From Sphyrna mokarran (taxonomy: Eukaryota), in contig JAGIQG010000009.1 in assembly GCA_024679065.1 (NCBI GenBank), forward strand, positions 90,024,001 through 90,088,000: a DNA stretch of 64,000 nt, read 5' to 3'. Positions 1 through 64,000 of the stretch are shown here, one piece after another. The notes below the pieces were generated by a model, which was not told where the DNA came from, ran no database searches, and saw only the letters and a list, made by a program, of their open reading frames with translations. The position numbers and the translations under genes were made by a program. Numbering within the stretch: position 1 is the stretch's first letter; each line of letters starts with the position of its first letter.

Positions 1-705
1 AGATAGTAAGTCATTGAGTTCAAGAAGCATAGTGGAGGAATGCCCCTGTCTATATCAACAAGGATGAAGTGGAAATGCTGGAGAGTTTTTAAGTGTCCAG
101 ATCACCAACAACCTGTTCTGGTCCCTCCAAACTGATGCAATAGTGAAGCCTATCAAAAGCCTACCAACACCTCTCTCAGAAGGCTCAGGAAGTATGTCCA
201 CTATAACTCTCACCATCTTTTACAGCTGCATCTTAGAAAGCATTCTTTCTGGTTGTACCACAGCTAGGTATTGCACTTGCTCTGACCAAAACTCTAAGAA
301 ACTACAAAGGGTTGTGAACGAAGCCCAGTCTATCACACGAACGAGCCTCCCATTCACTGATTCTATCTACACTTCCCGATGCCTTGTAAAAGCAGCCAGT
401 ATAATCATGGACCCCATGACCTCAGACATATTCTTTTCCACCTTCTTTTGTTCGAAAAAATACAAAAGTCTGAGGTCAACCAACTCAAGAATAGCTTCTT
501 CCCTGCTACCAGACTTGTCAACGGATCTACCATATATTGTACTGACCTTTCTCGATACCCCAGTTACAACTGCAACACAACATTCTTCATCCTCTCCTTT
601 CCTTCTCCCCTATATACTCTATGAACATTATATTTTGTCTGTATAGCATGCAAGAAAAAATACTTTTCACTGTAGACAAATATGTGACAATAATAAATCA
701 AATCT
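1..705 (+). mobile_element. Rex1/Babar-type non-LTR retrotransposon, 3' fragment
   Basis: Decayed RT C-terminal region (LTIFYSCILESILSGCTTARY...KKLQRVVNEAQSIT...SIYTSRCL) followed by a tail ending aataataaatcaaat. Confidence 0.65.
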
Positions 706-2149
706 GCATGCTCAGTTTCAGTGACTTGTGTACAAGGACATGCACATCTCCTCTTTTAATTTATAGACATTCTGATAATAATCTGTCATCTGTTTTTGCT
801 ACCAAAGTGGATAACCTCACCTTTATCCGAATTATACTGCATCTGCCATTTATTTTCCCACTCACTCAACTTATCCAGATCATACTGAAGCATCTCTGCA
901 TCCATCTCACTGCTCACCATCCCACCCAACTTTGTCTCATCTCCAAATTTTGAGATATTACATTTAGTTCTCTCATCTAACCTACTCTGTTTCCTGTCTG
1001 CCAATCAGTTCGGTCCATCTCACTACCCTGAATCCCATGTACTTTAATTTTACATGCTAATCTTCTATATGAGACTTTGTCAAACACTTTTTTGAAAGTC
1101 CAAATCAACTACATCCACTGGCTCCTCTTCATCAACTCCACTAGTTACTCAAAGAATTCCAGTAAATTTGTCAAGCATGATTTCTTTTTCATAAATCCAT
1201 GGTGACTATGTCCTATTATGTCACTGTTTTCCGTTGTTGTTATTAAATCTTTTATAATGGACTCCAGAAAGCCTTTACTATCAATGTCAGGCTGACCTTT
1301 TTATAATTCCATTTTCTTTCTACCTGCCTTTTTAAAAAATGAGGTTACAATTAGCTACCTTTCTATCTGTAGGAACTGTACCAACATCTATATCATCTTG
1401 GAAGATGGTCACCAATCTCTCCATTATTTCTAGAGCCACTTCCTTCTATATCTGGGTATGTAGATTTTCAGGCCCTGGAGATTTATTAGTAATGGTCCCC
1501 AATCCATTGTAGTCAACTCACATCTCATACTATCGTAGCTTCCTTTATTAAGATTCAGGATCTGAGCCTCAGAATCAATTACATTACTCTTTATCTTGAT
1601 GAAGAATTCCATCATATTATGGTCATTTATCTCCAATGGGTCTTAAACAACTAGGTTGCCAATTATTTTCTCATTACACAGAACCCAGTCAAGAGTGGCA
1701 GTTCTCCTGTTGGTTCCTCAACGTATTAGTTCAAAAAATCATCACATACTATCCAGGAATTCCTCCAAGGTATTGTTACTAATATTGATTTGTCCAATCT
1801 ATATGTAGATTAAAGTCATTCATAATTACAGCTGTTCCTTATCGCGTGTCTCTAATTTCCTGTTCAATGCCACTCCCAACATCATGACTCCAGTTTGGGT
1901 TTATATACAACAGTCACTAATGCTTTTTGCCCCTTGGCATTTCTCAGTTCTACCCATACAGATTCCACATCATCGGACTGAATATCATTCCTTACTGTTA
2001 CATTAAATTTCTTCTTTAACCAGAATGCAACTCTACTGTCTTTTCCTTTTCGTCTGTCCTCCCTAATTACTGAATATCTCTGGATGTTTGATTCCTAGTA
2101 AAAATCTAGCAACACCAATTTTAAATCCAACCGATTTATTTGATAGTAA

Positions 2150-2188
2150 ATTTGCGAGCTTTCAACACTCTGTCTTCGTCAGGCAAAT
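2150..2188 (-). ncRNA. Minimal type-I hammerhead ribozyme motif in the second (inverted) pLTR
   Basis: Reverse complement atttgcCTGACGAaGACAgagTGTTGAAAgcTCgcaaat; same fold as 6382-6420 with a G-U pair closing stem II. Confidence 0.72.
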
Positions 2189-2289
2189 GCAGTGTTCTGG
2201 TCTGCAATAGCACACATATCAACACAGACAATCACGGATTGCTGATTAGAATGCGAATCCTTACATCTAACCTGCTATTCAAGTGTTAA

Positions 2290-3950
2290 CATAGAACATA
2301 GAACATTACAGCACAGAACAGGCCCTTCGGCCTTCGATGTTGCGCCGACCAATATAAAAAGCAATGCCCCTCCAAACTAAACCATTCCCTTCTCTTCCAT
2401 ATACTTATCAACTAACCTCTTAACGCCACCAAACTTGGCGCATCTACAACTGCTGCAGGCAGGGCATTCCACTCCCGAACCACCCTTTTGGTAAAGAACC
2501 TACCTCTGATATCCGTCCTATAACTATCACCCCTTAATTTAAAGCTGTGTCCCTTCGTGCTAGCTTTTTCCATCCTAGGAAAAAGGCTATCACTATCCAC
2601 CCTATCTATACCTCTAATCATCTTATATGTTTCGATTAGGTCCCCTCTTAGCCGCCTCCTTTCTAACGAAAACAACCTCAAATCCCTCAGCCTCTCTTCA
2701 TAAGACCTGCCCTCCATACCAGGCAACATCTGGTAAACCTCCTCTGTACCCTCTCCAATGCCTCCACATCTTTCTTATGTGGGGACCAGAACTGCACACA
2801 ATACTCCAAGTGCGGCCGCACTAGAGTTTTGTACAGTTGCAACATGACGTTGCGGCTCCGAAATTCAATCCCTCTACCAATAAAAGCCAAGACTCCATAT
2901 GCCTTCCTAACACCCTTCTCGACCTGACTGCCTACTTTCAGGGATCTATGCACATACACACCAAGATCCCTCTGTTCATCTATACTACTAAGAATCCTAC
3001 CATTTGCCCTATACTCTACACATTTATTATTTCTGCCATAGTGCATTACCTCACACTTTTCCACATTAAACTCCATTTGCCACCTCTCGGCCCAGCTCTG
3101 CAACTTGTGCAAGTCCCTCTGCAAACTATAACACCCCTCTTCACTATCTACCACTCCACCGACTTTAGTGTCATCTTCAAATTTACTAATCCATCCTTCA
3201 ATACCCTCATCCAGATCATTTATAAAAATTACAAACAGCAGGGGCCCCAAAACAGCCCCCTGAGGTACACCACTTGTCACCGAACTCCACGATGAATATC
3301 TCCCATCAACCACCCCCCTCTGTCTTCTATCTGCTAGCCAATTCCTAATCCAATTAGCTAAATCACCCTCTATCCCATACATCTGCATTTCTGCAGAAGT
3401 CTTCCATGGGCCACCTTATCAAACGCCTTACTAAAGTCCATATATACCACATCAACCGCCTTACCCCCATCCACCTCCTTAGTCACTATTTCAAAAAACT
3501 CAATGAGGTTAGTAAGGCACGACCTACCCTTCACAAAACCATGCTGACTATCCCCAATCAATTCATTTCTCTCTAAATATCTATAAATCCTATCCCTAAT
3601 AATTCTCTCCAATACCTTGCCCACAACAGAAGTAAGACTCACTGGCCTATAATTCCCTGGAAGGTCTCTCTTCCCTTCTTGAACAACGGGACCACATTCG
3701 CTATCCTCCAGTCCTCCGGAACCACACCCGTAACCAACGACGACCTGAAGATCAGAGCCAGAGGCTCTGCAATCTCCTCTCTTGCCTCCCAGAGAATCCT
3801 AGGGTAAATCCCGTCCTGCCCAGGGGACTTATCCAACTTCAAACCCTCGAGAATATCTAGCACATCCTCCCTATCTACTTCGATACCTTCCAGTTTGCTA
3901 CCCTGTACCTCAGTGTTCTCCATAACTACATTTACATCACCCTGCGTGAA
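2290..3950 (-). mobile_element. CR1/HER1-type LINE, 5'-truncated, inserted inside the Penelope pLTR
   Basis: RT ORFs ([29 protein letters not shown]), (gttctat)n tail at 2290-2310; pLTR sequence resumes at 3951. Confidence 0.93.
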
Positions 3951-6381
3951 TAAAGTGGCTAACAATGCGTGTGAAGGGAACCCTGAGCATTGGTTAGAGA
4001 ATTGTGTGTTTTCTCCAGACAGCACAGTAAGTGAGGTTTTTTGCTAACCCAGGCAAGTTACGGGGGTTACAGATAGTGTGACATGAAGCCATTATCCCTA
4101 TTAAGACCGTCCTCATGTGTGCGGAACTTGGCTATCAGTCTCTGCTCAGCGACTCTGCACTGTCATGTATCACGAAGGCCCCCTTGAAGAACATTTACCT
4201 GCAGGTCGGAGGCCGAACGCCCGTGACTGCTGAAGTGTTCACCCACAGGAAGGGAACTGTTTTGCCTGGTGATCGTTGAGCGATGCTCATTCATCCGCTG
4301 TTGTAGTGTCTGCGTGGTCTCCCCAATGTACTATGCTTCGGGACATCCTTTCTTGCAAGGTATTAGGTAGACAATGTTGGCCGAGTTGCAAGAGTATGTA
4401 CCATGTACCTGGTGAATGGTATCCTCACGTTTGATGATGTCGTCCATGTCTATGATCTGGCATGTCTTGCAGAGGTTGCTGTGGCAGGGTTGTGTGGTAT
4501 TGTGGTCACTGTTCTCCTGAAGGTTGGGTAGTTTGCTGCGAACAATGATCTGTTTGAGGTTGTGCGGTTGTCTGAAAGCAAGAAGTGGGGGGGTGGGGAT
4601 GGCCCTAGCGAGATGTTCATCGTCATCAATGATATGTTGAAGACTCCGGAGAAGATGTCGTAGCTTCTCTGCTCCGGGGAAGTACTGGACAACAAAGGGT
4701 ACTCTGTCCACCGTGTCCCGTGTTCGTCTTCTGAGGAGGTCAGTGCGGTTTATTGCTGTGGCACGTCGGAACTGTCGATCGATGAGTCGAGCGCCATATC
4801 CTGTTCTCACGAGGGCATCCTTCAGCGTCTGGAGGTGTCTGTCACGATCCTCCTCATCTGAGCAAATTCTGTGTATACGGAGGGCTTGTCCATAGGGAAT
4901 GGCTTCTTTAACGTGTCTAGGGTGGAAGCTGGAGAAGTGGAGCATTGTGAGGTTGTCTGTCGGTTTGCGGTACAGTGAGGTGCTGAGGTGACCGTCCTTG
5001 ATGGAGATGCGTGTGTCCAAGAATGCAACTGATTCTGGAGAATAGTCCATGGTGAGTCTGATGGTGGGATGGAACTTGTTGATATCATCATACAGTTGTT
5101 TCAATGATTGTTCACCATAAGTCCAAAGGAAAAAGATGTCATCAATGTATCTAGTATATAACCTTGGTTGAAGATCTCATGTGGTGAAGAAGTCTTGTTT
5201 GAACCTGTGCATGAAAATGTTGGCATACTGAGGTGCGAATTTGGTCCCCATGGCTGTTCCATGTGTCTGGATGAAAAGCTGATTGTTGAAGGTGAAGACA
5301 TTGTGGTCCAAGATGAAGCGGATGAGTTGTAAAATTGCATCCAGAAACTAGCAGTTGTTGGCATTGAGTACTGAGGCAGTTGCAGCAATACCATCGTCGT
5401 AGGGGATGTTGGTGTAGAGCGCCGAGACATCCATTGTGACAAGGAGTGTCCCTGGTTCTACTGCTCCATGTGTGCTGAGTTTCTGTAGGAAGTCCGTAGT
5501 GTCAAGACAAAAGCTGGGGGTTCTTTGTACAATGGGTTTCAGGATGCCCTCAATATAGCCAGAGAGGTTCTCACACAGGGTCCCATTGCCCAAAATGATG
5601 GGACAGCCGGGTATGTTTGCCTTGTGTATCTTTGGGAGGCAGTAGAGATCTCCAATGCGGGGAGTACGTGGAATGAGAGCCCGGAGGGTGTTCTGAAGGT
5701 CCTGATCAAAGGTTTTGATCAGATTGTTGAGTTGACGAGTGTGTTCTTTGGTTGGATCTGCTGGTAACTGTCTGTAGTGTTTCACATTGTTTAGTTGTGG
5801 GTACACTTCTTCACAATAGTCCATTCTGTTCAGTATGACGGTGGCGCCTCCTTTGTCTGCTGGTTTGATGACAATGTTGCGGTTGGTCTTGAGAGCACGG
5901 ATGGCCTTGCTTTGTGCTTGGGTGATGTTCGGGACGGTCTTGTAAGTGCGGTTGATGAATCTGGTGTTCACGCACCTTCTGATGGCTTGGGCATATATGT
6001 CCAGTCGGGGGCAGCGGTCTTCCGGAGGAGTCCAATTGGATTCATTCCTCTTCGGTTGCTGCACTGCAGATCCCTCTGTCGGCTGTCCTGGTTCACTAGC
6101 TGTCTCAATGTATCCAATTGGACTCTTCCGGAAGGCCGCTGCCCCAGACTGGACATGTATACCCAAGCCATCAGGAGATGCGTGAACACGAGATTCATCA
6201 ACCGCACTTACAAGACAGTCCCGAACATCACCCATCCCGAACATCACTCAGGATTCCCTTCACACACATTATTAGCCACTTTAAGACTTGAATAGCAGGT
6301 TAGATGTAAGGATTTGCATTCTAATCAGCAATCTGTGACTGTCTGTGTTGATATGTGTGCTATTGCAGACCAGAACACTGC

Positions 6382-6420
6382 ATTTGCCTGACGAAGACAG
6401 AGTGTCGAAAGCTCGCAAAT
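6382..6420 (+). ncRNA. Minimal type-I hammerhead ribozyme motif in Penelope pLTR
   Basis: atttgc-CTGACGA-a-GACA(gag)TGTC-GAAA-gc-TC-gcaaat: 6-bp stem I (atttgc/gcaaat), 4-bp stem II, palindromic AGCT stem III. One extra A follows the CUGANGA box. Confidence 0.75.
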
Positions 6421-8479
6421 TTACTATCAAATAAATCTGTTGGATTTAAAATTGGTGTTGCTAGATTCTTACTACCCCAGTCCAACGCTGGCATCTCTAC
6501 ATCATGTTTGATTCCTATCCATGGTCACACTGTAGGCATGTCTTCGTAATCCCGATTACATCATTCCTCTTTCCACCTATTGATTCTTACCCTTGGTTTC
6601 TCTGCTAATCACTTTCTTGATCCTCTCTGTCTTTTGTTCTTACCTTGTTTCCTTGTTTTAAAGCTCAGTCATTGTTACTGATGCATACCATGACCATTGG
6701 CCATTCAGCCTCCTCCTCCAGAATGTCCTGCAGCTGCTCTGAGATCTCCTTGACGCTTGCACTAGGAGGCAACATGCCATTTTGGTGTCTTGTTTGCAGC
6801 CACAGAAATGCCTATCTATGTCTCTTACCATTGAATCCTTTGTAACTATTGCATTCCCACATTTTCTCCTTCTTTCCTGTGCAGTAGAGCCAAACACATG
6901 GCAATAAATTATGCTGAGAGGCCATTCCTGTCAACAGTATCCAAGTAGTATATATTTTGTAGGGGAATGGTCACAGGAGATTCCTGCACTACCTACTTAG
7001 TGGTCATGCATTCCCTTCTTGCCTGTAGAGTTTGGGTTTGCAATATAACTACCTCTCTGTACATGCTATTCACAATACTCTCCCCAGTGTCCCAAGACAC
7101 TGCTCCAGCTCCAAAATCTGGACTTCCAGGAGCTGCAGCTGGAGATATTTCCTACATACATGCTGGCCTCATGCATTGAAAAGCATTCCCAGCTTCCCAT
7201 ATTGTGCAGGTGGCACATACCCTAGCTTTCAGCTTTCCTGCCATGACTTACCACTTTAAATTAAACCATTTGGGAGATACTTAAAATCAAATATTAATTA
7301 CTCTAGTATCCTTCTTCCCTGGTCCTCTATTGTAGAAAAATAGCCTAGACAAACTATAAACGCCAAAATAAAGACCTTATAAATTATAATAAGTAGTAAA
7401 TACTTAGTCGGCTCAGTGGTTTGCAATACCCCAGGTCATTTTTGAATCCTGTTGTCACCTCAAGAGCTCCAAACCAGTGCTCAGATTTCTTCCTGCACTC
7501 TTGCTCTGCTTTCAATCTCCTCTCATATCCTCTTCTACATGCTGGTAACTGTCTGTTCCAGTTTCCTCTTCTCACACTCTCCTCTAGGTGCTGCTGACTG
7601 TCCTTTCCCATGGCCTCTTCCCACACTTTCCTCTAGATGCTGCTGAATGTCTGTCCCAGTGCCCACCTCTCGTACTCTTGCTATCTGTCAGCCCAAATCT
7701 GAATCTTGTCCTGTCCTTGATGTATGTGAACATGAACTGCTTCTGCACAGTTATCTTTTTGAAAATAAACCTCCACCAAGTCATTAAGCAAAAAAAATGC
7801 CATCAAAATAAAATCAAAAGATTACATACAGACCAGCAGGCAACATTATTGTTTTAGTTATGAAGACTAGACTTTGAATTGATACAAGGTGATCCAGCAA
7901 AATATAAACTGCTTTTCCTGGAAAATTGACTATAAAGGAGCTTCACATAATGGAAAATTACTTGGGAAAGCAGAATAATTTTCTGGGAATATACAAATCA
8001 CGGTTTAAACTAAGACAGTAGGATATAATTGGGTATTCTGCTTTTAAACAAAGTTTCAGAGGACAGTTTGGTTTGCCACTATAGTAAACCCATTCTCCTG
8101 AAAAGGAGTAAACATTGAACCTGTTATAGCCCTGTACAACAGTCAAGAAGAAAATATTTTTAATTGTCATTCAGAGATTTTAGGAGAGAGAGTAAAGTTT
8201 TAGGTGACTGTAAAGTTAATAGCATTTTTGCATTAGGTATTGATGAAGATTCAACATGTTGGAAGAAAACATTCTAGAGAGGGGACACATTGTGTTTGGT
8301 AAGTGGTAAAGTTGCTAAAGCAATAATGCAGAGACCCGATCTAATATCTGGGGACATCCTACCACAACAGTTGATGGAGTTCAATGTTTTAAAAACGTTT
8401 AATGGAAAGCCAGTCTATTTCATTGATCAAAACCGTGTTCATTAATGCCTTTAGGGAAAGAAATTTTTTATTCTTTTTT

Positions 8480-8640
8480 TGTCTGACCTCACTGGACCAC
8501 AGATAAACAACGTGGTTAACTCTTGATTGCTGCCTGAAATTGTTTAGCAAGTCACTCACTTCAAAGGCAATTGGAGATGGGCAACAAAATCTGACCCTGT
8601 CAATGACTCTCACATCCCATGATAGCATAAAAAAATTCCT
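8480..8640 (+). mobile_element. Degenerate SINE 3' part (Deu/SacSINE-like)
   Basis: aaggcaattggagatgggcaacaaaat...cacatcccatgatagcataaaaaaa resembles the tail of Deu-domain SINEs of sharks. Confidence 0.45.
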
Positions 8641-8939
8641 GGTGGGAAAGATTAGTGAATGTTTAATTTGCTGTGGGTAAAGCAACAAAGCTGTTGCTGT
8701 TTTTTTCACCTTTCTCAACCTGCTAGATCTATAATCATTTTTGTAGTCACTTTCATTTTTCTACATGCATTTCAGATTAGTGTCCATGTTAAACCTGTTG
8801 CCATGGATACAAATATTGAGGGCCGAAGGGCCTGTACTGCGCTGTAATGTTCTATGTTCAAATTAACTTAACTATTACATGTAATAACATTGCGAGAGCG
8901 TCATTTGTACTCTTGTACCTTGCAGATCTATAAAAACTG

Positions 8940-9135
8940 TGAAAAGTAAAGTTGCTATAGTCCGAGATGACTATAGACTCCTCTGCTCGAAGGGGAAAGC
9001 TGAGTGGTGATAATTTAACCTGATGATCACCACACCTCAGGCAAGGGGCAAGGCTGCGAAGGGGAGCGTCAGCTGGTACAGGAATTGAACCACTGCAATA
9101 GGTTTCACTCTGCATAATGAACCAGCCATCAGAGC
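8940..9135 (-). mobile_element. tRNA-derived SINE
   Basis: Minus-strand A-box-like (tggctggttca) and B box (ggttcaattcc) followed by a body ending in a (cttta)n-like tail. Confidence 0.55.
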
Positions 9136-9469
9136 CTATAAAAATTGCAAAAGCCTACAGTCTCTGGATTTGGGCATAGGGTACAAACGGCCCTGGGCTT
9201 TGGTGCAAGTGGTCACTGGATTCAATGCCACAGTGAAGCTATTGCAAACATTGTCACATTAGTCATAAATGATGAAGATGAATGATCAGGTCTATTGTTG
9301 CAGCTGCAAATATCTATGATGAACTGGAGAAGTTACTCCTTCACTGCAAACAACTTACGAGACAGATCTGATTTTCCCAACTAAACAAGGAATTTAATGA
9401 CCATCAGTCCCCTCACTCCAACACACACAGCAGATCAGTACAAACACCTGGTACAGGATCAATAAATTA

Positions 9470-9975
9470 CATATAGGAACAATATGAACTGGAGCAGCAG
9501 CAGGCCACTCAGCCCTTCGAGCCTGCTCCACCATTCAATATGATCATGACACTGTAATCTCAACCCCACATTTCTATCAACCCCTGATAATCTCTCACCC
9601 TCTTGTTAATCAAGAAACTATCTAGCTCTGCTTTAAAAGTTTCTGCTTCAGCTGTCTTTTGATGAAGAGTGTCAGACACTCATGGCTCTCAGAGAAAGAA
9701 AATCCTCCTTTCTGTTTTAAATGAGTGCCTCCTTATTTTTAAACAGTAGCTCCTAATTCTAAATCCTCTGACAAGAGGCACCATCCTCTCCATATCCACC
9801 CTGTCATTACCTCTCAGGACTTAAGGACTTTGATGAAGTCACCTAAACTCTTCTAAACTCCAGCCTAGCCTTTTGAACCTTTCCTCATAAGTTAACCCTT
9901 CCATTTCTGCTCATAGACTTGTAAATCTTCTCTGAACTGCTTCCAACATATTTATATCTTTCTTTAAATAAGGAA
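9470..9975 (-). mobile_element. CR1 LINE 3' end
   Basis: CR1 C-terminal coding remnant and 3'UTR/tail (ggagcag...ggccactcagcccttcgagcctgctccacc). Confidence 0.75.
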
Positions 9976-10367
9976 AGTCAGAGGGCACAGTGAATGTAAT
10001 GGCCATCCCTAAGGAGAAAGTTCTGGGGAAACTGAAAAGTGGGAAGATGGATAAATCATCTGGACCGGACAACATCCCAGTGTTCTAAAAGAGATAGCTG
10101 AGGAAATTGTGGAGACATTGGTGGTGATCTTTCAGGGATCACTGAAGGCAGGCTTTCAACACTGGAAAGTAGCTAACGTAACACCGCTGATTAAAAAGGG
10201 AGGAAGCTGACAGAAAAGCCTGATTTTGGTCATTAGTAAGATTTTAGAGTCCGTTATTGAAGATGAGATTGCTGAATACTTGGAATGATAAAATAGGACC
10301 GAGTCAACACGGCTTCGTCAAGGGGAGGTCATGTCTGACAAATCTGTTAGAGGTCTTTGAGGAAGTA

Positions 10368-10847
10368 CATAGAACGTAGAACATTATAGTGCAGTACAGG
10401 ACATTTGGCCGTCGATGTTGCGCCGACTAATGGCACTAATCTAATGACCCTCTAATCTAAACTATTCCAATGTTATCCATATGCCTATCCACTGATCCAT
10501 TTGAACACCCTTAAAGTTGGTGAGTCCACAACTGCTGCAGACAGAGCATTCCACGCCCTTATTACCCTCTGGGTAAACAGCCTACCTCAGACATCCATCC
10601 TATAACTACCACCCCTTAAGTTAAAGCTACGTCCCCTCGTGTTAGCCATCACCATCTGAGGAAAAGGGCTCTGATCGTCCACACTATCTAATTCTCTGGT
10701 CATTTTATATGCTTTATTAAGTCACCTCTTAATCTTCTCTCTAACAAAAACAGCCTCAAGTCCCTCAGCCTTTCCTCATAAGACCTTCCCTCCATACCAG
10801 GCAACATTCTGGTAAACCTCCTCTGCACCCTTTCCAATGTTTCCAAT
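10368..10847 (-). mobile_element. CR1/HER1 LINE 3' fragment
   Basis: HER1-type tail (catagaac repeats) plus ORF2 C-terminus. Confidence 0.88.
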
Positions 10848-11233
10848 CCTGGCATGGATAGAGGATGGGCTTACTGGCAGAAGGCAGAGAATGGGAATTA
10901 AGGGGTTCTTTTCAGGATGGCAGCCGGTGACTAGTGGTGTGCCTCAGGGGTCAGTGTTGGGAACAAAGCTTTTCACAATATATTAACGATTTGAAAAGAA
11001 AAACTGAAGGCACTGTTGCTAAGTTTGCAGATGATACAAAGATACGTGGAGGGACAGGTTGTATTGAGGAAGCAGGGGGATTGCAGAAGGATTTGGACAG
11101 ATTAGAAGAGTGGGCAAAGAAATGGCAGATGGAATACAATGTGGAAAAGTATGAGGTTATGCACTTTGGAAGGAGGAGTGGAGGTACAGACTATTTTCTA
11201 ATTGGGAAAATGCTTCAGAAATTGGAAACACAA

Positions 11234-12400
11234 AACATAGAACATAGAACATTACAGCGCAGTACAGGCCCTTCGGCCCTCCATGTTGCGCCGGCCAGTG
11301 GACCCTCTAACCTAAACTATTCCAATATCATCCATATGCCTATCCACTGACCATTTGAATGCCCCCAAAGTAGGCGAGTCCACAACTGCTGCAGGCAGGG
11401 CATTCCACCCCCTCACCACCCTCTGTGTAAAGAACCTGCCTCTGACATCCATCCTATAACTACCACCTCTTAATTTAAAGTTATGTCCCCTCGTGTTGGT
11501 CATCACCATCTGAGGAAAAAGGCTCTCACTATCCACCCTATGCAATCCCTTGATCATCTTATACGCCTCAATTAGGTCACCGCGTAACCTTCTTCTCTCT
11601 AAGGAAAATAACCTCAGGTCCCTCAGCCTTTCCTCATAAGGCCTTCCCACCATACCAGGCAACATCCTGGTAAACCTCCTCTGCACCCTTTCCAATGCTT
11701 CCACATCTTTCTTATAATGCGTCGACCAGAACTGTACGCAATACTCCAAGTGCGGCCGCACCAGAGTTTTGTACAGTTGTAACATAACCTCAAGGCTCCT
11801 AAATTCAATCCCTCCACAGGGATTGCTAACACACTGTACACCTTCTTAACAACTTTATCAACCTGGGTGCAAACTTTCAAAGAGCTATGTACTTGTACCC
11901 CAAGATCCCTCTGCTCAACAACACTATTAAGGGTCCTTCCATTAGCCCTATATTTCATATGCCTGTTATTCCTACCAAAGTGAATCACCTCACACTTATC
12001 CGTATTGAATTCCATTTGCCACCTCACGGCCCAGCTCTGCAACCTATCGATGTCCCTCTGCAAACTGTAACATCCATCCTCGCTGTCTACAACTCCCCCC
12101 ACTTTGGTATCGTCAGCAAATTTACTAATCCAACCCTCTACACCCTCATCTAGGTCATTTATAAAAATGACAACAGCAGTGGCCCCAAAACAGATCCTTG
12201 AGGTACACCACTTGTAACTGCACTCCAGGTTGAATATTTCCCATCAACCACCACCCTCTATCTTCTATCAGCTAGCCAATTCCTAATCCAAACTGTTAAA
12301 TCACCTTCAATCTCATGCATCTGCACTTTCTGCAGTAGCCTACCATGGGGAACCTTATCAAACGCTTTGCTAAAATCCATATACACTACATCAACTGCCT
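11234..12400 (-). mobile_element. CR1/HER1 LINE, 5'-truncated
   Basis: ORFs 11312-11785 and 11623-12102 (LYKTLVRPHLEYCVQFWS, WQMEFN); tail at 11234-11255. Confidence 0.93.
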
Positions 12401-12520
12401 AAAAGGACTTGAGAGTCGTTGTTCAAGATTCTCTTAAGATTAATGGGCAGATTCAGTCGGCGGTTAAGAAGGCAAATGCAATGTTGGCTTTCATGTCGAG
12501 AGATCACATTAAGATACTAG

Positions 12521-13115
12521 TGTGATATTGTATGAGTGAAGTAGTGGCTTGATGGGAAAATTGGACAAGTATTTGTTACAAAGGAAAACTGACTCTACAT
12601 AATCTAAGACATGAATGAAACCAGACAAGGCCAAATGCCTGACCTCAGTCTGTCTTGGTAAGATTGACTCCACATACCCTGGGACTACATACTCAAAACA
12701 AGATAAGGTCAGAGTCACAGAACCTTCTATTACATCAGAAAACAAGATATGGTCAGAGATCACAATGCCTTTCTGCTCCTTCAAAGGGTAAGATAATGAT
12801 ATTATTGATGAGACAGAGGGTCTCGGAGGTCACCGGATCATAATACAATTAATGATGTATTACCGCTTGTATTACTAATTGAATTCCTGAAGCCACATAA
12901 GCTGATAAGAAGAAGGTATAACTATTGAACTGATTCTTGTAGTTGGCATGATCTTGGGATAGATTCAGCAGTTTGTGTGGACTGCTCTCTGTTTCCAAGA
13001 TTTTGCCAAAACTGCATCCAGTCTTTCAGAAATAAAGCTAAGTTGTTTTGTTAGAACGAACTTTGTTGAGTCTCTCCATCACAGTCAAGAAGCAGGGAAA
13101 ATTTCCACTACAACA
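12521..13115 (+). mobile_element. Putative solo LTR
   Basis: 595-bp non-coding segment bounded by TG...CA, interrupting a CR1 reading frame; aataaa at ~13031; flanks ctag/gtag (imperfect 4-bp TSD). Confidence 0.55.
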
Positions 13116-13997
13116 GTAGACACAGATGTACTTCTGAGCTCTATAAGACTCTGGTCAGGCCCCATTTAGAGTATTGTGAGCAGCAGTTTTGGACTCTGTA
13201 TCTGAGGAAGGATGTGCTGGCCTTGGAAAGTGTCCAGAAGAGGTTCACAAGGGTGATCCCTGGAATGAAGAGCTTGTCTTTTGAGGAATGGTTGAGGATT
13301 CTGGGTCTGGACTCATTGGAGTTTAGGATAATGATAATTGAAAATTAAAAGAATTGAAAGAAGATAATTGATGAGGTAAGGGTTGTGGATGCAGTTTATA
13401 TTACTTTAGTAAGACATTTTACAAGATCTCACATGACAGACTGTGCAAAACTAAAATCACATGCATTTGGCAAATCGAGTTCCTCCACAGAATTCTTTTT
13501 CTCTGCTGCCTTTGAGAGAGAGGAATGTTGGCAGTTCAACATGCTCTGTTTCAATCACTCTCCTCACTGCAGCATCAGAGAGACTTAACAGTTAGTATTT
13601 CTCTCCTAAAGCCCACTGTTCGCACATTCAACATCTGGAGCTGCCTCACAAAGGCCAGTGACTCATGTCTTGGCTATTACACTGATGCCCAGTCCTTCAG
13701 TCACTTGCTGGATGGACAAGGCCACACATCATCCTTGTCCCACTTCACCGACTGAATGATTATAGCTTTCTCACATTACTGCATCCTGAGCTCTCATCTC
13801 AGGCATTGTCACAAGCTCCATCCCAAGGCCTCACACGTAACCTAGTCTGCTGGGTTGATGGGAAATTGGGGCGAAGTACTTGTCAAAACACACCATAGCA
13901 CAAAACAAAGGTTAGGTGCTCTCTCCTTGGGCAGTGTGCCATTGCTAGCTGTTTAATATATTTGCTTGCACAGTACGTGAATAGTGTAGGCAAATCA

Positions 13998-16320
13998 ATA
14001 GGCCAACTAGAGGTGAGGCTACATTGGATTTGGTGCTGGGCAATGAGCCAGACCAGGTGTTAGGCTTGGAAGTTAGTGAACATTTTGGTGATAGTGACCA
14101 CAATTCGGTACGTTCACCTTAGTGATGGACAGGGATAGGCATGAAGCTGGGGGCAGTAGTTATAGCTGGGGGAAGGGTAATTATGAGGCCATCAGGAGAG
14201 AATTAGGGTGCATAGATTGGACTAGGAAACTACAGGGACTGGGAACATCTGGAATGTGGTGCTTATTCAAGGAGCAGCTGCTGCGAGTCCTTGATAAGTA
14301 TGTCCCTGTCAGGCAGGGAGGAAATGGTCGAGTAAGAGAGCCTTGGTGTACGAAAAAAGTTGATTTGCTGGTTAAGAAGAAAAAGGAGGCTTATGTCAGG
14401 ATGAGGCTTGAAGGCTCAGTTAGTGCAATGGATAGCTATAGATTAGCCAGGAAGGAGCTAAAAAGTGAATTGAGGAGAGCTAAGAGGGGACACGAGAAGA
14501 TGTTGGCTGATAGGATTAAGGAGAATCCTAAAGCTTTCTTTCGATATGTTAAGAATAGAAGATTGGTTAGGGCAAGATTAGGGCCAGTCATAGACAGCAG
14601 TGGGAAGTTGTGCGTGGAGCCTGAAGAGATTGGTGAGGCACTGAATAAATATTTCTCTTCGGTATTCACGCAGAGTGCTGGAAATGTAGCTATGGAGAAC
14701 ACTGAGGTACAGGGTTGCAAATTGGGAAGTATTGTAGTAGATAGGGAGGATGTGTTAGAAATTCTCGAGGGTTTGAAGTTGGATAAGTCCCCTGGGCCGG
14801 ACGGGATTTACCCTAGGATTCTCTGGGAGGCAAGAGAGGAGATTGCAGAGCCTCTGGCTCTGATCTTCAGGTCCTCGTTGGTTACGGGTGTGGTTCCGGA
14901 GGACTGGAGGATAGCGAATGTGGTCCCATTGTTTAAGAAGGGGAAGAGAGACCTTCCAGGGAATTATAGGCCAGTGAGTCTTACTTCTGTTGTGGGCAAG
15001 GTATTGGAGAGAATTATTAGGGATAGGATTTATAGTTATTTAGAGAGAAATGAATTGATTGGGGATAGTCAGCATGGTTTCGTGACCTTACTAACCTCAT
15101 TGAGTTTTTTGAGAAAGTGACCAAAGAGGTGGATGGGGGTAAGGCGGTTGATGTAGTATATATGGACTTTAGTAAGGCGTTTGATAAGGTGGCCCATGGA
15201 AGACTTCTACAGAAAATGCAGATGTGTGGAATAGAGGGTGATTTAGCTAATTGGATTAGGAATTGGCTGGCAGATAGAAGACAGAGGGTGGTGGTTGATG
15301 GGAGATATTCATCGTGGAGTTCGGTGACAAGTGGTGTGCCTCAGGGGTCTGTTTTGGGGCCCCTGCTGTTTGTAATTTTTATAAATGATCTGGATGAGGG
15401 TATTGAGGGATGGATCAGTAAATTTGCAGATGACACTAAAGTCGGTGGAGTGGTAGATAGTGAAGAGGGGTGTTATAGTTTACAGAGTGACTTGGACAAG
15501 TTGCAGAGCTGGGCCGAGAGGTGGCAAATGGAGTTTAATGTGGAAAAGTGTGAGGTAATGCACTTTGGCAGGAACAATAAATGTGTAGAGTATAGGGCTA
15601 ATGGTAGGGCTCTTAATAGTGTTGAGGAACAGAAGGATCTTGGTGTATGTGTCAATAGATCCCTGAAAGTAGGCAGTCAAGTGGATAAAGTTGTTAAAAA
15701 GGCATATGGAGTCTTAGCTTTTATTGGTAGGGGGATTGAATTTAGGAGCCGCAGCATCATGTTGCAACTGTACAAAACTCTAGTGCGGCCGCACTTGGAG
15801 TATTGTGTGCAGTTCTGGTCCCCACATTATAAGAAAGATGTGGAGGCATTGGAGAGGGTACAGAGGAGGTTTACCAGGATGTTGCCTGGTATGGAGGGCA
15901 GGTCCTATGAAGAGAGGTTGAAGGATTTGAGGTTGTTTTCGTTAGAAAGGAGGCGGCTAAGAGGGGATCTTATTGAAGCATATAAGATGATTAGAGGTTT
16001 AGATAGGGTGGACAGTGATAGCCTTTTTCCTAGGATGGAGAAAGCTAGCACGAGGGGACACAGCTTTAAATTAAGGGGTGATAGTTATAGGACGGATATC
16101 AGAGGTAGGTTCTTTACTCAAAGAGTGATTAGGGAGTGGAATGCCCTGCCTGCAGCTGTTGTAGATGCGCCAAGTTTGGTGGCGTTTAAGAGGTTAATTG
16201 ATAAGTATATGGAAGAGAAGGGAATGGTTTAGTTTGGAGGGGCATTGCTTTTTATTTTGGTCGGCACAACATCGAAGGCCGAAGGGCCTGTTCTGTGCTG
16301 TAATGTTCTATGTTCTATGT
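13998..16320 (+). mobile_element. CR1/HER1 LINE, young, ORF2 from the end of the endonuclease to the tail
   Basis: ORFs 14122-15120 and 15117-16232 (small deletion/frameshift near 15085) with complete RT (SKFADDTK) and (gttctat)n tail. Confidence 0.96.
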
Positions 16321-17310
16321 CTGTCAGCAATCTTGTAGGTTTTTCCCATTAAGCTTGCCCTTGTCAATAATCCACCTCTTGAGGCTGTCTGCATTCCCAG
16401 GTTTGAGTGGAACTGTCAATTGATGATGTTGCCCATCCACTCACCTCAGTGCGTTAGGCTTTCCTTCACTCTGTAAGGTCTTCCCAAGAAGCCTGTAGTC
16501 CAGCAGCAGAAAAGATTCTCAGTCATGATACTTTTCATATTTGACAATTTTCCCTGGATATCCTGGAGCCTTTCCATCATACCCTTGAGTAAAACTCTCC
16601 AGTGCTCTTCCACTTCTATCCTGGCCTTCCTTGAGTTAACATTGCTCAGCTCCAAGTCAAACCCCAGTCGTTCTGAGTCATACTTGGTACCTCTGAGTCA
16701 AGACTCGTCACCCTCATGTCAAAGTCCCATAGTCCTGAATCATATTTGGAACTGCCGTATCAAGGATAGTCGCTCCTGAATCAAACCCCATTTCTTCCAA
16801 ATCAAAAACCCGGTTCCCCAGTCAAGGATAGTCACACCTGATTCAATCCCAGGTACCCTTACGTAAGGATAGTCAGCCCCTGAATCAAAGCCAGTCAGGG
16901 CCTGGTCAAACCCTATTACACCTGAGTCGAGGCTAATCATCCCTGCAAGCTCTGGTTTCCCTTCTCCTCCCTGAATGTGCGGAGTGACTCCAGGACTGCC
17001 GTGCTCCATTCCCCTGATTGCCAGGTGCACACGTTTTGAAACCAGTCGTGATTCGCACCCCTCTATGGGTGGGTATTGTAATGGGGAGACAAGTACGATT
17101 CCAGCAATGTAGGGTAGGCCTGATAGTGAGATGCAAATATATTTGAACAAGGTTCCTGATGTCCCTGGTGGTTCAAAACTGAAGGGGAGGGGATGATTGT
17201 GGCAAACTTCACGCTTATATGAAATGTGACTCTGGCCTCCTTGCAATATTTTTAACTCCTGTCATCAAATCCATCCAGTTATAACAGGAACAAAAAATCC
17301 TGGCCAGTGT
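16321..17310. mobile_element. Decayed Harbinger-like remnant with a short degenerate minisatellite (16660-16960)
   Basis: Ends in a TIR-like aaaaaatcctggcc; internal repeated cctgagtcaaa/cctgaatcaaa units. Confidence 0.35.
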
Positions 17311-17344
17311 TTTATTATTCAGTAGATTTGGACACCACTAACTA

Positions 17345-18400
17345 GAAAAAAAGCAAAGTACAGCACAGGAACATGCCCTTCAGCCTCCAAACCCATACCG
17401 ATCATGATATCCCAATTAAACTGAAAAAAATACCTTATGCTCTTGGTCAGACCATATTCCTCTATTCCCTCCCTATTCATGGACTCATCCAGATGCCTCT
17501 TAAATGTTGCTAATATTTCTGCTTCCACCATCTCCTCCAGCAGTGCTTTCCAGGCACCCACCACTAGGTGTGTGCAAAACTTCCCCACACATCTCCCTTA
17601 AACTTTTTCCATTTCACATTGAGCCTGTGCCCTTTCTGAGAAAAAGCCTTTGATTTATCCACCCTATCTATGCCACTCATAAATTTCTATACCCCTATCA
17701 GATCTCCCCTCAGCCTTCGCCTTTCCTGTAAAACAATTCTAGTTTATTCAACCTCTCCTCATAGTCAACATCTTCGAGACCAGGCAACATCCTCGTGAAC
17801 CTTCTTTACACTCCCTCCAAAGTTTCCACTTTCTTCTGGTGTGTGGTGACCAGAATTGCAGGCAATACTTCAAATGCAGCCTGACCAAGGTTTTATATAG
17901 CTGCAACATGATTTCCCAACTCTTGTATTCAGTGCCCAGTCAATGAAGGCAAGCATGCTCTATGCCTTCTTAATCATCTTGGCCATTTATGTTGCCTCTT
18001 TTAAGCAACTGTGGACCTGAATGCCCAGATCTCTCTGTGTGCTAATGTTCCTAAGGATTCTGTAATTTACAGCATAGTTCACACTTAAATTTGATCCTCA
18101 AATGCATTGTATTTTCCAGATTAAACTCCATCTGCCATTTCTGTGCCCAATTCTCCAATTTATCTATATTCTGTTATATATTCTCATAATCCTTGGCACT
18201 ATCAGCAACTCCACCAATTTCTGTGTCATTTGCAAGCTTATTATTCAAATCACCCACATTTCCCTCCACATCATTTATATATTTTTACAAGCAACAGAGG
18301 TACCAGTACTGATCCCTACGGTACTCCACTGGATCTCCATTCTGAAAAAACAGTCTTTAACCACTACTATCTGTCGTCTATGACCAAGCCAGTTTCATCT
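17345..18400 (-). mobile_element. CR1 LINE, decayed 3' part
   Basis: ORF 17319-17588 (FKRHLDESMNREGIEEYG) and RT remnants. Confidence 0.82.
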
Positions 18401-18924
18401 AGCCAGTACACCCTGACTCCATGATGTTCCTGTACATGTCTGAGAAGCAGTCTCACTGCGTGGCCACATCTCCTACCTTCTGCAGGATTTGTGAATGGGT
18501 ATTTGGAGGCTATCCATTGCAAGTATCACTGAAAGTAATCATGACCAGTGCCAGTACTGCCTCCATGCTGGATTCATGTCCTTACTGGTGTACAGGTATA
18601 GAACATCACATTGCATCTTCAATGCATCCAGCAGTCTCCCTGAGGAGGTATCTGATAACTTGGATGTAACTTGTCATTGACCAAGGAAATATGGCTGATG
18701 TGTGCTGAATTGGCCTTTAAATGTGGCACGCTGAGCATTAAAGAGCTGAGCTGATGATGGGGCAGGTGAATCAGAGGCTGTCCATCAGTCAGATAGCTTG
18801 GAGCATGTCAGAAAGTTTTTGACCCTAAATACCACACAATATGGTGGGCAAAGCCACTATTGCTGTCAATGGGCTAAATATTGCTTTCCCACCAACCATT
18901 GGCCTTTGCTGATTTCCGAGGAAA

Positions 18925-19070
18925 TCACTAAGATAAAAAGCAAATTACTGCAGATGCTGGAATCTGAAACAAAAACAGAAAATGTTGGAAAATCTCAGCA
19001 GATCTGAATAGATCGGTGGAGAGAGAATAGAGCTAATGATTCAAGTCTGGATGACCTTTCATCAGAGCCT
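18925..19070 (-). mobile_element. Penelope-like terminal repeat remnant (second family)
   Basis: aaaagcaaattactgcagatgctggaatctgaaacaaaaacagaaaatg...gacctttcatcagag with a degenerate CTGATGA hammerhead core on the minus strand; related pieces at ~31010-31110, 51650-51780 and 60500-60630. Confidence 0.6.
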
Positions 19071-19321
19071 GTTTTAGTGTCCAAGATAACCTCATGCATT
19101 GTCATGTTACTGCTGTTATTAGTTGGATGTATCACTTAGAGACAAACCAACAAGCAGAATCTCATTGCTTTGGAATGCTGGAATTATATGTGATCTTGGG
19201 CTCATTTTGTTCTGGAAAGTTCCAGGGAACAAACACCTTGACATTTCCTGAACCACATCTGCTTAGAATTCCAGCTGAGGGATTGGTTAAACTGCAGAGG
19301 GCTCTGTCTCCAGTAGATGGT

Positions 19322-19571
19322 AAGAACTCAGTAAGAATTTAGCAACACCAATTATTAATCCAACCGATTTATTTGATAGTAAAATAGCGAGCTTTCAACA
19401 CTCCCGTGTCTTCATCAGGCAAGTGCAGTGTTCTTGCACTTGCCTGATGAAGACACGGGAGTGTTGAAAGCTCGCTATTTTACTATCAAATAAATCGGTT
19501 GGATTAATAATTGGTGTTGCTAAATTCTTACTGAGTTCTTACCACTCCAATCCAACGCCGGCATCTTTACA
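19322..19571. mobile_element. Miniature Penelope-derived fold-back element (two inverted pLTR arms), 13-bp TSD
   Basis: Perfect inverted repeat 19318-19427 / 19435-19544 with a 7-nt loop; arms homologous to the pLTR at 6370-6475; 3' extension ctccaatccaacgccggcatctttaca as at 6476-6503; TSD tccagtagatggt at 19309-19321 and 19572-19584. Confidence 0.9.
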
Positions 19572-20599
19572 TCCAGTAGATGGTGTCAGGGTCTTGCTAT
19601 CACACGGGATTAGAGGAATCTGTAACCTTACAGAACATTCTCTACCTGACAATGAGTGACTCACACTGAAGACTAGCTCCCCATTGGGTCTTAGTGCCTG
19701 ACTGACAGATAGATGTTGTTGTGTTTTGAGTTTCTGGTATCAGATCCTGTTACACAATGACATTTAGAATAATGAGTGTGTACAATATACCAAATATTGT
19801 TTGATCTACAGCTTGATCTGATATGATTGAGTGAGAATGCAGGTTTCTGGTGTCTGTTTCAGAATAGCAAGATTCAGAACCAGTCAGGTTTCAGACACTA
19901 AAACAAAGCTCACTGAGATATTTCTATAATCCAGTCTGGACTGAAACCCACTAACTCTTTTACAAGGGTGACATTTGCACTAATGTGAGGTAATCCTGCA
20001 CCTGGTGATTCAAAGGATTTTCATCCTTCAGTTGGGTAGCTGGAGTTGGGAAAATCCTCATCTCAGCCCACCTGACTTGAGAGAAGTGCCCGCAAAATCC
20101 AGATCTTCATTAGAGGGGCTGGGTATGGGTTGTTGTCAGACCCAGGAGGAAGTGAGAAGGCAGCCACAGGACCTGTCAGGTGAAGGGGAGGGCTGGTAGG
20201 CACATCTCACTAACATGGGATTTTGCCTCTATAATAAAAGCACAAAGGCCCTCCAGCCCTCACTCCTGACACCCCCTCACCCTGTAAACTCTCACTGTCC
20301 AGTCCATGTCCCCATCCCCTTCGATCCCACATGGCTTTTCATGCCCGCATGTCAAGCTTGGCCCTTCAGCTCAACCTACTTAATCCCTGATGCTCCCACC
20401 ATGACAGACTATGGCACTTTTATGCCCAGTGCCACACTGCATACTGCCTAGACCCAATGATTTCTCTGGGGGACTGTAAATCATAACTCTTTAAAAACCA
20501 GCTTGTCTCCATGCAAACTGCAGAACAGTAGGATCTACCTAATGTCACAGTGATTCTGAATAGGAGACAAGAACAGGTGCGGCTCCTTTATAGGAACAA

Positions 20600-21200
20600 T
20601 AGTGACTTTAAGGGGCATTTGTGACTTTTAAGAGGCATCTTAACAAATACATGGATAGGATGGGAATAGAAGGATACAGATCCAGAAGGATAATGCGTTT
20701 TAGTTCAAGTCAGGCAACACGGTAGGTGCAGGCTTGGAGAGCTGAAGGGCCTGTTCCTGACTGGAATTCTTTTTGTTCTTAAATGAGGGGGGGCTCTTAC
20801 TGAAACTTACAGAATACAGCGAGGCCTGGACAGAGTGGATGTGGAGGGATGTTTCTACTAATAGGGAAAACTAGAAACAGAGGACATAACCTCACGTTAA
20901 AGGGACAATCCTTTAAACCGATATAAGGTGGAATTTCTTCAACCGAAGAGAGGTGAATCTGTGGAACTCTTTGCTGCAGACGGCTGTGGAGGGGGGTCAT
21001 AGTGTGTCAGAGATAGAGATAAGACAGAGATAGATGGGTTCTTGATTAATAAGGGGATCGGGGTTATGGGGAACAGGCAGGAGAATGAGGATGAGAAAAA
21101 TATCAGCCATTGAATGGTGAGGCAGACTGAATGGGCCGAGTGTTAAGGTTACCAGTTCTGTGCACAATACTCCAGGTGAGGCCTGTACAACTGAAATATA
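20600..21200 (+). mobile_element. Two adjacent CR1 3'-end fragments plus a short reverse fragment
   Basis: CR1 3' coding/UTR motifs (tttaagaggcatcttaacaaatacatgga...gaagggcctgttcctg; gtgaatctgtggaactct...gggttatgggga). Confidence 0.7.
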
Positions 21201-21512
21201 ACGTGACCAAAGTATTTTATGAAATTCTTATAATTTCTGCATATAATTTTTCTCCTTGAATGGTGGATTTTGAATAAATAGAGTTATTAAATGGTTTATA
21301 GGCAATAGGGTTTGATCTCTGGGGTCACCGCACTGAACATGATAAAATTCTCCCCCCTTTCCCCACTGGGCTCAGGATGTTATTTAACTATCGGGAGGTG
21401 AATCCATGGGGAGGAGCCGCGGGACTGAATCCAGTCCCGGTTTCCCCGGGGCTGCTCTCACTCTCACCCGCCCGGGGCCCGGGGCCCGGGGAGGGTGAAC
21501 CCGGTCACTCAC

Positions 21513-21761
21513 CTCTCGGTTCCGCGGTTCCGTTCCAGCGGTTCTTCAAAACATTTAAATTGTTTTTCGCGGTGGCGATTTCGGCTGAGATTCCCTCCTC
21601 TCCTCCCTGTATTCTGATGTGCTGGAACTCGGGAATCCGCGCCACCTCTTTCTTCAGTTTAAAATCCATGTAATAAACCTCATCCCAGTCATCCTCCACA
21701 TCCCACTGTTTATCCGGAAAACTGTCCTGAACAAACAGGACCAGGCGATGCCGGTGAACAT
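21513..21761 (-). CDS. mhc2a: MHC class II alpha chain, exon 2 (alpha-1 peptide-binding domain)
   Basis: Acceptor ctctctctcacacag|AT and donor AG|gtgagt; 249 nt, phase 1-1, no stops. Translates (Y)VHRHRLVLFVQDSFPDKQWDVEDDWDEVYYMDFKLKKEVARIPEFQHIRIQGGEEGISAEIATAKNNLNVLKNRWNGTAEPR, with the class II alpha-1 motifs DE-x-Y-Y-M-D, KKE-V-A-R-I-P-E-F, KNNL and the N-G-T sequon. Confidence 0.95.
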
Positions 21762-22185
21762 CTGTGTGAGAGAGAGGGTTAAAATTAACAATATCTCACC
21801 CAGAGAAACTTAAACATCATTAAACCCGAATAAACCGACTGAAACAATCATCCCAGAGCTGGAACACAAACCAGATTAAATTTATATTAATGAGCACATT
21901 TCCTCCTTTCATTAATAAAGAACAACACAGGAAACAGGCCCTTCGGCCCAACAAGCCCCCGCCACCATTTTAACAGAGAGTGTCCTCCTCTACCTTTGTC
22001 TACATCTATTGGGGAAATCAATGAGCTCTACTCAAGTCACCAAGTTTGAACTTTTTACAGCTTCCATGGCCAATTGGTTATGCTTCAGTCAGGGATGAGA
22101 AATGACCTCTGACCAAATTCCTGTCTGGATTTTTCACTTGGAGTTGGTATGAACATCATCAGCAAATGAACGATCCAAAGTCAGG

Positions 22186-22302
22186 ATGGGTGGCACAGTG
22201 GTTAGCACTACAGCCTCACAGTCCAGGGACCTGGGTTCAACTCCCATCCTGGGTCACTGCATGTGTGCAGTTTGCATGTTCTCCCTCTGTTTGCATGGGT
22301 TT
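22186..22302 (+). mobile_element. HE1/V-type SINE, 5' portion
   Basis: tRNA head ggtggcacagtggttagcact...gggttcaactccc and V-domain start tgtgtgcagtttgcatgttctccc. Confidence 0.8.
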
Positions 22303-22305
22303 AAT

Positions 22306-22996
22306 GGGGAGAAAATGAGAGGGTTAATGTCTGTTTTTTGGGTGAGCTGAGTTTCATGAATTTATGGCACGCTGCAATGCAGAGGCCACCAGGTGATTTA
22401 CACCAGTGGTGGAAGTGGCAGAGCCAAAATCCATTGGAGAGGCTGACCTGCTCAGAGGGCCAGATACTACATGCATCCACCTCCCTAACACGCCCACTCC
22501 TGATTGCCAGCTCCCTGACTGCCTCTGATCTCCCATGACCAGCCCTGACCAATGAACAGCCCCATCACTAACCCCCCCACCCCCTCAATGCAGGGTTCCC
22601 TCTTCCATCTGCTCTTATCTCCACCTCTCACCTGGCTCCGTCCCTGTCTGGCCCTGCTCCTGTGAGGCCTGCCCCTTCAGGAACACCCCCAATCCTCCCA
22701 CTCTCCAGATACTGTCCAGGCAAGGGTGCCAGGTTGGTAGTGCCAGGATTCCTGCCAGGCATTGCTAGGGTGTCAGACTGGCAAAGCCAGGTTGGCAGTG
22801 CCCAAGGAGTGTGATAGGGGAAGTGGAAGCATTTATATATGGCCCCCTGAGAATCCCGGCTCTCCAATGGATTTAGGCTCCACCACTCCCACCACTGGTG
22901 TGATTCGCCTGATGGCTTCTGCATTGCAGAGTCCTGTAAATTCATGAAACTCAGCTCACCCAAAAAACATTTACGAAAACCTCTCGTTTTCTGCCC
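22306..22996. mobile_element. MITE (Harbinger-type non-autonomous element) with long imperfect TIRs
   Basis: Arms 22306-22445 and 22855-22996 are inverted (e.g. tttttgggtgagctgagtttcatgaattta / taaattcatgaaactcagctcacccaaaaa); GGG...CCC termini; flanks aat/att. Confidence 0.8.
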
Positions 22997-24479
22997 ATTA
23001 GATGCTTTGATTTTTTTTGTGAAAATCTCCTTCCCCACTACGTAGGATTTGCCTGTGCAAGCACATCACACAACAGATCAAACCAGCTTTCATTAGCCAA
23101 ATCTTCAATGACGTGTGCGGTCTCTCCCTGCAAAGATATATACACTCGATCCGCCATGGCCATTTCTGGGTCTACAGTTGCCTTTCTTGTCACACACATG
23201 TCCATGTGTTACAAGGCACTGGTGCTTTAAAGCAGTTTAACAACATTCCCAATGTCAAACACTACCTCAGGGCACTCACCATTGTTCAAGATGGTTTATT
23301 CATTGTGTGCAGAATGAGGGAATGCATTATCATTCCATGTACTGTTCTGCAAAGCCTTATTGTGACTCTCCACCTAGACCTGACTCTCCCCATCATGTGA
23401 TCTGCTCTGATTGATCACCCATCAATGTTCCTATCTGCCTGATATTGTGCCTTCCACTGAATGGGTTATGGATAGCTGCATATTCACGCTGGTCTCCAGA
23501 CCATACCATATACCTCAGTCTCAGACATTCCAGAGGTGTTTGGAATCTTACCTGCTGCTGAAGAAATGGCTCCTTTTGGTTGTATGAGAGTCAACATTGT
23601 CAATGAACAACACAACCTGGGAGGGATGACCTCCTCTATCTGTGCACTAGGTTTCATCCAATGGGTGGTTTCTGAGCTGAGGAGACAAGGTGCTTCAGGA
23701 ACACCACATTGCGATCGAGTTTGGGAGATCAGAGAACCCCAGTTACAACCCAATAGCATAGATGGCAGTATGGGAACTGGAAAACGAGCCAAGAATGGAA
23801 GTCCTATCACACCTTTGGCTCTGCCTTCCTTCACTGCTCAGCTCAAATCCCCCTACCTCCATTCCCAAGACCTTTCCGCGAGAGAATTATGGAGAGAATG
23901 AATCCAGTTCATCAATCCACAGATTTCCATATCCAATGACAGGGTTAGTGAGACTTAGCATCAGCTCACCCACATCAGAAATCCAAAGCCTGTTCTAGGA
24001 GTGCACCCAGCACTCATCTTAGTTAATGTTAACTATTTGGTCTACCTTCATACTGATTATGACAAGTCACAGGCCCATCGATGCTAGTTGGTTACCTCTG
24101 TCGATGATGGCTGGGTTAATATGCATAAGTTTATCAGTTCCTAGCTAAATAGCACAACTTATCAAGTGAAGAGATCTGAATGCTCTCTGCATCCTGCACT
24201 GCTCTGTGATTGGCGCCACATCTGACTATATCAGCCACAGTGAAAGCTCCCATCCTTCAGACTTGTCCTACGAATGTCTAACATATTGGCTAAGTTGTCT
24301 ACACCTTCCATAACTCCAGTGCTGTCACTGATAGGATCAATTATGTAAGCTTCATAGCCTACAATAGATCCCTAGATTGGACCCAGTTGCTGAGTTCTGG
24401 TACCTGAACTGGTCAATACAGAGATACTGATATCTGGTCTGGTTTTTATCATTTTAATTCCTAAATACAGGCCTCAATC

Positions 24480-24682
24480 TAATAGAATCATACAATTCCT
24501 AAAGTGTAGAAGGAGACCATTCAACCTGTCAAGACTGCACCAACAATAATCCCACCCAGGCCCTATTCCCGTAACTGCACATATTTACCCAGCTAATCCC
24601 CCAGCAGCAGGGTCAATTTAACATGGCCAATCAACCTAACTCACACATCTTTAGACAGTGGGAGAAAACCAGAGCATCCAGA
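24480..24682 (-). mobile_element. HE1/V-type SINE 3' part
   Basis: aatttaacatggccaatcaacctaactcacacatctttagacagtgggagaaaaccagagca, reverse complement of the V domain and tail. Confidence 0.75.
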
Positions 24683-25619
24683 TAATGTCTGGGAACCTGG
24701 ATTCAAATCACACAATGGCACATAAATTCAATTTAATAAAAATTCAGGAATTAAGAGTGTAATGGTAAAAACACTAATGCTCTAAAACCTGCCATTTGGT
24801 GATGAGATAAGAACAACATTGTGATTGGTTCTTAAATGGCCTCAGATGTATCCAAACACAGAAAGTTTACCAAATGGAATGAAACTGGACCTAGGTACTA
24901 GCAATGACAATGGCAACGAACATCCGCAGGCTTGTGCCAAAACTGGGAGAGCTGTCTCTCAGGCTAGTCACATTCACAGAATTCTAACATACAGACAATG
25001 TGCCAGACATCACGGTATGTTCACCAACAGCACATACCCAATAGAGCTAGCAGCACAGGGGCATACTATTAGGAGGAAGTTGTCATATTTGATCATATGC
25101 TGTGTGACAAGAGTGAATGGACCCCATTGACAGCTTAGTCAATATGTTAGACATTTGTAGGACAGGCATGGGTCAAGTGTCAAGGAGCACTGCCCTCCTG
25201 TGTCTACAACGTCCTGGGCTGTGTCAATGGCCTCCAGTTCCACCAGCGAAGCTATCACTGTGGGACAGCTGTGATCCCCACTGATGTGGATCTCCACCAG
25301 TGAGATTGGATAGCCAAGTGTGTTAGATAATTACGCCTGGAACTCGCTCAAAGTATTTAAATGAGATAACACATTTTTAAATCAGCCTTGTGCCGTTCCT
25401 TGGCGTGAGGCTGATTATGCGAAAAAAAAGCCTGGGAGATTGGCAACCTGCTAGACATTGGGCGGGCATTCAATTTTTAGTCTGCCACTTGCATTTCCCA
25501 TCCCACAAAGGTATTCGACCAAAGTAGCATAGTGGGAAAATCGTGCCAGGATTTGAGTCAACATCTGCAAAGTGTAAAGTTTGCAGCTTATTGCAGTGGC
25601 TTATATTGGGACAGATATA

Positions 25620-26518
25620 ACAACCTGTGACAAGGAGAGAGTGAGATAGATAGAGATGAGCAGAAAGGAAAAGGAAGAGTGGGAGGGAGAGAGGGAGAGA
25701 GAGAGATGAGAGCAGAGACTAAACAGGAGAGAGAGAGAGAGACAAAGACAAAGGAACAGAGAGTAAAGAGGAATGGGAGACACAGAGAGAGAGGCAGGCA
25801 GAGAGAGAAACAGAGAGTAGAGAGGGAGAGAGAGGAGAAAAGACTATGTGAGCTTTTCACAGGAATGCTAGGTCAAAGATTTCCAATGGTGATTCTGACA
25901 TCAAGCAAAGATTCCAGGCTTTCAGGGATCTCAAATTTTTATTACAACTCCACAGATTTGCTCCTGACACACTGAGGGCAGCGATATTTTCATTATGTAG
26001 ATTGTACACATCCCACATTAACATCTCCTGATCTGGACTCCTTCTGTCATTTAGGATAATTTACTGATTCTCACGGCTCTGAAAATCCAGATCTTTGTGT
26101 CTCTCTCAGTCTCCACTTAACTATATACTCCTTTCCCACTATCCCTCTTTCTGCCCCTTTACTTTCTGCTCCTCTCTCTGCCTCTCCCTCTCTCTTTAAT
26201 CTCTGTTCCTCTGTTTCTCTTTCTCTCTTGTTTACTCTCTGCTCCCATCTCTCTTTCCCTCTCCCTCTCCCCCACTCTCTCTTTTCCTCTCTGCTTATCT
26301 CTGTCAATCCCACTCTCCCCTTTACTCTCTGCTCCTCTCTGTCTCCCACTCCTCTTTACTCTCTGCTCCTTTATCTCTCTCTCTCTCCTTGTTTGCTCTC
26401 TGCTCCCATCTCTTTCTCTCTCTCCCTCTCTCGCTCTCCTCTTCCTCTCTGCTCATGTCCATTTATCTCACTTCATCTTTACTCTCTGCTCCTTTCACTC
26501 TCTGTCTATCCTATTCTT
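25620..26518. repeat. Inverted pair of GA-rich (25620-25845) and CT-rich (26095-26518) low-complexity tracts
   Basis: Purine tract and pyrimidine tract share specific sub-motifs in reverse complement (agagagtaaagaggaatgggagaca / tgtctcccactcctctttactctct). Confidence 0.8.
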
Positions 26519-26992
26519 TAAGAAGTCTCACAACACCAGGTTAAAGTCCAACAGGATTATTTGGTAGCAAATACCAGCTTTTGGAGCACTGCTCCTTTGT
26601 CAGGTGAGTGGGAAGTTCTAATCAAAACAGGGCATATAAAGGCACACACTCAGTTTACAGAATACTGATTAGAATACGAGTCTTTACAGATAATCAAGTC
26701 TTGAAGGTGCAGACAATGAGAGTGGAGATAGCATTAAGCACAGGTTAAAGAGATGTGTATTGTCTCCAGACAGGACAGTAAGTGAGTTGTTGAAAGCCCA
26801 GGCAAGTCATGGTGGTTACAGATAGTGTGACATGAACCCAAGATTCTGGTTGAGTCGTCCTCATGTGTGTGGAACTTGGCTATCAGTCTCTGCTCAGTAA
26901 CTGTGTTGTCATGTGTTGTGAAGGCCGTCTTGGGGAATGCTTGGAGAAGATCAGAGGCTGAATGTCTGTGACTGCTGAAGTGTTCCTCAACA
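26519..26992 (-). mobile_element. Penelope-like element 3' fragment (GIY-YIG C-terminus + pLTR)
   Basis: ORF 26734-27000 (VEEHFSSHRHSASDL...EQRLIAKFHTHED) homologous to 4070-4250; pLTR with degenerate hammerhead cctgacaaaggagcagtgctccaaaagct. Confidence 0.82.
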
Positions 26993-27029
26993 CTTATCAT
27001 ATCCTACTCTTCCCTTTACTCTCTTTCTC

Positions 27030-29450
27030 TTACTCCCAGCTTTAATGGCTGCTTCTCTCTGATCCATTTCTGCTTACCATTGATTTGTTGTTTTTATTGC
27101 TCCTATCTCCATGGAAGCTACTGAGTTCAATCCCTACAGCATTTCCCAGTCTCCCTCCCATTCCCACCTACTTGTTAATTTTCCACTCAGCTGCCCGACC
27201 TCTTGCTGTCCTGACCTCTGTGTCCCCAACCCCTGCAACTCCACTGATGTTACAACTCTGTACCTTCTTTTCTCCCACCCCATCCCCCTCCCCCATAACC
27301 TCCCAACACCCTCCATTGTTTCTCTCCAGCCACTCCTGAATCTGCCCAGATTTCCAATTCCACCACCCTGCCCCCGCCACAATCTCCTAACTTCTCCAAA
27401 CTGTTTCACTTCTTCCTGAGTCTAATTGTAAATGTATCTTCAGGCTTCTTTTTTCTGCAGCAAAGTCTTAACTCTGTCACTCTCTATTCCCCTCCCTCCA
27501 GTCTCCTTCCCCTTCAGCTCCAACAGGTGAGAGGAGCTTATGGATTTCTTTGTCACCAGGATTATCACCTTCCCACTAGTTGCCTCTGCCACTTCTCGCC
27601 ATCTCACTAGCCTGCCCAGATAAACTTCCATTAATATTCCCTCCTAGCTGAGTCCTGAATTCACATCTTCTCTCCTATCTCCCCTCGTGCCCTCTCTGAG
27701 CTCATCTTGTCAATGAGACCCACCTCCTGTTCCCTCGACCCTATTCTCACTGAATCACCCAACTTCCTCTCCTGCTCCCCGTGTTTAATGATGTTGTTCA
27801 CCATTCACTCTCTCCAAATGTTGTCCCTCTCTATTTAAATTATGTCATCACTTTCAAAAAACACCCTCATGACCCTTTTCCAATTGGGTTCTCTTACAGT
27901 GCTGAAATTATTCTTATCAAAGTCCACAAACAATATCATAGTTGATTGTAACAAAAATGAACTTTCCCTCCTCATGCTTCTCGGTGCTTCTGCTCTCTGT
28001 GGGGTTCCTGTCCCTCCCTGCTCACCTTCTGGACAGTGATAGCCTTTTTCCTAGGATGGAGAAAGCTAGCACGAGGGGACACAGCTTTAAATTAAGGGGT
28101 GATAGTTATAGGACGGATATCAGAGGTAGGTTCTTTACCCAAAGGGTGGTTCGGGAGTGGAATGCCCTGCCTGCAGCAGTTGTAGATGCGCCAAGTTTGG
28201 TGGCGTTTAAGAGGTTAGTTGATAAGTATATGGAAGAGAAGGGAATGGTTTAGTTTGGAGGGGCATTGCTTTTTATATTGGTCGGCGCAACATCGAAGGC
28301 CGAAGGGCCTGTTCTGTGCTGTAATGATCTATGTTCTATGTTCTATGTTCTCAATCCATGATTGATTAACACCACACCATCCTCTCCATTGTCACCCAGC
28401 TGGGTGTGACTGCTCTCAGCCGCTTCTATATTTAACTGTGAGCAGAGCCCCTCATTGGATTCTCTCTCTGCTCTCACTGTTATCTAAGATGTGGCTGTAG
28501 TGAGTGGTGTGGATGTATTTCAAGGAAGTTAGATATGGACATGATGGAAAAGGGATTTGAGATGAGGAGATTGGTCTGGAATGCCTGGATTCCGTGCTGT
28601 ATTATTCTGTGTAATTCTATGGGATTTATTCTTGTCTTCCTCCTGTTTCACCTCCAAGCTCTGTTCCTCAGTGACATCATCCAAAACTCTGCTTTGAATT
28701 TCCATCTCTATGTTAATAACATCCAGCTCTGCCTCGTCATCACATTTCTGACCCGTCCACTATTGTCACATTGTTCAATATCCAGTGCTAATGAGCAGAA
28801 ATACTTTTCAAATAAATATTCAGAAGATCAAACCATTGTCTTTAGTCTCCAGGTAACCATTCCATTTTCCTCCCTGGTCATTCACTGAGATTGAACCAGA
28901 CTGCTTATAACCTCGGTGACCAGATGACCCAGATGTGAGTTTCGCCTTCTATCACTGAGATTGCCTCTTTAACCTCTGTGAAATCTCATGCTTCATGCTG
29001 TCTATTGCTGAATCCCTCCATCATGCATCAGTTACCCTTTGACTCATCAGTTCTATTGCTTCCTTAACTACTCACCGATCTTCTACCCTTCATTAACTTG
29101 AAATCATCCAAAACTTTGCTACTTACATCCATACTCACACCCAGTTCTGTTTCTGTGCTCAATGGTCCGTATTCACTCCCAATCTTCAATGCCTCAAATT
29201 TAAAATTCTCATGTTGAAATTTGTTTGTGGCCTCACTTTCCCAGGTCTCTGTAACCTCTTCCAGTTTTACAATCCTCCGATTACTCTGCATTCCTCCAGC
29301 TCTGGTCTCCCCCAATGGATGAAATGGCTTCAGTTGCCTCAATCCTAAACTCTGAATTCCTTTCCTGAACACTCAACCTTAGTCTCCCACCTTTAAGAAA
29401 CTTTTTTGTAATCAGTTATTTCACCAAGCAGGTCATTCCTTACAGTGATT
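27030..29450 (+). mobile_element. Decayed L2-type LINE, interrupted by a HER1 3' end
   Basis: C-rich decayed RT remnants (cttatcaaagtccacaaac..., catctctatgttaataacatccagctc, atcatccaaaactttgct). Confidence 0.55.
28030..28352 (+). mobile_element. CR1/HER1 LINE 3' end
   Basis: DSDSLFPRMEKASTRGHSFKL...DKYMEEKGMV plus tail, near-identical to 16010-16320. Confidence 0.93.
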
Positions 29451-29940
29451 CCTTTTTGGATTCGTCAAGTTTTGTCTGATTAAGTTCCAGTGAGATGCTA
29501 TTTTCAGACATTTTGCTGCGTAAAAGACACCATATGAATGCAAGTTGTGCTTGTAGAAATACAAAATAATTGTAACACACACTGTGAGATTATAATTCAG
29601 ATTGCCAGGTGGCGAAGGACAGAATTGAAGCAGAATTATTATTCATTACAAGCTTTCATTTACTGAGAAACACATTGCATTTGTGTATCCACCTACAATA
29701 CCAACGATCACATCAGTTTGCTGCTATATATACACAAATATTTATTTACAGAACTATAGACTGCAGACAAATACCACCTAATTGTTCAACGTATATTATG
29801 AACATAGGTAAATCCCCACTACCAGAATTTAATTAAATATCCAGTTAATGTACAATTAACTCTTCCTGTAAGAACACCACACGGAATCCAGTAAGATCAG
29901 AGATTAATATTTATAAACTATTTACTGTGTCATAACTCAC

Positions 29941-30007
29941 ATTTCACAGCCCAGGCTCCTTGAATCAAAACCAGCAGCATCACAGTAAAGTACGCCCCAA
30001 CTTCCAT
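29941..30007 (-). CDS. mhc2a: MHC class II alpha chain, exon 1 (signal peptide) MEVGAYFTVMLLVLIQGAWAVK
   Basis: ATG at 30007-30005, hydrophobic leader ending in G-A-W-A, phase-1 donor T|gtgagt at 29940. Splices in frame to the exon at 21761 (T+AT = Tyr). Lies ~140 bp downstream of X/Y boxes and resembles shark class II alpha leaders as I recall them. Confidence 0.9.
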
Positions 30008-30144
30008 TATAATCCTCTTGTTTCTCCTAATTCTGATTCCAGCTCCTCTCAGTTTGCTATCAGTATCTGTCTGAAGTCAAGTTTCTATCTCACTCACTTC
30101 TCTGAAATATCACTCTGTAATTGACATGTGGTTTAGCATTAATA

Positions 30145-30187
30145 AACCAATCAGGAATTCAGATTTCCTCCATCAGCTGTTTCTGGG
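30145..30187 (-). promoter_or_regulatory. MHC class II proximal promoter X box + Y box
   Basis: On the minus strand CCCAGAAACAGCTG (X box, 30187-30174), then 19 nt, then CTGATTGGTT (Y box, 30154-30145). Sequence and 19-nt spacing match the RFX/NF-Y module of class II promoters. No convincing S/W box identified. Confidence 0.88.
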
Positions 30188-30396
30188 TGAAATACAAGTC
30201 TGCTCGCAACTTCTCTGAATGATCCTTGAATTGTTTTATTTGAGAGAGATTAGCAGGGGGATGAAGATTTTTGGAGGTGAAGGGGTATTGAACTAAATAG
30301 CCTCTTGTTGCTGCTTTACTGTTTCCAGTCCCTCCTCCTCTCCCCTATATCTAATGCATACTCTCAGCTGAAAAACTCACTTCCATTCTGATCCGT

Positions 30397-30735
30397 AGAA
30401 TATAATGCGTACAATATAGGAGGCCATTCGGCCCATCGAGTCTGCGCCGTCTCTCCAAAAGAACATCCTACCCAGTCCCATCCTCCCTGTCCTAGCCCCG
30501 TAACCTCTCACATTTCCCACGGTTAATCTACCTAACCTGCACATCTGTGGACTCTAAAGGGCAATTCAGCATGGCCAATCCAGTCTAACCCACGCATCTT
30601 TGGAATATGGGAAGAAATCAGAGGAAACCCACTCAGAAATGGGAACAAAGTGCAAACTCCACACAGTCACCCGAGGTTAGAATGGAACATCTGTCCATGG
30701 TACTGTGAGGTAGCAGTGCTAATCAGTGTGCTGCT
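30397..30735 (-). mobile_element. HE1/V-type SINE, near full length
   Basis: Minus-strand tRNA head (gcagcacactgattagcact), V domain (tgtgtggagtttgcac) and tail (gactcgatgggccgaatggcctcct). Confidence 0.85.
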
Positions 30736-31618
30736 TCATATATTAGAACATAGAACATTACAGCGCAGTACAGGCCCTTGCTCCAACATTGAGGGCCAAA
30801 GATTGGCACAACATTGATGACAGAAGGGCCTGTACTACACTGTAATGTTCTATGTTCTAATACCTATATGAAGCAGAATATATATGAAGAAAGATCACTC
30901 CCTCTACTGGCCAGTGATCTTTCCTTAGGGGCAGCACAGTGATTAACACTGCTGCCTCACAGTACCATGGACAGATGTTCAATTCTAACCTTGGGTGATT
31001 GTATGATTGTCAGAAATAAAACTGAAAATGTTGGAAATGCTCAAAAGGTCAGGCATCCTCTGTGGAGAGAGAAGCAGGATGAATGATTTCTTTCATGATG
31101 ACTTGTTATCGATATTGATCAGAATCCCTCCTCAGAGGGTTCATATAGCCAGGTTGCAGTGAAGAGCCTAATTACAGAATCTCAAAGTGCTGAAGAGGCC
31201 CTCCAGCCCATCAAATCTGCACTAACATGTAAGGTATAAACTTACAAGCTTTTATTTACAAAGAATCACATTGTGTATCTACCTACAATCTCAACAACCA
31301 CATTCAGCCTGCTCCTATATATAAAACTATTTACTTACAGAGCTGTATCACTCTGCAGACATATATCATCTATCTGTCAATGTATATTCAATGAGGATAG
31401 ATTCTAAATCCCCAGTTAATACCCAGTACCAGAATTCAATTAAAATCCCAGTTAATATACAATTAACATGCTCTGTGATATTGGGATAAAGATCATAATG
31501 GAATCCCAACAAATATCTGGAAATCTGTATTTTTGCCATTTTTTTCAATTCTTTCTCCAGGATATGCTGTTAACAGAAGAATCAGGTTAAGGCAAGGAGG
31601 GCAGGAACCTCAGTCACT

Positions 31619-32491
31619 AAGGCAAATTGGGACTGTTTTGCTTAGAAAGATGTAGACTTAGAGGAGATCTAATAGAGGTGTATAAGATTATGAGGGGTAT
31701 AGATAGAGTAAACAGGTTAAGCTTTCTCCTAGGATGGACTCGAATAGCACGAGGGGTCACGGGCTTAGGGTGAGGGGGGGTAAGGTATAATTTGGATGCT
31801 GGAGGGAGTTTTTTCACACAGAGGGTGGTGGGAGTATGGAATGCGCTGTCAAGTAAAGTGGTGGAGGCAGGTACTCTGGAGTTATTTAAGAAATACTTAG
31901 ATGGGCACATGAACTGAATGGGAATGGAGGGGTATAGAAAACTGATTTAAAATAGGGATCATGAGCCTTGGGAGTCCCTGGGAAGTGTGTAAATAGATGA
32001 TGATATTGATGTACTTGTTTTTATCGTACAGGTGCTTAGGTCCACCTTGTTGTCTAACGAGGGGCATACACGCAATGGGTCGTGAGAGGGCTGCTCTTGG
32101 AACTTTTTCGAGAGTATCCTGGTGCTTTACGTCATTAGTGTATGCTTGACCTGGACCATTTGATGGGCAACACGACAGCTCAGTGACTATCGCTGTGCTG
32201 TGCAGATACATGGATTTGGTCCTGTGTCTGTTGGAGTTTGCGCATTCTCCCCATACTTGCGTGAGTTTTCTCCGGGTGCTCCGGTTTCCTCCCACATCCC
32301 AAAGATGTGCTCTTAGGCTAATTGGCAAAACAAATTCTCCCTAAATTGTCTCAAATTTGATTTTTAATCCATAGATCTATAAACATAGACAGGGATCGCG
32401 GGTAGAGGTGGGAACATCGGAGTGGCGGCGCGGGTCATTGGGCCGAAGGGCCTGTTTCCCGTGATATTTTGTTCTTTATTCTTTGTTCTTT
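31619..32491 (+). mobile_element. CR1 with SINE-containing 3'UTR, copy A (5'-truncated)
   Basis: ORF2 C-terminus, then ~240 bp unique UTR, SINE-derived block and (gttcttt)n tail; highly similar to 36500-37365. Confidence 0.88.
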
Positions 32492-32904
32492 GAAATCAGC
32501 CAGTGAAAATCTCAAATCCACAAGATGTTTAAAATGTCACAATTTTGTGTTTGGGATTTTAATTTTTTCATTTGGCAGCCGCTATCTCTGTTCTTAGGTC
32601 TTCCCAAAACCACCTTCCTTCTCAGCTCAGATCAAACCTTGAATTAAAGGTAAGGACACGTGTTTACTTTACTCCTTGATCTTGGCAATAAAACTTTAAC
32701 AGCTATGTCATTGTTAATTGTCAGCTCAGTCTCATCTACAAAACCTGCATTACTGTCACACAGTGGGTCGATATACAATCAGATTCCCATCAAACATTCC
32801 CAGGACAGGTACAGTACGGGGTTAGAGACAGATTAAAACTGCAAGCAATAAGAGATGTTCCAGCTCCCACTACCATCCAGATGCTATGGTTGTTTTTAGG
32901 ACTG

Positions 32905-32995
32905 AAAAAATCCCACAACACCTGCTACAAACGGGTTTATTTGTAGCAAAAGCCGCAAGCTTTCGGGACAGCCTGTCCCTTTGTCAGGTGGCTAG
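32905..32995 (-). mobile_element. Penelope-like pLTR remnant
   Basis: Reverse complement cacctgacaaagggacaggctgtcccgaaagcttgcggc, a hammerhead-like core with a G-to-A change in CUGANGA. Confidence 0.55.
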
Positions 32996-32999
32996 GTGT

Positions 33000-35395
33000 C
33001 CCAGTTTTGAGGACTACCTACTATAGGAAATTCATACAGAATAGGCCTCCATTCTGGATTCCCTCCACCAGTTGCTAAAAAAGAGACAAACTTGGGAATG
33101 GCTGGCCCACCATGACAGAGCCTTCAAGAAAATTAAACAGCAACTCTCATCCGAAAATGTATTGATACATTATGATAAGGAACTGGTACTCGCCTATGAC
33201 GCATCCCTATATAGAGTTAGCACATTTCTGGCACATAGGTGGCAGAATGGACAAGACTGACCATAGCGTATGCCTCCAGGACCCTGGCAATGGCAGAGTG
33301 AAGATATGCCCAGATTGGAAAGGAAAGACTGGCAGTCTTCGTAGTCAAAAAATTTCACCAGTATTTATATGGGTGAAAATTTACAGTTGTAATAGATCAT
33401 TAAACCTTTGCTGGCTCCACTGAAGGAAGACAAAGCAGTGCCGCCAATTAGCGTCAGACCGGATCCAGCGTTTGGGCATTATTGCTGGTGGCATATCAGT
33501 ATCGTTGGAACTCCAACCAGGGATTAGAGTGGCAAATGCTGATGCCTTAAGCCAATTATTGTTACCGGACACACTACCATTGGTACCCAGCATGGAGGAA
33601 ACAATGATGACATTAAACTTCCTGGATACCCTTCCAGTGGATGCGTACAATATACACCAGTGGACGCAGAAAGACTAGGTACGGGTGAAGGTAAATCACC
33701 CAGTGCTAACAGAACAGCTGGAAAGACCAGTCCATCCACACTTCCTCCCATACTGCAGCAGGAGGGAACAGATGATGGTGGAAGAAGGGATCCAGCTGTG
33801 GGGAGCACGGGTTATTGTCCCAAGGCAGGGCTGTAAGGCCAATCTGGCTGAATTACACCACGGGCACCCTGGAGTATCAAAAATGAAGATGCTGGCCAGG
33901 AGCTACATCTGGTGGCCAGATTTGGATACAGACATAGGGAAACTGGTGGGACAAGAGCAGAAGGCACCACTGGTAGCCCCGCTGCACCTGTGGGAATGGC
34001 CAGGTAGACCATGGTCGCGACTCCATGTTGGGTTCTATGTTTCTGGTGATAATAGATGCCCATTCAAATTGGTTAGACATCTATAAACTAAACTTGGTGG
34101 CAACTGTTGAGAAATTGCACACCTCGTTCACACAGGATACCAGAGGTATTAGTTTCGATAACGGTTCAGTGTTCACCAGCCTAGAGTTCACAAAATTTAT
34201 GAAATCAAATGGGACCCAGCATATCAAGACGGCACCTTTTATCATCCAGTGTCATATGGGCTAACAGAGAAAGCAGTCCAGCCATTAAAGGCCTTGTTGG
34301 AGATAAAACACTCAAGGTGGTTATTTGACTGTAGGACCACTCCACATGCCACCAAAGGAACTGCGCCAGCAGAGTTAGTTATGGGCAGACAGCCCACACC
34401 AGACTGAGCCTGTTGTTGCCAAACCTGGGTGGAAAGATACCAGGAATCCCAATGCAGGGGCCATAACATATGCAAAGAGAGGCATTTTGAAGCGGCTGAG
34501 AGAGTTTGGGTCAGAAGTTATGCAAATGGACCCGCCTGGGTAACCGGAACAGTTGAGTCTAGGAGAGGACTGGTATCCTACTGAGTAGTTGTTGTCTAAC
34601 GAGGGGCATACATGCAATGGGTCGTGAGAGGGCTGCTCTTGGATCTTTTTCGAGAGTATCCTAGTGCTTCACGTCGTTAGTGTACGCTTGACCTGGACCA
34701 TTTGATGGGCAACACGACAGCTCAGTGACTATCGCTGTGCTGTGCAGATACATGGATTTGGGCCTGTGTCTGTGGGAGTTTGCGCATTCTCCCCGTGCTT
34801 GCGTGGGTTTTCTCCGGGTGCTCCGGTTTCCTCCCACATCCCAAAGATGTGCTCTTAGGCTAATTGGCAAAACAAATTCTCCCTAAATTGTCTCAAATTT
34901 GGTTTTTAATCCATAGATCTATTGACATGGACAGGGATCGCGGGTAGAGGTGGGAACATTGGGGTGGCGACGCGGGCTCGTTGGGCTGAAGGGCCTGTTT
35001 CCTGTGCTGTTTTTGTTCTTTGAGTACACGTAGGCAAGGCAGTGGTAAAGAAACGCGTGGACAGGGCCTCAAGCTCTCTACCCATTCCAGAGCTGAGTCC
35101 ACACTGTGGCCCTAAGGGGGAGCAGAGACCCCTCGACAAGCCAGTTCCACCTGTCCTGCACCCTCAGTGTCAGGATCCGAAATGGGGATGAAGCTGCAGT
35201 GATTCTCCTACCTCCCGAAGCAGACGAGGGAACAGATCTCCGGAGTTCTCTGCGGAAGAGACGGGTGCCCAACCGTTACACACCGCCGACATTAGAGGCT
35301 GAATTGGAGGATCCCGACCTGGCACTCAAACAGAGGAAAAGACCCCTGAGGGAAGCAAACCGAGGGGATTCCTCGGACTTTGGGGTTGGGAAGAA
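33000..35395 (+). mobile_element. Gypsy LTR retrotransposon pol remnant (RT end, RNase H, integrase)
   Basis: LVLAYDASLYRV, NADALS, LWGARVIVP...LAELHHGHPGVSKMKMLARSYIWWP, LVIIDAHSNW, FDNGSVFTSLEF; purine-rich PPT-like tract before tgtgatg at 35396. Confidence 0.9.
34588..35020 (+). mobile_element. CR1 SINE-containing 3'UTR, copy B (433 bp, 6-bp TSD)
   Basis: TSD tgagta at 34582-34587 and 35021-35026; inserted in the Gypsy integrase region; contains UTR + SINE block + tail only. Confidence 0.88.
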
Positions 35396-35517
35396 TGTGA
35401 TGTAGATTGGACAATAAATCAGTGTCACGCACTAACTGATATCATGACTTTTCCACTCTGCACACCCATCCTCCATAATATGGCAGCCAGGCCAGGCTAA
35501 TATTGGCTTGCTAAAGC

Positions 35518-37365
35518 GTGAGACCTAGAAATTATAGGCTGGTGAGTTTGACGTCAATGGTAGGGAAGCTGTTGGAGGGGATTCTTAGAGATAGGATGTA
35601 TAGGCACTTAGAGCGTTGCGATCTGATTAGGGATACGCAGCATGGATTTGTTAAGAGGAGGTCGTGCCTTACGAATCTGGTAGAATTTTTCGAGGAGGTG
35701 ACGAAAACGGTGGACGAAGGGTGAGACGATGATGTCGTCTATATGGATTTTAGTAAGGTATTTGACAAAGTCCCTCATGGAAGGTTAGTTGAGAAGGTCA
35801 AGGCTAATGGGATACAAGGACAGATAGCTAGATGGATAAGTAACTGGCTTGATAATAGGAGACAGAGAGTAATAGTGGAAGGGTGTTTCTCTAGCTGGAG
35901 GTCGGTTACTAGTGGTGTGCCGCAGGGCTCGGTACTGGGACCTCTTCTATTTGTAATGTATATAAATGACTTGGAAGAGGGAGTAAATGGAGTGATCAAC
36001 AAGTTTGCAGATGATACAAAGATGGCTGGACTTGCGGATAGTGAGGAGCATTGTCAGTCGATGCAGCAGGACATAGATAAGCTGGTGGCTTGGGCAGATA
36101 GATAGCAGATGGAATTCAATCCTGATAAATGTGAGGTGATGCATTTCGGGAGAAAGAATGTAGAGGGGAGGTATATGATAAAGGGTAAACCTATTAAGAG
36201 TATAGAAACGCAGAGGGACCTGGGGGTGCAGGTGAACAAGTCTCTGAAGGTGGCAGAGCAAGTGGAGAAGGTTGTGAAGAAAGCATATAGTATGCTAGCC
36301 TTTTTAGGAAGGGGTATAGAGTACAAGAGCTGGCCTTTAATGTTGCAGTTGTATAAAACGCTGGTTAGACCTCATTTGGAATACTGCGTCCAGTTCTGGT
36401 CGCCTTACTACCGGAAGGACGTGGAGACTCTGGAGAGAGTGCAGAGGAGGTTTACCAGGATGCTGCCTGGTATGGAAGGTCTGAGTTACGAGGAGAGATT
36501 AGGCAAATTGGGACTGTTTTCCTTAGAAAGACGTAGACTTAGAGGAGATCTGATAGGGTGTACAAGATTATGAAGGGTATAGATAGAGTAAACAGGGTTA
36601 AGCTTTTTCCTAGGATGGACTCGAATAGCATGAGGGGTCATGGGCTTATGGTGAGGGGGTAAGGTATAATTTGGATGCTAGAGGGAGTTTTTTCACACAG
36701 AGGGTGGTGGGGGTATGGAATGCGCTGCCAAGTAAAGTGGTGGAGGCAGGTACTCTGGAGTTATTTAAGAAATACTTAGATGGGCACATGAACAGAATGG
36801 GAATGGAGGGGTATAGAAAACTGATTTAAACTAGGGATCATGAGCCTTGGGAGTCCCTGGGAAGTGTGTGAATAGATGATGATATTGATGTACTTGTTTT
36901 TATCCTACAGGTGCTTTGGTCTACCTTGTTGTCTAACGAGGGGCATACACGCGATGGGTCGTGAGAGGGCTGCTCTTGGATCTTTTTTGAGAGTATCCTA
37001 GTGCTTCACGTTGTTAGTGTACGCTTGACCTGGACCATCTGATGGGCAACACGACAGCTCAGTGACTATCACTGTGCTGTGCAGATACACGGATTTGGGC
37101 CTGTGTCTGTGGGAGTTTGCGCATTCTCCCCGTGCTTGCGTGGGTTTTCTCCGGGCGCTCCGGTTTCCTCCCACATCCCAAAGATGTGCTCTTAGGCTAA
37201 TTGGCAAAACAAATTCTCCCTAAATTGTCTCAAATTTGGTTTTTAATCCAAAGATCTATAAACATAGACAGGGATCATGGGTCGAGGTGGGAACATCGGG
37301 GTGGCAGCGCGGGCTCATTGGGCCGAGGGGCCTGTTTCCCGTGCTGTTTTGTTCTTTTGTTCTTT
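35518..37365 (+). mobile_element. CR1 with SINE-containing 3'UTR, copy C (RT domain to tail)
   Basis: ORFs 35518-35724, 35743-36105 and 36109-36573 ([38 protein letters not shown]), then long 3'UTR with V/HE1 block from ~37044. Confidence 0.93.
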
Positions 37366-37379
37366 GATGAGTCTTATTG

Positions 37380-37500
37380 GGGGCGGCTGCATTGGCACAA
37401 TGGTTAGCACTGCGGTCTCACAGGGCCAGGCTCCCGGTTTTGATTCCCGATCTCTGTATAGAGTTTGCACATTCTGCCCGTGTCTGTGCGGGTTTTCTTT
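37380..37500 (+). mobile_element. HE1/V-type SINE 5' portion
   Basis: ggcacaatggttagcactgcggtctcacag...gagtttgcacattctgcccgtgtctgtgcggg. Confidence 0.75.
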
Positions 37501-38951
37501 ATCACAAAAAGAGGTACCTGATGAGCTGTAACTGATGGTTGAATGAGGGAGCCTCATGTTCCCTATTTGAAGCAGGTGTATCAGTCTCTCAGTCTGCCAC
37601 AGCAGAGAGATACTAGGAGTGCTAGCTCTGTATATATAGTATAGCTGGTAAATAAAGAAGCTTGGTGATGGAATTCTCGCCTCCATGGAGTTATTTCAAT
37701 TGCATCGCATTTCCTTCTGTTAACTTAATTGGAGAGGGAAATGGCTGCAAAATTCATCTCTGCTGTGCTGGTGGCTTGTTGTACGGGATCTGGTTGGGGT
37801 AAAAGTGGCAGGAGAATTGTTCTGGACTATTTATAGTATAGACCACATCAATCGCCATACTGTGGAAGATGGGCGTGCCAGGGACATACAGAGTGGAAGG
37901 TCACGATATCAGTCAGTGTGTAATGCTGACTTATGGTCCAATCTACATTTTGGACTGAGCACTCCTGTTATTGTCCTCTATTATATGTGATGAGCAGAAT
38001 TTTATACCCTTATTGCACCCGTTTTGCGGTGGAAAAAGATCATAAAATTGGAAGTGCTGGAACTAGCGGGAATGGTAACTATTTTCATACCCATTTCAAT
38101 TTTACCAAAAAATATCGGTGTGATTGGGACCTTGTCCAAAATGGGTGAAACACTATTTTTATTTTTTTGCATTCGTCACAATGTAATTAACGAGCTTCAC
38201 TCCTAATCACCCCAGCTTACCTTCCTTAACCACCTTGTTCGCTGCCGCTAGAACTGATCAAGAAAACATCTTATGTTTAAAAGTCAGATTCAGATGCTGA
38301 AGCACAGAGGGTAGGTGGTGAGGAGGTCAGTCTCTGCTTTCAAATGGATCTGTGCTGTTCAAGGAGGAGGGGGGGAACTGTTTCATAGCAGCCATGTTGC
38401 ATTTCAGGTTGCACGGGGCTGCAAGTGTGTGGAGGATGGGGAGCTTTTGGTGCTCATTGGGTCTGACTTCAGCCTCTCAGCTTGGACTTGGTCTGAGTGC
38501 CAACCTTGGGGCTTGGCGCTGACTCTGGGTCCTAGTGCATGGCAACAGCAAACACTGTTGCAGGTGGGGGATGAGCTGGAAACTCTCTGAAGTGTCAGCA
38601 CTGCAGCCTCAGCACTTTGTGAAGAAGCACTGTCTGGGGACACCCACTACATGGGTTCTGGGTGTGTGTGTGAGGGGTGGAATAGGAGCCCTGTGTTGCC
38701 ATTCTGGGGGACTATGGGGGTTTATAAGGAATGCGTGATGCTGGGGATCTGTTTGGTGGAGCATGAGCAATGTGCGTTCCTGGGGGGATATGGGGAGTAT
38801 GGGGAGTGTGTGTGTTGCTGGGGGTCTGTGTGGGGAAGTATGGGAAATGTGTGTTGCTAGGAGTCTGTTGAAGAGGGTATGGGGAATGCGTGTGGCTGGG
38901 GCTGTGTTGAGGGGGTATGGGGAGTGTGTGTGGCTGGGACAGTGTGATGCT

Positions 38952-39793
38952 ACAAATCCTACCTTGGCGCCTCAACGTGGCGTAGGAGTGACACTGGCCG
39001 AACATCAGCAAAGTACGGTGGAGATTCGCTCTCTGACAGGCCTAACCAAGCTGTGAAGGTGATATTCCTTCGGTATACTACTAGACTAGATTTGGTAGTA
39101 GGACCGTGGCTAGCTAAGTCAAGGAGGTAACTGAGGACGTCGGCAGCAGGGCGTCTGATGGTGTTTGTGGCAGATGAACCCAAAGGGTCAATGGTACAGT
39201 CACCTTGATGGCATGCGGAAGAACCAGAGTGCTGGTCAACGGATGAATCATTAGACTAGTTGTCACTGTGGGGCAGCTTTCTTATCCGCTAAGTATGTTA
39301 TACTTCTGCGTACCACTTAGCATCAGATTTGGAAGCCCAGAGAGACTGTATGGTGGGGGCACGACACCGTCTGTCTCATTACTGTGCAAGGCGTGTTGGA
39401 AGTAAAGTTCCTGGATGACATTGAAAGCCCTATGGCGATGGAGTTAATGTGACGGCAGCAGGATTGAGGAGCTGGAAGCTGCTAACTTGAGCTCTGCACA
39501 TAGGCGGCTCACACAAGAAGGTCGCTACCTTGTTGAGTTTTCTGAGCAACAACAAGGTTGAGGCAGCTATGTGAGTGTCCGGGCAGCCCTTTTTAGGGAC
39601 AGCACTGCCCGCCCTGAAAGGGGAAGCCCCTAGAAAAGGTGGGGTAAAGATACAAATCAGACAAATCACAGTTGCCACCGACGTGGGAGACAATGCCGAT
39701 CCAATACAGGCCTTATAACACACCACCGTGCCTGCAGAATCTAAACTTCCAACACAGCCAACATCGAAATCGATGGACGGCTGAAGGGGAGGG
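38952..39793 (+). mobile_element. Non-autonomous bipartite RTE-derived retroelement (5'UTR fused to the extreme 3' end), 8-bp TSD
   Basis: TSD gtgatgct at 38944-38951 and 39794-39801; RTE 5'UTR-like motifs (gggcagcccttttagggacagcactgccc...cctagaaaaggtg); RTE C-terminal Cys/His remnant HSCHRRGRQCRSNTGLITHHRACRI* at ~39667-39744; no EN/RT. Confidence 0.72.
38956..39050 (+). ncRNA. Candidate HDV-like self-cleaving ribozyme at the 5' end of the RTE-derived element
   Basis: P1 (a)tcctac 38956-62 / gtagga(g) 38982-88; P2 cttgg 38963-67 / ccaag 39046-50; P3 gcc/ggc around L3 TCAACGT; P1.1 CA/TG; P4 region 38991-39041; J4/2 CTAA 39042-45. Confidence 0.62.
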
Positions 39794-39970
39794 GTGATGC
39801 TGGGGGTTTGTGTGGGTGGGTGTAGAGAGTGTGTGTTGCTGGGGTCTATGTGGGGGGGTTATGGGGACTGGGTGTTGCTGGGAATTTGTATGCAGGGCAT
39901 GGGGAGTATGTGTTGCAGGGGATTTGTTTGTGTGGCTATGGGAAGTGTGTGTTGCTGCTGTTTGTTGGGG

Positions 39971-40716
39971 GTGTAGAGAGTATAGGGCTAATGGTAGGAC
40001 TCTTAATAGTGTTGACAAACAAAGGGATCTTGGTGTATATGTGCGTAGATCCCTGAAAGTTGGCAATCAAGTCGATAAGGTTGTTAAGAAGGCATACTGA
40101 GTCTTGGGTTTTATTGGTAGGGGGATTGAATTTCGGAGCCGCAACGTCATGTTGCAACTGTACAAAAGTCTGGTGCAGCCACACTTGGAGTATTGTGTGC
40201 AGTTCTGGTCCCCGCATTATAAGAAAGATGTGGAGGCATTGGAGAGGGTGCAGAGGAGGTTTACCAGGATGTTGCCTGGTATGGAGGGAAGATCTTATGA
40301 GGAGAGGCTGAGGGATTTGAGGCTGTTTTCATCAGAAAGAAGGCGGCTAAGAGGAGACCTTATTGAGGCATATAAGATGATCAGCGGATTAGATAGGGTG
40401 GACAGTGATAGCCTTTTTCCTCGGATGGAGAAAGCTAGCATGAGGGGACATAGCTTTAAATTAAGGAGTGGTAGTTATAGGACGGATGTCAGAGGTAGGC
40501 TCTTTACCCAGAGGGTGGTAAGGGTATGGAATGCCCTGCCTGCTGCAGTTGTAGATGCGCCAAGTTTGGGGGTGTTTAAGAGGTCAGTGGATAGGTTTAT
40601 GGATGAAAAGGGAATGGTTTAGGTTAGAGGGTCATTGCTTTTTCTTAATTGGTCGGCGCAACATCGAGGGCCGAAGGGCCTGTTCTGCGCTGTAATGTTC
40701 TGTTTTATGTTCTATG
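39971..40716 (+). mobile_element. CR1/HER1 LINE 3' fragment
   Basis: ORF 40104-40622 and tail. Confidence 0.93.
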
Positions 40717-41741
40717 GGTGTAGGGTATGGGGACTGTGTGTTGCTGCGTGGTGTGTGGCGAGGTATGGGGAGTATGTGTTGCTGGGGGTGTGTTGGAGGG
40801 GTATGGAGAGAGTGATTGCTGGGGGAGTTGGTGGGGAGGTATGGGAAACATGCATTGCAGGGGGTCTGTGGGGGATTATGGGGAGTGAGTGATACTGGGG
40901 GTCTGTGTGGAGGGTTGAGGGCAGTGTGTGTCGATGGCGGTATGTAGGTGTGATAAATGTGGAGTCTGTGTTGCTTCGGGGTCTGTAGGGGGAATATGGG
41001 GAGTATGTGTTGCTGAGGGAGTATGTGTTGGGGATGATATGGGGAATGTGTGTTGCTGAGGGAGTGTGGGGAGGAGTACGTGGAGTGTGTGTGTTGCTGG
41101 GGGAGTGAGGGGGTGTGGTTTGGGGGGTGTATGTGATGCTGAAAATCTATTGCGAGAGGTGTATGGGGAGTATATGTTGGTGGGGGGGTTGGGGGTGGAA
41201 TTTGGGGAGTATTCATTGCTGGGGATCTGTTGGAGGGTTATGGGGAATGTGTGTTGTTGGGGGTCTATCGTGGGGTATGGAGAGTGAGTTACTGCTGGGA
41301 TCTGTTGGGGGATTGTAAAGGGAGTGTGTGTACTGGGGTCTGTGGGGAGGATGTGGGAGGGTACATGTTGCTAGGTGTCTGTATGGAGGGGTATGTGGAG
41401 GTTATGTTGCTGGGCTGGTGTTGTGGGAGAGTGGTTTGGGGAGTGTGTGGTGCGGGGGGTCTGTTGAGAGAAGTGCATGGGTGTGTGTGTGTGTTGCTGG
41501 GGGTCTGTGGAGGGTTATAGGGACTGTGCATTGCTGGGAATGTGTGGGGTGAGTATAGGGAGCGTGTGTTACTTTGTGTCTATGTGAGGGATATGGTGAT
41601 TGTGTGTTGTTGGGAGAATGTGTGGGGTCATATGGGGACTGCGTTTCTGGGGATAAGTTGGATAGCATGGGGAGTTGTGTTTTGCTGGAGGTATGTGGGG
41701 GAGGGAGTGGGGAATGTCTATTGCTGGGTGTCTGTGGGGGA

Positions 41742-43925
41742 TATAGAACATAGAACATAGAACATTACAGCGCAGAACAGGCCCTTCGGCCTTCGATGTT
41801 GTGCCGACCAATTAGGAAAAAGCAATGACCCTCTAACCTAAACCATTCCCTTTTCGTCCATAAACTTATCTACTAACCTCTTAAACGCCACCAAATTTGA
41901 TGCATCTACAACTGCAGCAGGCAGGGCATTCCATACCCTTATCACCCTCTGGGTAAAGAACCTACCTCTGACATCCGTCCAATAACTACCACCCCTTAAT
42001 TTAAAGCTATGTCCCCTCGTGCTAGCTTTCTCCATCCTAGGGAAAAGGCTATCACTGTCCACCCTATCTAAACCTCTAATCATCTTATATGTTTCAATAA
42101 GGTCTCCTCTTAGCTGCCTTCTTTCTAACGAAAACAACCTGAAATCCCTCAGCCTCTCTTCATAAGACCTGCCCTCCATACCAGGCAACATCCTGGTAAA
42201 CCTCCTCTGCACCCTCTCCAATGCCTCTACATCTTTCTTATAATGCGGGGACCAGAACTGTACACAATACTCCAAGTGCGCCCACACTAGAGTTTTGTAC
42301 AGTTGCAACATGACGTTGCGGCTCCGAAATTCAATCCCCCTACCAATAAAAGCTAAGACTCCGTATGCCTTCTTAACAACCTTATCGACTTGATTGCCAA
42401 CTTCCAGGGATCTATGCACATATACACCAAGATCCCTCTGTTCATCAACACTATTAAGAGTCCTACCATTAGCCCTATACTCTACACATTTGTTATTCGT
42501 GCCAAAGTGAATTACCTCACACTTTTCCACATTAAACTCCATTTGCCACCTCTCGGTCCAGCTCTGCAACTTGTCCAAGTCTCTCTGCGAACTAGAACAC
42601 CGCCCTTCGCTATCTACCACTCCTCCGACTTTGGTGTCATCCGCAAATTTACTAATCCATCCTTCAATACCCTCATCCAGATCATTTACAAAAATTACAA
42701 ACAGCAGGGGCCCCAAAACAGATCCCTGAGGTACACCACTTGTAACTGAACTCCACGATGAATAATTTCCATCAACCACCACCCTCTGTCATCTATCAGC
42801 TAGCCAATTCCTAATCCAATTAGCTAAATCACCCTCAATCCCATATATCTGCATTTGCTGCAGAAGCCTTCCATGGGGCACCTTATCGAACGCTTTACTG
42901 AAGTCCATATATACCACATCAACTGCCTTACCCCCATCCACCTCTTTGGTCACTTTTTCAAAAAACTCAATAAAATTAGTAAGGCATGACCTATCCTTCA
43001 CAAAACCATGCTGACTATGCCCAATCAATTCATTTCTCTCTAAATAACTATAAATCCTATCCCTAATAATTCTTTCCAATAGTTTGCCCACAACAGAAGT
43101 ATCTAACTTCAAACCCTCAAGAACATCTAGCACATCCTCCTTATCTACTTCAATACTTTCCAGTTTACAACCCTGTATCTCAGTGTTCTCCACAACTACA
43201 TTTACATCTCTCTGCGTGAATACTGAAGAGAAATATTTGTTCAGTGCCTCTCCAATCTCTTCAGGCTCCACGCACAACTTCCCACTGCTGTCCATGACTG
43301 GCCCTAATCTTGCCCTAACCAATCTTCTATTCTTAACATATCTAAAGAAAGCTTTAAGATTCTCCTTGACCCTATCAGCCCTATCTTGTGTCCCCTTTTA
43401 GCTCTCCTCAACTCACTCTTTAGCTCCCTCCTGGCTAATCTATAGCTATCCAGTGCACTAACTGAGCCTTCAAGCCTCATCCTGACATAAGCCTCCTTTT
43501 TCTTTTAACCAGCAAATTAACTTTTTTAGTACACCATGGTTCCCTTACTCGACCATTTCCTCCTTGCCTGATAGGGACATACTTATCAAGGACTCGCAGT
43601 AGCTGCTCCTTGAATAAGCTCCACATTTCAGATGTTCCCAGTCCCTGTAGTTTCCTAGTCCAACCTATGCACCCTAATTCCCTCCTTATGGCCTCATAAT
43701 TACCATTCCCCCAGCTATAACTACTGCCCCCAGGTTCATGCCTATCCCTATCCATCACTAAGGTGAACGTAACCGAATTGTGGTCACTATCACCAAAATG
43801 TTCACCAACTTCCAAGTCTAACACCTGGTCTGGCTCATTGCCCAGCACCAAATCCAATATAGCCTCACCTCTAGTTGGCCTATCTACGTACTGAGTCAAA
43901 AAACCTTCCTGCACACTTTGTATAA
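41742..43925 (-). mobile_element. CR1/HER1 LINE, 5'-truncated with internal deletion
   Basis: ORFs 43477-43914, 42789-43322 (LKLD joined directly to TSVVGK, i.e. deletion near 43100) and 41838-42782; tail at 41742-41765. Confidence 0.95.
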
Positions 43926-44494
43926 AAAAAATGGAGAAAGTGTGTTGCTGTGGGGTGTGGGCAGGATGGTTTGGGGAGCGTGCTGCTGGGGATTTGTTGA
44001 GGGGGGCGTATAGGGAGTGTGTGTGGAGAATTAAGGGGAGTGTGTATTGTTGGGGGTCTGTTGGAGGGTAAGAGGAATTTGTGTTACAGGGAGTCTGTTG
44101 GGGGGTATGGGGAATGTGTGTTGCTGAGGGTCTGTGAGGGTTGTGGGGTGTGGGGAATGTGTGTTGCTGAGGGTCTGTGGGGAGTATGGGGTGTGGGGAG
44201 TGTGTGTTGCTGAGGGGCTGTTGGGGGGCTATGGGGTGAGTGTGTTGCTAGGGGTCTGTTGTGGGTGTGGGGTGTGGGGAGTGTGTGTTGCTGGTGGGCT
44301 GTTGGAGGGGCATGGGGAATGTGTGTTGCTAGGGGTCTGTTGAGATGGTACAGGTAATGTGTGCTGCTGGGACAGAGGAGTGCTGGGGGAATACGGGGAA
44401 GGTGTGTTGCTGGGGAGGTGTGAGGGGATATGGAGAATGTCTATATCTGGGATCTGTGGAGAAGGTATGGACAGTGTGTGGGGGTTAGGGGGGA

Positions 44495-45812
44495 CATAAG
44501 AAGATAAGAAATAGGAGCAGGAGTCGGATATCTAGCCCTTCGAACCTGCCTCACTATTCAATAGGATCATGGCTGATCTCAAAGTGATTCAATTCCACTT
44601 ATCCACCTGCTCCCCATAACCCTTAATTCCCTTATCACTGAGAAATCTATCTACCTGTGACTTAAAAATATTCAATTCCATCGCTTCAATGGGCAGAGAA
44701 TTCCAAAGATTCACTACCCTCTGAGCGGAGAATTTTCTTCTCAACTCTGTACTAAACTGACTCCCCCTTATTTTGAGGCTGTGTCCCCTAGTTCTTGTTT
44801 CCTTTCTAAGTGGAAAGAATCTCTCTGCTTCTACCCCATCTAGCCCCTTCATTATCTTATATGCCTCTATAAGATCTCCCCTCAGCCTTCTAAACTCCAA
44901 CGAGTACAAGCTCAATCTATTCCATCTCTCCTCATAAACTAATCCCCTCATCTCCGGTATCAATCTTGTGAACCTTCTCTACTCTTCCTCCAAGGCCAAT
45001 ATATCCTTTTGCAAATAAGGGGACCAAAACTGCACACAGTACTCTAACTGCGGCCTTACCAGTGCCCTGTACAGTTGCAGCAAGACCTCCCTGCTTTTAT
45101 ATTCTATCCCCCTCGCTATAAAGGCCAACATTCCATTCACCTTCTTGATCACCTGCTGCACCTGCAGACTGGGTTTTTGTGATCCATGCACAAGGACACC
45201 AGGTCCCTCTGCACAGTAGCATGTTGTAATTTTTCACCATGTAACTAATAGTCCATTTTACTATTATTCCTTCCAAAGTGGATAACCTCACATTTGCTAA
45301 TGTTATACTCCATCTGCTAGCTCCTCGTCCACTCACTCAGCCTATCCAATCTCTCTGCAACTTTCTGCGTCCTCCATGTAAATTGCTTTCCCATTCATCT
45401 TTGTGTCACTAGCAAACTTTTTTACCCTACACTTAGCCCCTTCCTCCAAGTCATCTATGTAAATAGTAAACAGTTGAGGCCCCAGCACCGATCCCTGCGG
45501 AACTCCACTAGCCACCAACTGTCAACGGGAAAAGCATCCATTTATTCCAACTCTCTGCTTCCTGTTAGATAGCCAATCCTCAATCCACACTAACACTTTA
45601 CCCCCAACTCTGTGTACCTTAATCTTTTGCAGCAACCTTTTGTGAGGCAACTTATCGAACGCCTTCTGGAAATCTAAAAACACACGTGCACTGGTCGCCT
45701 TCTGTCTACCGCACTCATTACATCTCCATAAAAATCCAGTAAATTCGTCAAACACAACTTTCCCTTCATTAATCCATACTGCGTCTACTTAATTGAACCA
45801 TTCTTTTCCAGA
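44495..45812 (-). mobile_element. CR1 LINE (different subfamily), RT to tail
   Basis: DFQKAFDKLPHKRL, LYRALVRPQLEYCVQFWSP, LRGDLIEAYK; tail cataagaagataagaaatagg. Confidence 0.92.
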
Positions 45813-48499
45813 ATGTGTTGCTGGGAGTGTGTGGGGGTATGGGGAGTGTAATTACTGGGAGGCTGTGTGGGAGTGTATGAGGAATCTGTGTTGCTAGGGA
45901 TGAGTTGATGAGCATGGTGAGTTGTGTTTTGCTGGGGGTATGTGGTGGAGGGTGTGGGGAATGTCTATTCCTGGGCGCCTGTGAGGAATGTGTGTTGCTT
46001 GGGAGTGTGTGCTGTTGGCGATCTGTTGAGCAGTGCAAATGGGGAGTGTGTGTTGCTGGGGGTCTGTGGGGAGTTAAGGGGAGTGTGTGTTGCTGCAGTG
46101 TTTTGAGGGGTATAGGGGGTACGTGTTGCTGGGAGTGGCGTGGAGGGATATGGAGACCGTCTGTTGCTGGGATCTCTGGGGAGGGGATGGGGAGTCTCTA
46201 TTGCTGGGTGTCTGTGAGGGAGGGTGTACGGGTTGAGTATGTGGTTGGGGTCTGTGCAGAGGGATATGGGTCATGTTGTTGCTGCGAGTGTGTGGGGGAG
46301 GGTGTGAAGAGTGCGTTACTGAGTTTCTGTTGGAAGAGTGTGGAGAGTGTGTGTTGCCATGGGTGTGTTGGGGAGGATATGGGAGTGTGTATTTTTTAGG
46401 ATCTGTTGGGGGATATGGGGAGTATGTGTTACTGAAATGTCTGTGCGGGGTGTATAGGAAGTGTTTGTTGCTGGGAGTGTGTGGGGGAGTATGAGGATTG
46501 TTTATTGCTGGAGGTCTATTGGCTGGGGATGGGCAGTATGGGGAGTGTGTGTTGCTGGGCTGGGTGCAGAGTTCTTGAATTTTTCCTCCTATCTCTCCCC
46601 CTTCCCAACCTGCCTCCATCTCTTCAGATTGACAAAATATCTTTTGTGATGCAGCTGATCAATCTGTTGGTTGCTGCTGGATCTGAGGAGGATCAGCTGG
46701 AAAATGAATTGTGGACCCAGGAGGCACAGGCCTCACCACTCACAGGAAGAGAGGGAGATGACCACTGGAGGCAGAATGTGGCCACCATTCGCCCTTGGGT
46801 GGGAAGGAGGGTGGAGAGCCCCCTTGGAGAGCCTTAAATGTTTACACCACAGGGTCTTTCCAGACCCCAGGAGGAGACCTTTGTGGAATTTCCCGATCAT
46901 CCATCCACAAGTGTGTTAAGGAGGTCATGGATGTCCTGTAACCCAGTGTATTAAACTTGACGCGGACCAGGCCCAGCAGGAAGCACAGGCAGTAGGATTC
47001 GCAGCCATCACGGGGATGCCTAATGAACAGGGGGCTATAAACTGCACCCACGTCGCTCACTGAAAAATCCTGCAAGATTCATGAACAGAAAGAGCTTCCA
47101 TTCCATCGATGTGCAGTTAGTGTGTGACCATCAGCTGAATGTAACGCACGTCTTCACCAGGCACCCGGCAGCGTGCATGGTGGTTTTATATTGAGGAGCT
47201 CCAATGTCCTGGATGTCTTTGAGGGGGAGGCGAGAGTGCAGCTCATGGGGAATATTGGGTTACTTGTTTCAGATTTGGCTGATAACGCCTGCGCAAAGGC
47301 CTGAGTCTGAGACAGAGACCCGTTATAATGAGGCCCACATTGTCACCAGTTCAATAGTAGAGTGGTGCATCGGGCTCCTCAGGATGCAGTTCAGGTTCCT
47401 GGACTGCTCTGGCAGGGCACTCTGATATAGCCCCCATAATATCTTCCCACATTGTGATGGTGTGCTGTGCCTTTCACAACCTGGCACAGAGAGGAGGAGG
47501 AGGTGTAGGCCATCCAGTCAGGCATAGCTAGGGATGAGACCACCCAGCAGGAGGAGGATGACGATAACCAACTCCAGCGGGCGCTGGAGGGCTGGCAGCA
47601 GCAAAGATCAGGAATTCGAGGGCAGCAGGGAGGTCACTGTACGCTCGCTCATGAGAGGCCTGTGTTACTGCACATGGGTTCCATTCACCCCCTCACTGCC
47701 CTCCTTGGAGTCCTTCAATCTCCTGTAACATCATTACATCAGAGTGGTGGGCCTGGGTACGTCGTCTTAGTGAGTTTTTTGACAGGCAGGTATGGACTAT
47801 GAATCATAATGATGATGCACTAGTGCAAACTAGTCTGACTCCCACTGGAGCTCCATATTCACCATGCAGGCTAGCAGCTGGGTGGGACAAGAATCTCTCC
47901 CGGTTTCTGGGAATGCCATGGCAGTTGTAAGTTGTCAGCCTGTGAATATTTTGAGCGCATTGATTTTCACAGCAGCAGTGCTTTGAGGGCCCTCCCCCAC
48001 TGACAACCATGTGCAGGGAAACTCGGGGTAAATACATTCCTGCTGGAGGTGAATCTCTGAGACAAATGGTGTGGAATGCAATAACATTTATTGGTGCCAA
48101 TTAAATGGGGGGGTGGGGTGGGGGAGGTGCAGTTTCCACCACTCTGAGCAAGAGTGGGAGGTGAAGACTTGTATTTGGATTCACAGTTGGGCCGTACCTG
48201 GGCTGAAGGAGACCAGAGTCTTCTCACCTACTGACAGAGAAATTCCATGTCAGCCTCTCCTTCCCACCACCTGACCCCGGGGCACTTACACCTTGGTATC
48301 CCTTTCCTTACCATTGTATTCTTCCCTCTCTTCTCCTGGCCACTCCTTTCTCCCAGCTATCTCCATATCTAAGGGAGGAAGGGGAGATTAGCTTTCCAAC
48401 TCAACACTCCCTCCCCGAACCATTGATTACATAATGCCAAACAACCACCTGGAGTGCCTGTAACACTATCCTAATGGCGGGGTCTTCCAAAGCTACTTA

Positions 48500-49400
48500 C
48501 GTGGGAGTGGCATCTTCCCGATGTCATCACCAGACTTAGTACCCCAGAAACACTGCCCACTGACTTAGGGGGATAAGAACACTTCCAGGCCCATCACAAT
48601 AACAAAATCCAGGCCTATTGATGCCTCAGCATCGTGTGCCGGGCCTGGTGTTGCTTCTGCATGGGTCTCTGGGACCGGCTGCGCTGAGGCATGTGTCCCT
48701 GAGCTGGTGATCTCCCTTAAAGGGGTTATGAAAGTCAGGCTGAAGGATAGGTACAGCAAGGTCATGAGGTGGGATGTGGGCAAGACTCATTGGTACCTTC
48801 TGTCAGGAGTACACAAGGGGATTGGCAAAAAGGTGGAAATTCAGGCTTGAGGAGTTGGAGAAGGAGGTTTACAACCTGGAGGCACGCCTCTGTCAGCTCG
48901 ATGAGGGCCTGGCCCTGGGGCTGGTGTGCAGGGAAAAGAAGGGCGCGCTGCGGAACCTCCGACTTATTGGATCTCGCAGCACGTAGGTGGGACCCCAGAT
49001 CTGGATCCGTATGGAGCTGGTGCTCTTTCTTAAAGGATTTACTAAAGCCAGGCCCAAGGATGGGTGCAGCAAGGAAGGAGGGTAATGGAAGGGGAGCACT
49101 CGAGGGGGAAGTATCCCCCCTCACCCCGGCTCCCTTGAAAGGAATGGTGTCATGCCTTGGAGGGAAGGACTCCACCATTTGTGGAATTATCAACATCTCC
49201 ACCTCCCTGATGGAGAGGTAGTGGTCACCTTCCCCCCGCCACAACCCCCCACCCCCACCCCCAACATCATGCTCTGCCATGCTCTGACCTGTTTTTGTGC
49301 CTTGTTCCCAGAGTGGGGGCAAGAAGAAAATTAAACACGCAGTCCTCCAAGTGGGATGTCCTGGAGGTGGGAGTGAGTGGGACCTGCAAGATCTCAATCC
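48500..49400. mobile_element. L1/Tx1-type LINE fragments in both orientations
   Basis: 48774-48986 FCQEYTRG...LEELEKEVYNLEARL resembles the Tx1 ORF2 linker; adjacent minus-strand piece resembles a Tx1 3' region. Confidence 0.45.
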
Positions 49401-52019
49401 GCCCCAGAGATGTTCAGGTTTATAATGAGCACGGCTACAGCCTTCACCCAGTCCATCTTAGTGCTGCTACAAATTCTTAACTTTATGTGGCCTATCTCTA
49501 CATCTCAGTAACTCGCCAGAATGTACATCGGCCGTGGAGGGGGCCAGCTGACTACCGCGCATCATGGCCTGTGATACCCTTGGCAATTGTCCTCTGAAGG
49601 CCCTGGACTTTGAAGTTCCTGCCCAGCTTCCAGGTATCAGGGATGTATCCACGACACCATCTTCATCCCACTGCCGCTGAGATTCCCTGGTGTCAGGAAG
49701 AGGGGAGTCAGGAGGTGTAGCCACAGCCACACGTAGGCTCGAGCTCTTCCCCCTGCCTTGGGGCTCCTGTGAGCCCCTGGACCAATCCATGTTATGGCAG
49801 TGCATCTGCCGTGAGTTCCAGAAGTTCCAGTCTCACCTGGCTCTGCCAGTCCTGGAGGAAAACCTGCGTTCTTGCCATAATAGGCCAGCTCTCGGTGATG
49901 GTGCTGTGAGTTGGGGTCACCTGTTAGAGGCAGCAGCAATCCTTCTGAGACTGGGCCATGCTCTGCAGCTGCTCAGCCATGATCCTCTGTGACTGGGCCA
50001 CGTTTTCATGGGCTGCTGCCGTAGCCACTATGTCTCAGTGCTTTCCCGCTTGGTCTCCTGCAAGCTCTCGAGCCTCTCTCAGCCACGGGCCACAAAATCT
50101 CAAGAAGCCTGTTGAGTCCTCAGCTGTGGCCTGCTGTGACATGGTCTTTGCTTGGAACCTACCACTCATGGTGAGGATTTCCTGCCCCAGGCTTTCCACT
50201 GCAGTGTTGTCCTGGGAACAATGGAAGACAGGCAATAGCTGGTCCACCTGAAAGCTTTGGGATTCCTCCCAACAACTTGGCAGTCAGTCTAATATGGCCA
50301 TCAATATGGCGGGGAAGAGAGAGAGACCTCAAAGTCCACCTCGCCTCCACTGTCTCTAGCAACCTGCTCAGATCAGATTCTGAAAATCTCAGAGCTATCT
50401 TCCTGGAGGCCACATCTTCCTGCACCGTCTGCCTCTCTGTCCATCCTTGGGATTTTTATGGAGCTGCTCCTCTTTAGGGAAAATCAGCTGCAAACAGTTT
50501 GGCAGAGCATTCCAGCAAGTTACATGCAGGTTGCCTTGTTACCATGGAGGGGGTGAGCTGATGGAGGGTTGGGGAAAGTTTGTGTCTCTGTGATGATTGT
50601 GATCAGGGGAGAGAGAGGGACATGTCACTCAGCAATTGGGGCTAGGGTTATGATGGGGCTGTGTCCGGGGTGGGCAGGGAGTAAGATCTCAGTAATGTCG
50701 GTGGGATATTCCCGATGGCTGTAAGTGCAGGGGGATCTGTCAGGAGAGCTGCTATTTATTAGCTTTTTTTGCACATGCGCAGTTTGTGACTCTGATCTGA
50801 GCAGCAGGGTGTCTGGCGAATTAAGCCCCACCCACTGCCTCTCGTGGTTAGAAATGGTCTAGACCACTGAGCGCATAAGATTGGAAGTAAAAGCTCTCCC
50901 AAAAATAGATCAGGAACTCTCCTGTTTTCACGCTAGCCGGACACTTAGAAGAAATCTTGTAAAATTCCATCCAATTTCTTCACATTCCTCTTCATCCAGT
51001 CCTTTGCTGCGATGTACTTCCTCTGGTTAAAATCAAAATACACAATCAGCTCTTGGTCATAGATGTACTAGTGAATATAGGTGCAAGCCCCGGAGCCGTG
51101 AAACCTACACCCAGTAATGTAGTTACAGGTATGAGCTCTTAGGAAAGAAAAATAAAGTTATTAGAGGGGATTTTACGGCCTTCCTCGACCTGAGACTGGA
51201 AAATCCTGCCCGAGGTCACACGACCTTCCCACTGTCTGCCTCTCACCCGCTGCGGTTCCCATGGCAATCAGGGCAGTTGTTTTACACAGACTCTTTCATG
51301 CACTGCCTTGGTCCTACCCTCTTGAATAATCTCCCTCGGGCTGGGAGCCATGATGTGGAGATACTGGTGTTGGACTGGAGTGGACAAGATGGGAGGTCAC
51401 ACAGCACCAGGCTACAGTCCGACAGGTTTGTTTGAAATCACTGCTCCTTTGTCACTTCACCTGATGAGGAGGGAGATCCAGAGGCAGTGGGAAACCAGCC
51501 ACTGGGAGCAGAGACATTTTCTCACAGCAAAATAACCGTGAACACGGACTAAAGGGAAAGAGAGTGATGGTTCTGTAAATAGGAAACAGTATGTAATCAG
51601 GGTAGAGCAGAGAAGTTAGCCAATCAGGGTGGAACGAAAAGACCTGGGTCTTTCAGCTCTGATCCAGACTCAAAACATTGGCTCTATCCTCTCTCCACGG
51701 GTGCTGTCAGACTTGTTGAGATTTTCCAGCATTTTCTGTTTTTGTTTCAGATTCCAACATCCGCAGTATTTTGTTTTTACCTCAGTCTTTCAATTATGGA
51801 ACAATCAAGAACTGGCCTGCACAGCGAGGGCCAGTCAGAGCTGTGACAGCACTGCCATCATCTGTTACCAGGCTGAAGTGGGCCAGCTGCTCCCTCTCTC
51901 TCTCTTCTGCCAATGCCCTGGACACCTCTACACACGCACACGGATTTGCGCTTATTGAAGAAAACCAATGACGTTGCTCTGCAGTGGAAGGCCTCGATTT
52001 ATCTATGATTGACAGTGTG

Positions 52020-53050
52020 CACTGGGTGGTCAGGACTAGGATGACACTAGATTTCCAGTGCTGGGAATGCAGGAATTTTCTCAGAGGGAAGACAAACACA
52101 TAGCAATACTCAGTATAATCAATAAACCTCCATTGTCATTCGTTCCTTGTCACCAGCACCCAGTACTGCTTCACAGTGTCAGGAGTTGGCTGAATCACAC
52201 AGGCCTTGGCCAAACTGACCTGCTCAGTTTTGATGAAAATGTTGTAGATGACTGGACAAAATTCAAAAAACAGTAATATATCGACTGCAGTGCGTGTCTA
52301 ACAGACAAATCAAAGAGGATAGAGGCATACACTCTTAAATTTAGTGGGTCCCAAGGCTGTTGAGAAATTTGAATCCTTTTTCAAATTGAGGAAGAGAAAA
52401 AGGATCTTGAGATATTGCAAAGAAGATTTGAGCACAGATGCATGCCAGTAAGGAACATTATCTTAGACAGCGAAATGATTAATTCTACCAGGAAAACTTT
52501 GATGGAGAAAAGAAACAAGCATTTCTTTACTAGCAAAGAAATTTGCATTTAGTATCCTCACTGACAAACTTAAGAGGGATTGCATTGTGTGTGGGGTTCA
52601 TAATGATGTCACCTTCAAGCAGCTTCTTTGTAAGAAAGATTTAATGTTTGAATCTGCCATTAGCATCTGTATATAGAATGAGCAGTCAGACAGAAGCTGT
52701 TAAGGGAGGAAGAGTTAAGGTAGGAAACAGAAGTCCTTGTGGTACAAAGCATGTCTTGTTCCAGTTCCACTCACAGAACAAAGCTCCATGTCTGTGCTCC
52801 ACCCTTGGAGAAGTGATTGACTGTGATGTGCTGGTGGCACAGGCAGGTTGCTGTGGCTTGAATCTGCAACATTTGCAAAATATGTCACTTTTCTTACAGC
52901 ATTTACCAAACAAATATATAGTTCAGTTTTGTGAATGATGGCTGCCGCAGTCGGAACGTGCCCTGTACTGCGAAGGCTTCTGACAAATCCCATTAGATGA
53001 AGAACCCTCAAACCTGATGGGAACCTGAATTGTTGTGCCAGTATACAGGA
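52020..53050 (+). mobile_element. Gypsy gag remnant
   Basis: LSFDENVVDDWTKFKKQ, decayed gag and zinc-knuckle-like stretches. Confidence 0.5.
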
Positions 53051-55960
53051 GGATGTGAATAGGGAGGTCATGGTTTCTAGGTCGCAGCAGTATAGTGGCA
53101 AATGGGAGGGTGGTTTGAAATGTGTATACTTTAATGCGAGGAGCATACGCAATAAGGTGGATGAACTTGCAGCCTGGATTGATGCTTGGGACTTCGATGT
53201 TGTGGCCATTTCAGAGCCGTGGATAGAGCAGGGGCAGGAATGGTTGTTGCAGGTTCCGGGGTTCAGATGTTTCAGTCAGAGCAGAGGTGGTGGTAGAAGA
53301 GGGGGAGGAGTGGCACTGTTAGTTAAGGACAGCATTATGGTGGCAGATAAGACGTTTGATGTGGACTTGTCTGCTGAGGTAGTGTGGGCTGAGATTAGAA
53401 ACAAGAAAGGAGAGGTCACACTGTTGGGAGTTTTTTATAGGCCTCCAAGAAGTTCCAGAGAAGTAGAGGAAGGGATTGCAAAGTTGATCCTGGATAGGTG
53501 TGAAAGTAACAGGGTAGTTGTAATGGGGGACTTTAACTTTTCTAATATCGATTGGAAAAGCTATAGTTCAAGTACGTTAGAGGGGTCAGTTTTAGTTCAA
53601 TGTGTGCAGGAAGGTTTCATGACTCAGTATGTAGATAGGCCAACAAGAGGCGAGGCTATATTGGATTTGGTACTGGGTAATGAACCAGACCAGGTGTTAC
53701 ACTTGGAGGTGGGTGTGCACTTTGGTGATAGTGACCACAATTTGGTTACGTTTACCTTAGTGATGGAAAGGGATGGGCACATACCGAATAACAGTACTTA
53801 TAGCTGGGGGAAAGGTAATTATGAGGCTATTAGGAGAGATTTGGGATGCATAGGGTGGAGCAGGAAATTGCAGGGGCTGGGGACATCTGAAATGTGGAGC
53901 ATATTTAAGGAACAGCTTCTGCATGTCCTTAATGAATATGTACCTGCCAGGCAGGGAGGAAGTGGTCGAGTGAGGGAACCATGGGGTACTAGGGAAGTTG
54001 AATCTCTGGTGAAGAGGAAGAAGGAGGCTTATATAATGATGAGACGTGAAGGCTCAGTTAGGGCACTGGAGAGGTATAAATCAGCCAGGAAGGAGCTAAA
54101 GAGGGAGTTGAGAAGAGCTAGAAGAGGACACAAGAAGACTTTGGCGGATAGGATTAAGGAGAATCCTAAAGCTTTTTACAGTTATATAAATAATAAAAGA
54201 TTGTTAGGGCAAGATTAGGGCCAGTCAGAGATAGCAGTGGGAAGTTGTGTGTGGAGCCTGACGAGATAGGAGAGACACTGAATGAGTATTTTTCGTCAGT
54301 ATTCACGCAGGAGAAAGACAGTGTTGTCGGGGAGAATACTGCGATACCAGGTTGTAGACAGGGTAGGATTGAGGTTCATAAGGAGGAGGTGTTAGCCAAT
54401 CTTGAGGGTATGAAAATTGATAAGTCCCCTGGGCCAGATGGGATTTACCCCAGGATTCTCTGGGAGGCTAGAGAGGAGATTGCAGAGCTTTTGGCTTTGA
54501 TCTTCATGTCGTCGTTAGCTACAGGTATAGTGCCGGAAGACTGGAGGATGGCAAATGTTGTCCCTTTGTTCAAAAAGGGGAGTAGGGACCATCCTGGAAA
54601 TTATAGACCGGTGAGCCTGACTTCTGTGTGGGCAAGGTCTTGGAAAGAATTATAAGGGATAGGATTTATAAGCATCTAGAGAGAAATAAATTGATTAGGG
54701 ATAGTCAGCACGGTTTGTGAAGGGTAGGTTGTGCCTCACAAACCTTATTGAGTTTTTTGAGGAGGTGACCAAAGAGGTAGATAAGGGTAAGGCAGTTGAT
54801 GTAGTGTATATGGATTTTAGCAAAGCGTTTGATAAGGTTCCCATGGTAGGCTACTGCAGAAAGTGCAGATGCATGGGATTGAAGGTGATTTAGCAGTTTG
54901 GATTAGGAATTGGCTAGCTGATAGAAGACAGAGGGTGGTGGTTGATGGGAAATATTAAACCTGGAGTGCAGTTACAAGTGGTGTACCTCAAGGATCTGTT
55001 TTAGGGCCACTGCTGTTGGTCATTTTTATAAATGACCTAGATGAGGGTGTAGAGGGTTGGATTAGTAAATTTGCTGATGATACCAAAGTGGGGGGAGTTG
55101 TAGACAGCGAGGATGAATGTTACAGTTTGCAGAGGGACATAGATAGGTAGCAGAGCTGGGCCGTGAGGTGGCAAATGGAATTCAGTACGGATAAGTGTGA
55201 GGTGATTCACTTTGGTAGGAATAACAGGCATATGAAATATAGGGTTAATGGAAGGACCCTTAATAGTGTTGTTGAGCAGAGGGATCTTGGGGTACAAGTA
55301 CATAGCTCTTTGAAAGTTGGCACCCAGGTTGATAAAGTTGTTAAGAAGGCATACGGTGTGTTAGCTTGTATTGGTAGAGGGATTGAATTTAGGAGCCGTG
55401 AGGTTATGTTACAACTGTACAAAACTCTGGTGCGGCCGCACTTGGAGTATTGTGTACAGTTCTGGTCACCGCATTATAAGAAAGATGTGGAAGCATTGGA
55501 AAAGGTGCAGAGAAGGTTTACCAGGATGTTGCCTGGTATGGTGGGAAGGCCTTATGAGGAAAGGCTGAGGGACCTGAGGTTATTTTCAGTAGAGAGAAGA
55601 AGGTTACGCGGTGACCTAATTGAGGCGTATAAGATGATCAAAGGACTGGATAGGGTGGATAGTGAGAGCCTTTTTCCTCGGATGGTGATGACCAACACGA
55701 GTGGACATAACTTTAAATTAAGAGGTGGTAGTTATAGGACGGATGTCAGAGGCAGGTTCTTTACACAGGGGGTGGTGAGAGCATGGAATGCCCTGCCTGC
55801 AGCAGTTGTGGACTCGTCCACTTTGGGGGCATTCAAATGTTCGGTGGATAGGCATATGGATGATATTGGAATAGTTTAGGTTAGAGGGTCCACTGGCCGG
55901 CGCAACATCGAGGGCCGAAGGGCCTGTACTGCGCTGTAATGTTCTATGTTCTATGTTCTA
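53051..55960 (+). mobile_element. CR1/HER1 LINE with near-complete ORF2 (APE endonuclease + RT), disrupted
   Basis: LKCVYFNARSIRNK, VMGDFN, SDH, DKSPGPDG, NYRPVSLTS, WQMEF, LYKTLVRPHLEYC; several frameshifts and stops; tail ends at 55960. Confidence 0.96.
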
Positions 55961-57304
55961 AAACTCATTACATTCATGTCTCCAGCAGGCACATATTGTC
56001 TCCTCCGCATTCCATATGGGATCTCCACTGGCAGTGAGGGTTTTCCAATGGTGCATGGAGCAACTCTTTACAGGACCCTGTAAAATCATAAGCCAGGTGT
56101 ACTATGCAAGAACATAGTGCATATCTTTGTCCTGTTCTTGACAGACTCAGGGCCATACAATTCATGCCTAACCCTGCCAAAGGCAAGTCCTCTACATGGG
56201 TCACTTGCTCACGGCTGATGGTATGAAGCCAGATCCATACAATACATATCCATTTCCAAGGACCAGCACGTCCTGCAGTTCTTCCCTGGCATGACAAATT
56301 ATCTTACCAAGTTCATTCCCTATTACAGTGAGATTATTAGACCCCTTTGTCAACTCCTCCACCAAGATGCTGAATGGTGTTGATAGGAACTCCATCCATT
56401 GAGTTTAACAAACTCAAGCTTGCACTCTCAACAAGCTCCACTCCACACTTTCCACCCCAACGTTCCTCTCTGGTAAGATCAAAAATGACCTTCTTTGGTA
56501 GACGAGAACATTATGATGTGAACGGGGAAGATTGGGCCTAATACATAGAGCGCCATCATTACTACTTCCGGGCAAGTAATATTAAGGGAAGATGATTCTC
56601 ACAGCATGTCTGGCCCCAGCTTTCAGCATAATAAAAAGCCTGACTTACCCAAATACCCCGATTCAAAGACCTTTAATGAACTTGTAAATTTGGTTATAAA
56701 CTGCTATGAATCAAAGTGCTTTGTCATACTCCAGGGATATCACTTTAACACAATGGAGGGAACTGTCAGAGAGCCCATTACAGAATCTTTGGCCAGATTG
56801 CAGAAACTGGAAGAATATTGTGAATTTGAGTCACCTCTGAATGAAATATTAAAAAACAGATTGATGTATGGAATGAATAACCCAAAAATCCAGAATAAAC
56901 TCAGCAGAGCTTGATCTGGACTTAAAGAGCATAAAAAAGGGGTTCAAGAGCTACAAGGGATGTCTGAAAGTGACGTTCTCTGATAGAAAGGGGAACCATG
57001 AGTGGTAGTAACTGTTCCTCAGAGTGCCCCTGTGTGAGTAAGATATTACAGTTCCCATGACAATACAGAGGCCCAGCTCACATCACTCGACAGTGGAGAA
57101 AACAATGATATCTCTTCATGTGGAAGACATCACACTATGGAAGGTTACAAATGCTGGGCTGTTACAGGCGAATCAGCAAAGGCATAATTGCAGGAGTAGA
57201 CAAAACGTACATTGCTCTGAAAAGAGGCTAAGCCAGTACCAGCTCATAACAGTGAGGTACATCCACTGCCAGAGCAAGAAGCAATGCAACTAAACTATAT
57301 CATT

Positions 57305-59300
57305 ACAACCATAGAACCATAGAAAATTACAGCTCAGAAACAGGCCTTTTGGCCCTTCTTGTCTCTGCCAAACCATTTTTTGCCTAGTCCCACTGACCTG
57401 CACTTTGTCCATAACCGTTCACACTCCTCTCCATTCATGAACCCGTCCAAGTTTTTCTTAAATGTTAAAAGTGACCCTGCATTTACCACTTTATCCGGCA
57501 ACTCATTCAACACTCCCACCATTCACTGTGTGAAGAAGCACCCCACCCCCCACAATATTCCCTTTAAATTTTTCTCCTTTCACTCTTAACCCATGCCCTC
57601 TGGTTTTTTCTCCCCTAGCCTCAGTGGAAAAAGCCTGCTTGCATTCACTCTATACCCATCAAAATCTTATACACCTTTATCAAATCTCCCCTTATTCTCT
57701 ACGCTCCAGGGAATAAAGTCCTAATCTATACAATCTCTCTCTGTAACTCAGCTTGTCAAGTCCTGGCATTTTCCTTATGAATCTTCTCTGCAGTCTTTCA
57801 ACCTTATTTACATCTTTCCTGTAACTAGGTGACCAAAACTGTACACAATACTCTAAATTCAGCCTCACCAATGCCTTGTATAATCTTACCAGAACACTCC
57901 AACTTTTATACTTGATACTCCGATTTATAAAGGTCAATGTACCAAAAGCACTCTTTACGACCTTATCCAGCTGTGATGTCACTTTTAGGGAATTCTATAC
58001 CTGTATTCCCAGATCCCTCTGTTCTACTACATTCTTCAGAGTCCTACCATTTATCCTGTACATTTTACTTTGGTTTGTCCTTCCAAAGTGCAATACCTCA
58101 CACTTGTCTGCATTAAATTCCATTTGCCATTTTTCAGCCCATTTTTCTAGTTGGTCTAAATCCCTCTGCAACCTTTGAAAACCTTCCTCACTGTCCATTA
58201 CTCCTCCAATCTTTGTATCATCAGCAAATTTGCTGATCCAGTTTATCACATTATCATCCAGATCATTAATATAGATGACAAACAACAATGGAACCAACAC
58301 CAATCTCTGCAGCACACCACTAGTCACAGGCCTCCACTCAGAGAAGCAATCCTCCACAATCACTCTCTGGCTTCTTCCATTGAGCCAGTGTCTAATCTAA
58401 TTTACTACTTCCCCATCTATATCTAGCGACTGAACCTTTCTAACTAACCTCCCACAAGGGACCTTGTCAAAGGCCTTGCTGAAATCCAGGTACTCAACAT
58501 CCACTGCCTTCCCTTCATCCACCTTCCTTATAGGCAGTCAAGTGGATAAAGTTGTTAAGAAGGCTTATGGAGTCTTAGCTTTTATTGGTAGGGGGATTGA
58601 ATTTAGGAGCCGCAGCATCATGTTGCAGCTGTACAAAACTCTAGTGCGGCCGCACTCGGAGTATTGTGTGCAGTTCTGGTCGCCACATTATAAGAAAGAT
58701 GTGGAGGCATTGGAGAGGGTACAGAGGAGGTTTAGTAGGATGTTGCCTGGTATGGAGGGCAGGTCCTATGAAGAGAGGTTGAAGGATTTGAGGTTGTTTT
58801 CGTTAGAAAGGAGGCGGCTAAGGGGGGATCTTATTGAAACAGATAAGATAATTAGAGGTTTGGATAGGGTGGACAGTGATAGCCTTTTTCCTAGGATGGA
58901 AAAAGCTAGCACGAGGGGACACAGCTTTAAATTAAGGGGTATGAGTTATAGGACGGATATCAGAGGTAGGTTCTTTACTCAAAGAGTGATAGGGAGTGGA
59001 ATGCCCTGCCTGCAGCTGTTGTAGATGCGCCAAGTTTGGTGGCGTTTAAGAGGTTAGTTGATAAGTATATGGATGAGAAGGGAATGGTTTAGTTAGGAGG
59101 GGCATTGATTTTTATTTTGGTCGGCACAACATCGAAGGCCGAAGGGCCTGTTCTGTGCTGTATTGTTCTATGTTCTATATTCTATGTTCTATAACCTCCT
59201 CGAAAAACTCTAATAGATTGGTCAAACATGACCTACCACGCACAAAGCCATGTTGACTCTCCCTAATAAATCTCTGTCTTTCCAAATACTTGTAAATCCT
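57305..59300 (-). mobile_element. CR1 LINE split by a HER1 insertion
   Basis: RT ORFs 57692-57982 and 57995-58363; reading continues at 59191-59300 (QHGFVRGRSCLTNLLEFFEEV). Confidence 0.9.
58530..59190 (+). mobile_element. CR1/HER1 LINE 3' fragment nested in the preceding CR1
   Basis: GSQVDKVVKKAYGVLAFIG...; tail (gttctat)n to 59190. Confidence 0.93.
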
Positions 59301-62300
59301 TCTGCTACTTTGCACCCGTTGCAACAGCATGGCAGACCAAAGGTGAGAGGGCATGTGGCCTTCACAGGGTTTTTTAATGGGCTTAAAATCCTTAATCCTG
59401 AGAGATATGCACTCAAATAATTGGAGATACATCGCACGAGCTCTACTACTTTGCATGCCATGATCAGGAAGCTAAGACAGAGCTTCTGGACTCATGGCTT
59501 ACTAGAAATCTTGGTGTCCAACAGCAACACTCCCTTCACCAATGGAGAGTTTCAAAACTTCATTGCTTTCTATTGGCATCAAACATTCTAAGATGGCACT
59601 TTACCACCCATCCTTAAATAGACTGGCAGAACAGGCAGAGCAACCTTTTAAAAACTGGCATGAAGAAACAGCCTGCACCACCTATAAAGACAAAACTGGT
59701 ACAGTTCTTATTGGATTGTAGAATCACCCTACACGCCATAGAACATCTCCTAATGGAGAGTTAGCTTGGTATGGTTAAGCCTGATGTTTCCAGACCTGGT
59801 GGGGAGGGTGGAATGTAAAAGGAAATCCAGAAAATAAATTATGATGCTGCAAAAACAGACAGGAACTTTGGGGATGATCCAGGCTGGGTCCCAGAGATCA
59901 TAACAGAAAGGACGGGACAAGGTCATGAAAAAGCCTAAACCATCTGAGAAGCAGGGAGTTCACCCTGGAACAGTTTTGTTACCAACCGCTGCTGACAGTC
60001 AGGACTTTAGTTTGAGGCTAACCCAGAGTCTGCTCTTCCAGACAGCGAAGAAACAGACTCATAGATGGGAGGTGAGAAAGCCAGTGTCCCAAGTCTGAAG
60101 AAGAACGTACGGAACTGACACTTTGGCATTCCCTTAAAAATGAAAGTCCCTGGTTAGGTCCAGCATCATTTCCTGCTATTTTTAAACCAGTTGCCAAGGG
60201 AAGAAAATAACCCCCTTTCAACGGGGCTACTAGTGGAACTGTGGACCTGAATGGGGTGGGGTGTTAAAGTGGCCACAGAGGACATGGGGCATCATTAACA
60301 AATCTCCCTGGAATACAAGTTACCTTATTCAGTGAGTGGGGGTTGGCCAAAGAGAGGGATAAGCAGTGGGAATTTAAAACCCGCTTGGACCAGTGATAAT
60401 GTAGGTAAACAGCCTCGGTTTGTTATAAACTATGGTTGTGGCCTTTTCTTTATTGTAGTGGAGGACTGGCATTTGTGAGATTATTGCATCCTCTCTTTAG
60501 TTCTGAAGAAGAGTTGAAAGACTCAGAGTGTTATACTTTCCGTATGGATGCTGCTAGACTTTGTGAACTTTTCCAGTGTTTTGTGTTTTTGTTTCAGATT
60601 ACAGCATCAACAGTATTTTGTTTTTATTTATCAATGGTTGCTGCCAATGGCGCACATGGGCAGTTTGCACAGCTGCCATTTTTACAGGGTCAATATGTGA
60701 CATAATCCCAATTTATTTATCAATAATTATGTTTCACGCATTAAAATAAAGTAGCTGTTAGTACTTTGCAAAATCATATTTAGTTCTGTGATGTCATTAT
60801 TTCATTGTTTCCTTATTAAACAGAAATATTTGACAATGTGATAGTAAAAACCAAATTTCTATCCCTTTGCTAAACTGCTAAAATTAACAAGTGCATAGAA
60901 CATTGCAATGGTTTCTTTCCTGTCTTGACTGAATATTTGGGATCACTCAATATTTAACAACATATGTTCACAGTATTTATAAATTGCAAGACAGTAGAAA
61001 TTATTAAAGTGAGTTGAAGGATTGGTGTTCAGTAAAGAATCTGGATTGCCCTCGTCACTCCTGGTAAAATAGTGGATCCCTTTCTCCAAGTGTCAATAGT
61101 ATAACAGTTGCGAACAACTTATTCTAAGCCACCTGCTGACAAAGTGATATCTGTGATCCATGAAATCCACAAAGTAAGGATATGCTGCGATAAGTGAGTT
61201 AGTTGGCTGTGTGCTGGCTAAACTGATGTGTGTACAGTTTTGGATTTCAGATCATGTGTGGACCAGTGCAGACGGGTGGGCATATTACATTGGCAGAGAC
61301 ACACAGTTTGTCTAACCAGGGTTTGTTACTTTAATTACAGAGTTGATTCTGAACTGCAATCCTGAATGAAAATGTGTGTAATTCAACATTAAAATTTTCA
61401 TGTGGGAAGGAGGATCAGATTTGGATTATCCATCGGATACGGAGAGTTTTTTCAGAGATTGGCTTGACAAAGCCATTTTTCAGAATTTCTTTTTCTCCTC
61501 CAACAGGAGATTTTTATTAAATTGTCTCCACTTCCTTCCTTCTCTCCTCAAGATGCTGCCATGTATCAGCCTTTTAAAAAACTTTATTAATTCTTCTTAG
61601 GATTTAAAAAGCTAAAAAGAATATAGATAAGCCTAGGAATATTGGTATCAACAGTGCAACTTGTGGACCAAAGAGCCTGTTTGTGCTGTAGTTTTTCTAT
61701 GTTCTATGTTCTAATAGAGAATGAATATCACCCTGAGGTACGGGTAATGAGCAGAGCAGAAGTTACATTCTGCCAGTTATTGTTACACTGACATTGTTAC
61801 ATTCTTAGTCCAAACATGAAAAATGTAACTAACTTCTGGCTTTGAAGTGAGAATGTCCACCTTAACATCAAGGCAGCGTTTGAGGGTGTGGCCCAGTAAA
61901 ACTAGACATTGGGAGAAAACTCTCCATCAGCATTAGTGGATGCATAATTATTGTCATGTTCCTTGATAAGTGAATTTAATTGGCTGAAGACTGGCATATT
62001 TGAAAGTAGAGGACCTCAGGAAGAGACTGAAACACACTTGGCGCTTCTGGCACTGATGGTTGTAAATATTTCAGCTTTGTATAATGCACTCATAGTGGGC
62101 TCCCCCATTATCAAGAATGGAGACACTTATGGAGCTTCCACCTCCTGTTCATTGTTTAATTGTCCACTATCATTCACAGCTGGATACAGCAGGATTGCAG
62201 AGCTTGGATCTGATATATTGTGGACTAGTTTTGCTTTTCTTATAGCTTGCTGCTTTCACTGCCTGTGTAATACTTCATTTTACAGCCTGGCCGTGTTCCA

Positions 62301-62454
62301 ATTACTATCTTTGACAATTATAGACAAAGTCTGACCAAAACGTGGCAGAATATTGTTTCCGGTGTGAAAAACGGAATGTTTCTTGGAGGTGGTGTGTTTT
62401 CAGGACAAATCTGATGCCTCATTTGCAACAATTCTTATGCCCACAAGAAGAAGA

Positions 62455-62960
62455 AAACAAAGCAAAGTACAGTGCAGGAACAGACTCTAAGCCCTCCAAG
62501 CCTGTGCCGATCATAATGCCCTAACTAAATAAAGCAAAACCCTTCTGCCCTTACTCAATCTGTATCCCTCTATTCTATCCCTAGTCATGTACCCAACCAG
62601 ATGCCTTTTAATTATGGTTAATGTTTCCTCAACCTCCCCTGGCAGTGTGTTCCAGCACACACCACTTTGTGTGTAAAAAACCCACACATCTCCCTTAAAC
62701 TTACCCCTTCTCACCTTGAACCTGTGCCTCCTTGTAATTTCCAAAAAAACCTCTGACTATCCACCTTGTCTATGCCCCTCATAATTTTGTGGACCTTTAT
62801 CAGGTCTCCCCTCAGCCTTCAGTGAGAACAATCCTAATTTATTCAATCACTCAACAGGAACTTCAGATCAGGAACATCCTGGTGAACCTTCTTTGCCTTT
62901 TCTCCAAAGCTTCCACATCCTTCCGGTAGTGTGGTTACCAGAACTGCACCCAGCCAAACT
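62455..62960 (-). mobile_element. CR1 LINE 3' end
   Basis: ORF 62511-62744 (RHRFKVRRGKFKGDV...WNTLPGEV) and tail; same subfamily as 17345-18400. Confidence 0.8.
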
Positions 62961-63059
62961 AAGGTTTTACAGAGCTCCATCTGATTCGATGCCCCACAAA
63001 AACTTTATTGAAAACATTGAAGAGTTCCATAAAAATGTTTTCCCACCTCTCGCTCCACA

Positions 63060-64000
63060 ACGACTGCAGGACATGACAGCCACTTCATGGAGGGTGCTCT
63101 CACCAGGATGGAATGGAACAAAGATGGGTTACACTCAATCCCCACTCCAGGAGACGGCCTTCCAGCAGAGTCACAACCCCAGCCTGGCATGCAGTGGCAG
63201 CCCTGGTCAGTGCAAACACATTCCAGAAGAGGATGGGACAGCAATGTCGGAAGAAAATGATTGATCTTCTTCACTCGTCTAGAGTAAGTGAACCACCCAG
63301 TCATCCACTGGACCCCTTGCACCCCTTCACACCCCCAACCCCTTTTCTCACTCAGCCATCTTGGCCTTTGCCAACATCAGGCACCAGGTTTCTCCCTCCC
63401 CCTTGCAGTCACCATGTAGCTGTTCTGCTCCTCACACTCCAGCTCCCAGTCAAGCCCTATGCCTGCCACATCTCATCATTATCTTAAATGTCAATATCCC
63501 ATTTACACTCTCCCTATCTGTGTAACTGCAGGACAAACTCAACACAACAAGTGTGAGTGGGCAGACCCAACTGGGGTCATCCCCGAGCTCTGAACCTTCA
63601 CATGTTATGAAGAGAGCGAGCCTTCAAGCTGACAGGAGAGAAGGAAGAGCCTGTCTGCACTGCTTGTGGAGAGGGGACAGCAGAGAAACACGAGAAACCT
63701 CGACATATATGTTTAAATGAGTAATGAATTTGTTCTCCATATCCTCTGTAATGTACTGATGCCATGTCCCTTCTCTTGCAGACTGACTGGAACAGGGATG
63801 GTAGTGGGGGGGTGTATTAATAATTGGTTGAGGATTCCCGTGGGCCTCAGGCTGTACTCCTGCCGATTGTCTTCCTTTTGGGTTCCCAGGGGAAGGACTC
63901 TGCTGAGCCCCAGGCCTATGATGTGCCCCTGAGTCCAGTCGTCCTACAGCTGCTGGAACTGCAGAGGTACCCTCACACGGATCAATAAGGGATTACAGCA
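63060..64000 (+). mobile_element. Harbinger Myb/SANT-like accessory gene remnant
   Basis: TTPAWHAVAALVSANTFQKRMGQQCRKKMIDL followed by a gtaagt donor at 63284 and later acceptor-like sites. Confidence 0.6.

Follow-up and report, generated by a model that had tools for sequence, protein, structure and literature searches.

An ultra-short head-to-head insertion of a Penelope-like element in Sphyrna mokarran and the genome-wide population of similar hairpins

The window, i.e., the whole 64,000-nucleotide stretch of Sphyrna mokarran DNA analyzed here (contig JAGIQG010000009.1, positions 90,024,001 to 90,088,000), was searched for MHC exons with Pfam; a regex scan of the window gave nothing useful. 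Exon 2 of an MHC class II alpha (IIA) gene was located on the minus strand, and an in-frame C1-set exon 3 was found about 6.6 kb before base 1 of the window, giving an intron 2 of about 28.1 kb. An earlier note, made from the letters of this DNA, had placed a long hairpin downstream of exon 2, and the exon positions support its location within this intron, 1.9 kb past the donor. Arrays of a degenerate G-rich minisatellite (38–39 bp), with LINE-like copies in between, occupy 38700–46400 of the window. The features discussed below are as follows.

2098..6503, no strand: longer head-to-head insertion, in the same intron, from a sister subfamily; its long inverted arm carries a broken RT ORF and its short sense arm a tail; 14-bp TSD
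19309..19321, plus strand: left TSD, 13 bp, its last 4 nt complementary to the element at the short-arm end
19322..19434, minus strand: tailless arm, a 5'-truncated pLTR that covers -11 to about +102 as counted from the hammerhead anchor, loop 19428–19434 included
19389..19418, minus strand: the tailless arm's minimal type I hammerhead motif, with cleavage predicted to follow 19389
19428..19434, no strand: head-to-head junction and loop, blunt, no microhomology; three further loci have the same junction
19435..19571, plus strand: tailed arm, a 5'-truncated pLTR from -4 to +132, ending 0–2 nt before the ATG of the family ORF
19444..19473, plus strand: minimal type I hammerhead motif of the tailed arm, predicted cleavage after 19473
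19545..19571, plus strand: tail past the mirror, 27 nt (31 nt past the element part of the short arm)
19572..19584, plus strand: right TSD, 13 bp
21513..21761, minus strand: MHC class II alpha exon 2 (Pfam), with its donor at 21512 and the hairpin 1.9 kb away

The segment 19318–19427 is the exact reverse complement of 19435–19544, with a 7-nt loop (GTGTTCT) between the two 110-bp arms and a 13-bp TSD at 19309–19321 and 19572–19584. These values confirmed the hairpin as the earlier note had described it, except that 4 of the 110 paired bp lie inside the left TSD, so that only 106 bp belong to the element. The loop is also element sequence and forms part of the left arm, while the right arm extends 27 nt beyond the mirror; each arm thus has bases absent from the other, and neither is nested inside its partner. 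When perfect inverted repeats with a loop of 30 nt or less were sought, the 15 longest of those listed for the window all corresponded to 19318–19544. The minus-strand RNA of the hairpin folded at -208.8 kcal/mol (z -29.6), and none of 200 shuffled sequences was equally stable; the palindrome is far beyond chance. An Rfam search returned miRNA-hairpin matches, all below the gathering scores, and no hammerhead model; a miRNA identity was dropped, since these matches reflect the hairpin shape alone. A fold-back at a TGCA palindrome was likewise considered for the window junction and dropped, because the family has CCAGAACAC upstream and the join is consequently blunt. Of 133 positions of the tailed arm, 132 agreed with a copy of the family and the sole mismatch is a common allele, which supports a young age for the insertion. 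The proposed origin from a Penelope pLTR by a very recent and extreme truncation was supported.

To characterize the family, a 37-nt stretch over the hammerhead was searched in the 2.77-Gb genome, giving 2,172 exact matches. Among the 100 matches listed there were 25 back-to-back pairs, 11 with a spacer of at most 40 nt and the others with spacers up to 3.8 kb. The long pairs are two 5'-truncated copies placed head to head, i.e., the layout of the hairpin with arms of up to kilobases. One family copy (L096), whose end sequence is the same as that of the hairpin, retains an open frame of 924 amino acids with RVT_1 (E 2.6e-9) and GIY-YIG (E 9.1e-5) matches. Its translation shows a C-x4-C-x2-C linker ahead of GIY-YIG and, within the latter, two cysteines; a CX2-5CxxC linker is given as a mark of the Neptune and Nematis clades in the available text of PMC8557442, and the linker cysteines suggested that the family is of Neptune/Nematis type. 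The nearest named proteins are from sharks and are about 80–86% identical. The tail ends at the ATG of the family ORF. RT with GIY-YIG at the C terminus in one ORF, an inverted 5'-truncated copy at the 5' end, a one-sided tail, and a TSD, the marks of EN+ Penelope-like elements (PLEs), were all found. The hairpin is therefore well explained as an ultra-short head-to-head insertion of an EN+ PLE, the known layout at its shortest.

The end repeats of the 4.4-kb element at 2098–6503 are 86–91% identical to those of the hairpin family. Its coding part sits in the long arm that is inverted, and a 1.66-kb insert at about 2290–3950 interrupts it. The hairpin had been regarded as a copy of this element with the coding sequence removed; this relation was not borne out, as the longer element belongs to a sister subfamily and is itself a long head-to-head insertion. 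It is an older insertion, with a repeated ORF fragment near its junction, and its nested insert is LINE-like, presumably CR1/L2-like from its motifs.

Several small derivatives of the family were observed elsewhere in the genome. At L170:1568-3020, a 155-nt unit (pLTR +38 to +136 joined to ORF 1–60, without the hammerhead core) is repeated in tandem within one insertion, about 7.6 times on one arm and about 1.8 times on the inverted one, and the same unit was seen again on another contig (L143:1426-1672). These units look like rolling copies of a mini-circle that would start near the predicted cleavage site. Tandem 166-nt units (hammerhead core and ORF 1–41) and 142-nt units were present at L171:1015-1735 and L172 as retrozyme-like derivatives of the family. 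Three internally deleted mini-elements (L141, L149, and L168) have the first 121–170 nt of the ORF joined to the pLTR, with the identical deletion on both arms.

The earlier note had also reported a hammerhead with a GNRA stem II loop in each arm, and the core motifs were found at 19444–19469 (plus) and 19393–19418 (minus), with a GGGA loop that fits GNRA. The motif at 19444–19473 consists of CUGAUGA, an extra A, a 5-bp stem II with the GGGA loop, GAAA, and a palindromic AGCU stem III; it has the core of the minimal type I form (C3–A9, G12–A15.1, and U16.1–H17), the extra nucleotide after A9, and the palindromic stem III. In place of the G10.1–C11.1 pair it has a G.U, and stem I has two contiguous pairs instead of a helix I of 4–5 bp. 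Both traits are found family-wide; the weakness of stem I noticed earlier was therefore real, whereas decay of the window copy does not account for it. As far as the available texts of PMC4209133 and PMC6765202 describe them, minimal hammerheads of metazoan PLEs share the core, the extra nucleotide between 9 and 10.1, the palindromic 15.2–16.2, and the lack of loop 3, and they need dimers and cleave slowly; the shark motif differs in the G.U at 10.1–11.1, in the 2-pair stem I, and in facing its own complement. A transcript of either strand of the hairpin would hold one motif together with its perfect complement, and forcing a hammerhead-like fold within the hairpin cost about 52 kcal/mol in RNA folding. 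The hammerheads are accordingly predicted to be locked in duplex and inactive. The inserted hairpin is most likely inert, because each motif would be held by its complement, the motifs lie on opposite strands so that one transcript provides no dimer, and the ORF-5' sequence is lacking.

Further, we examined how many similar hairpins the genome contains. Back-to-back pairs of one subfamily numbered 160 with spacers of 0–30 nt, 52 with spacers of 31–60 nt, and 24 with spacers of 61–90 nt; these counts, from exact patterns that miss variant copies, are lower bounds and amount to at least 236 loci. We analyzed 50 listed loci of the 160, five with spacers of 31–39 nt, and four with the window junction, 59 in total, and removal of one duplicate with identical ends and TSD left 58. 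One hairpin with the same TSD was seen twice on a single small contig, 61 kb apart (L055 and L056), probably as a segmental duplicate. Exactly one arm was tailed at 54 of the 58 loci, neither at four, and both at none, the other arm being about 35 nt shorter. A TSD of 11–16 bp was present at 55 of 58 loci. The tail ends were sharp (+129 to +142) and the short ends broader (48/53 at +87 to +106); the tail was on the junction-longer arm at 27 loci, on the junction-shorter arm at 20, and on one of two equal arms at six. Forty-one different junctions occurred among the 58 loci, of which 18 were blunt, 28 had 1–5 nt of microhomology, and 12 had insertions. The arms were identical over 86 nt at 34 of 52 loci (six with short arms or indels were left out), indicating that arm perfection is common and reflects youth.

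MITEs, like the hairpins, are short, palindromic, non-coding elements with a TSD, and they have fixed symmetric termini. In contrast, the ends and centre of the hairpins differ by copy, and their sequence derives from a retroelement. The notion of a single MITE-like family was not supported, given the 41 junctions among 58 loci; moreover, the hairpins lack the ORF-5' sequence that is kept by the small re-amplified derivatives. A family defined by the loop junction of the window copy held in part, with four loci, two of them sharing a private SNP, but no large set of copies alike in both ends and centre was found among the loci analyzed, and these four all differ in their ends.

Arms of the hairpins often end no more than about 20 nt upstream of the hammerhead. 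A 5-bp stem-loop predicted there may be one cause, and the RNA 5' end may be another. In addition, 74 shorter hairpins were counted genome-wide across subfamilies, and by their coordinates 17 of 50 listed had a spacer of 6 or 10 nt, so that one or both arms end at the predicted cleavage site; this could mean that cleaved RNA sometimes served as a template, or that the GC and AGCT palindromes merely favor joins there.

As the origin of the hairpin we favor, as a fairly probable reading, priming from both nicked target strands with two start sites, early stops, and end-joining. The element protein would nick the two strands 13 bp apart, and each free 3' end would prime one cDNA, that of the tailed arm starting at the distal site beside the ATG and that of the short arm about 30–40 nt upstream. 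Both cDNAs would mostly read one source transcript, sometimes two different ones, and would often stop early, within the above 20 nt upstream of the hammerhead; end-joining of the two would give the palindrome. L1 twin priming is a related process, in which the second target strand primes a second cDNA and an inversion arises via end-joining; there, the inversion comes from another part of the RNA, whereas both hairpin cDNAs would cover one stretch.

The arms agreed at a common two-base allele at 50 of 55 loci, compared with 45% expected at random, suggesting that both arms usually come from one source, and the five discordant loci suggested that two templates are sometimes used. Such discordance of common alleles cannot result from copying one arm from the other and favors twin priming. 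The overlap between TSD and template averaged 1.7 nt at the tail end and 1.9 nt at the short end, against 0.5 and 0.45 when permuted (n=53); matches of 1–3 nt at both ends are as expected for target priming. The rule of one tail and one short arm, the TSD, the non-nested arms in the window, and the occurrence of the tail on either the longer or the shorter arm were also counted for twin priming.

This scheme has parallels in the Poseidon element PAc of Anolis carolinensis. As described in the available text of PMC11167929, the protein nicks and extends both strands in vitro, is predicted to dimerise, starts reverse transcription at two neighboring sites delimiting the tail, and requires the ORF-5' sequence on its template. 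However, Poseidon is a different clade, so that transfer of this biochemistry to the Neptune/Nematis type would be by analogy; the same text reports priming without homology to the target, whereas the shark hairpins match it at both ends, and the PAc hammerhead overlaps the ORF start, whereas that of the shark family lies about 100–130 nt upstream of the ATG. Other points weigh against twin priming: the 50 of 55 matched arms are also predicted by fold-back copying, the enrichment of junction microhomology also fits self-priming, the model does not explain why stops cluster just upstream of the hammerhead, the palindrome is not crossed by any read, and inherited junctions imply that not every centre formed de novo, the window junction itself being present at four loci.

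This last point leads to an unlikely but distinct origin of the window hairpin, namely that its centre was inherited, either because a hairpin transcript was re-retrotransposed or because a break in the middle of a palindrome was followed by ectopic gene conversion, while its ends and TSD are its own. The four loci with the window junction each have their own TSD and ends, with the tail on either arm. One SNP in the hammerhead core occurs at only two sites in the genome; both are loci with the window junction, which carry it on the loop-bearing arm but have different TSDs and tails on opposite arms. Similarly, L047 and L175 have a common junction, the same discordant allele pair, and one private SNP. 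Twenty further loci were fetched, picked for recurring junctions. In this set, all members shared the allele in five of five groups with insertion-bearing junctions, including one trio with a 15% allele, whereas alleles were mixed in three of three groups with simple junctions (p ~3e-4, a post hoc value in which the split between simple and complex junctions is a judgement). That complex junctions recur, accompanied by identical rare alleles or private SNPs, at sites unlinked to one another suggested that some palindrome centres were inherited between these sites, by re-mobilisation or gene conversion. As for the window copy, it has no private variant tying it to any other locus, and, by a rough estimate, one blunt junction could plausibly have arisen about three times independently; errors of polishing among near-identical loci may also underlie shared variants. 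The 58 loci included no two-tailed hairpin. A source locus with a short junction continuing into the ORF was not present among exact patterns with spacers of 0–30 nt in the one assembly, where three matches all ended within about 8 nt of the ATG, nor among 30 of the 112 tail-to-ORF loci.

If re-mobilisation is the route, hairpin stubs might constitute a second-generation mobile class, in which hairpin transcripts are re-inserted in trans with their junction and the tail is rebuilt on either arm, a proposal that we regard as tentative and rather doubtful. The genome would then hold many small families of palindromic, ribozyme-locked, non-autonomous elements. No description of inherited Penelope hairpin junctions was found in the literature searched, from which most subscription papers were absent; the supplements of PMC11167929 and PMC3846280 may show similar short insertions.

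Self-priming, in which the antisense strand folds back and copies itself and the endonuclease resolves the hairpin at two alternative sites to leave a tail on one arm, was proposed for head-to-head PLE junctions by Arkhipova et al. in 2013 (PMC3846280), and the tail is attributed to EN resolution in the available text of PMC8557442. It would account for the matching arm pairs and for junction microhomology above the null (mean 1.25 versus 0.65, n=44 insertion-free junctions), and, with endonuclease trimming, for non-nested arms. However, 18 of these 44 junctions, including that of the window, offer no microhomology to prime on, the arms are discordant at five of 55 loci, and both ends carry the target-template matches that target priming predicts. 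We consider self-priming improbable for the window copy; thus, of the hairpin-primed integration suggested earlier, the truncation product stands, while simple hairpin priming is weakened by the blunt junction, the non-nested arms, and the discordant loci. An assembly or sequencing artefact from a fold-back read is very improbable: in the best public run the element is not crossed by any contig, which is uninformative either way with short-read contigs, but the mirror symmetry ends at the TSD, the two arms differ in extent, the insertion has its 13-bp TSD, and comparable loci, numbering in the hundreds, show differing junctions and ends.

Compared with the inverted-pLTR insertions of EN+ PLEs described in the available texts of PMC3846280 and PMC8557442, the hairpins share the head-to-head 5'-truncated copies, the 30–40 bp tail at one end, the TSD, and the pLTR hammerhead, but copy only about 110–137 nt and thereby form perfect hairpins, occur at no fewer than the above number of loci in one subfamily, and include some junctions that recur with shared rare variants. 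Non-LTR retrozymes, as far as they are described in the available text of bioRxiv 10.64898/2026.07.22.740005, are likewise small, non-coding, PLE-derived, and hammerhead-bearing, but they are head-to-tail tandem units, whereas the hairpin is one head-to-head pair. A single locus of this kind is ordinary retrotransposon debris. As a set, however, the young hairpins are a natural record of how PLEs build inverted copies, a question left unsettled in the available texts of the PLE papers cited here, in which arm alleles, end positions, and junction types discriminate twin priming from self-priming. The present data add a population-level test of mechanism and evidence for inherited junctions. If such junctions spread by re-mobilisation, they would represent a non-autonomous form that is new; should gene conversion be responsible, they would mark the breakage of palindromes and their ectopic repair in a vertebrate germ line.

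With regard to the host gene, a selected regulatory RNA for MHC IIA (dsRNA, small-RNA source, or active ribozyme) is least probable of all, for although the hairpin lies in intron 2 and a 110-bp duplex is predicted on the pre-mRNA strand, the insertion is very young, hundreds are alike, the ribozyme is predicted to be locked, and other long inverted repeats occur in the same intron. The potential for dsRNA and for ADAR or Dicer action is hypothetical and nothing special to MHC. In run X1, the start of one contig coincides with the first base of the right TSD, and the depth of this contig is about double that of its neighbors; judging from the contig boundaries, this would fit filled and empty alleles meeting there, and X1 could itself be the sample that was assembled. 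Should the insertion be polymorphic, it would serve as a simple MHC haplotype marker. Two more copies of MHC II alpha exon 2 (L118 and L119) were observed on the same contig, about 280 kb and 500 kb away, and are 87% and 77% identical.

What the first reader, a model, noticed from the sequence alone, without database searches (positions are those of the whole stretch)
38952..39793. Ribozyme-capped, protein-free RTE derivative: HDV-like fold at the 5' end of a bipartite retroelement
Seen: an 842-bp insertion with an 8-bp TSD and no EN/RT coding. It joins RTE-like 5'UTR motifs directly to the last ~25 codons of an RTE ORF (HSCHRRGRQCRSNTGLITHHRACRI*). Its first ~100 nt supply every pairing of the HDV nested double pseudoknot in the right order: P1 tcctac/gtagga, P2 cttgg/ccaag, P3 gcc/ggc, L3 UCAACGU, P1.1 CA/UG (a compensatory variant of CC/GG) and J4/2 CUAA. 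The predicted cleavage site (38955/38956) is 4 nt inside the TSD-defined 5' end. Established: HDV-like ribozymes occur at 5' ends of R2 and RTE retrotransposons, mostly described in invertebrates. Inference: a SINE-like family with no Pol III head that excises itself from host transcripts and borrows RTE machinery. Caveats: A-G at the cleavage-site pair, almost no J1/2, and one unpaired C between P2 and P3.
Basis: partly seen in the sequence, partly recalled or inferred. Interest (0 to 1): 0.82.

Follow-up and report, generated by a model that had tools for sequence, protein, structure and literature searches.

The report
Ribozyme-headed non-coding LINE derivative, truncated copy
This is one slightly truncated copy of a protein-free jumping element, found in several related animals, whose front end has the shape of a self-cutting HDV-like RNA and whose back end is borrowed from an abundant LINE; the kind is known from insects and trypanosomes, so it is a new example, not a new principle.

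Summary
An 842-bp non-satellite insert lies in a 38-bp satellite, flanked by GTGATGCT on both sides. It has no EN/RT coding.

A descriptor I wrote (helices plus recalled core letters) hits only this site in the window and in 0 of 200 shuffles.

Contigs of four other organisms show a multi-copy family with a breakpoint at 39650/39651. The last 136 nt belong to a far more deeply covered LINE tail. Two organisms join the same head to a shorter tail.

All 5 of the 40 listed differences that lie inside the ribozyme span fall in P4, at unpaired or pair-improving places. None is listed in P1, P2, P3, L3, J4/2.

Other copies carry about 9 further shared letters upstream, including a second strand that pairs perfectly (7 bp) with 38982-38988. 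This copy looks 5'-truncated.

There is no covariation, no Rfam hit and no assay. The partner LINE was not retrieved, so "RTE" is untested.

Precedents are R2 SIDEs and L1Tc/NARTc. An earlier unchecked note of this scan (s1-887134) reports a candidate HDV-like ribozyme at an RTE 5' end elsewhere in this genome.

The parts
38944..38951 (+). left copy of the 8-bp flanking repeat GTGATGCT (putative TSD). Its last two letters, CT, also match the family's own 5' sequence.
   Evidence: homology of other copies starts at 38950 (X1 record 4 and the loose ends before 38950)
38950..39650 (+). head of the element. It is non-coding and shared with copies in four other organisms. In some contigs it continues past 39650 into other sequence (a longer parent).
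   Evidence: table 8 pieces; loose ends behind 39650 in X1 (1 contig, 255 nt) and X5 (2 contigs); no protein family.
38957..38962 (+). In full-length family copies this stretch would lie in J1/2.
   Evidence: 6 Watson-Crick pairs with 38982-38987
38963..38967 (+). P2 5' strand CTTGG
   Evidence: 5 pairs with 39046-39050
38969..38981 (+). P3 (GCC/GGC) enclosing L3 TCAACGT. CCTCAACGTGG matches 9 of 11 letters of the block called most conserved in R2 ribozymes.
   Evidence: (passage of PMC5035012 giving CCUCCUCGUGG)
38982..38988 (+). P1 3' strand GTAGGAG. It is the exact complement of the CTCCTAC that other copies carry upstream of this copy's start.
   Evidence: table 7 (consensus letters before 38954 in X5 and X11 end in ACTCCTACA; X1 ends in AACTC before 38950)
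38989..38990 (+). J1/4 TG, which forms P1.1 with C38973 and A38974
38991..39041 (+). P4 region. The predicted three-way fold has a closing stem (38992, 38994-96 with 39037-40), hairpin A (38997-39003/39013-19) and hairpin B (39020-24/39030-34). It is not better than shuffles.
   Evidence: -9.3 kcal/mol, z +0.49; the 5 listed differences at 39010, 39019, 39029, 39036 and 39041 all fall at unpaired or pair-improving places.
39042..39045 (+). J4/2 CTAA with the candidate catalytic C39042
   Evidence: no listed difference at 39042-39051 table 3 (40 of 120 rows shown)
39046..39050 (+). P2 3' strand CCAAG
39651..39786 (+). tail taken from an abundant LINE: the last 30 codons of its ORF (39652-39741), the stop (39742-44) and a 42-nt 3'UTR. 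In other copies an (AAG)n-like run follows.
   Evidence: loose ends before 39651 (X1 1 contig, X2 3 contigs) read as open frame; a 2897-nt X1 contig holds the tail at its end; summed depth in X2 is 4616-11449 here against 212-714 in the head; loose ends behind 39786 begin AAGAAGAA
39787..39793 (+). GGGAGGG between the last family-homologous base and the right flanking repeat. It is either a degenerate tail or target satellite; undecided.
39794..39801 (+). right copy of GTGATGCT (putative TSD)

Best explanation
The insert is one copy, about 1.6% diverged by the listed differences, of a non-autonomous, non-coding non-LTR retroelement.

A ~700-nt head is joined at 39650/39651 to the last 136 nt of an abundant LINE. 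That piece holds the end of ORF2, a short 3'UTR and then a GAA/AAG-type repeat. It supplies the site the LINE's reverse transcriptase recognises for target-primed reverse transcription.

At family level the first ~100 nt of the head form an HDV-like nested double pseudoknot: P1, P2, P3/L3, P1.1, a variable branched P4, and J4/2 with a catalytic C. This most likely cuts the element's RNA out of read-through transcripts and so fixes its 5' end.

The working P1 is probably the upstream CTCCTAC strand seen in other copies (7 Watson-Crick pairs with 38982-38988). Cleavage would then fall just 5' of that strand, near the family's 5' boundary. It would not fall at 38955/38956.

The window copy began 5-9 nt inside that strand (a 5'-truncated insertion). 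It also carries private changes: C39041 next to the catalytic C, T39019 and A39010. It is probably a dead copy that keeps only the weaker 6-bp P1.

Shown: the family, the junction, the tail sharing, the pairings and their rarity. Inferred: cleavage, its site, read-through transcription, and the identity of the partner.
For: - Pairings all present.
- Descriptor with core letters: 1 hit in 128 kb of both strands, and 0 of 200 dinucleotide shuffles with any hit.
- The P3-L3 block equals 9 of 11 letters of R2's most conserved ribozyme block (passage of PMC5035012).
- P1 of 6-7 bp, P2 of at least 5 bp, a variable P4, J1/4 of 0-2 nt and P1/P1' spacing from 23 to over 700 nt are all within the norms described for R2 ribozymes (sections 16 and 18 of PMC3774820).
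- 19, 155, 281 and 294 contigs of four organisms lie on the stretch. Of the 40 listed differences (120 in all), 5 lie in the ribozyme span. All 5 are in P4: loop, junction, G-U to G-C, or creating A38991-U39041. None is listed in 38954-39009 or 39042-39051.
- The upstream loose-end consensus of X5 (20 contigs) and X11 (16 contigs) both end in ACTCCTACA.
- Breakpoint at 39650/39651, with an open frame upstream in the tail's owner.
- Organisms D and F join the same head (to about 39395) to a ~35-nt related tail. 14 of the 15 listed joints show this.
- No tRNA or other RNA-gene head.
- Precedents: RTE and baggins carry HDV-like ribozymes (review PMC6765202). L1Tc and the non-coding NARTc share the ribozyme, with C at +1 judged from the primer text. 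R2 SIDEs.
Against: - No covariation: the core carries none of the listed differences, which says nothing for the pairs themselves.
- 80 of the 120 difference rows were not shown, so minor variants in the core are unseen.
- No Rfam family matches even at E up to 10.
- Nested MFE of the first 109 nt is no better than shuffles: z 0.25, and 108 of 200 fold as well.
- A competing nested fold of -26.0 kcal/mol beats P1+P3+P4 at -18.3.
- P4 is not better than shuffles.
- There is no G-U at the cleavage pair in either register.
- P1.1 has an A-U pair.
- The upstream P1 strand is known only from 30-letter consensus lines with agreement of about 0.5. The family's exact 5' end is therefore inferred.
- The density of D/F-specific listed differences in the ribozyme span (2 in 98 nt) is not clearly below that of the next 349 nt (13).
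- The descriptor's core letters were recalled and chosen after seeing the site.
Confidence: 0.58

Rival explanations
1. The element is a real head-plus-LINE-tail retroelement, but the HDV-like match is a chance resemblance or a dead relic. The conserved 5' end would work as an internal Pol II promoter or initiator, or as a protein-binding site. That is what defines the 5' end.
For: - No covariation.
- No Rfam hit.
- Nested folds are not better than shuffles.
- A competing fold is 7.7 kcal/mol better than the nested part of the model.
- Helices alone occur 9 times in the window, against a shuffle mean of 3.9.
- Both possible cleavage pairs are non-canonical.
- Some non-LTR elements do carry promoters that start at the first base (Introduction of PMC3774820).
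Against: - The full descriptor has 0 hits in 200 shuffles.
- The site sits within the first 100 nt of the element.
- The core letters match R2's conserved block at 9 of 11 positions.
- The listed differences avoid every core segment.
- The strand that gives a perfect 7-bp P1 lies at about the family's 5' boundary.
Confidence: 0.3
2. The ribozyme uses P1 38957-62/38982-87 with the A38956/G38988 mismatch and cuts between 38955 and 38956, also in full-length copies.
For: - This P1 is present in the window copy and directly abuts P2.
- R2 ribozymes tolerate mismatches in P1, described there at the top of the stem.
Against: - Copies in organisms A, B, D and F align to the window up to 38950-38954.
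- D, F and A share further letters upstream (tables 7 and 8).
- Sequence 5' of a cleavage site cannot be copied into new dispersed insertions.
- This P1 has 6 pairs plus a purine-purine clash, against 7 clean pairs for the upstream strand.
Confidence: 0.1
3. Head and tail have different origins. The head would be an independent ribozyme-bearing module or an unrelated transcript that captured LINE tails more than once, as a SINE does. It would not be the 5'UTR of the same LINE left by an internal deletion.
For: - The same head is joined at two different places (about 39395 and 39650) to tails of different length and sequence in different organisms.
- In X2 the tail is 8-50 times more deeply covered than the head (the tool warns that depth is not copy number).
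- No partner LINE carrying the head was seen.
Against: - Contigs in X1 and X5 continue the head past 39650 into a shared sequence, as a longer parent would.
- An unchecked note of this scan reports an HDV-like candidate at an RTE 5' end in this genome.
- R2 SIDEs arise by internal deletion.
Confidence: 0.4

Closest known systems
R2 SIDEs (Short Internally Deleted Elements) of Drosophila (PMC3414825, abstract read)
   Same: Both are non-coding and join a 5' HDV-like ribozyme directly to the 3' end that the LINE's reverse transcriptase recognises. Both are propagated in trans by target-primed reverse transcription. Hybrids with another LINE's tail exist, as with the two tail versions seen here.
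   Different: SIDEs sit in 28S rDNA and are cut from a Pol I co-transcript. This family is dispersed (here it sits in a satellite), occurs in several vertebrate-like genomes and has a 700-nt head of which only about 100 nt is ribozyme-like. Its cleavage has not been shown.
L1Tc / NARTc of Trypanosoma cruzi with the Pr77 HDV-like ribozyme (PMC3185411, passages read)
   Same: A dispersed autonomous LINE and a protein-free partner share the 5' ribozyme. Cleavage is at +1 of the element. The +1 letter is C, not G. P1.1 is weak. Upstream letters that extend P1 disturb folding.
   Different: Pr77 is also a promoter. The host uses polycistronic transcription. I found no sequence likeness, and the partner LINE here was not retrieved.
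[quoted passage not shown] 2011 is not held)
   Same: Promoter-less non-LTR elements are released from read-through transcripts by a 5' HDV-like ribozyme. The 3' end has a short UTR and a simple repeat.
   Different: RTE membership of the partner is untested here. Which hosts the described examples come from is my recollection (mostly invertebrates). No Rfam HDV-type model matches this site.
R2 ribozyme core (PMC5035012 passage; PMC3774820 sections 15-16)
   Same: CCUCAACGUGG against CCUCCUCGUGG, 9 of 11 letters. P1 has 6-7 bp, P2 at least 5 bp, P4 is variable and J1/4 has 0-2 nt.
   Different: L3 positions 3 and 4 are A A instead of C U. The first of these is matched by a U in J1/4 (an A-U pair in P1.1). 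Which L3 letters are invariant in R2 is shown only in a figure that I could not see.

Membership tests
HDV-like self-cleaving ribozyme | Five helices P1, P2, P3, P1.1 and P4 in the nested double-pseudoknot order, with P1' directly after P3' | tested here: met
   (every pair listed). (the descriptor finds the site).
HDV-like self-cleaving ribozyme | Catalytic C at the start of J4/2, directly after P4 and before P2' (feature recalled) | tested here: met
   C39042 in CTAA, followed by P2' at 39046-50. No listed difference at 39042-39051 in four organisms (40 of 120 rows shown).
HDV-like self-cleaving ribozyme | Conserved L3/P3 letters | tested here: inconclusive
   9 of 11 letters equal R2's most conserved block. 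L3 keeps U, C, C-G and U (pattern recalled). Which letters are invariant is shown in Figure 6 of PMC3774820, which is not held. A C-to-A change in L3 accompanies an inactive sow bug element.
HDV-like self-cleaving ribozyme | G-U wobble at the cleavage-site pair (recalled; title of reference 36) | tested here: not met
The upstream register inferred has C-G. L1Tc, an active member, has C at +1 by its primer text, so the feature is not universal.
HDV-like self-cleaving ribozyme | Pairings kept by compensatory change among copies | tested here: inconclusive
   No listed difference in P1, P2, P3 or P1.1. Only P4 varies: 39019 T>C turns G-U into G-C, and 39041 C>T would add A-U. No copy sequences could be fetched.
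HDV-like self-cleaving ribozyme | Match to a curated HDV-type covariance model (Rfam) | tested here: not met
   0 matches at E up to 10 on 38940-39060. None of the 4 weak matches on 38900-39850 is an HDV-type family. These models are narrow and do not score pseudoknots.
HDV-like self-cleaving ribozyme | Mg2+-dependent self-cleavage | not testable with these tools
   Needs a transcription and cleavage assay.
RTE clade of non-LTR retrotransposons (as partner) | RT/EN phylogeny of the autonomous element that owns the tail | not testable with these tools
   The partner was not retrieved.
RTE clade of non-LTR retrotransposons (as partner) | Very short 3'UTR ending in a short simple repeat (recalled for RTE; Rex3 tail GCG(GAA)2(GATG)n) | tested here: inconclusive
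   The 3'UTR has 42 nt, and other copies then carry AAGAAGAA.... This fits, but it is not specific to RTE.
Classical SINE | Head derived from tRNA, 7SL, 5S or snRNA with an internal Pol III promoter | tested here: not met
   0 tRNA genes found. No Rfam RNA-gene match near its cut-off.
Ribozyme-headed internally deleted LINE derivative (SIDE / NARTc type) | No ORF; 5' ribozyme joined to the partner's 3' end; many copies with flanking duplications | tested here: inconclusive
   No ORF. The junction and shared tail are shown, and the family is multi-copy. A TSD is present here. Ribozyme activity and a common origin of head and tail are not shown.

The most novel reading that the evidence does not exclude
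The head is a free-standing, self-cleaving HDV-like module that has been kept across several cartilaginous-fish-like genomes. It has captured LINE tails at least twice: at about 39395 with a 35-nt tail in organisms D and F, and at 39650 with a 136-nt tail here and in A and B. That would make it a vertebrate 'ribozyme-headed SINE' superfamily that needs no Pol III promoter and lives on read-through transcription. It would carry two tandem P1 strands that allow alternative cleavage registers.
Probability: 0.3. Interest if true: 0.68.

Novelty: new member of a known kind. Interest (0 to 1): 0.5.

Why it matters
Non-coding elements with a ribozyme head are documented for site-specific R2 in flies and for L1Tc/NARTc in trypanosomes.

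A dispersed, abundant family of that design in vertebrate genomes would show that a self-cleaving RNA can replace the Pol III head that defines classical SINEs. It would give a natural series of P4 and tail variants for studying how such elements are made and recognised. It would also add a testable HDV-like ribozyme with an unusual P1.1 (an A-U pair) and a non-G +1.

In the held library I found no paper that describes an HDV-like ribozyme in a shark RTE or SINE. The search gave 2 papers holding 'HDV-like', 'ribozyme' and 'shark'; by their titles, and by the passages of one of them, neither is on this. The primary RTE paper and its supplements were not available, so a prior description cannot be excluded.

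Tried and rejected
Copies within the window:
- blastn of the insert against the window found only itself.
- The 28-mer of the core, with up to 3 mismatches, matched 1 place, itself.

Copies elsewhere:
- The antisense 74-aa ORF over the ribozyme found no protein.
- These collections hold few animal sequences, so the blanks mean little.

Partner LINE:
- The 30-aa tail against 1.84 billion representatives gave 1 hit. P0001 is a C2H2 zinc-finger array, not a LINE.
- The in-frame stretch cannot be lengthened to 40 aa because of a stop at 39631-33 (read).

Other negative or minor results:
- Nested folding gave no signal.
- The reading 'not an insertion, just odd satellite' is rejected. Hundreds of contigs of other organisms match the insert and not the flanks, except for low-depth satellite matches.
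- A classical SINE head is rejected.
- A second helices-only descriptor hit at 2150-2287 also has a UC..CG.U loop. It was read and set aside. Its P2 strand pairs just as well with the stretch right after J1/4, which makes a plain hairpin, and its J4/2 and P1.1 do not fit.
- I did not establish the taxon. An MHC-like exon is too short for the length window of the search for homologous proteins.
- I built no consensus of the element. Differences were judged place by place on the window's own fold.
- Supplements were not requested. Figure 6 and S2 of PMC3774820 and the supplements of Ruminski et al. 2011 may bear on which core letters are invariant and on which hosts have RTE ribozymes.
Full report
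WHAT IS THERE

Positions 38952-39793 are non-satellite sequence inside a 38-39-bp G-rich satellite. The insert is flanked by GTGATGCT at 38944-51 and 39794-801. That 8-mer occurs 5 times in the window, 4 of them in the satellite region (shuffles mean 2.46), so the duplication alone is weaker evidence than in unique DNA. The boundaries are confirmed independently. Contigs of other organisms match the insert from 38950-38954 to 39786 and then run on into unlike sequence (tables 7 and 8).

The longest ORFs that lie within the insert have 98 and 74 aa; two others that overlap it, of 99 and 97 aa, run out into the satellite flank. 0 of the 5 insert ORFs scanned reach a Pfam cut-off. There is no tRNA. 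No Rfam family reaches its gathering score anywhere in the window, and no RNA-gene head appears at E up to 10. There is no second copy in the window.

I laid four runs, X1, X2, X5 and X11, chosen from the 23 listed as four different coded organisms (A, B, D, F). All four were Logan contigs. 19, 155, 281 and 294 contigs lay on 38800-39950 at 80% likeness or more. No run held half of the stretch's words (best share 0.46), so these are other copies or relatives and not this locus.

Four things follow.

(a) The element is bipartite.
- Contigs break at 39650/39651 on both sides. In X1 and X5 the head runs on past 39650 into a shared, different sequence. In X1 and X2 the tail is preceded by other sequence which, read in the tail's frame, is open.
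- One X1 contig of 2897 nt carries the tail at its very end.
- Summed depth over 39658-39774 in X2 is 4616-11449, against 212-714 over the head. The tool warns that depth is not copy number.
- The window's C39682 is T in A and B. That turns the codon into Cys and restores a CxxC...H...C finger in the tail peptide. So the tail is the decayed end of a LINE ORF: 30 codons (39652-39741), a stop, and a 42-nt UTR.

(b) After 39786 other copies read AAGAAGAA... and then diverge (X2 7 contigs, X5 7 contigs). This is a simple-repeat tail.

(c) In D and F the region 39424-39735 is thinly covered or not covered at all. 14 of the 15 listed joints skip from 39392-39400 (one from 39537) to 39743-39759, with a few odd letters between. 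A loose end behind 39394 reads as a related but different ~35-nt tail. The same head is therefore joined to a different, shorter tail there.

(d) By the listed differences, this copy differs from the A/B contigs at 13 places in about 835 nt.

THE RIBOZYME MODEL IN THIS COPY

- P1 38957-62/38982-87 (6 bp).
- P2 38963-67/39046-50 (5 bp).
- P3 38969-71/38979-81 (3 bp).
- L3 UCAACGU.
- P1.1 C38973-G38990 and A38974-U38989.
- J4/2 CUAA from C39042.

The stretch between (38991-39041) folds into a closing stem plus two hairpins. This fold is no better than shuffles (z +0.49).

Nested folding of the whole 109 nt gives no signal either (z 0.25), and a competing nested fold is more stable than the nested part of the model (-26.0 against -18.3 kcal/mol). 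Such programs do not score pseudoknots, so this neither supports nor excludes the fold.

IS IT MORE THAN CHANCE?

I wrote a descriptor with these parts:
- P1 6 bp
- J1/2 0-12 nt
- P2 5 bp
- 0-1 nt
- P3 3 bp
- L3 7-8 nt
- P1' directly after P3'
- 12-94 nt
- P2'

Results:
- Helices alone, Watson-Crick only: 9 hits on both strands of the window. 200 dinucleotide shuffles give mean 3.9 and sd 2.4, and 10 of 200 reach 9.
- With G-U pairs allowed: 370 hits.
- With core letters added (L3 U-C-n-n-C-G-(n)-U and J4/2 C-n-A-A): exactly 1 hit, this site, and 0 of 200 shuffles have any.

Helices alone are therefore chance level. The core letters were recalled from HDV, CPEB3 and R2 and were fixed after I had seen the site, so the test is partly circular.

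Independent of my memory, a passage of PMC5035012 gives CCUCCUCGUGG as the most conserved block of R2 ribozymes. Here it is CCUCAACGUGG, 9 of 11 letters. Sections 16 and 18 of PMC3774820 describe P1 of 6-7 bp, P2 of at least 5 bp, a highly variable P4, J1/4 of 0-2 nt, and P1/P1' spacing from 23 to over 700 nt. The candidate fits all of these.

CONSERVATION

Of the 40 difference rows shown (80 more were withheld as less supported), 5 fall in the ribozyme span, and all 5 fall within P4:

| Position | Change | Seen in | Place in the fold |
|---|---|---|---|
| 39010 | A>G | all four runs | loop of hairpin A |
| 39019 | T>C | all four runs | turns G38997-U into G-C |
| 39029 | C>T | D, F | loop of hairpin B |
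| 39036 | A>G | D, F | junction |
| 39041 | C>T | all four runs, at full share | window's C is private; a U there would pair with A38991 and bring P4 flush against P1.1 and the catalytic C |

No row falls in 38954-39009 or in 39042-39051. This is the pattern expected of an HDV-like ribozyme: a fixed core and a free P4.

The pattern is weak statistically. D/F-specific rows number 2 in the 98-nt ribozyme span, against 13 in the next 349 nt. An invariant pair proves nothing about pairing, and the fold used to judge P4 came from this same sequence.

THE CLEAVAGE SITE

- Contigs of D and F align up to 38954, and their unaligned upstream letters have a consensus that ends in ACTCCTACA (X5 20 contigs, X11 16 contigs).
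- The single X1 contig aligns to 38950 and is preceded by AACTC.
- X2 contigs align to 38950 or 38951.

With its preceding C this is the exact complement of 38982-38988, giving 7 Watson-Crick pairs.

Letters 5' of a cleavage site cannot be inherited by a dispersed element. The heritable RNA must therefore start at or before this strand.

The overall agreement of these 30-letter lines is only 0.49-0.52. I read that as about 9-10 shared letters followed by unrelated flanks. That would put the family's 5' boundary next to the upstream strand, where an HDV-like ribozyme using it would cut. This boundary is an inference from consensus lines, not a census of copies.

The +1 base is C, paired with G. 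The active L1Tc ribozyme also has C at +1, judged from its primer text. The window copy starts inside the upstream strand, at CTAC or AC, and is thus 5'-truncated. Together with its private C39041, it is probably inactive.

WHAT IT IS LIKE

- The design (ribozyme head, LINE 3' end, no ORF) is that of R2 SIDEs (abstract) and of NARTc beside L1Tc (passages).
- HDV-like ribozymes at RTE and baggins 5' ends are stated in a review (passages). The primary paper is not held.
- A short 3'UTR plus a trimer repeat fits RTE-type ends. This feature is recalled; Rex3's GCG(GAA)2(GATG)n tail is given.
- RTE membership of the partner could not be tested.
- Whether head and tail come from one LINE is open.

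An unchecked first-stage note on another piece of this genome reports a candidate HDV-like ribozyme at an RTE 5' end (s1-887134). I could not compare sequences; the by-sequence look-up was blank. Notes on this window call the genome shark-like. I did not test that.

VERDICT

- A real non-autonomous, bipartite retroelement family: confidence about 0.9.
- A 5' end that is a good in-silico HDV-like ribozyme at family level: about 0.6.
- This copy is probably truncated and dead.
- It is a new member of a known kind. Interest is moderate. It is higher if the head proves to be an active, repeatedly recombined ribozyme module in vertebrates.

Noticed in passing
window 39392-39759 (seen in contigs of runs X5 and X11): In two other organisms the same head is joined at about 39395 to a related but different ~35-nt tail, making a shorter element of about 480 bp. 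Most of the listed joints (14 of 15) are of this kind.
   Followed up: partly
window 2150-2287 (+): A second helices-only hit of my HDV descriptor, with an L3 of the UC..CG.U type. Its P2 strand also pairs with the stretch right after J1/4, making a plain hairpin, and its J4/2 and P1.1 do not fit. It looks like chance.
   Followed up: partly
window 38797-38939, 39792-39957, 40724-41570: A G-rich satellite of 37-41-bp units (GGTATGGGGAGTGTGTGTTGCTGGGG... type) hosts the insertion. Low-depth contigs of runs X1 and X2 also match it.
   Followed up: no
window 14122-16232 (+), 53055-54218 (+), 41838-42782 (-), 2687-3388 (-): Fragments of LINE ORFs: RVT_1 at E 2e-24, 5e-13 and 5e-15, and Exo_endo_phos at E 5e-20. 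None shares sequence with the element's tail.
   Followed up: no
window 21505-21699 (-): A 64-aa ORF that by eye resembles an MHC class II alpha-1 domain. It was not searched because the length window of the protein search would exclude full-length relatives.
   Followed up: no
runs X4, X18, X19, X20: Runs guessed to be RNA hold 5-24% of the element's sampled words. The family may therefore be transcribed.
   Followed up: no
window 39682: C here is T in the contigs of organisms A and B. The T restores a Cys, giving a CxxC...H...C finger at the end of the partner's ORF. The only significant protein match of the tail is a C2H2 zinc-finger array.
   Followed up: partly
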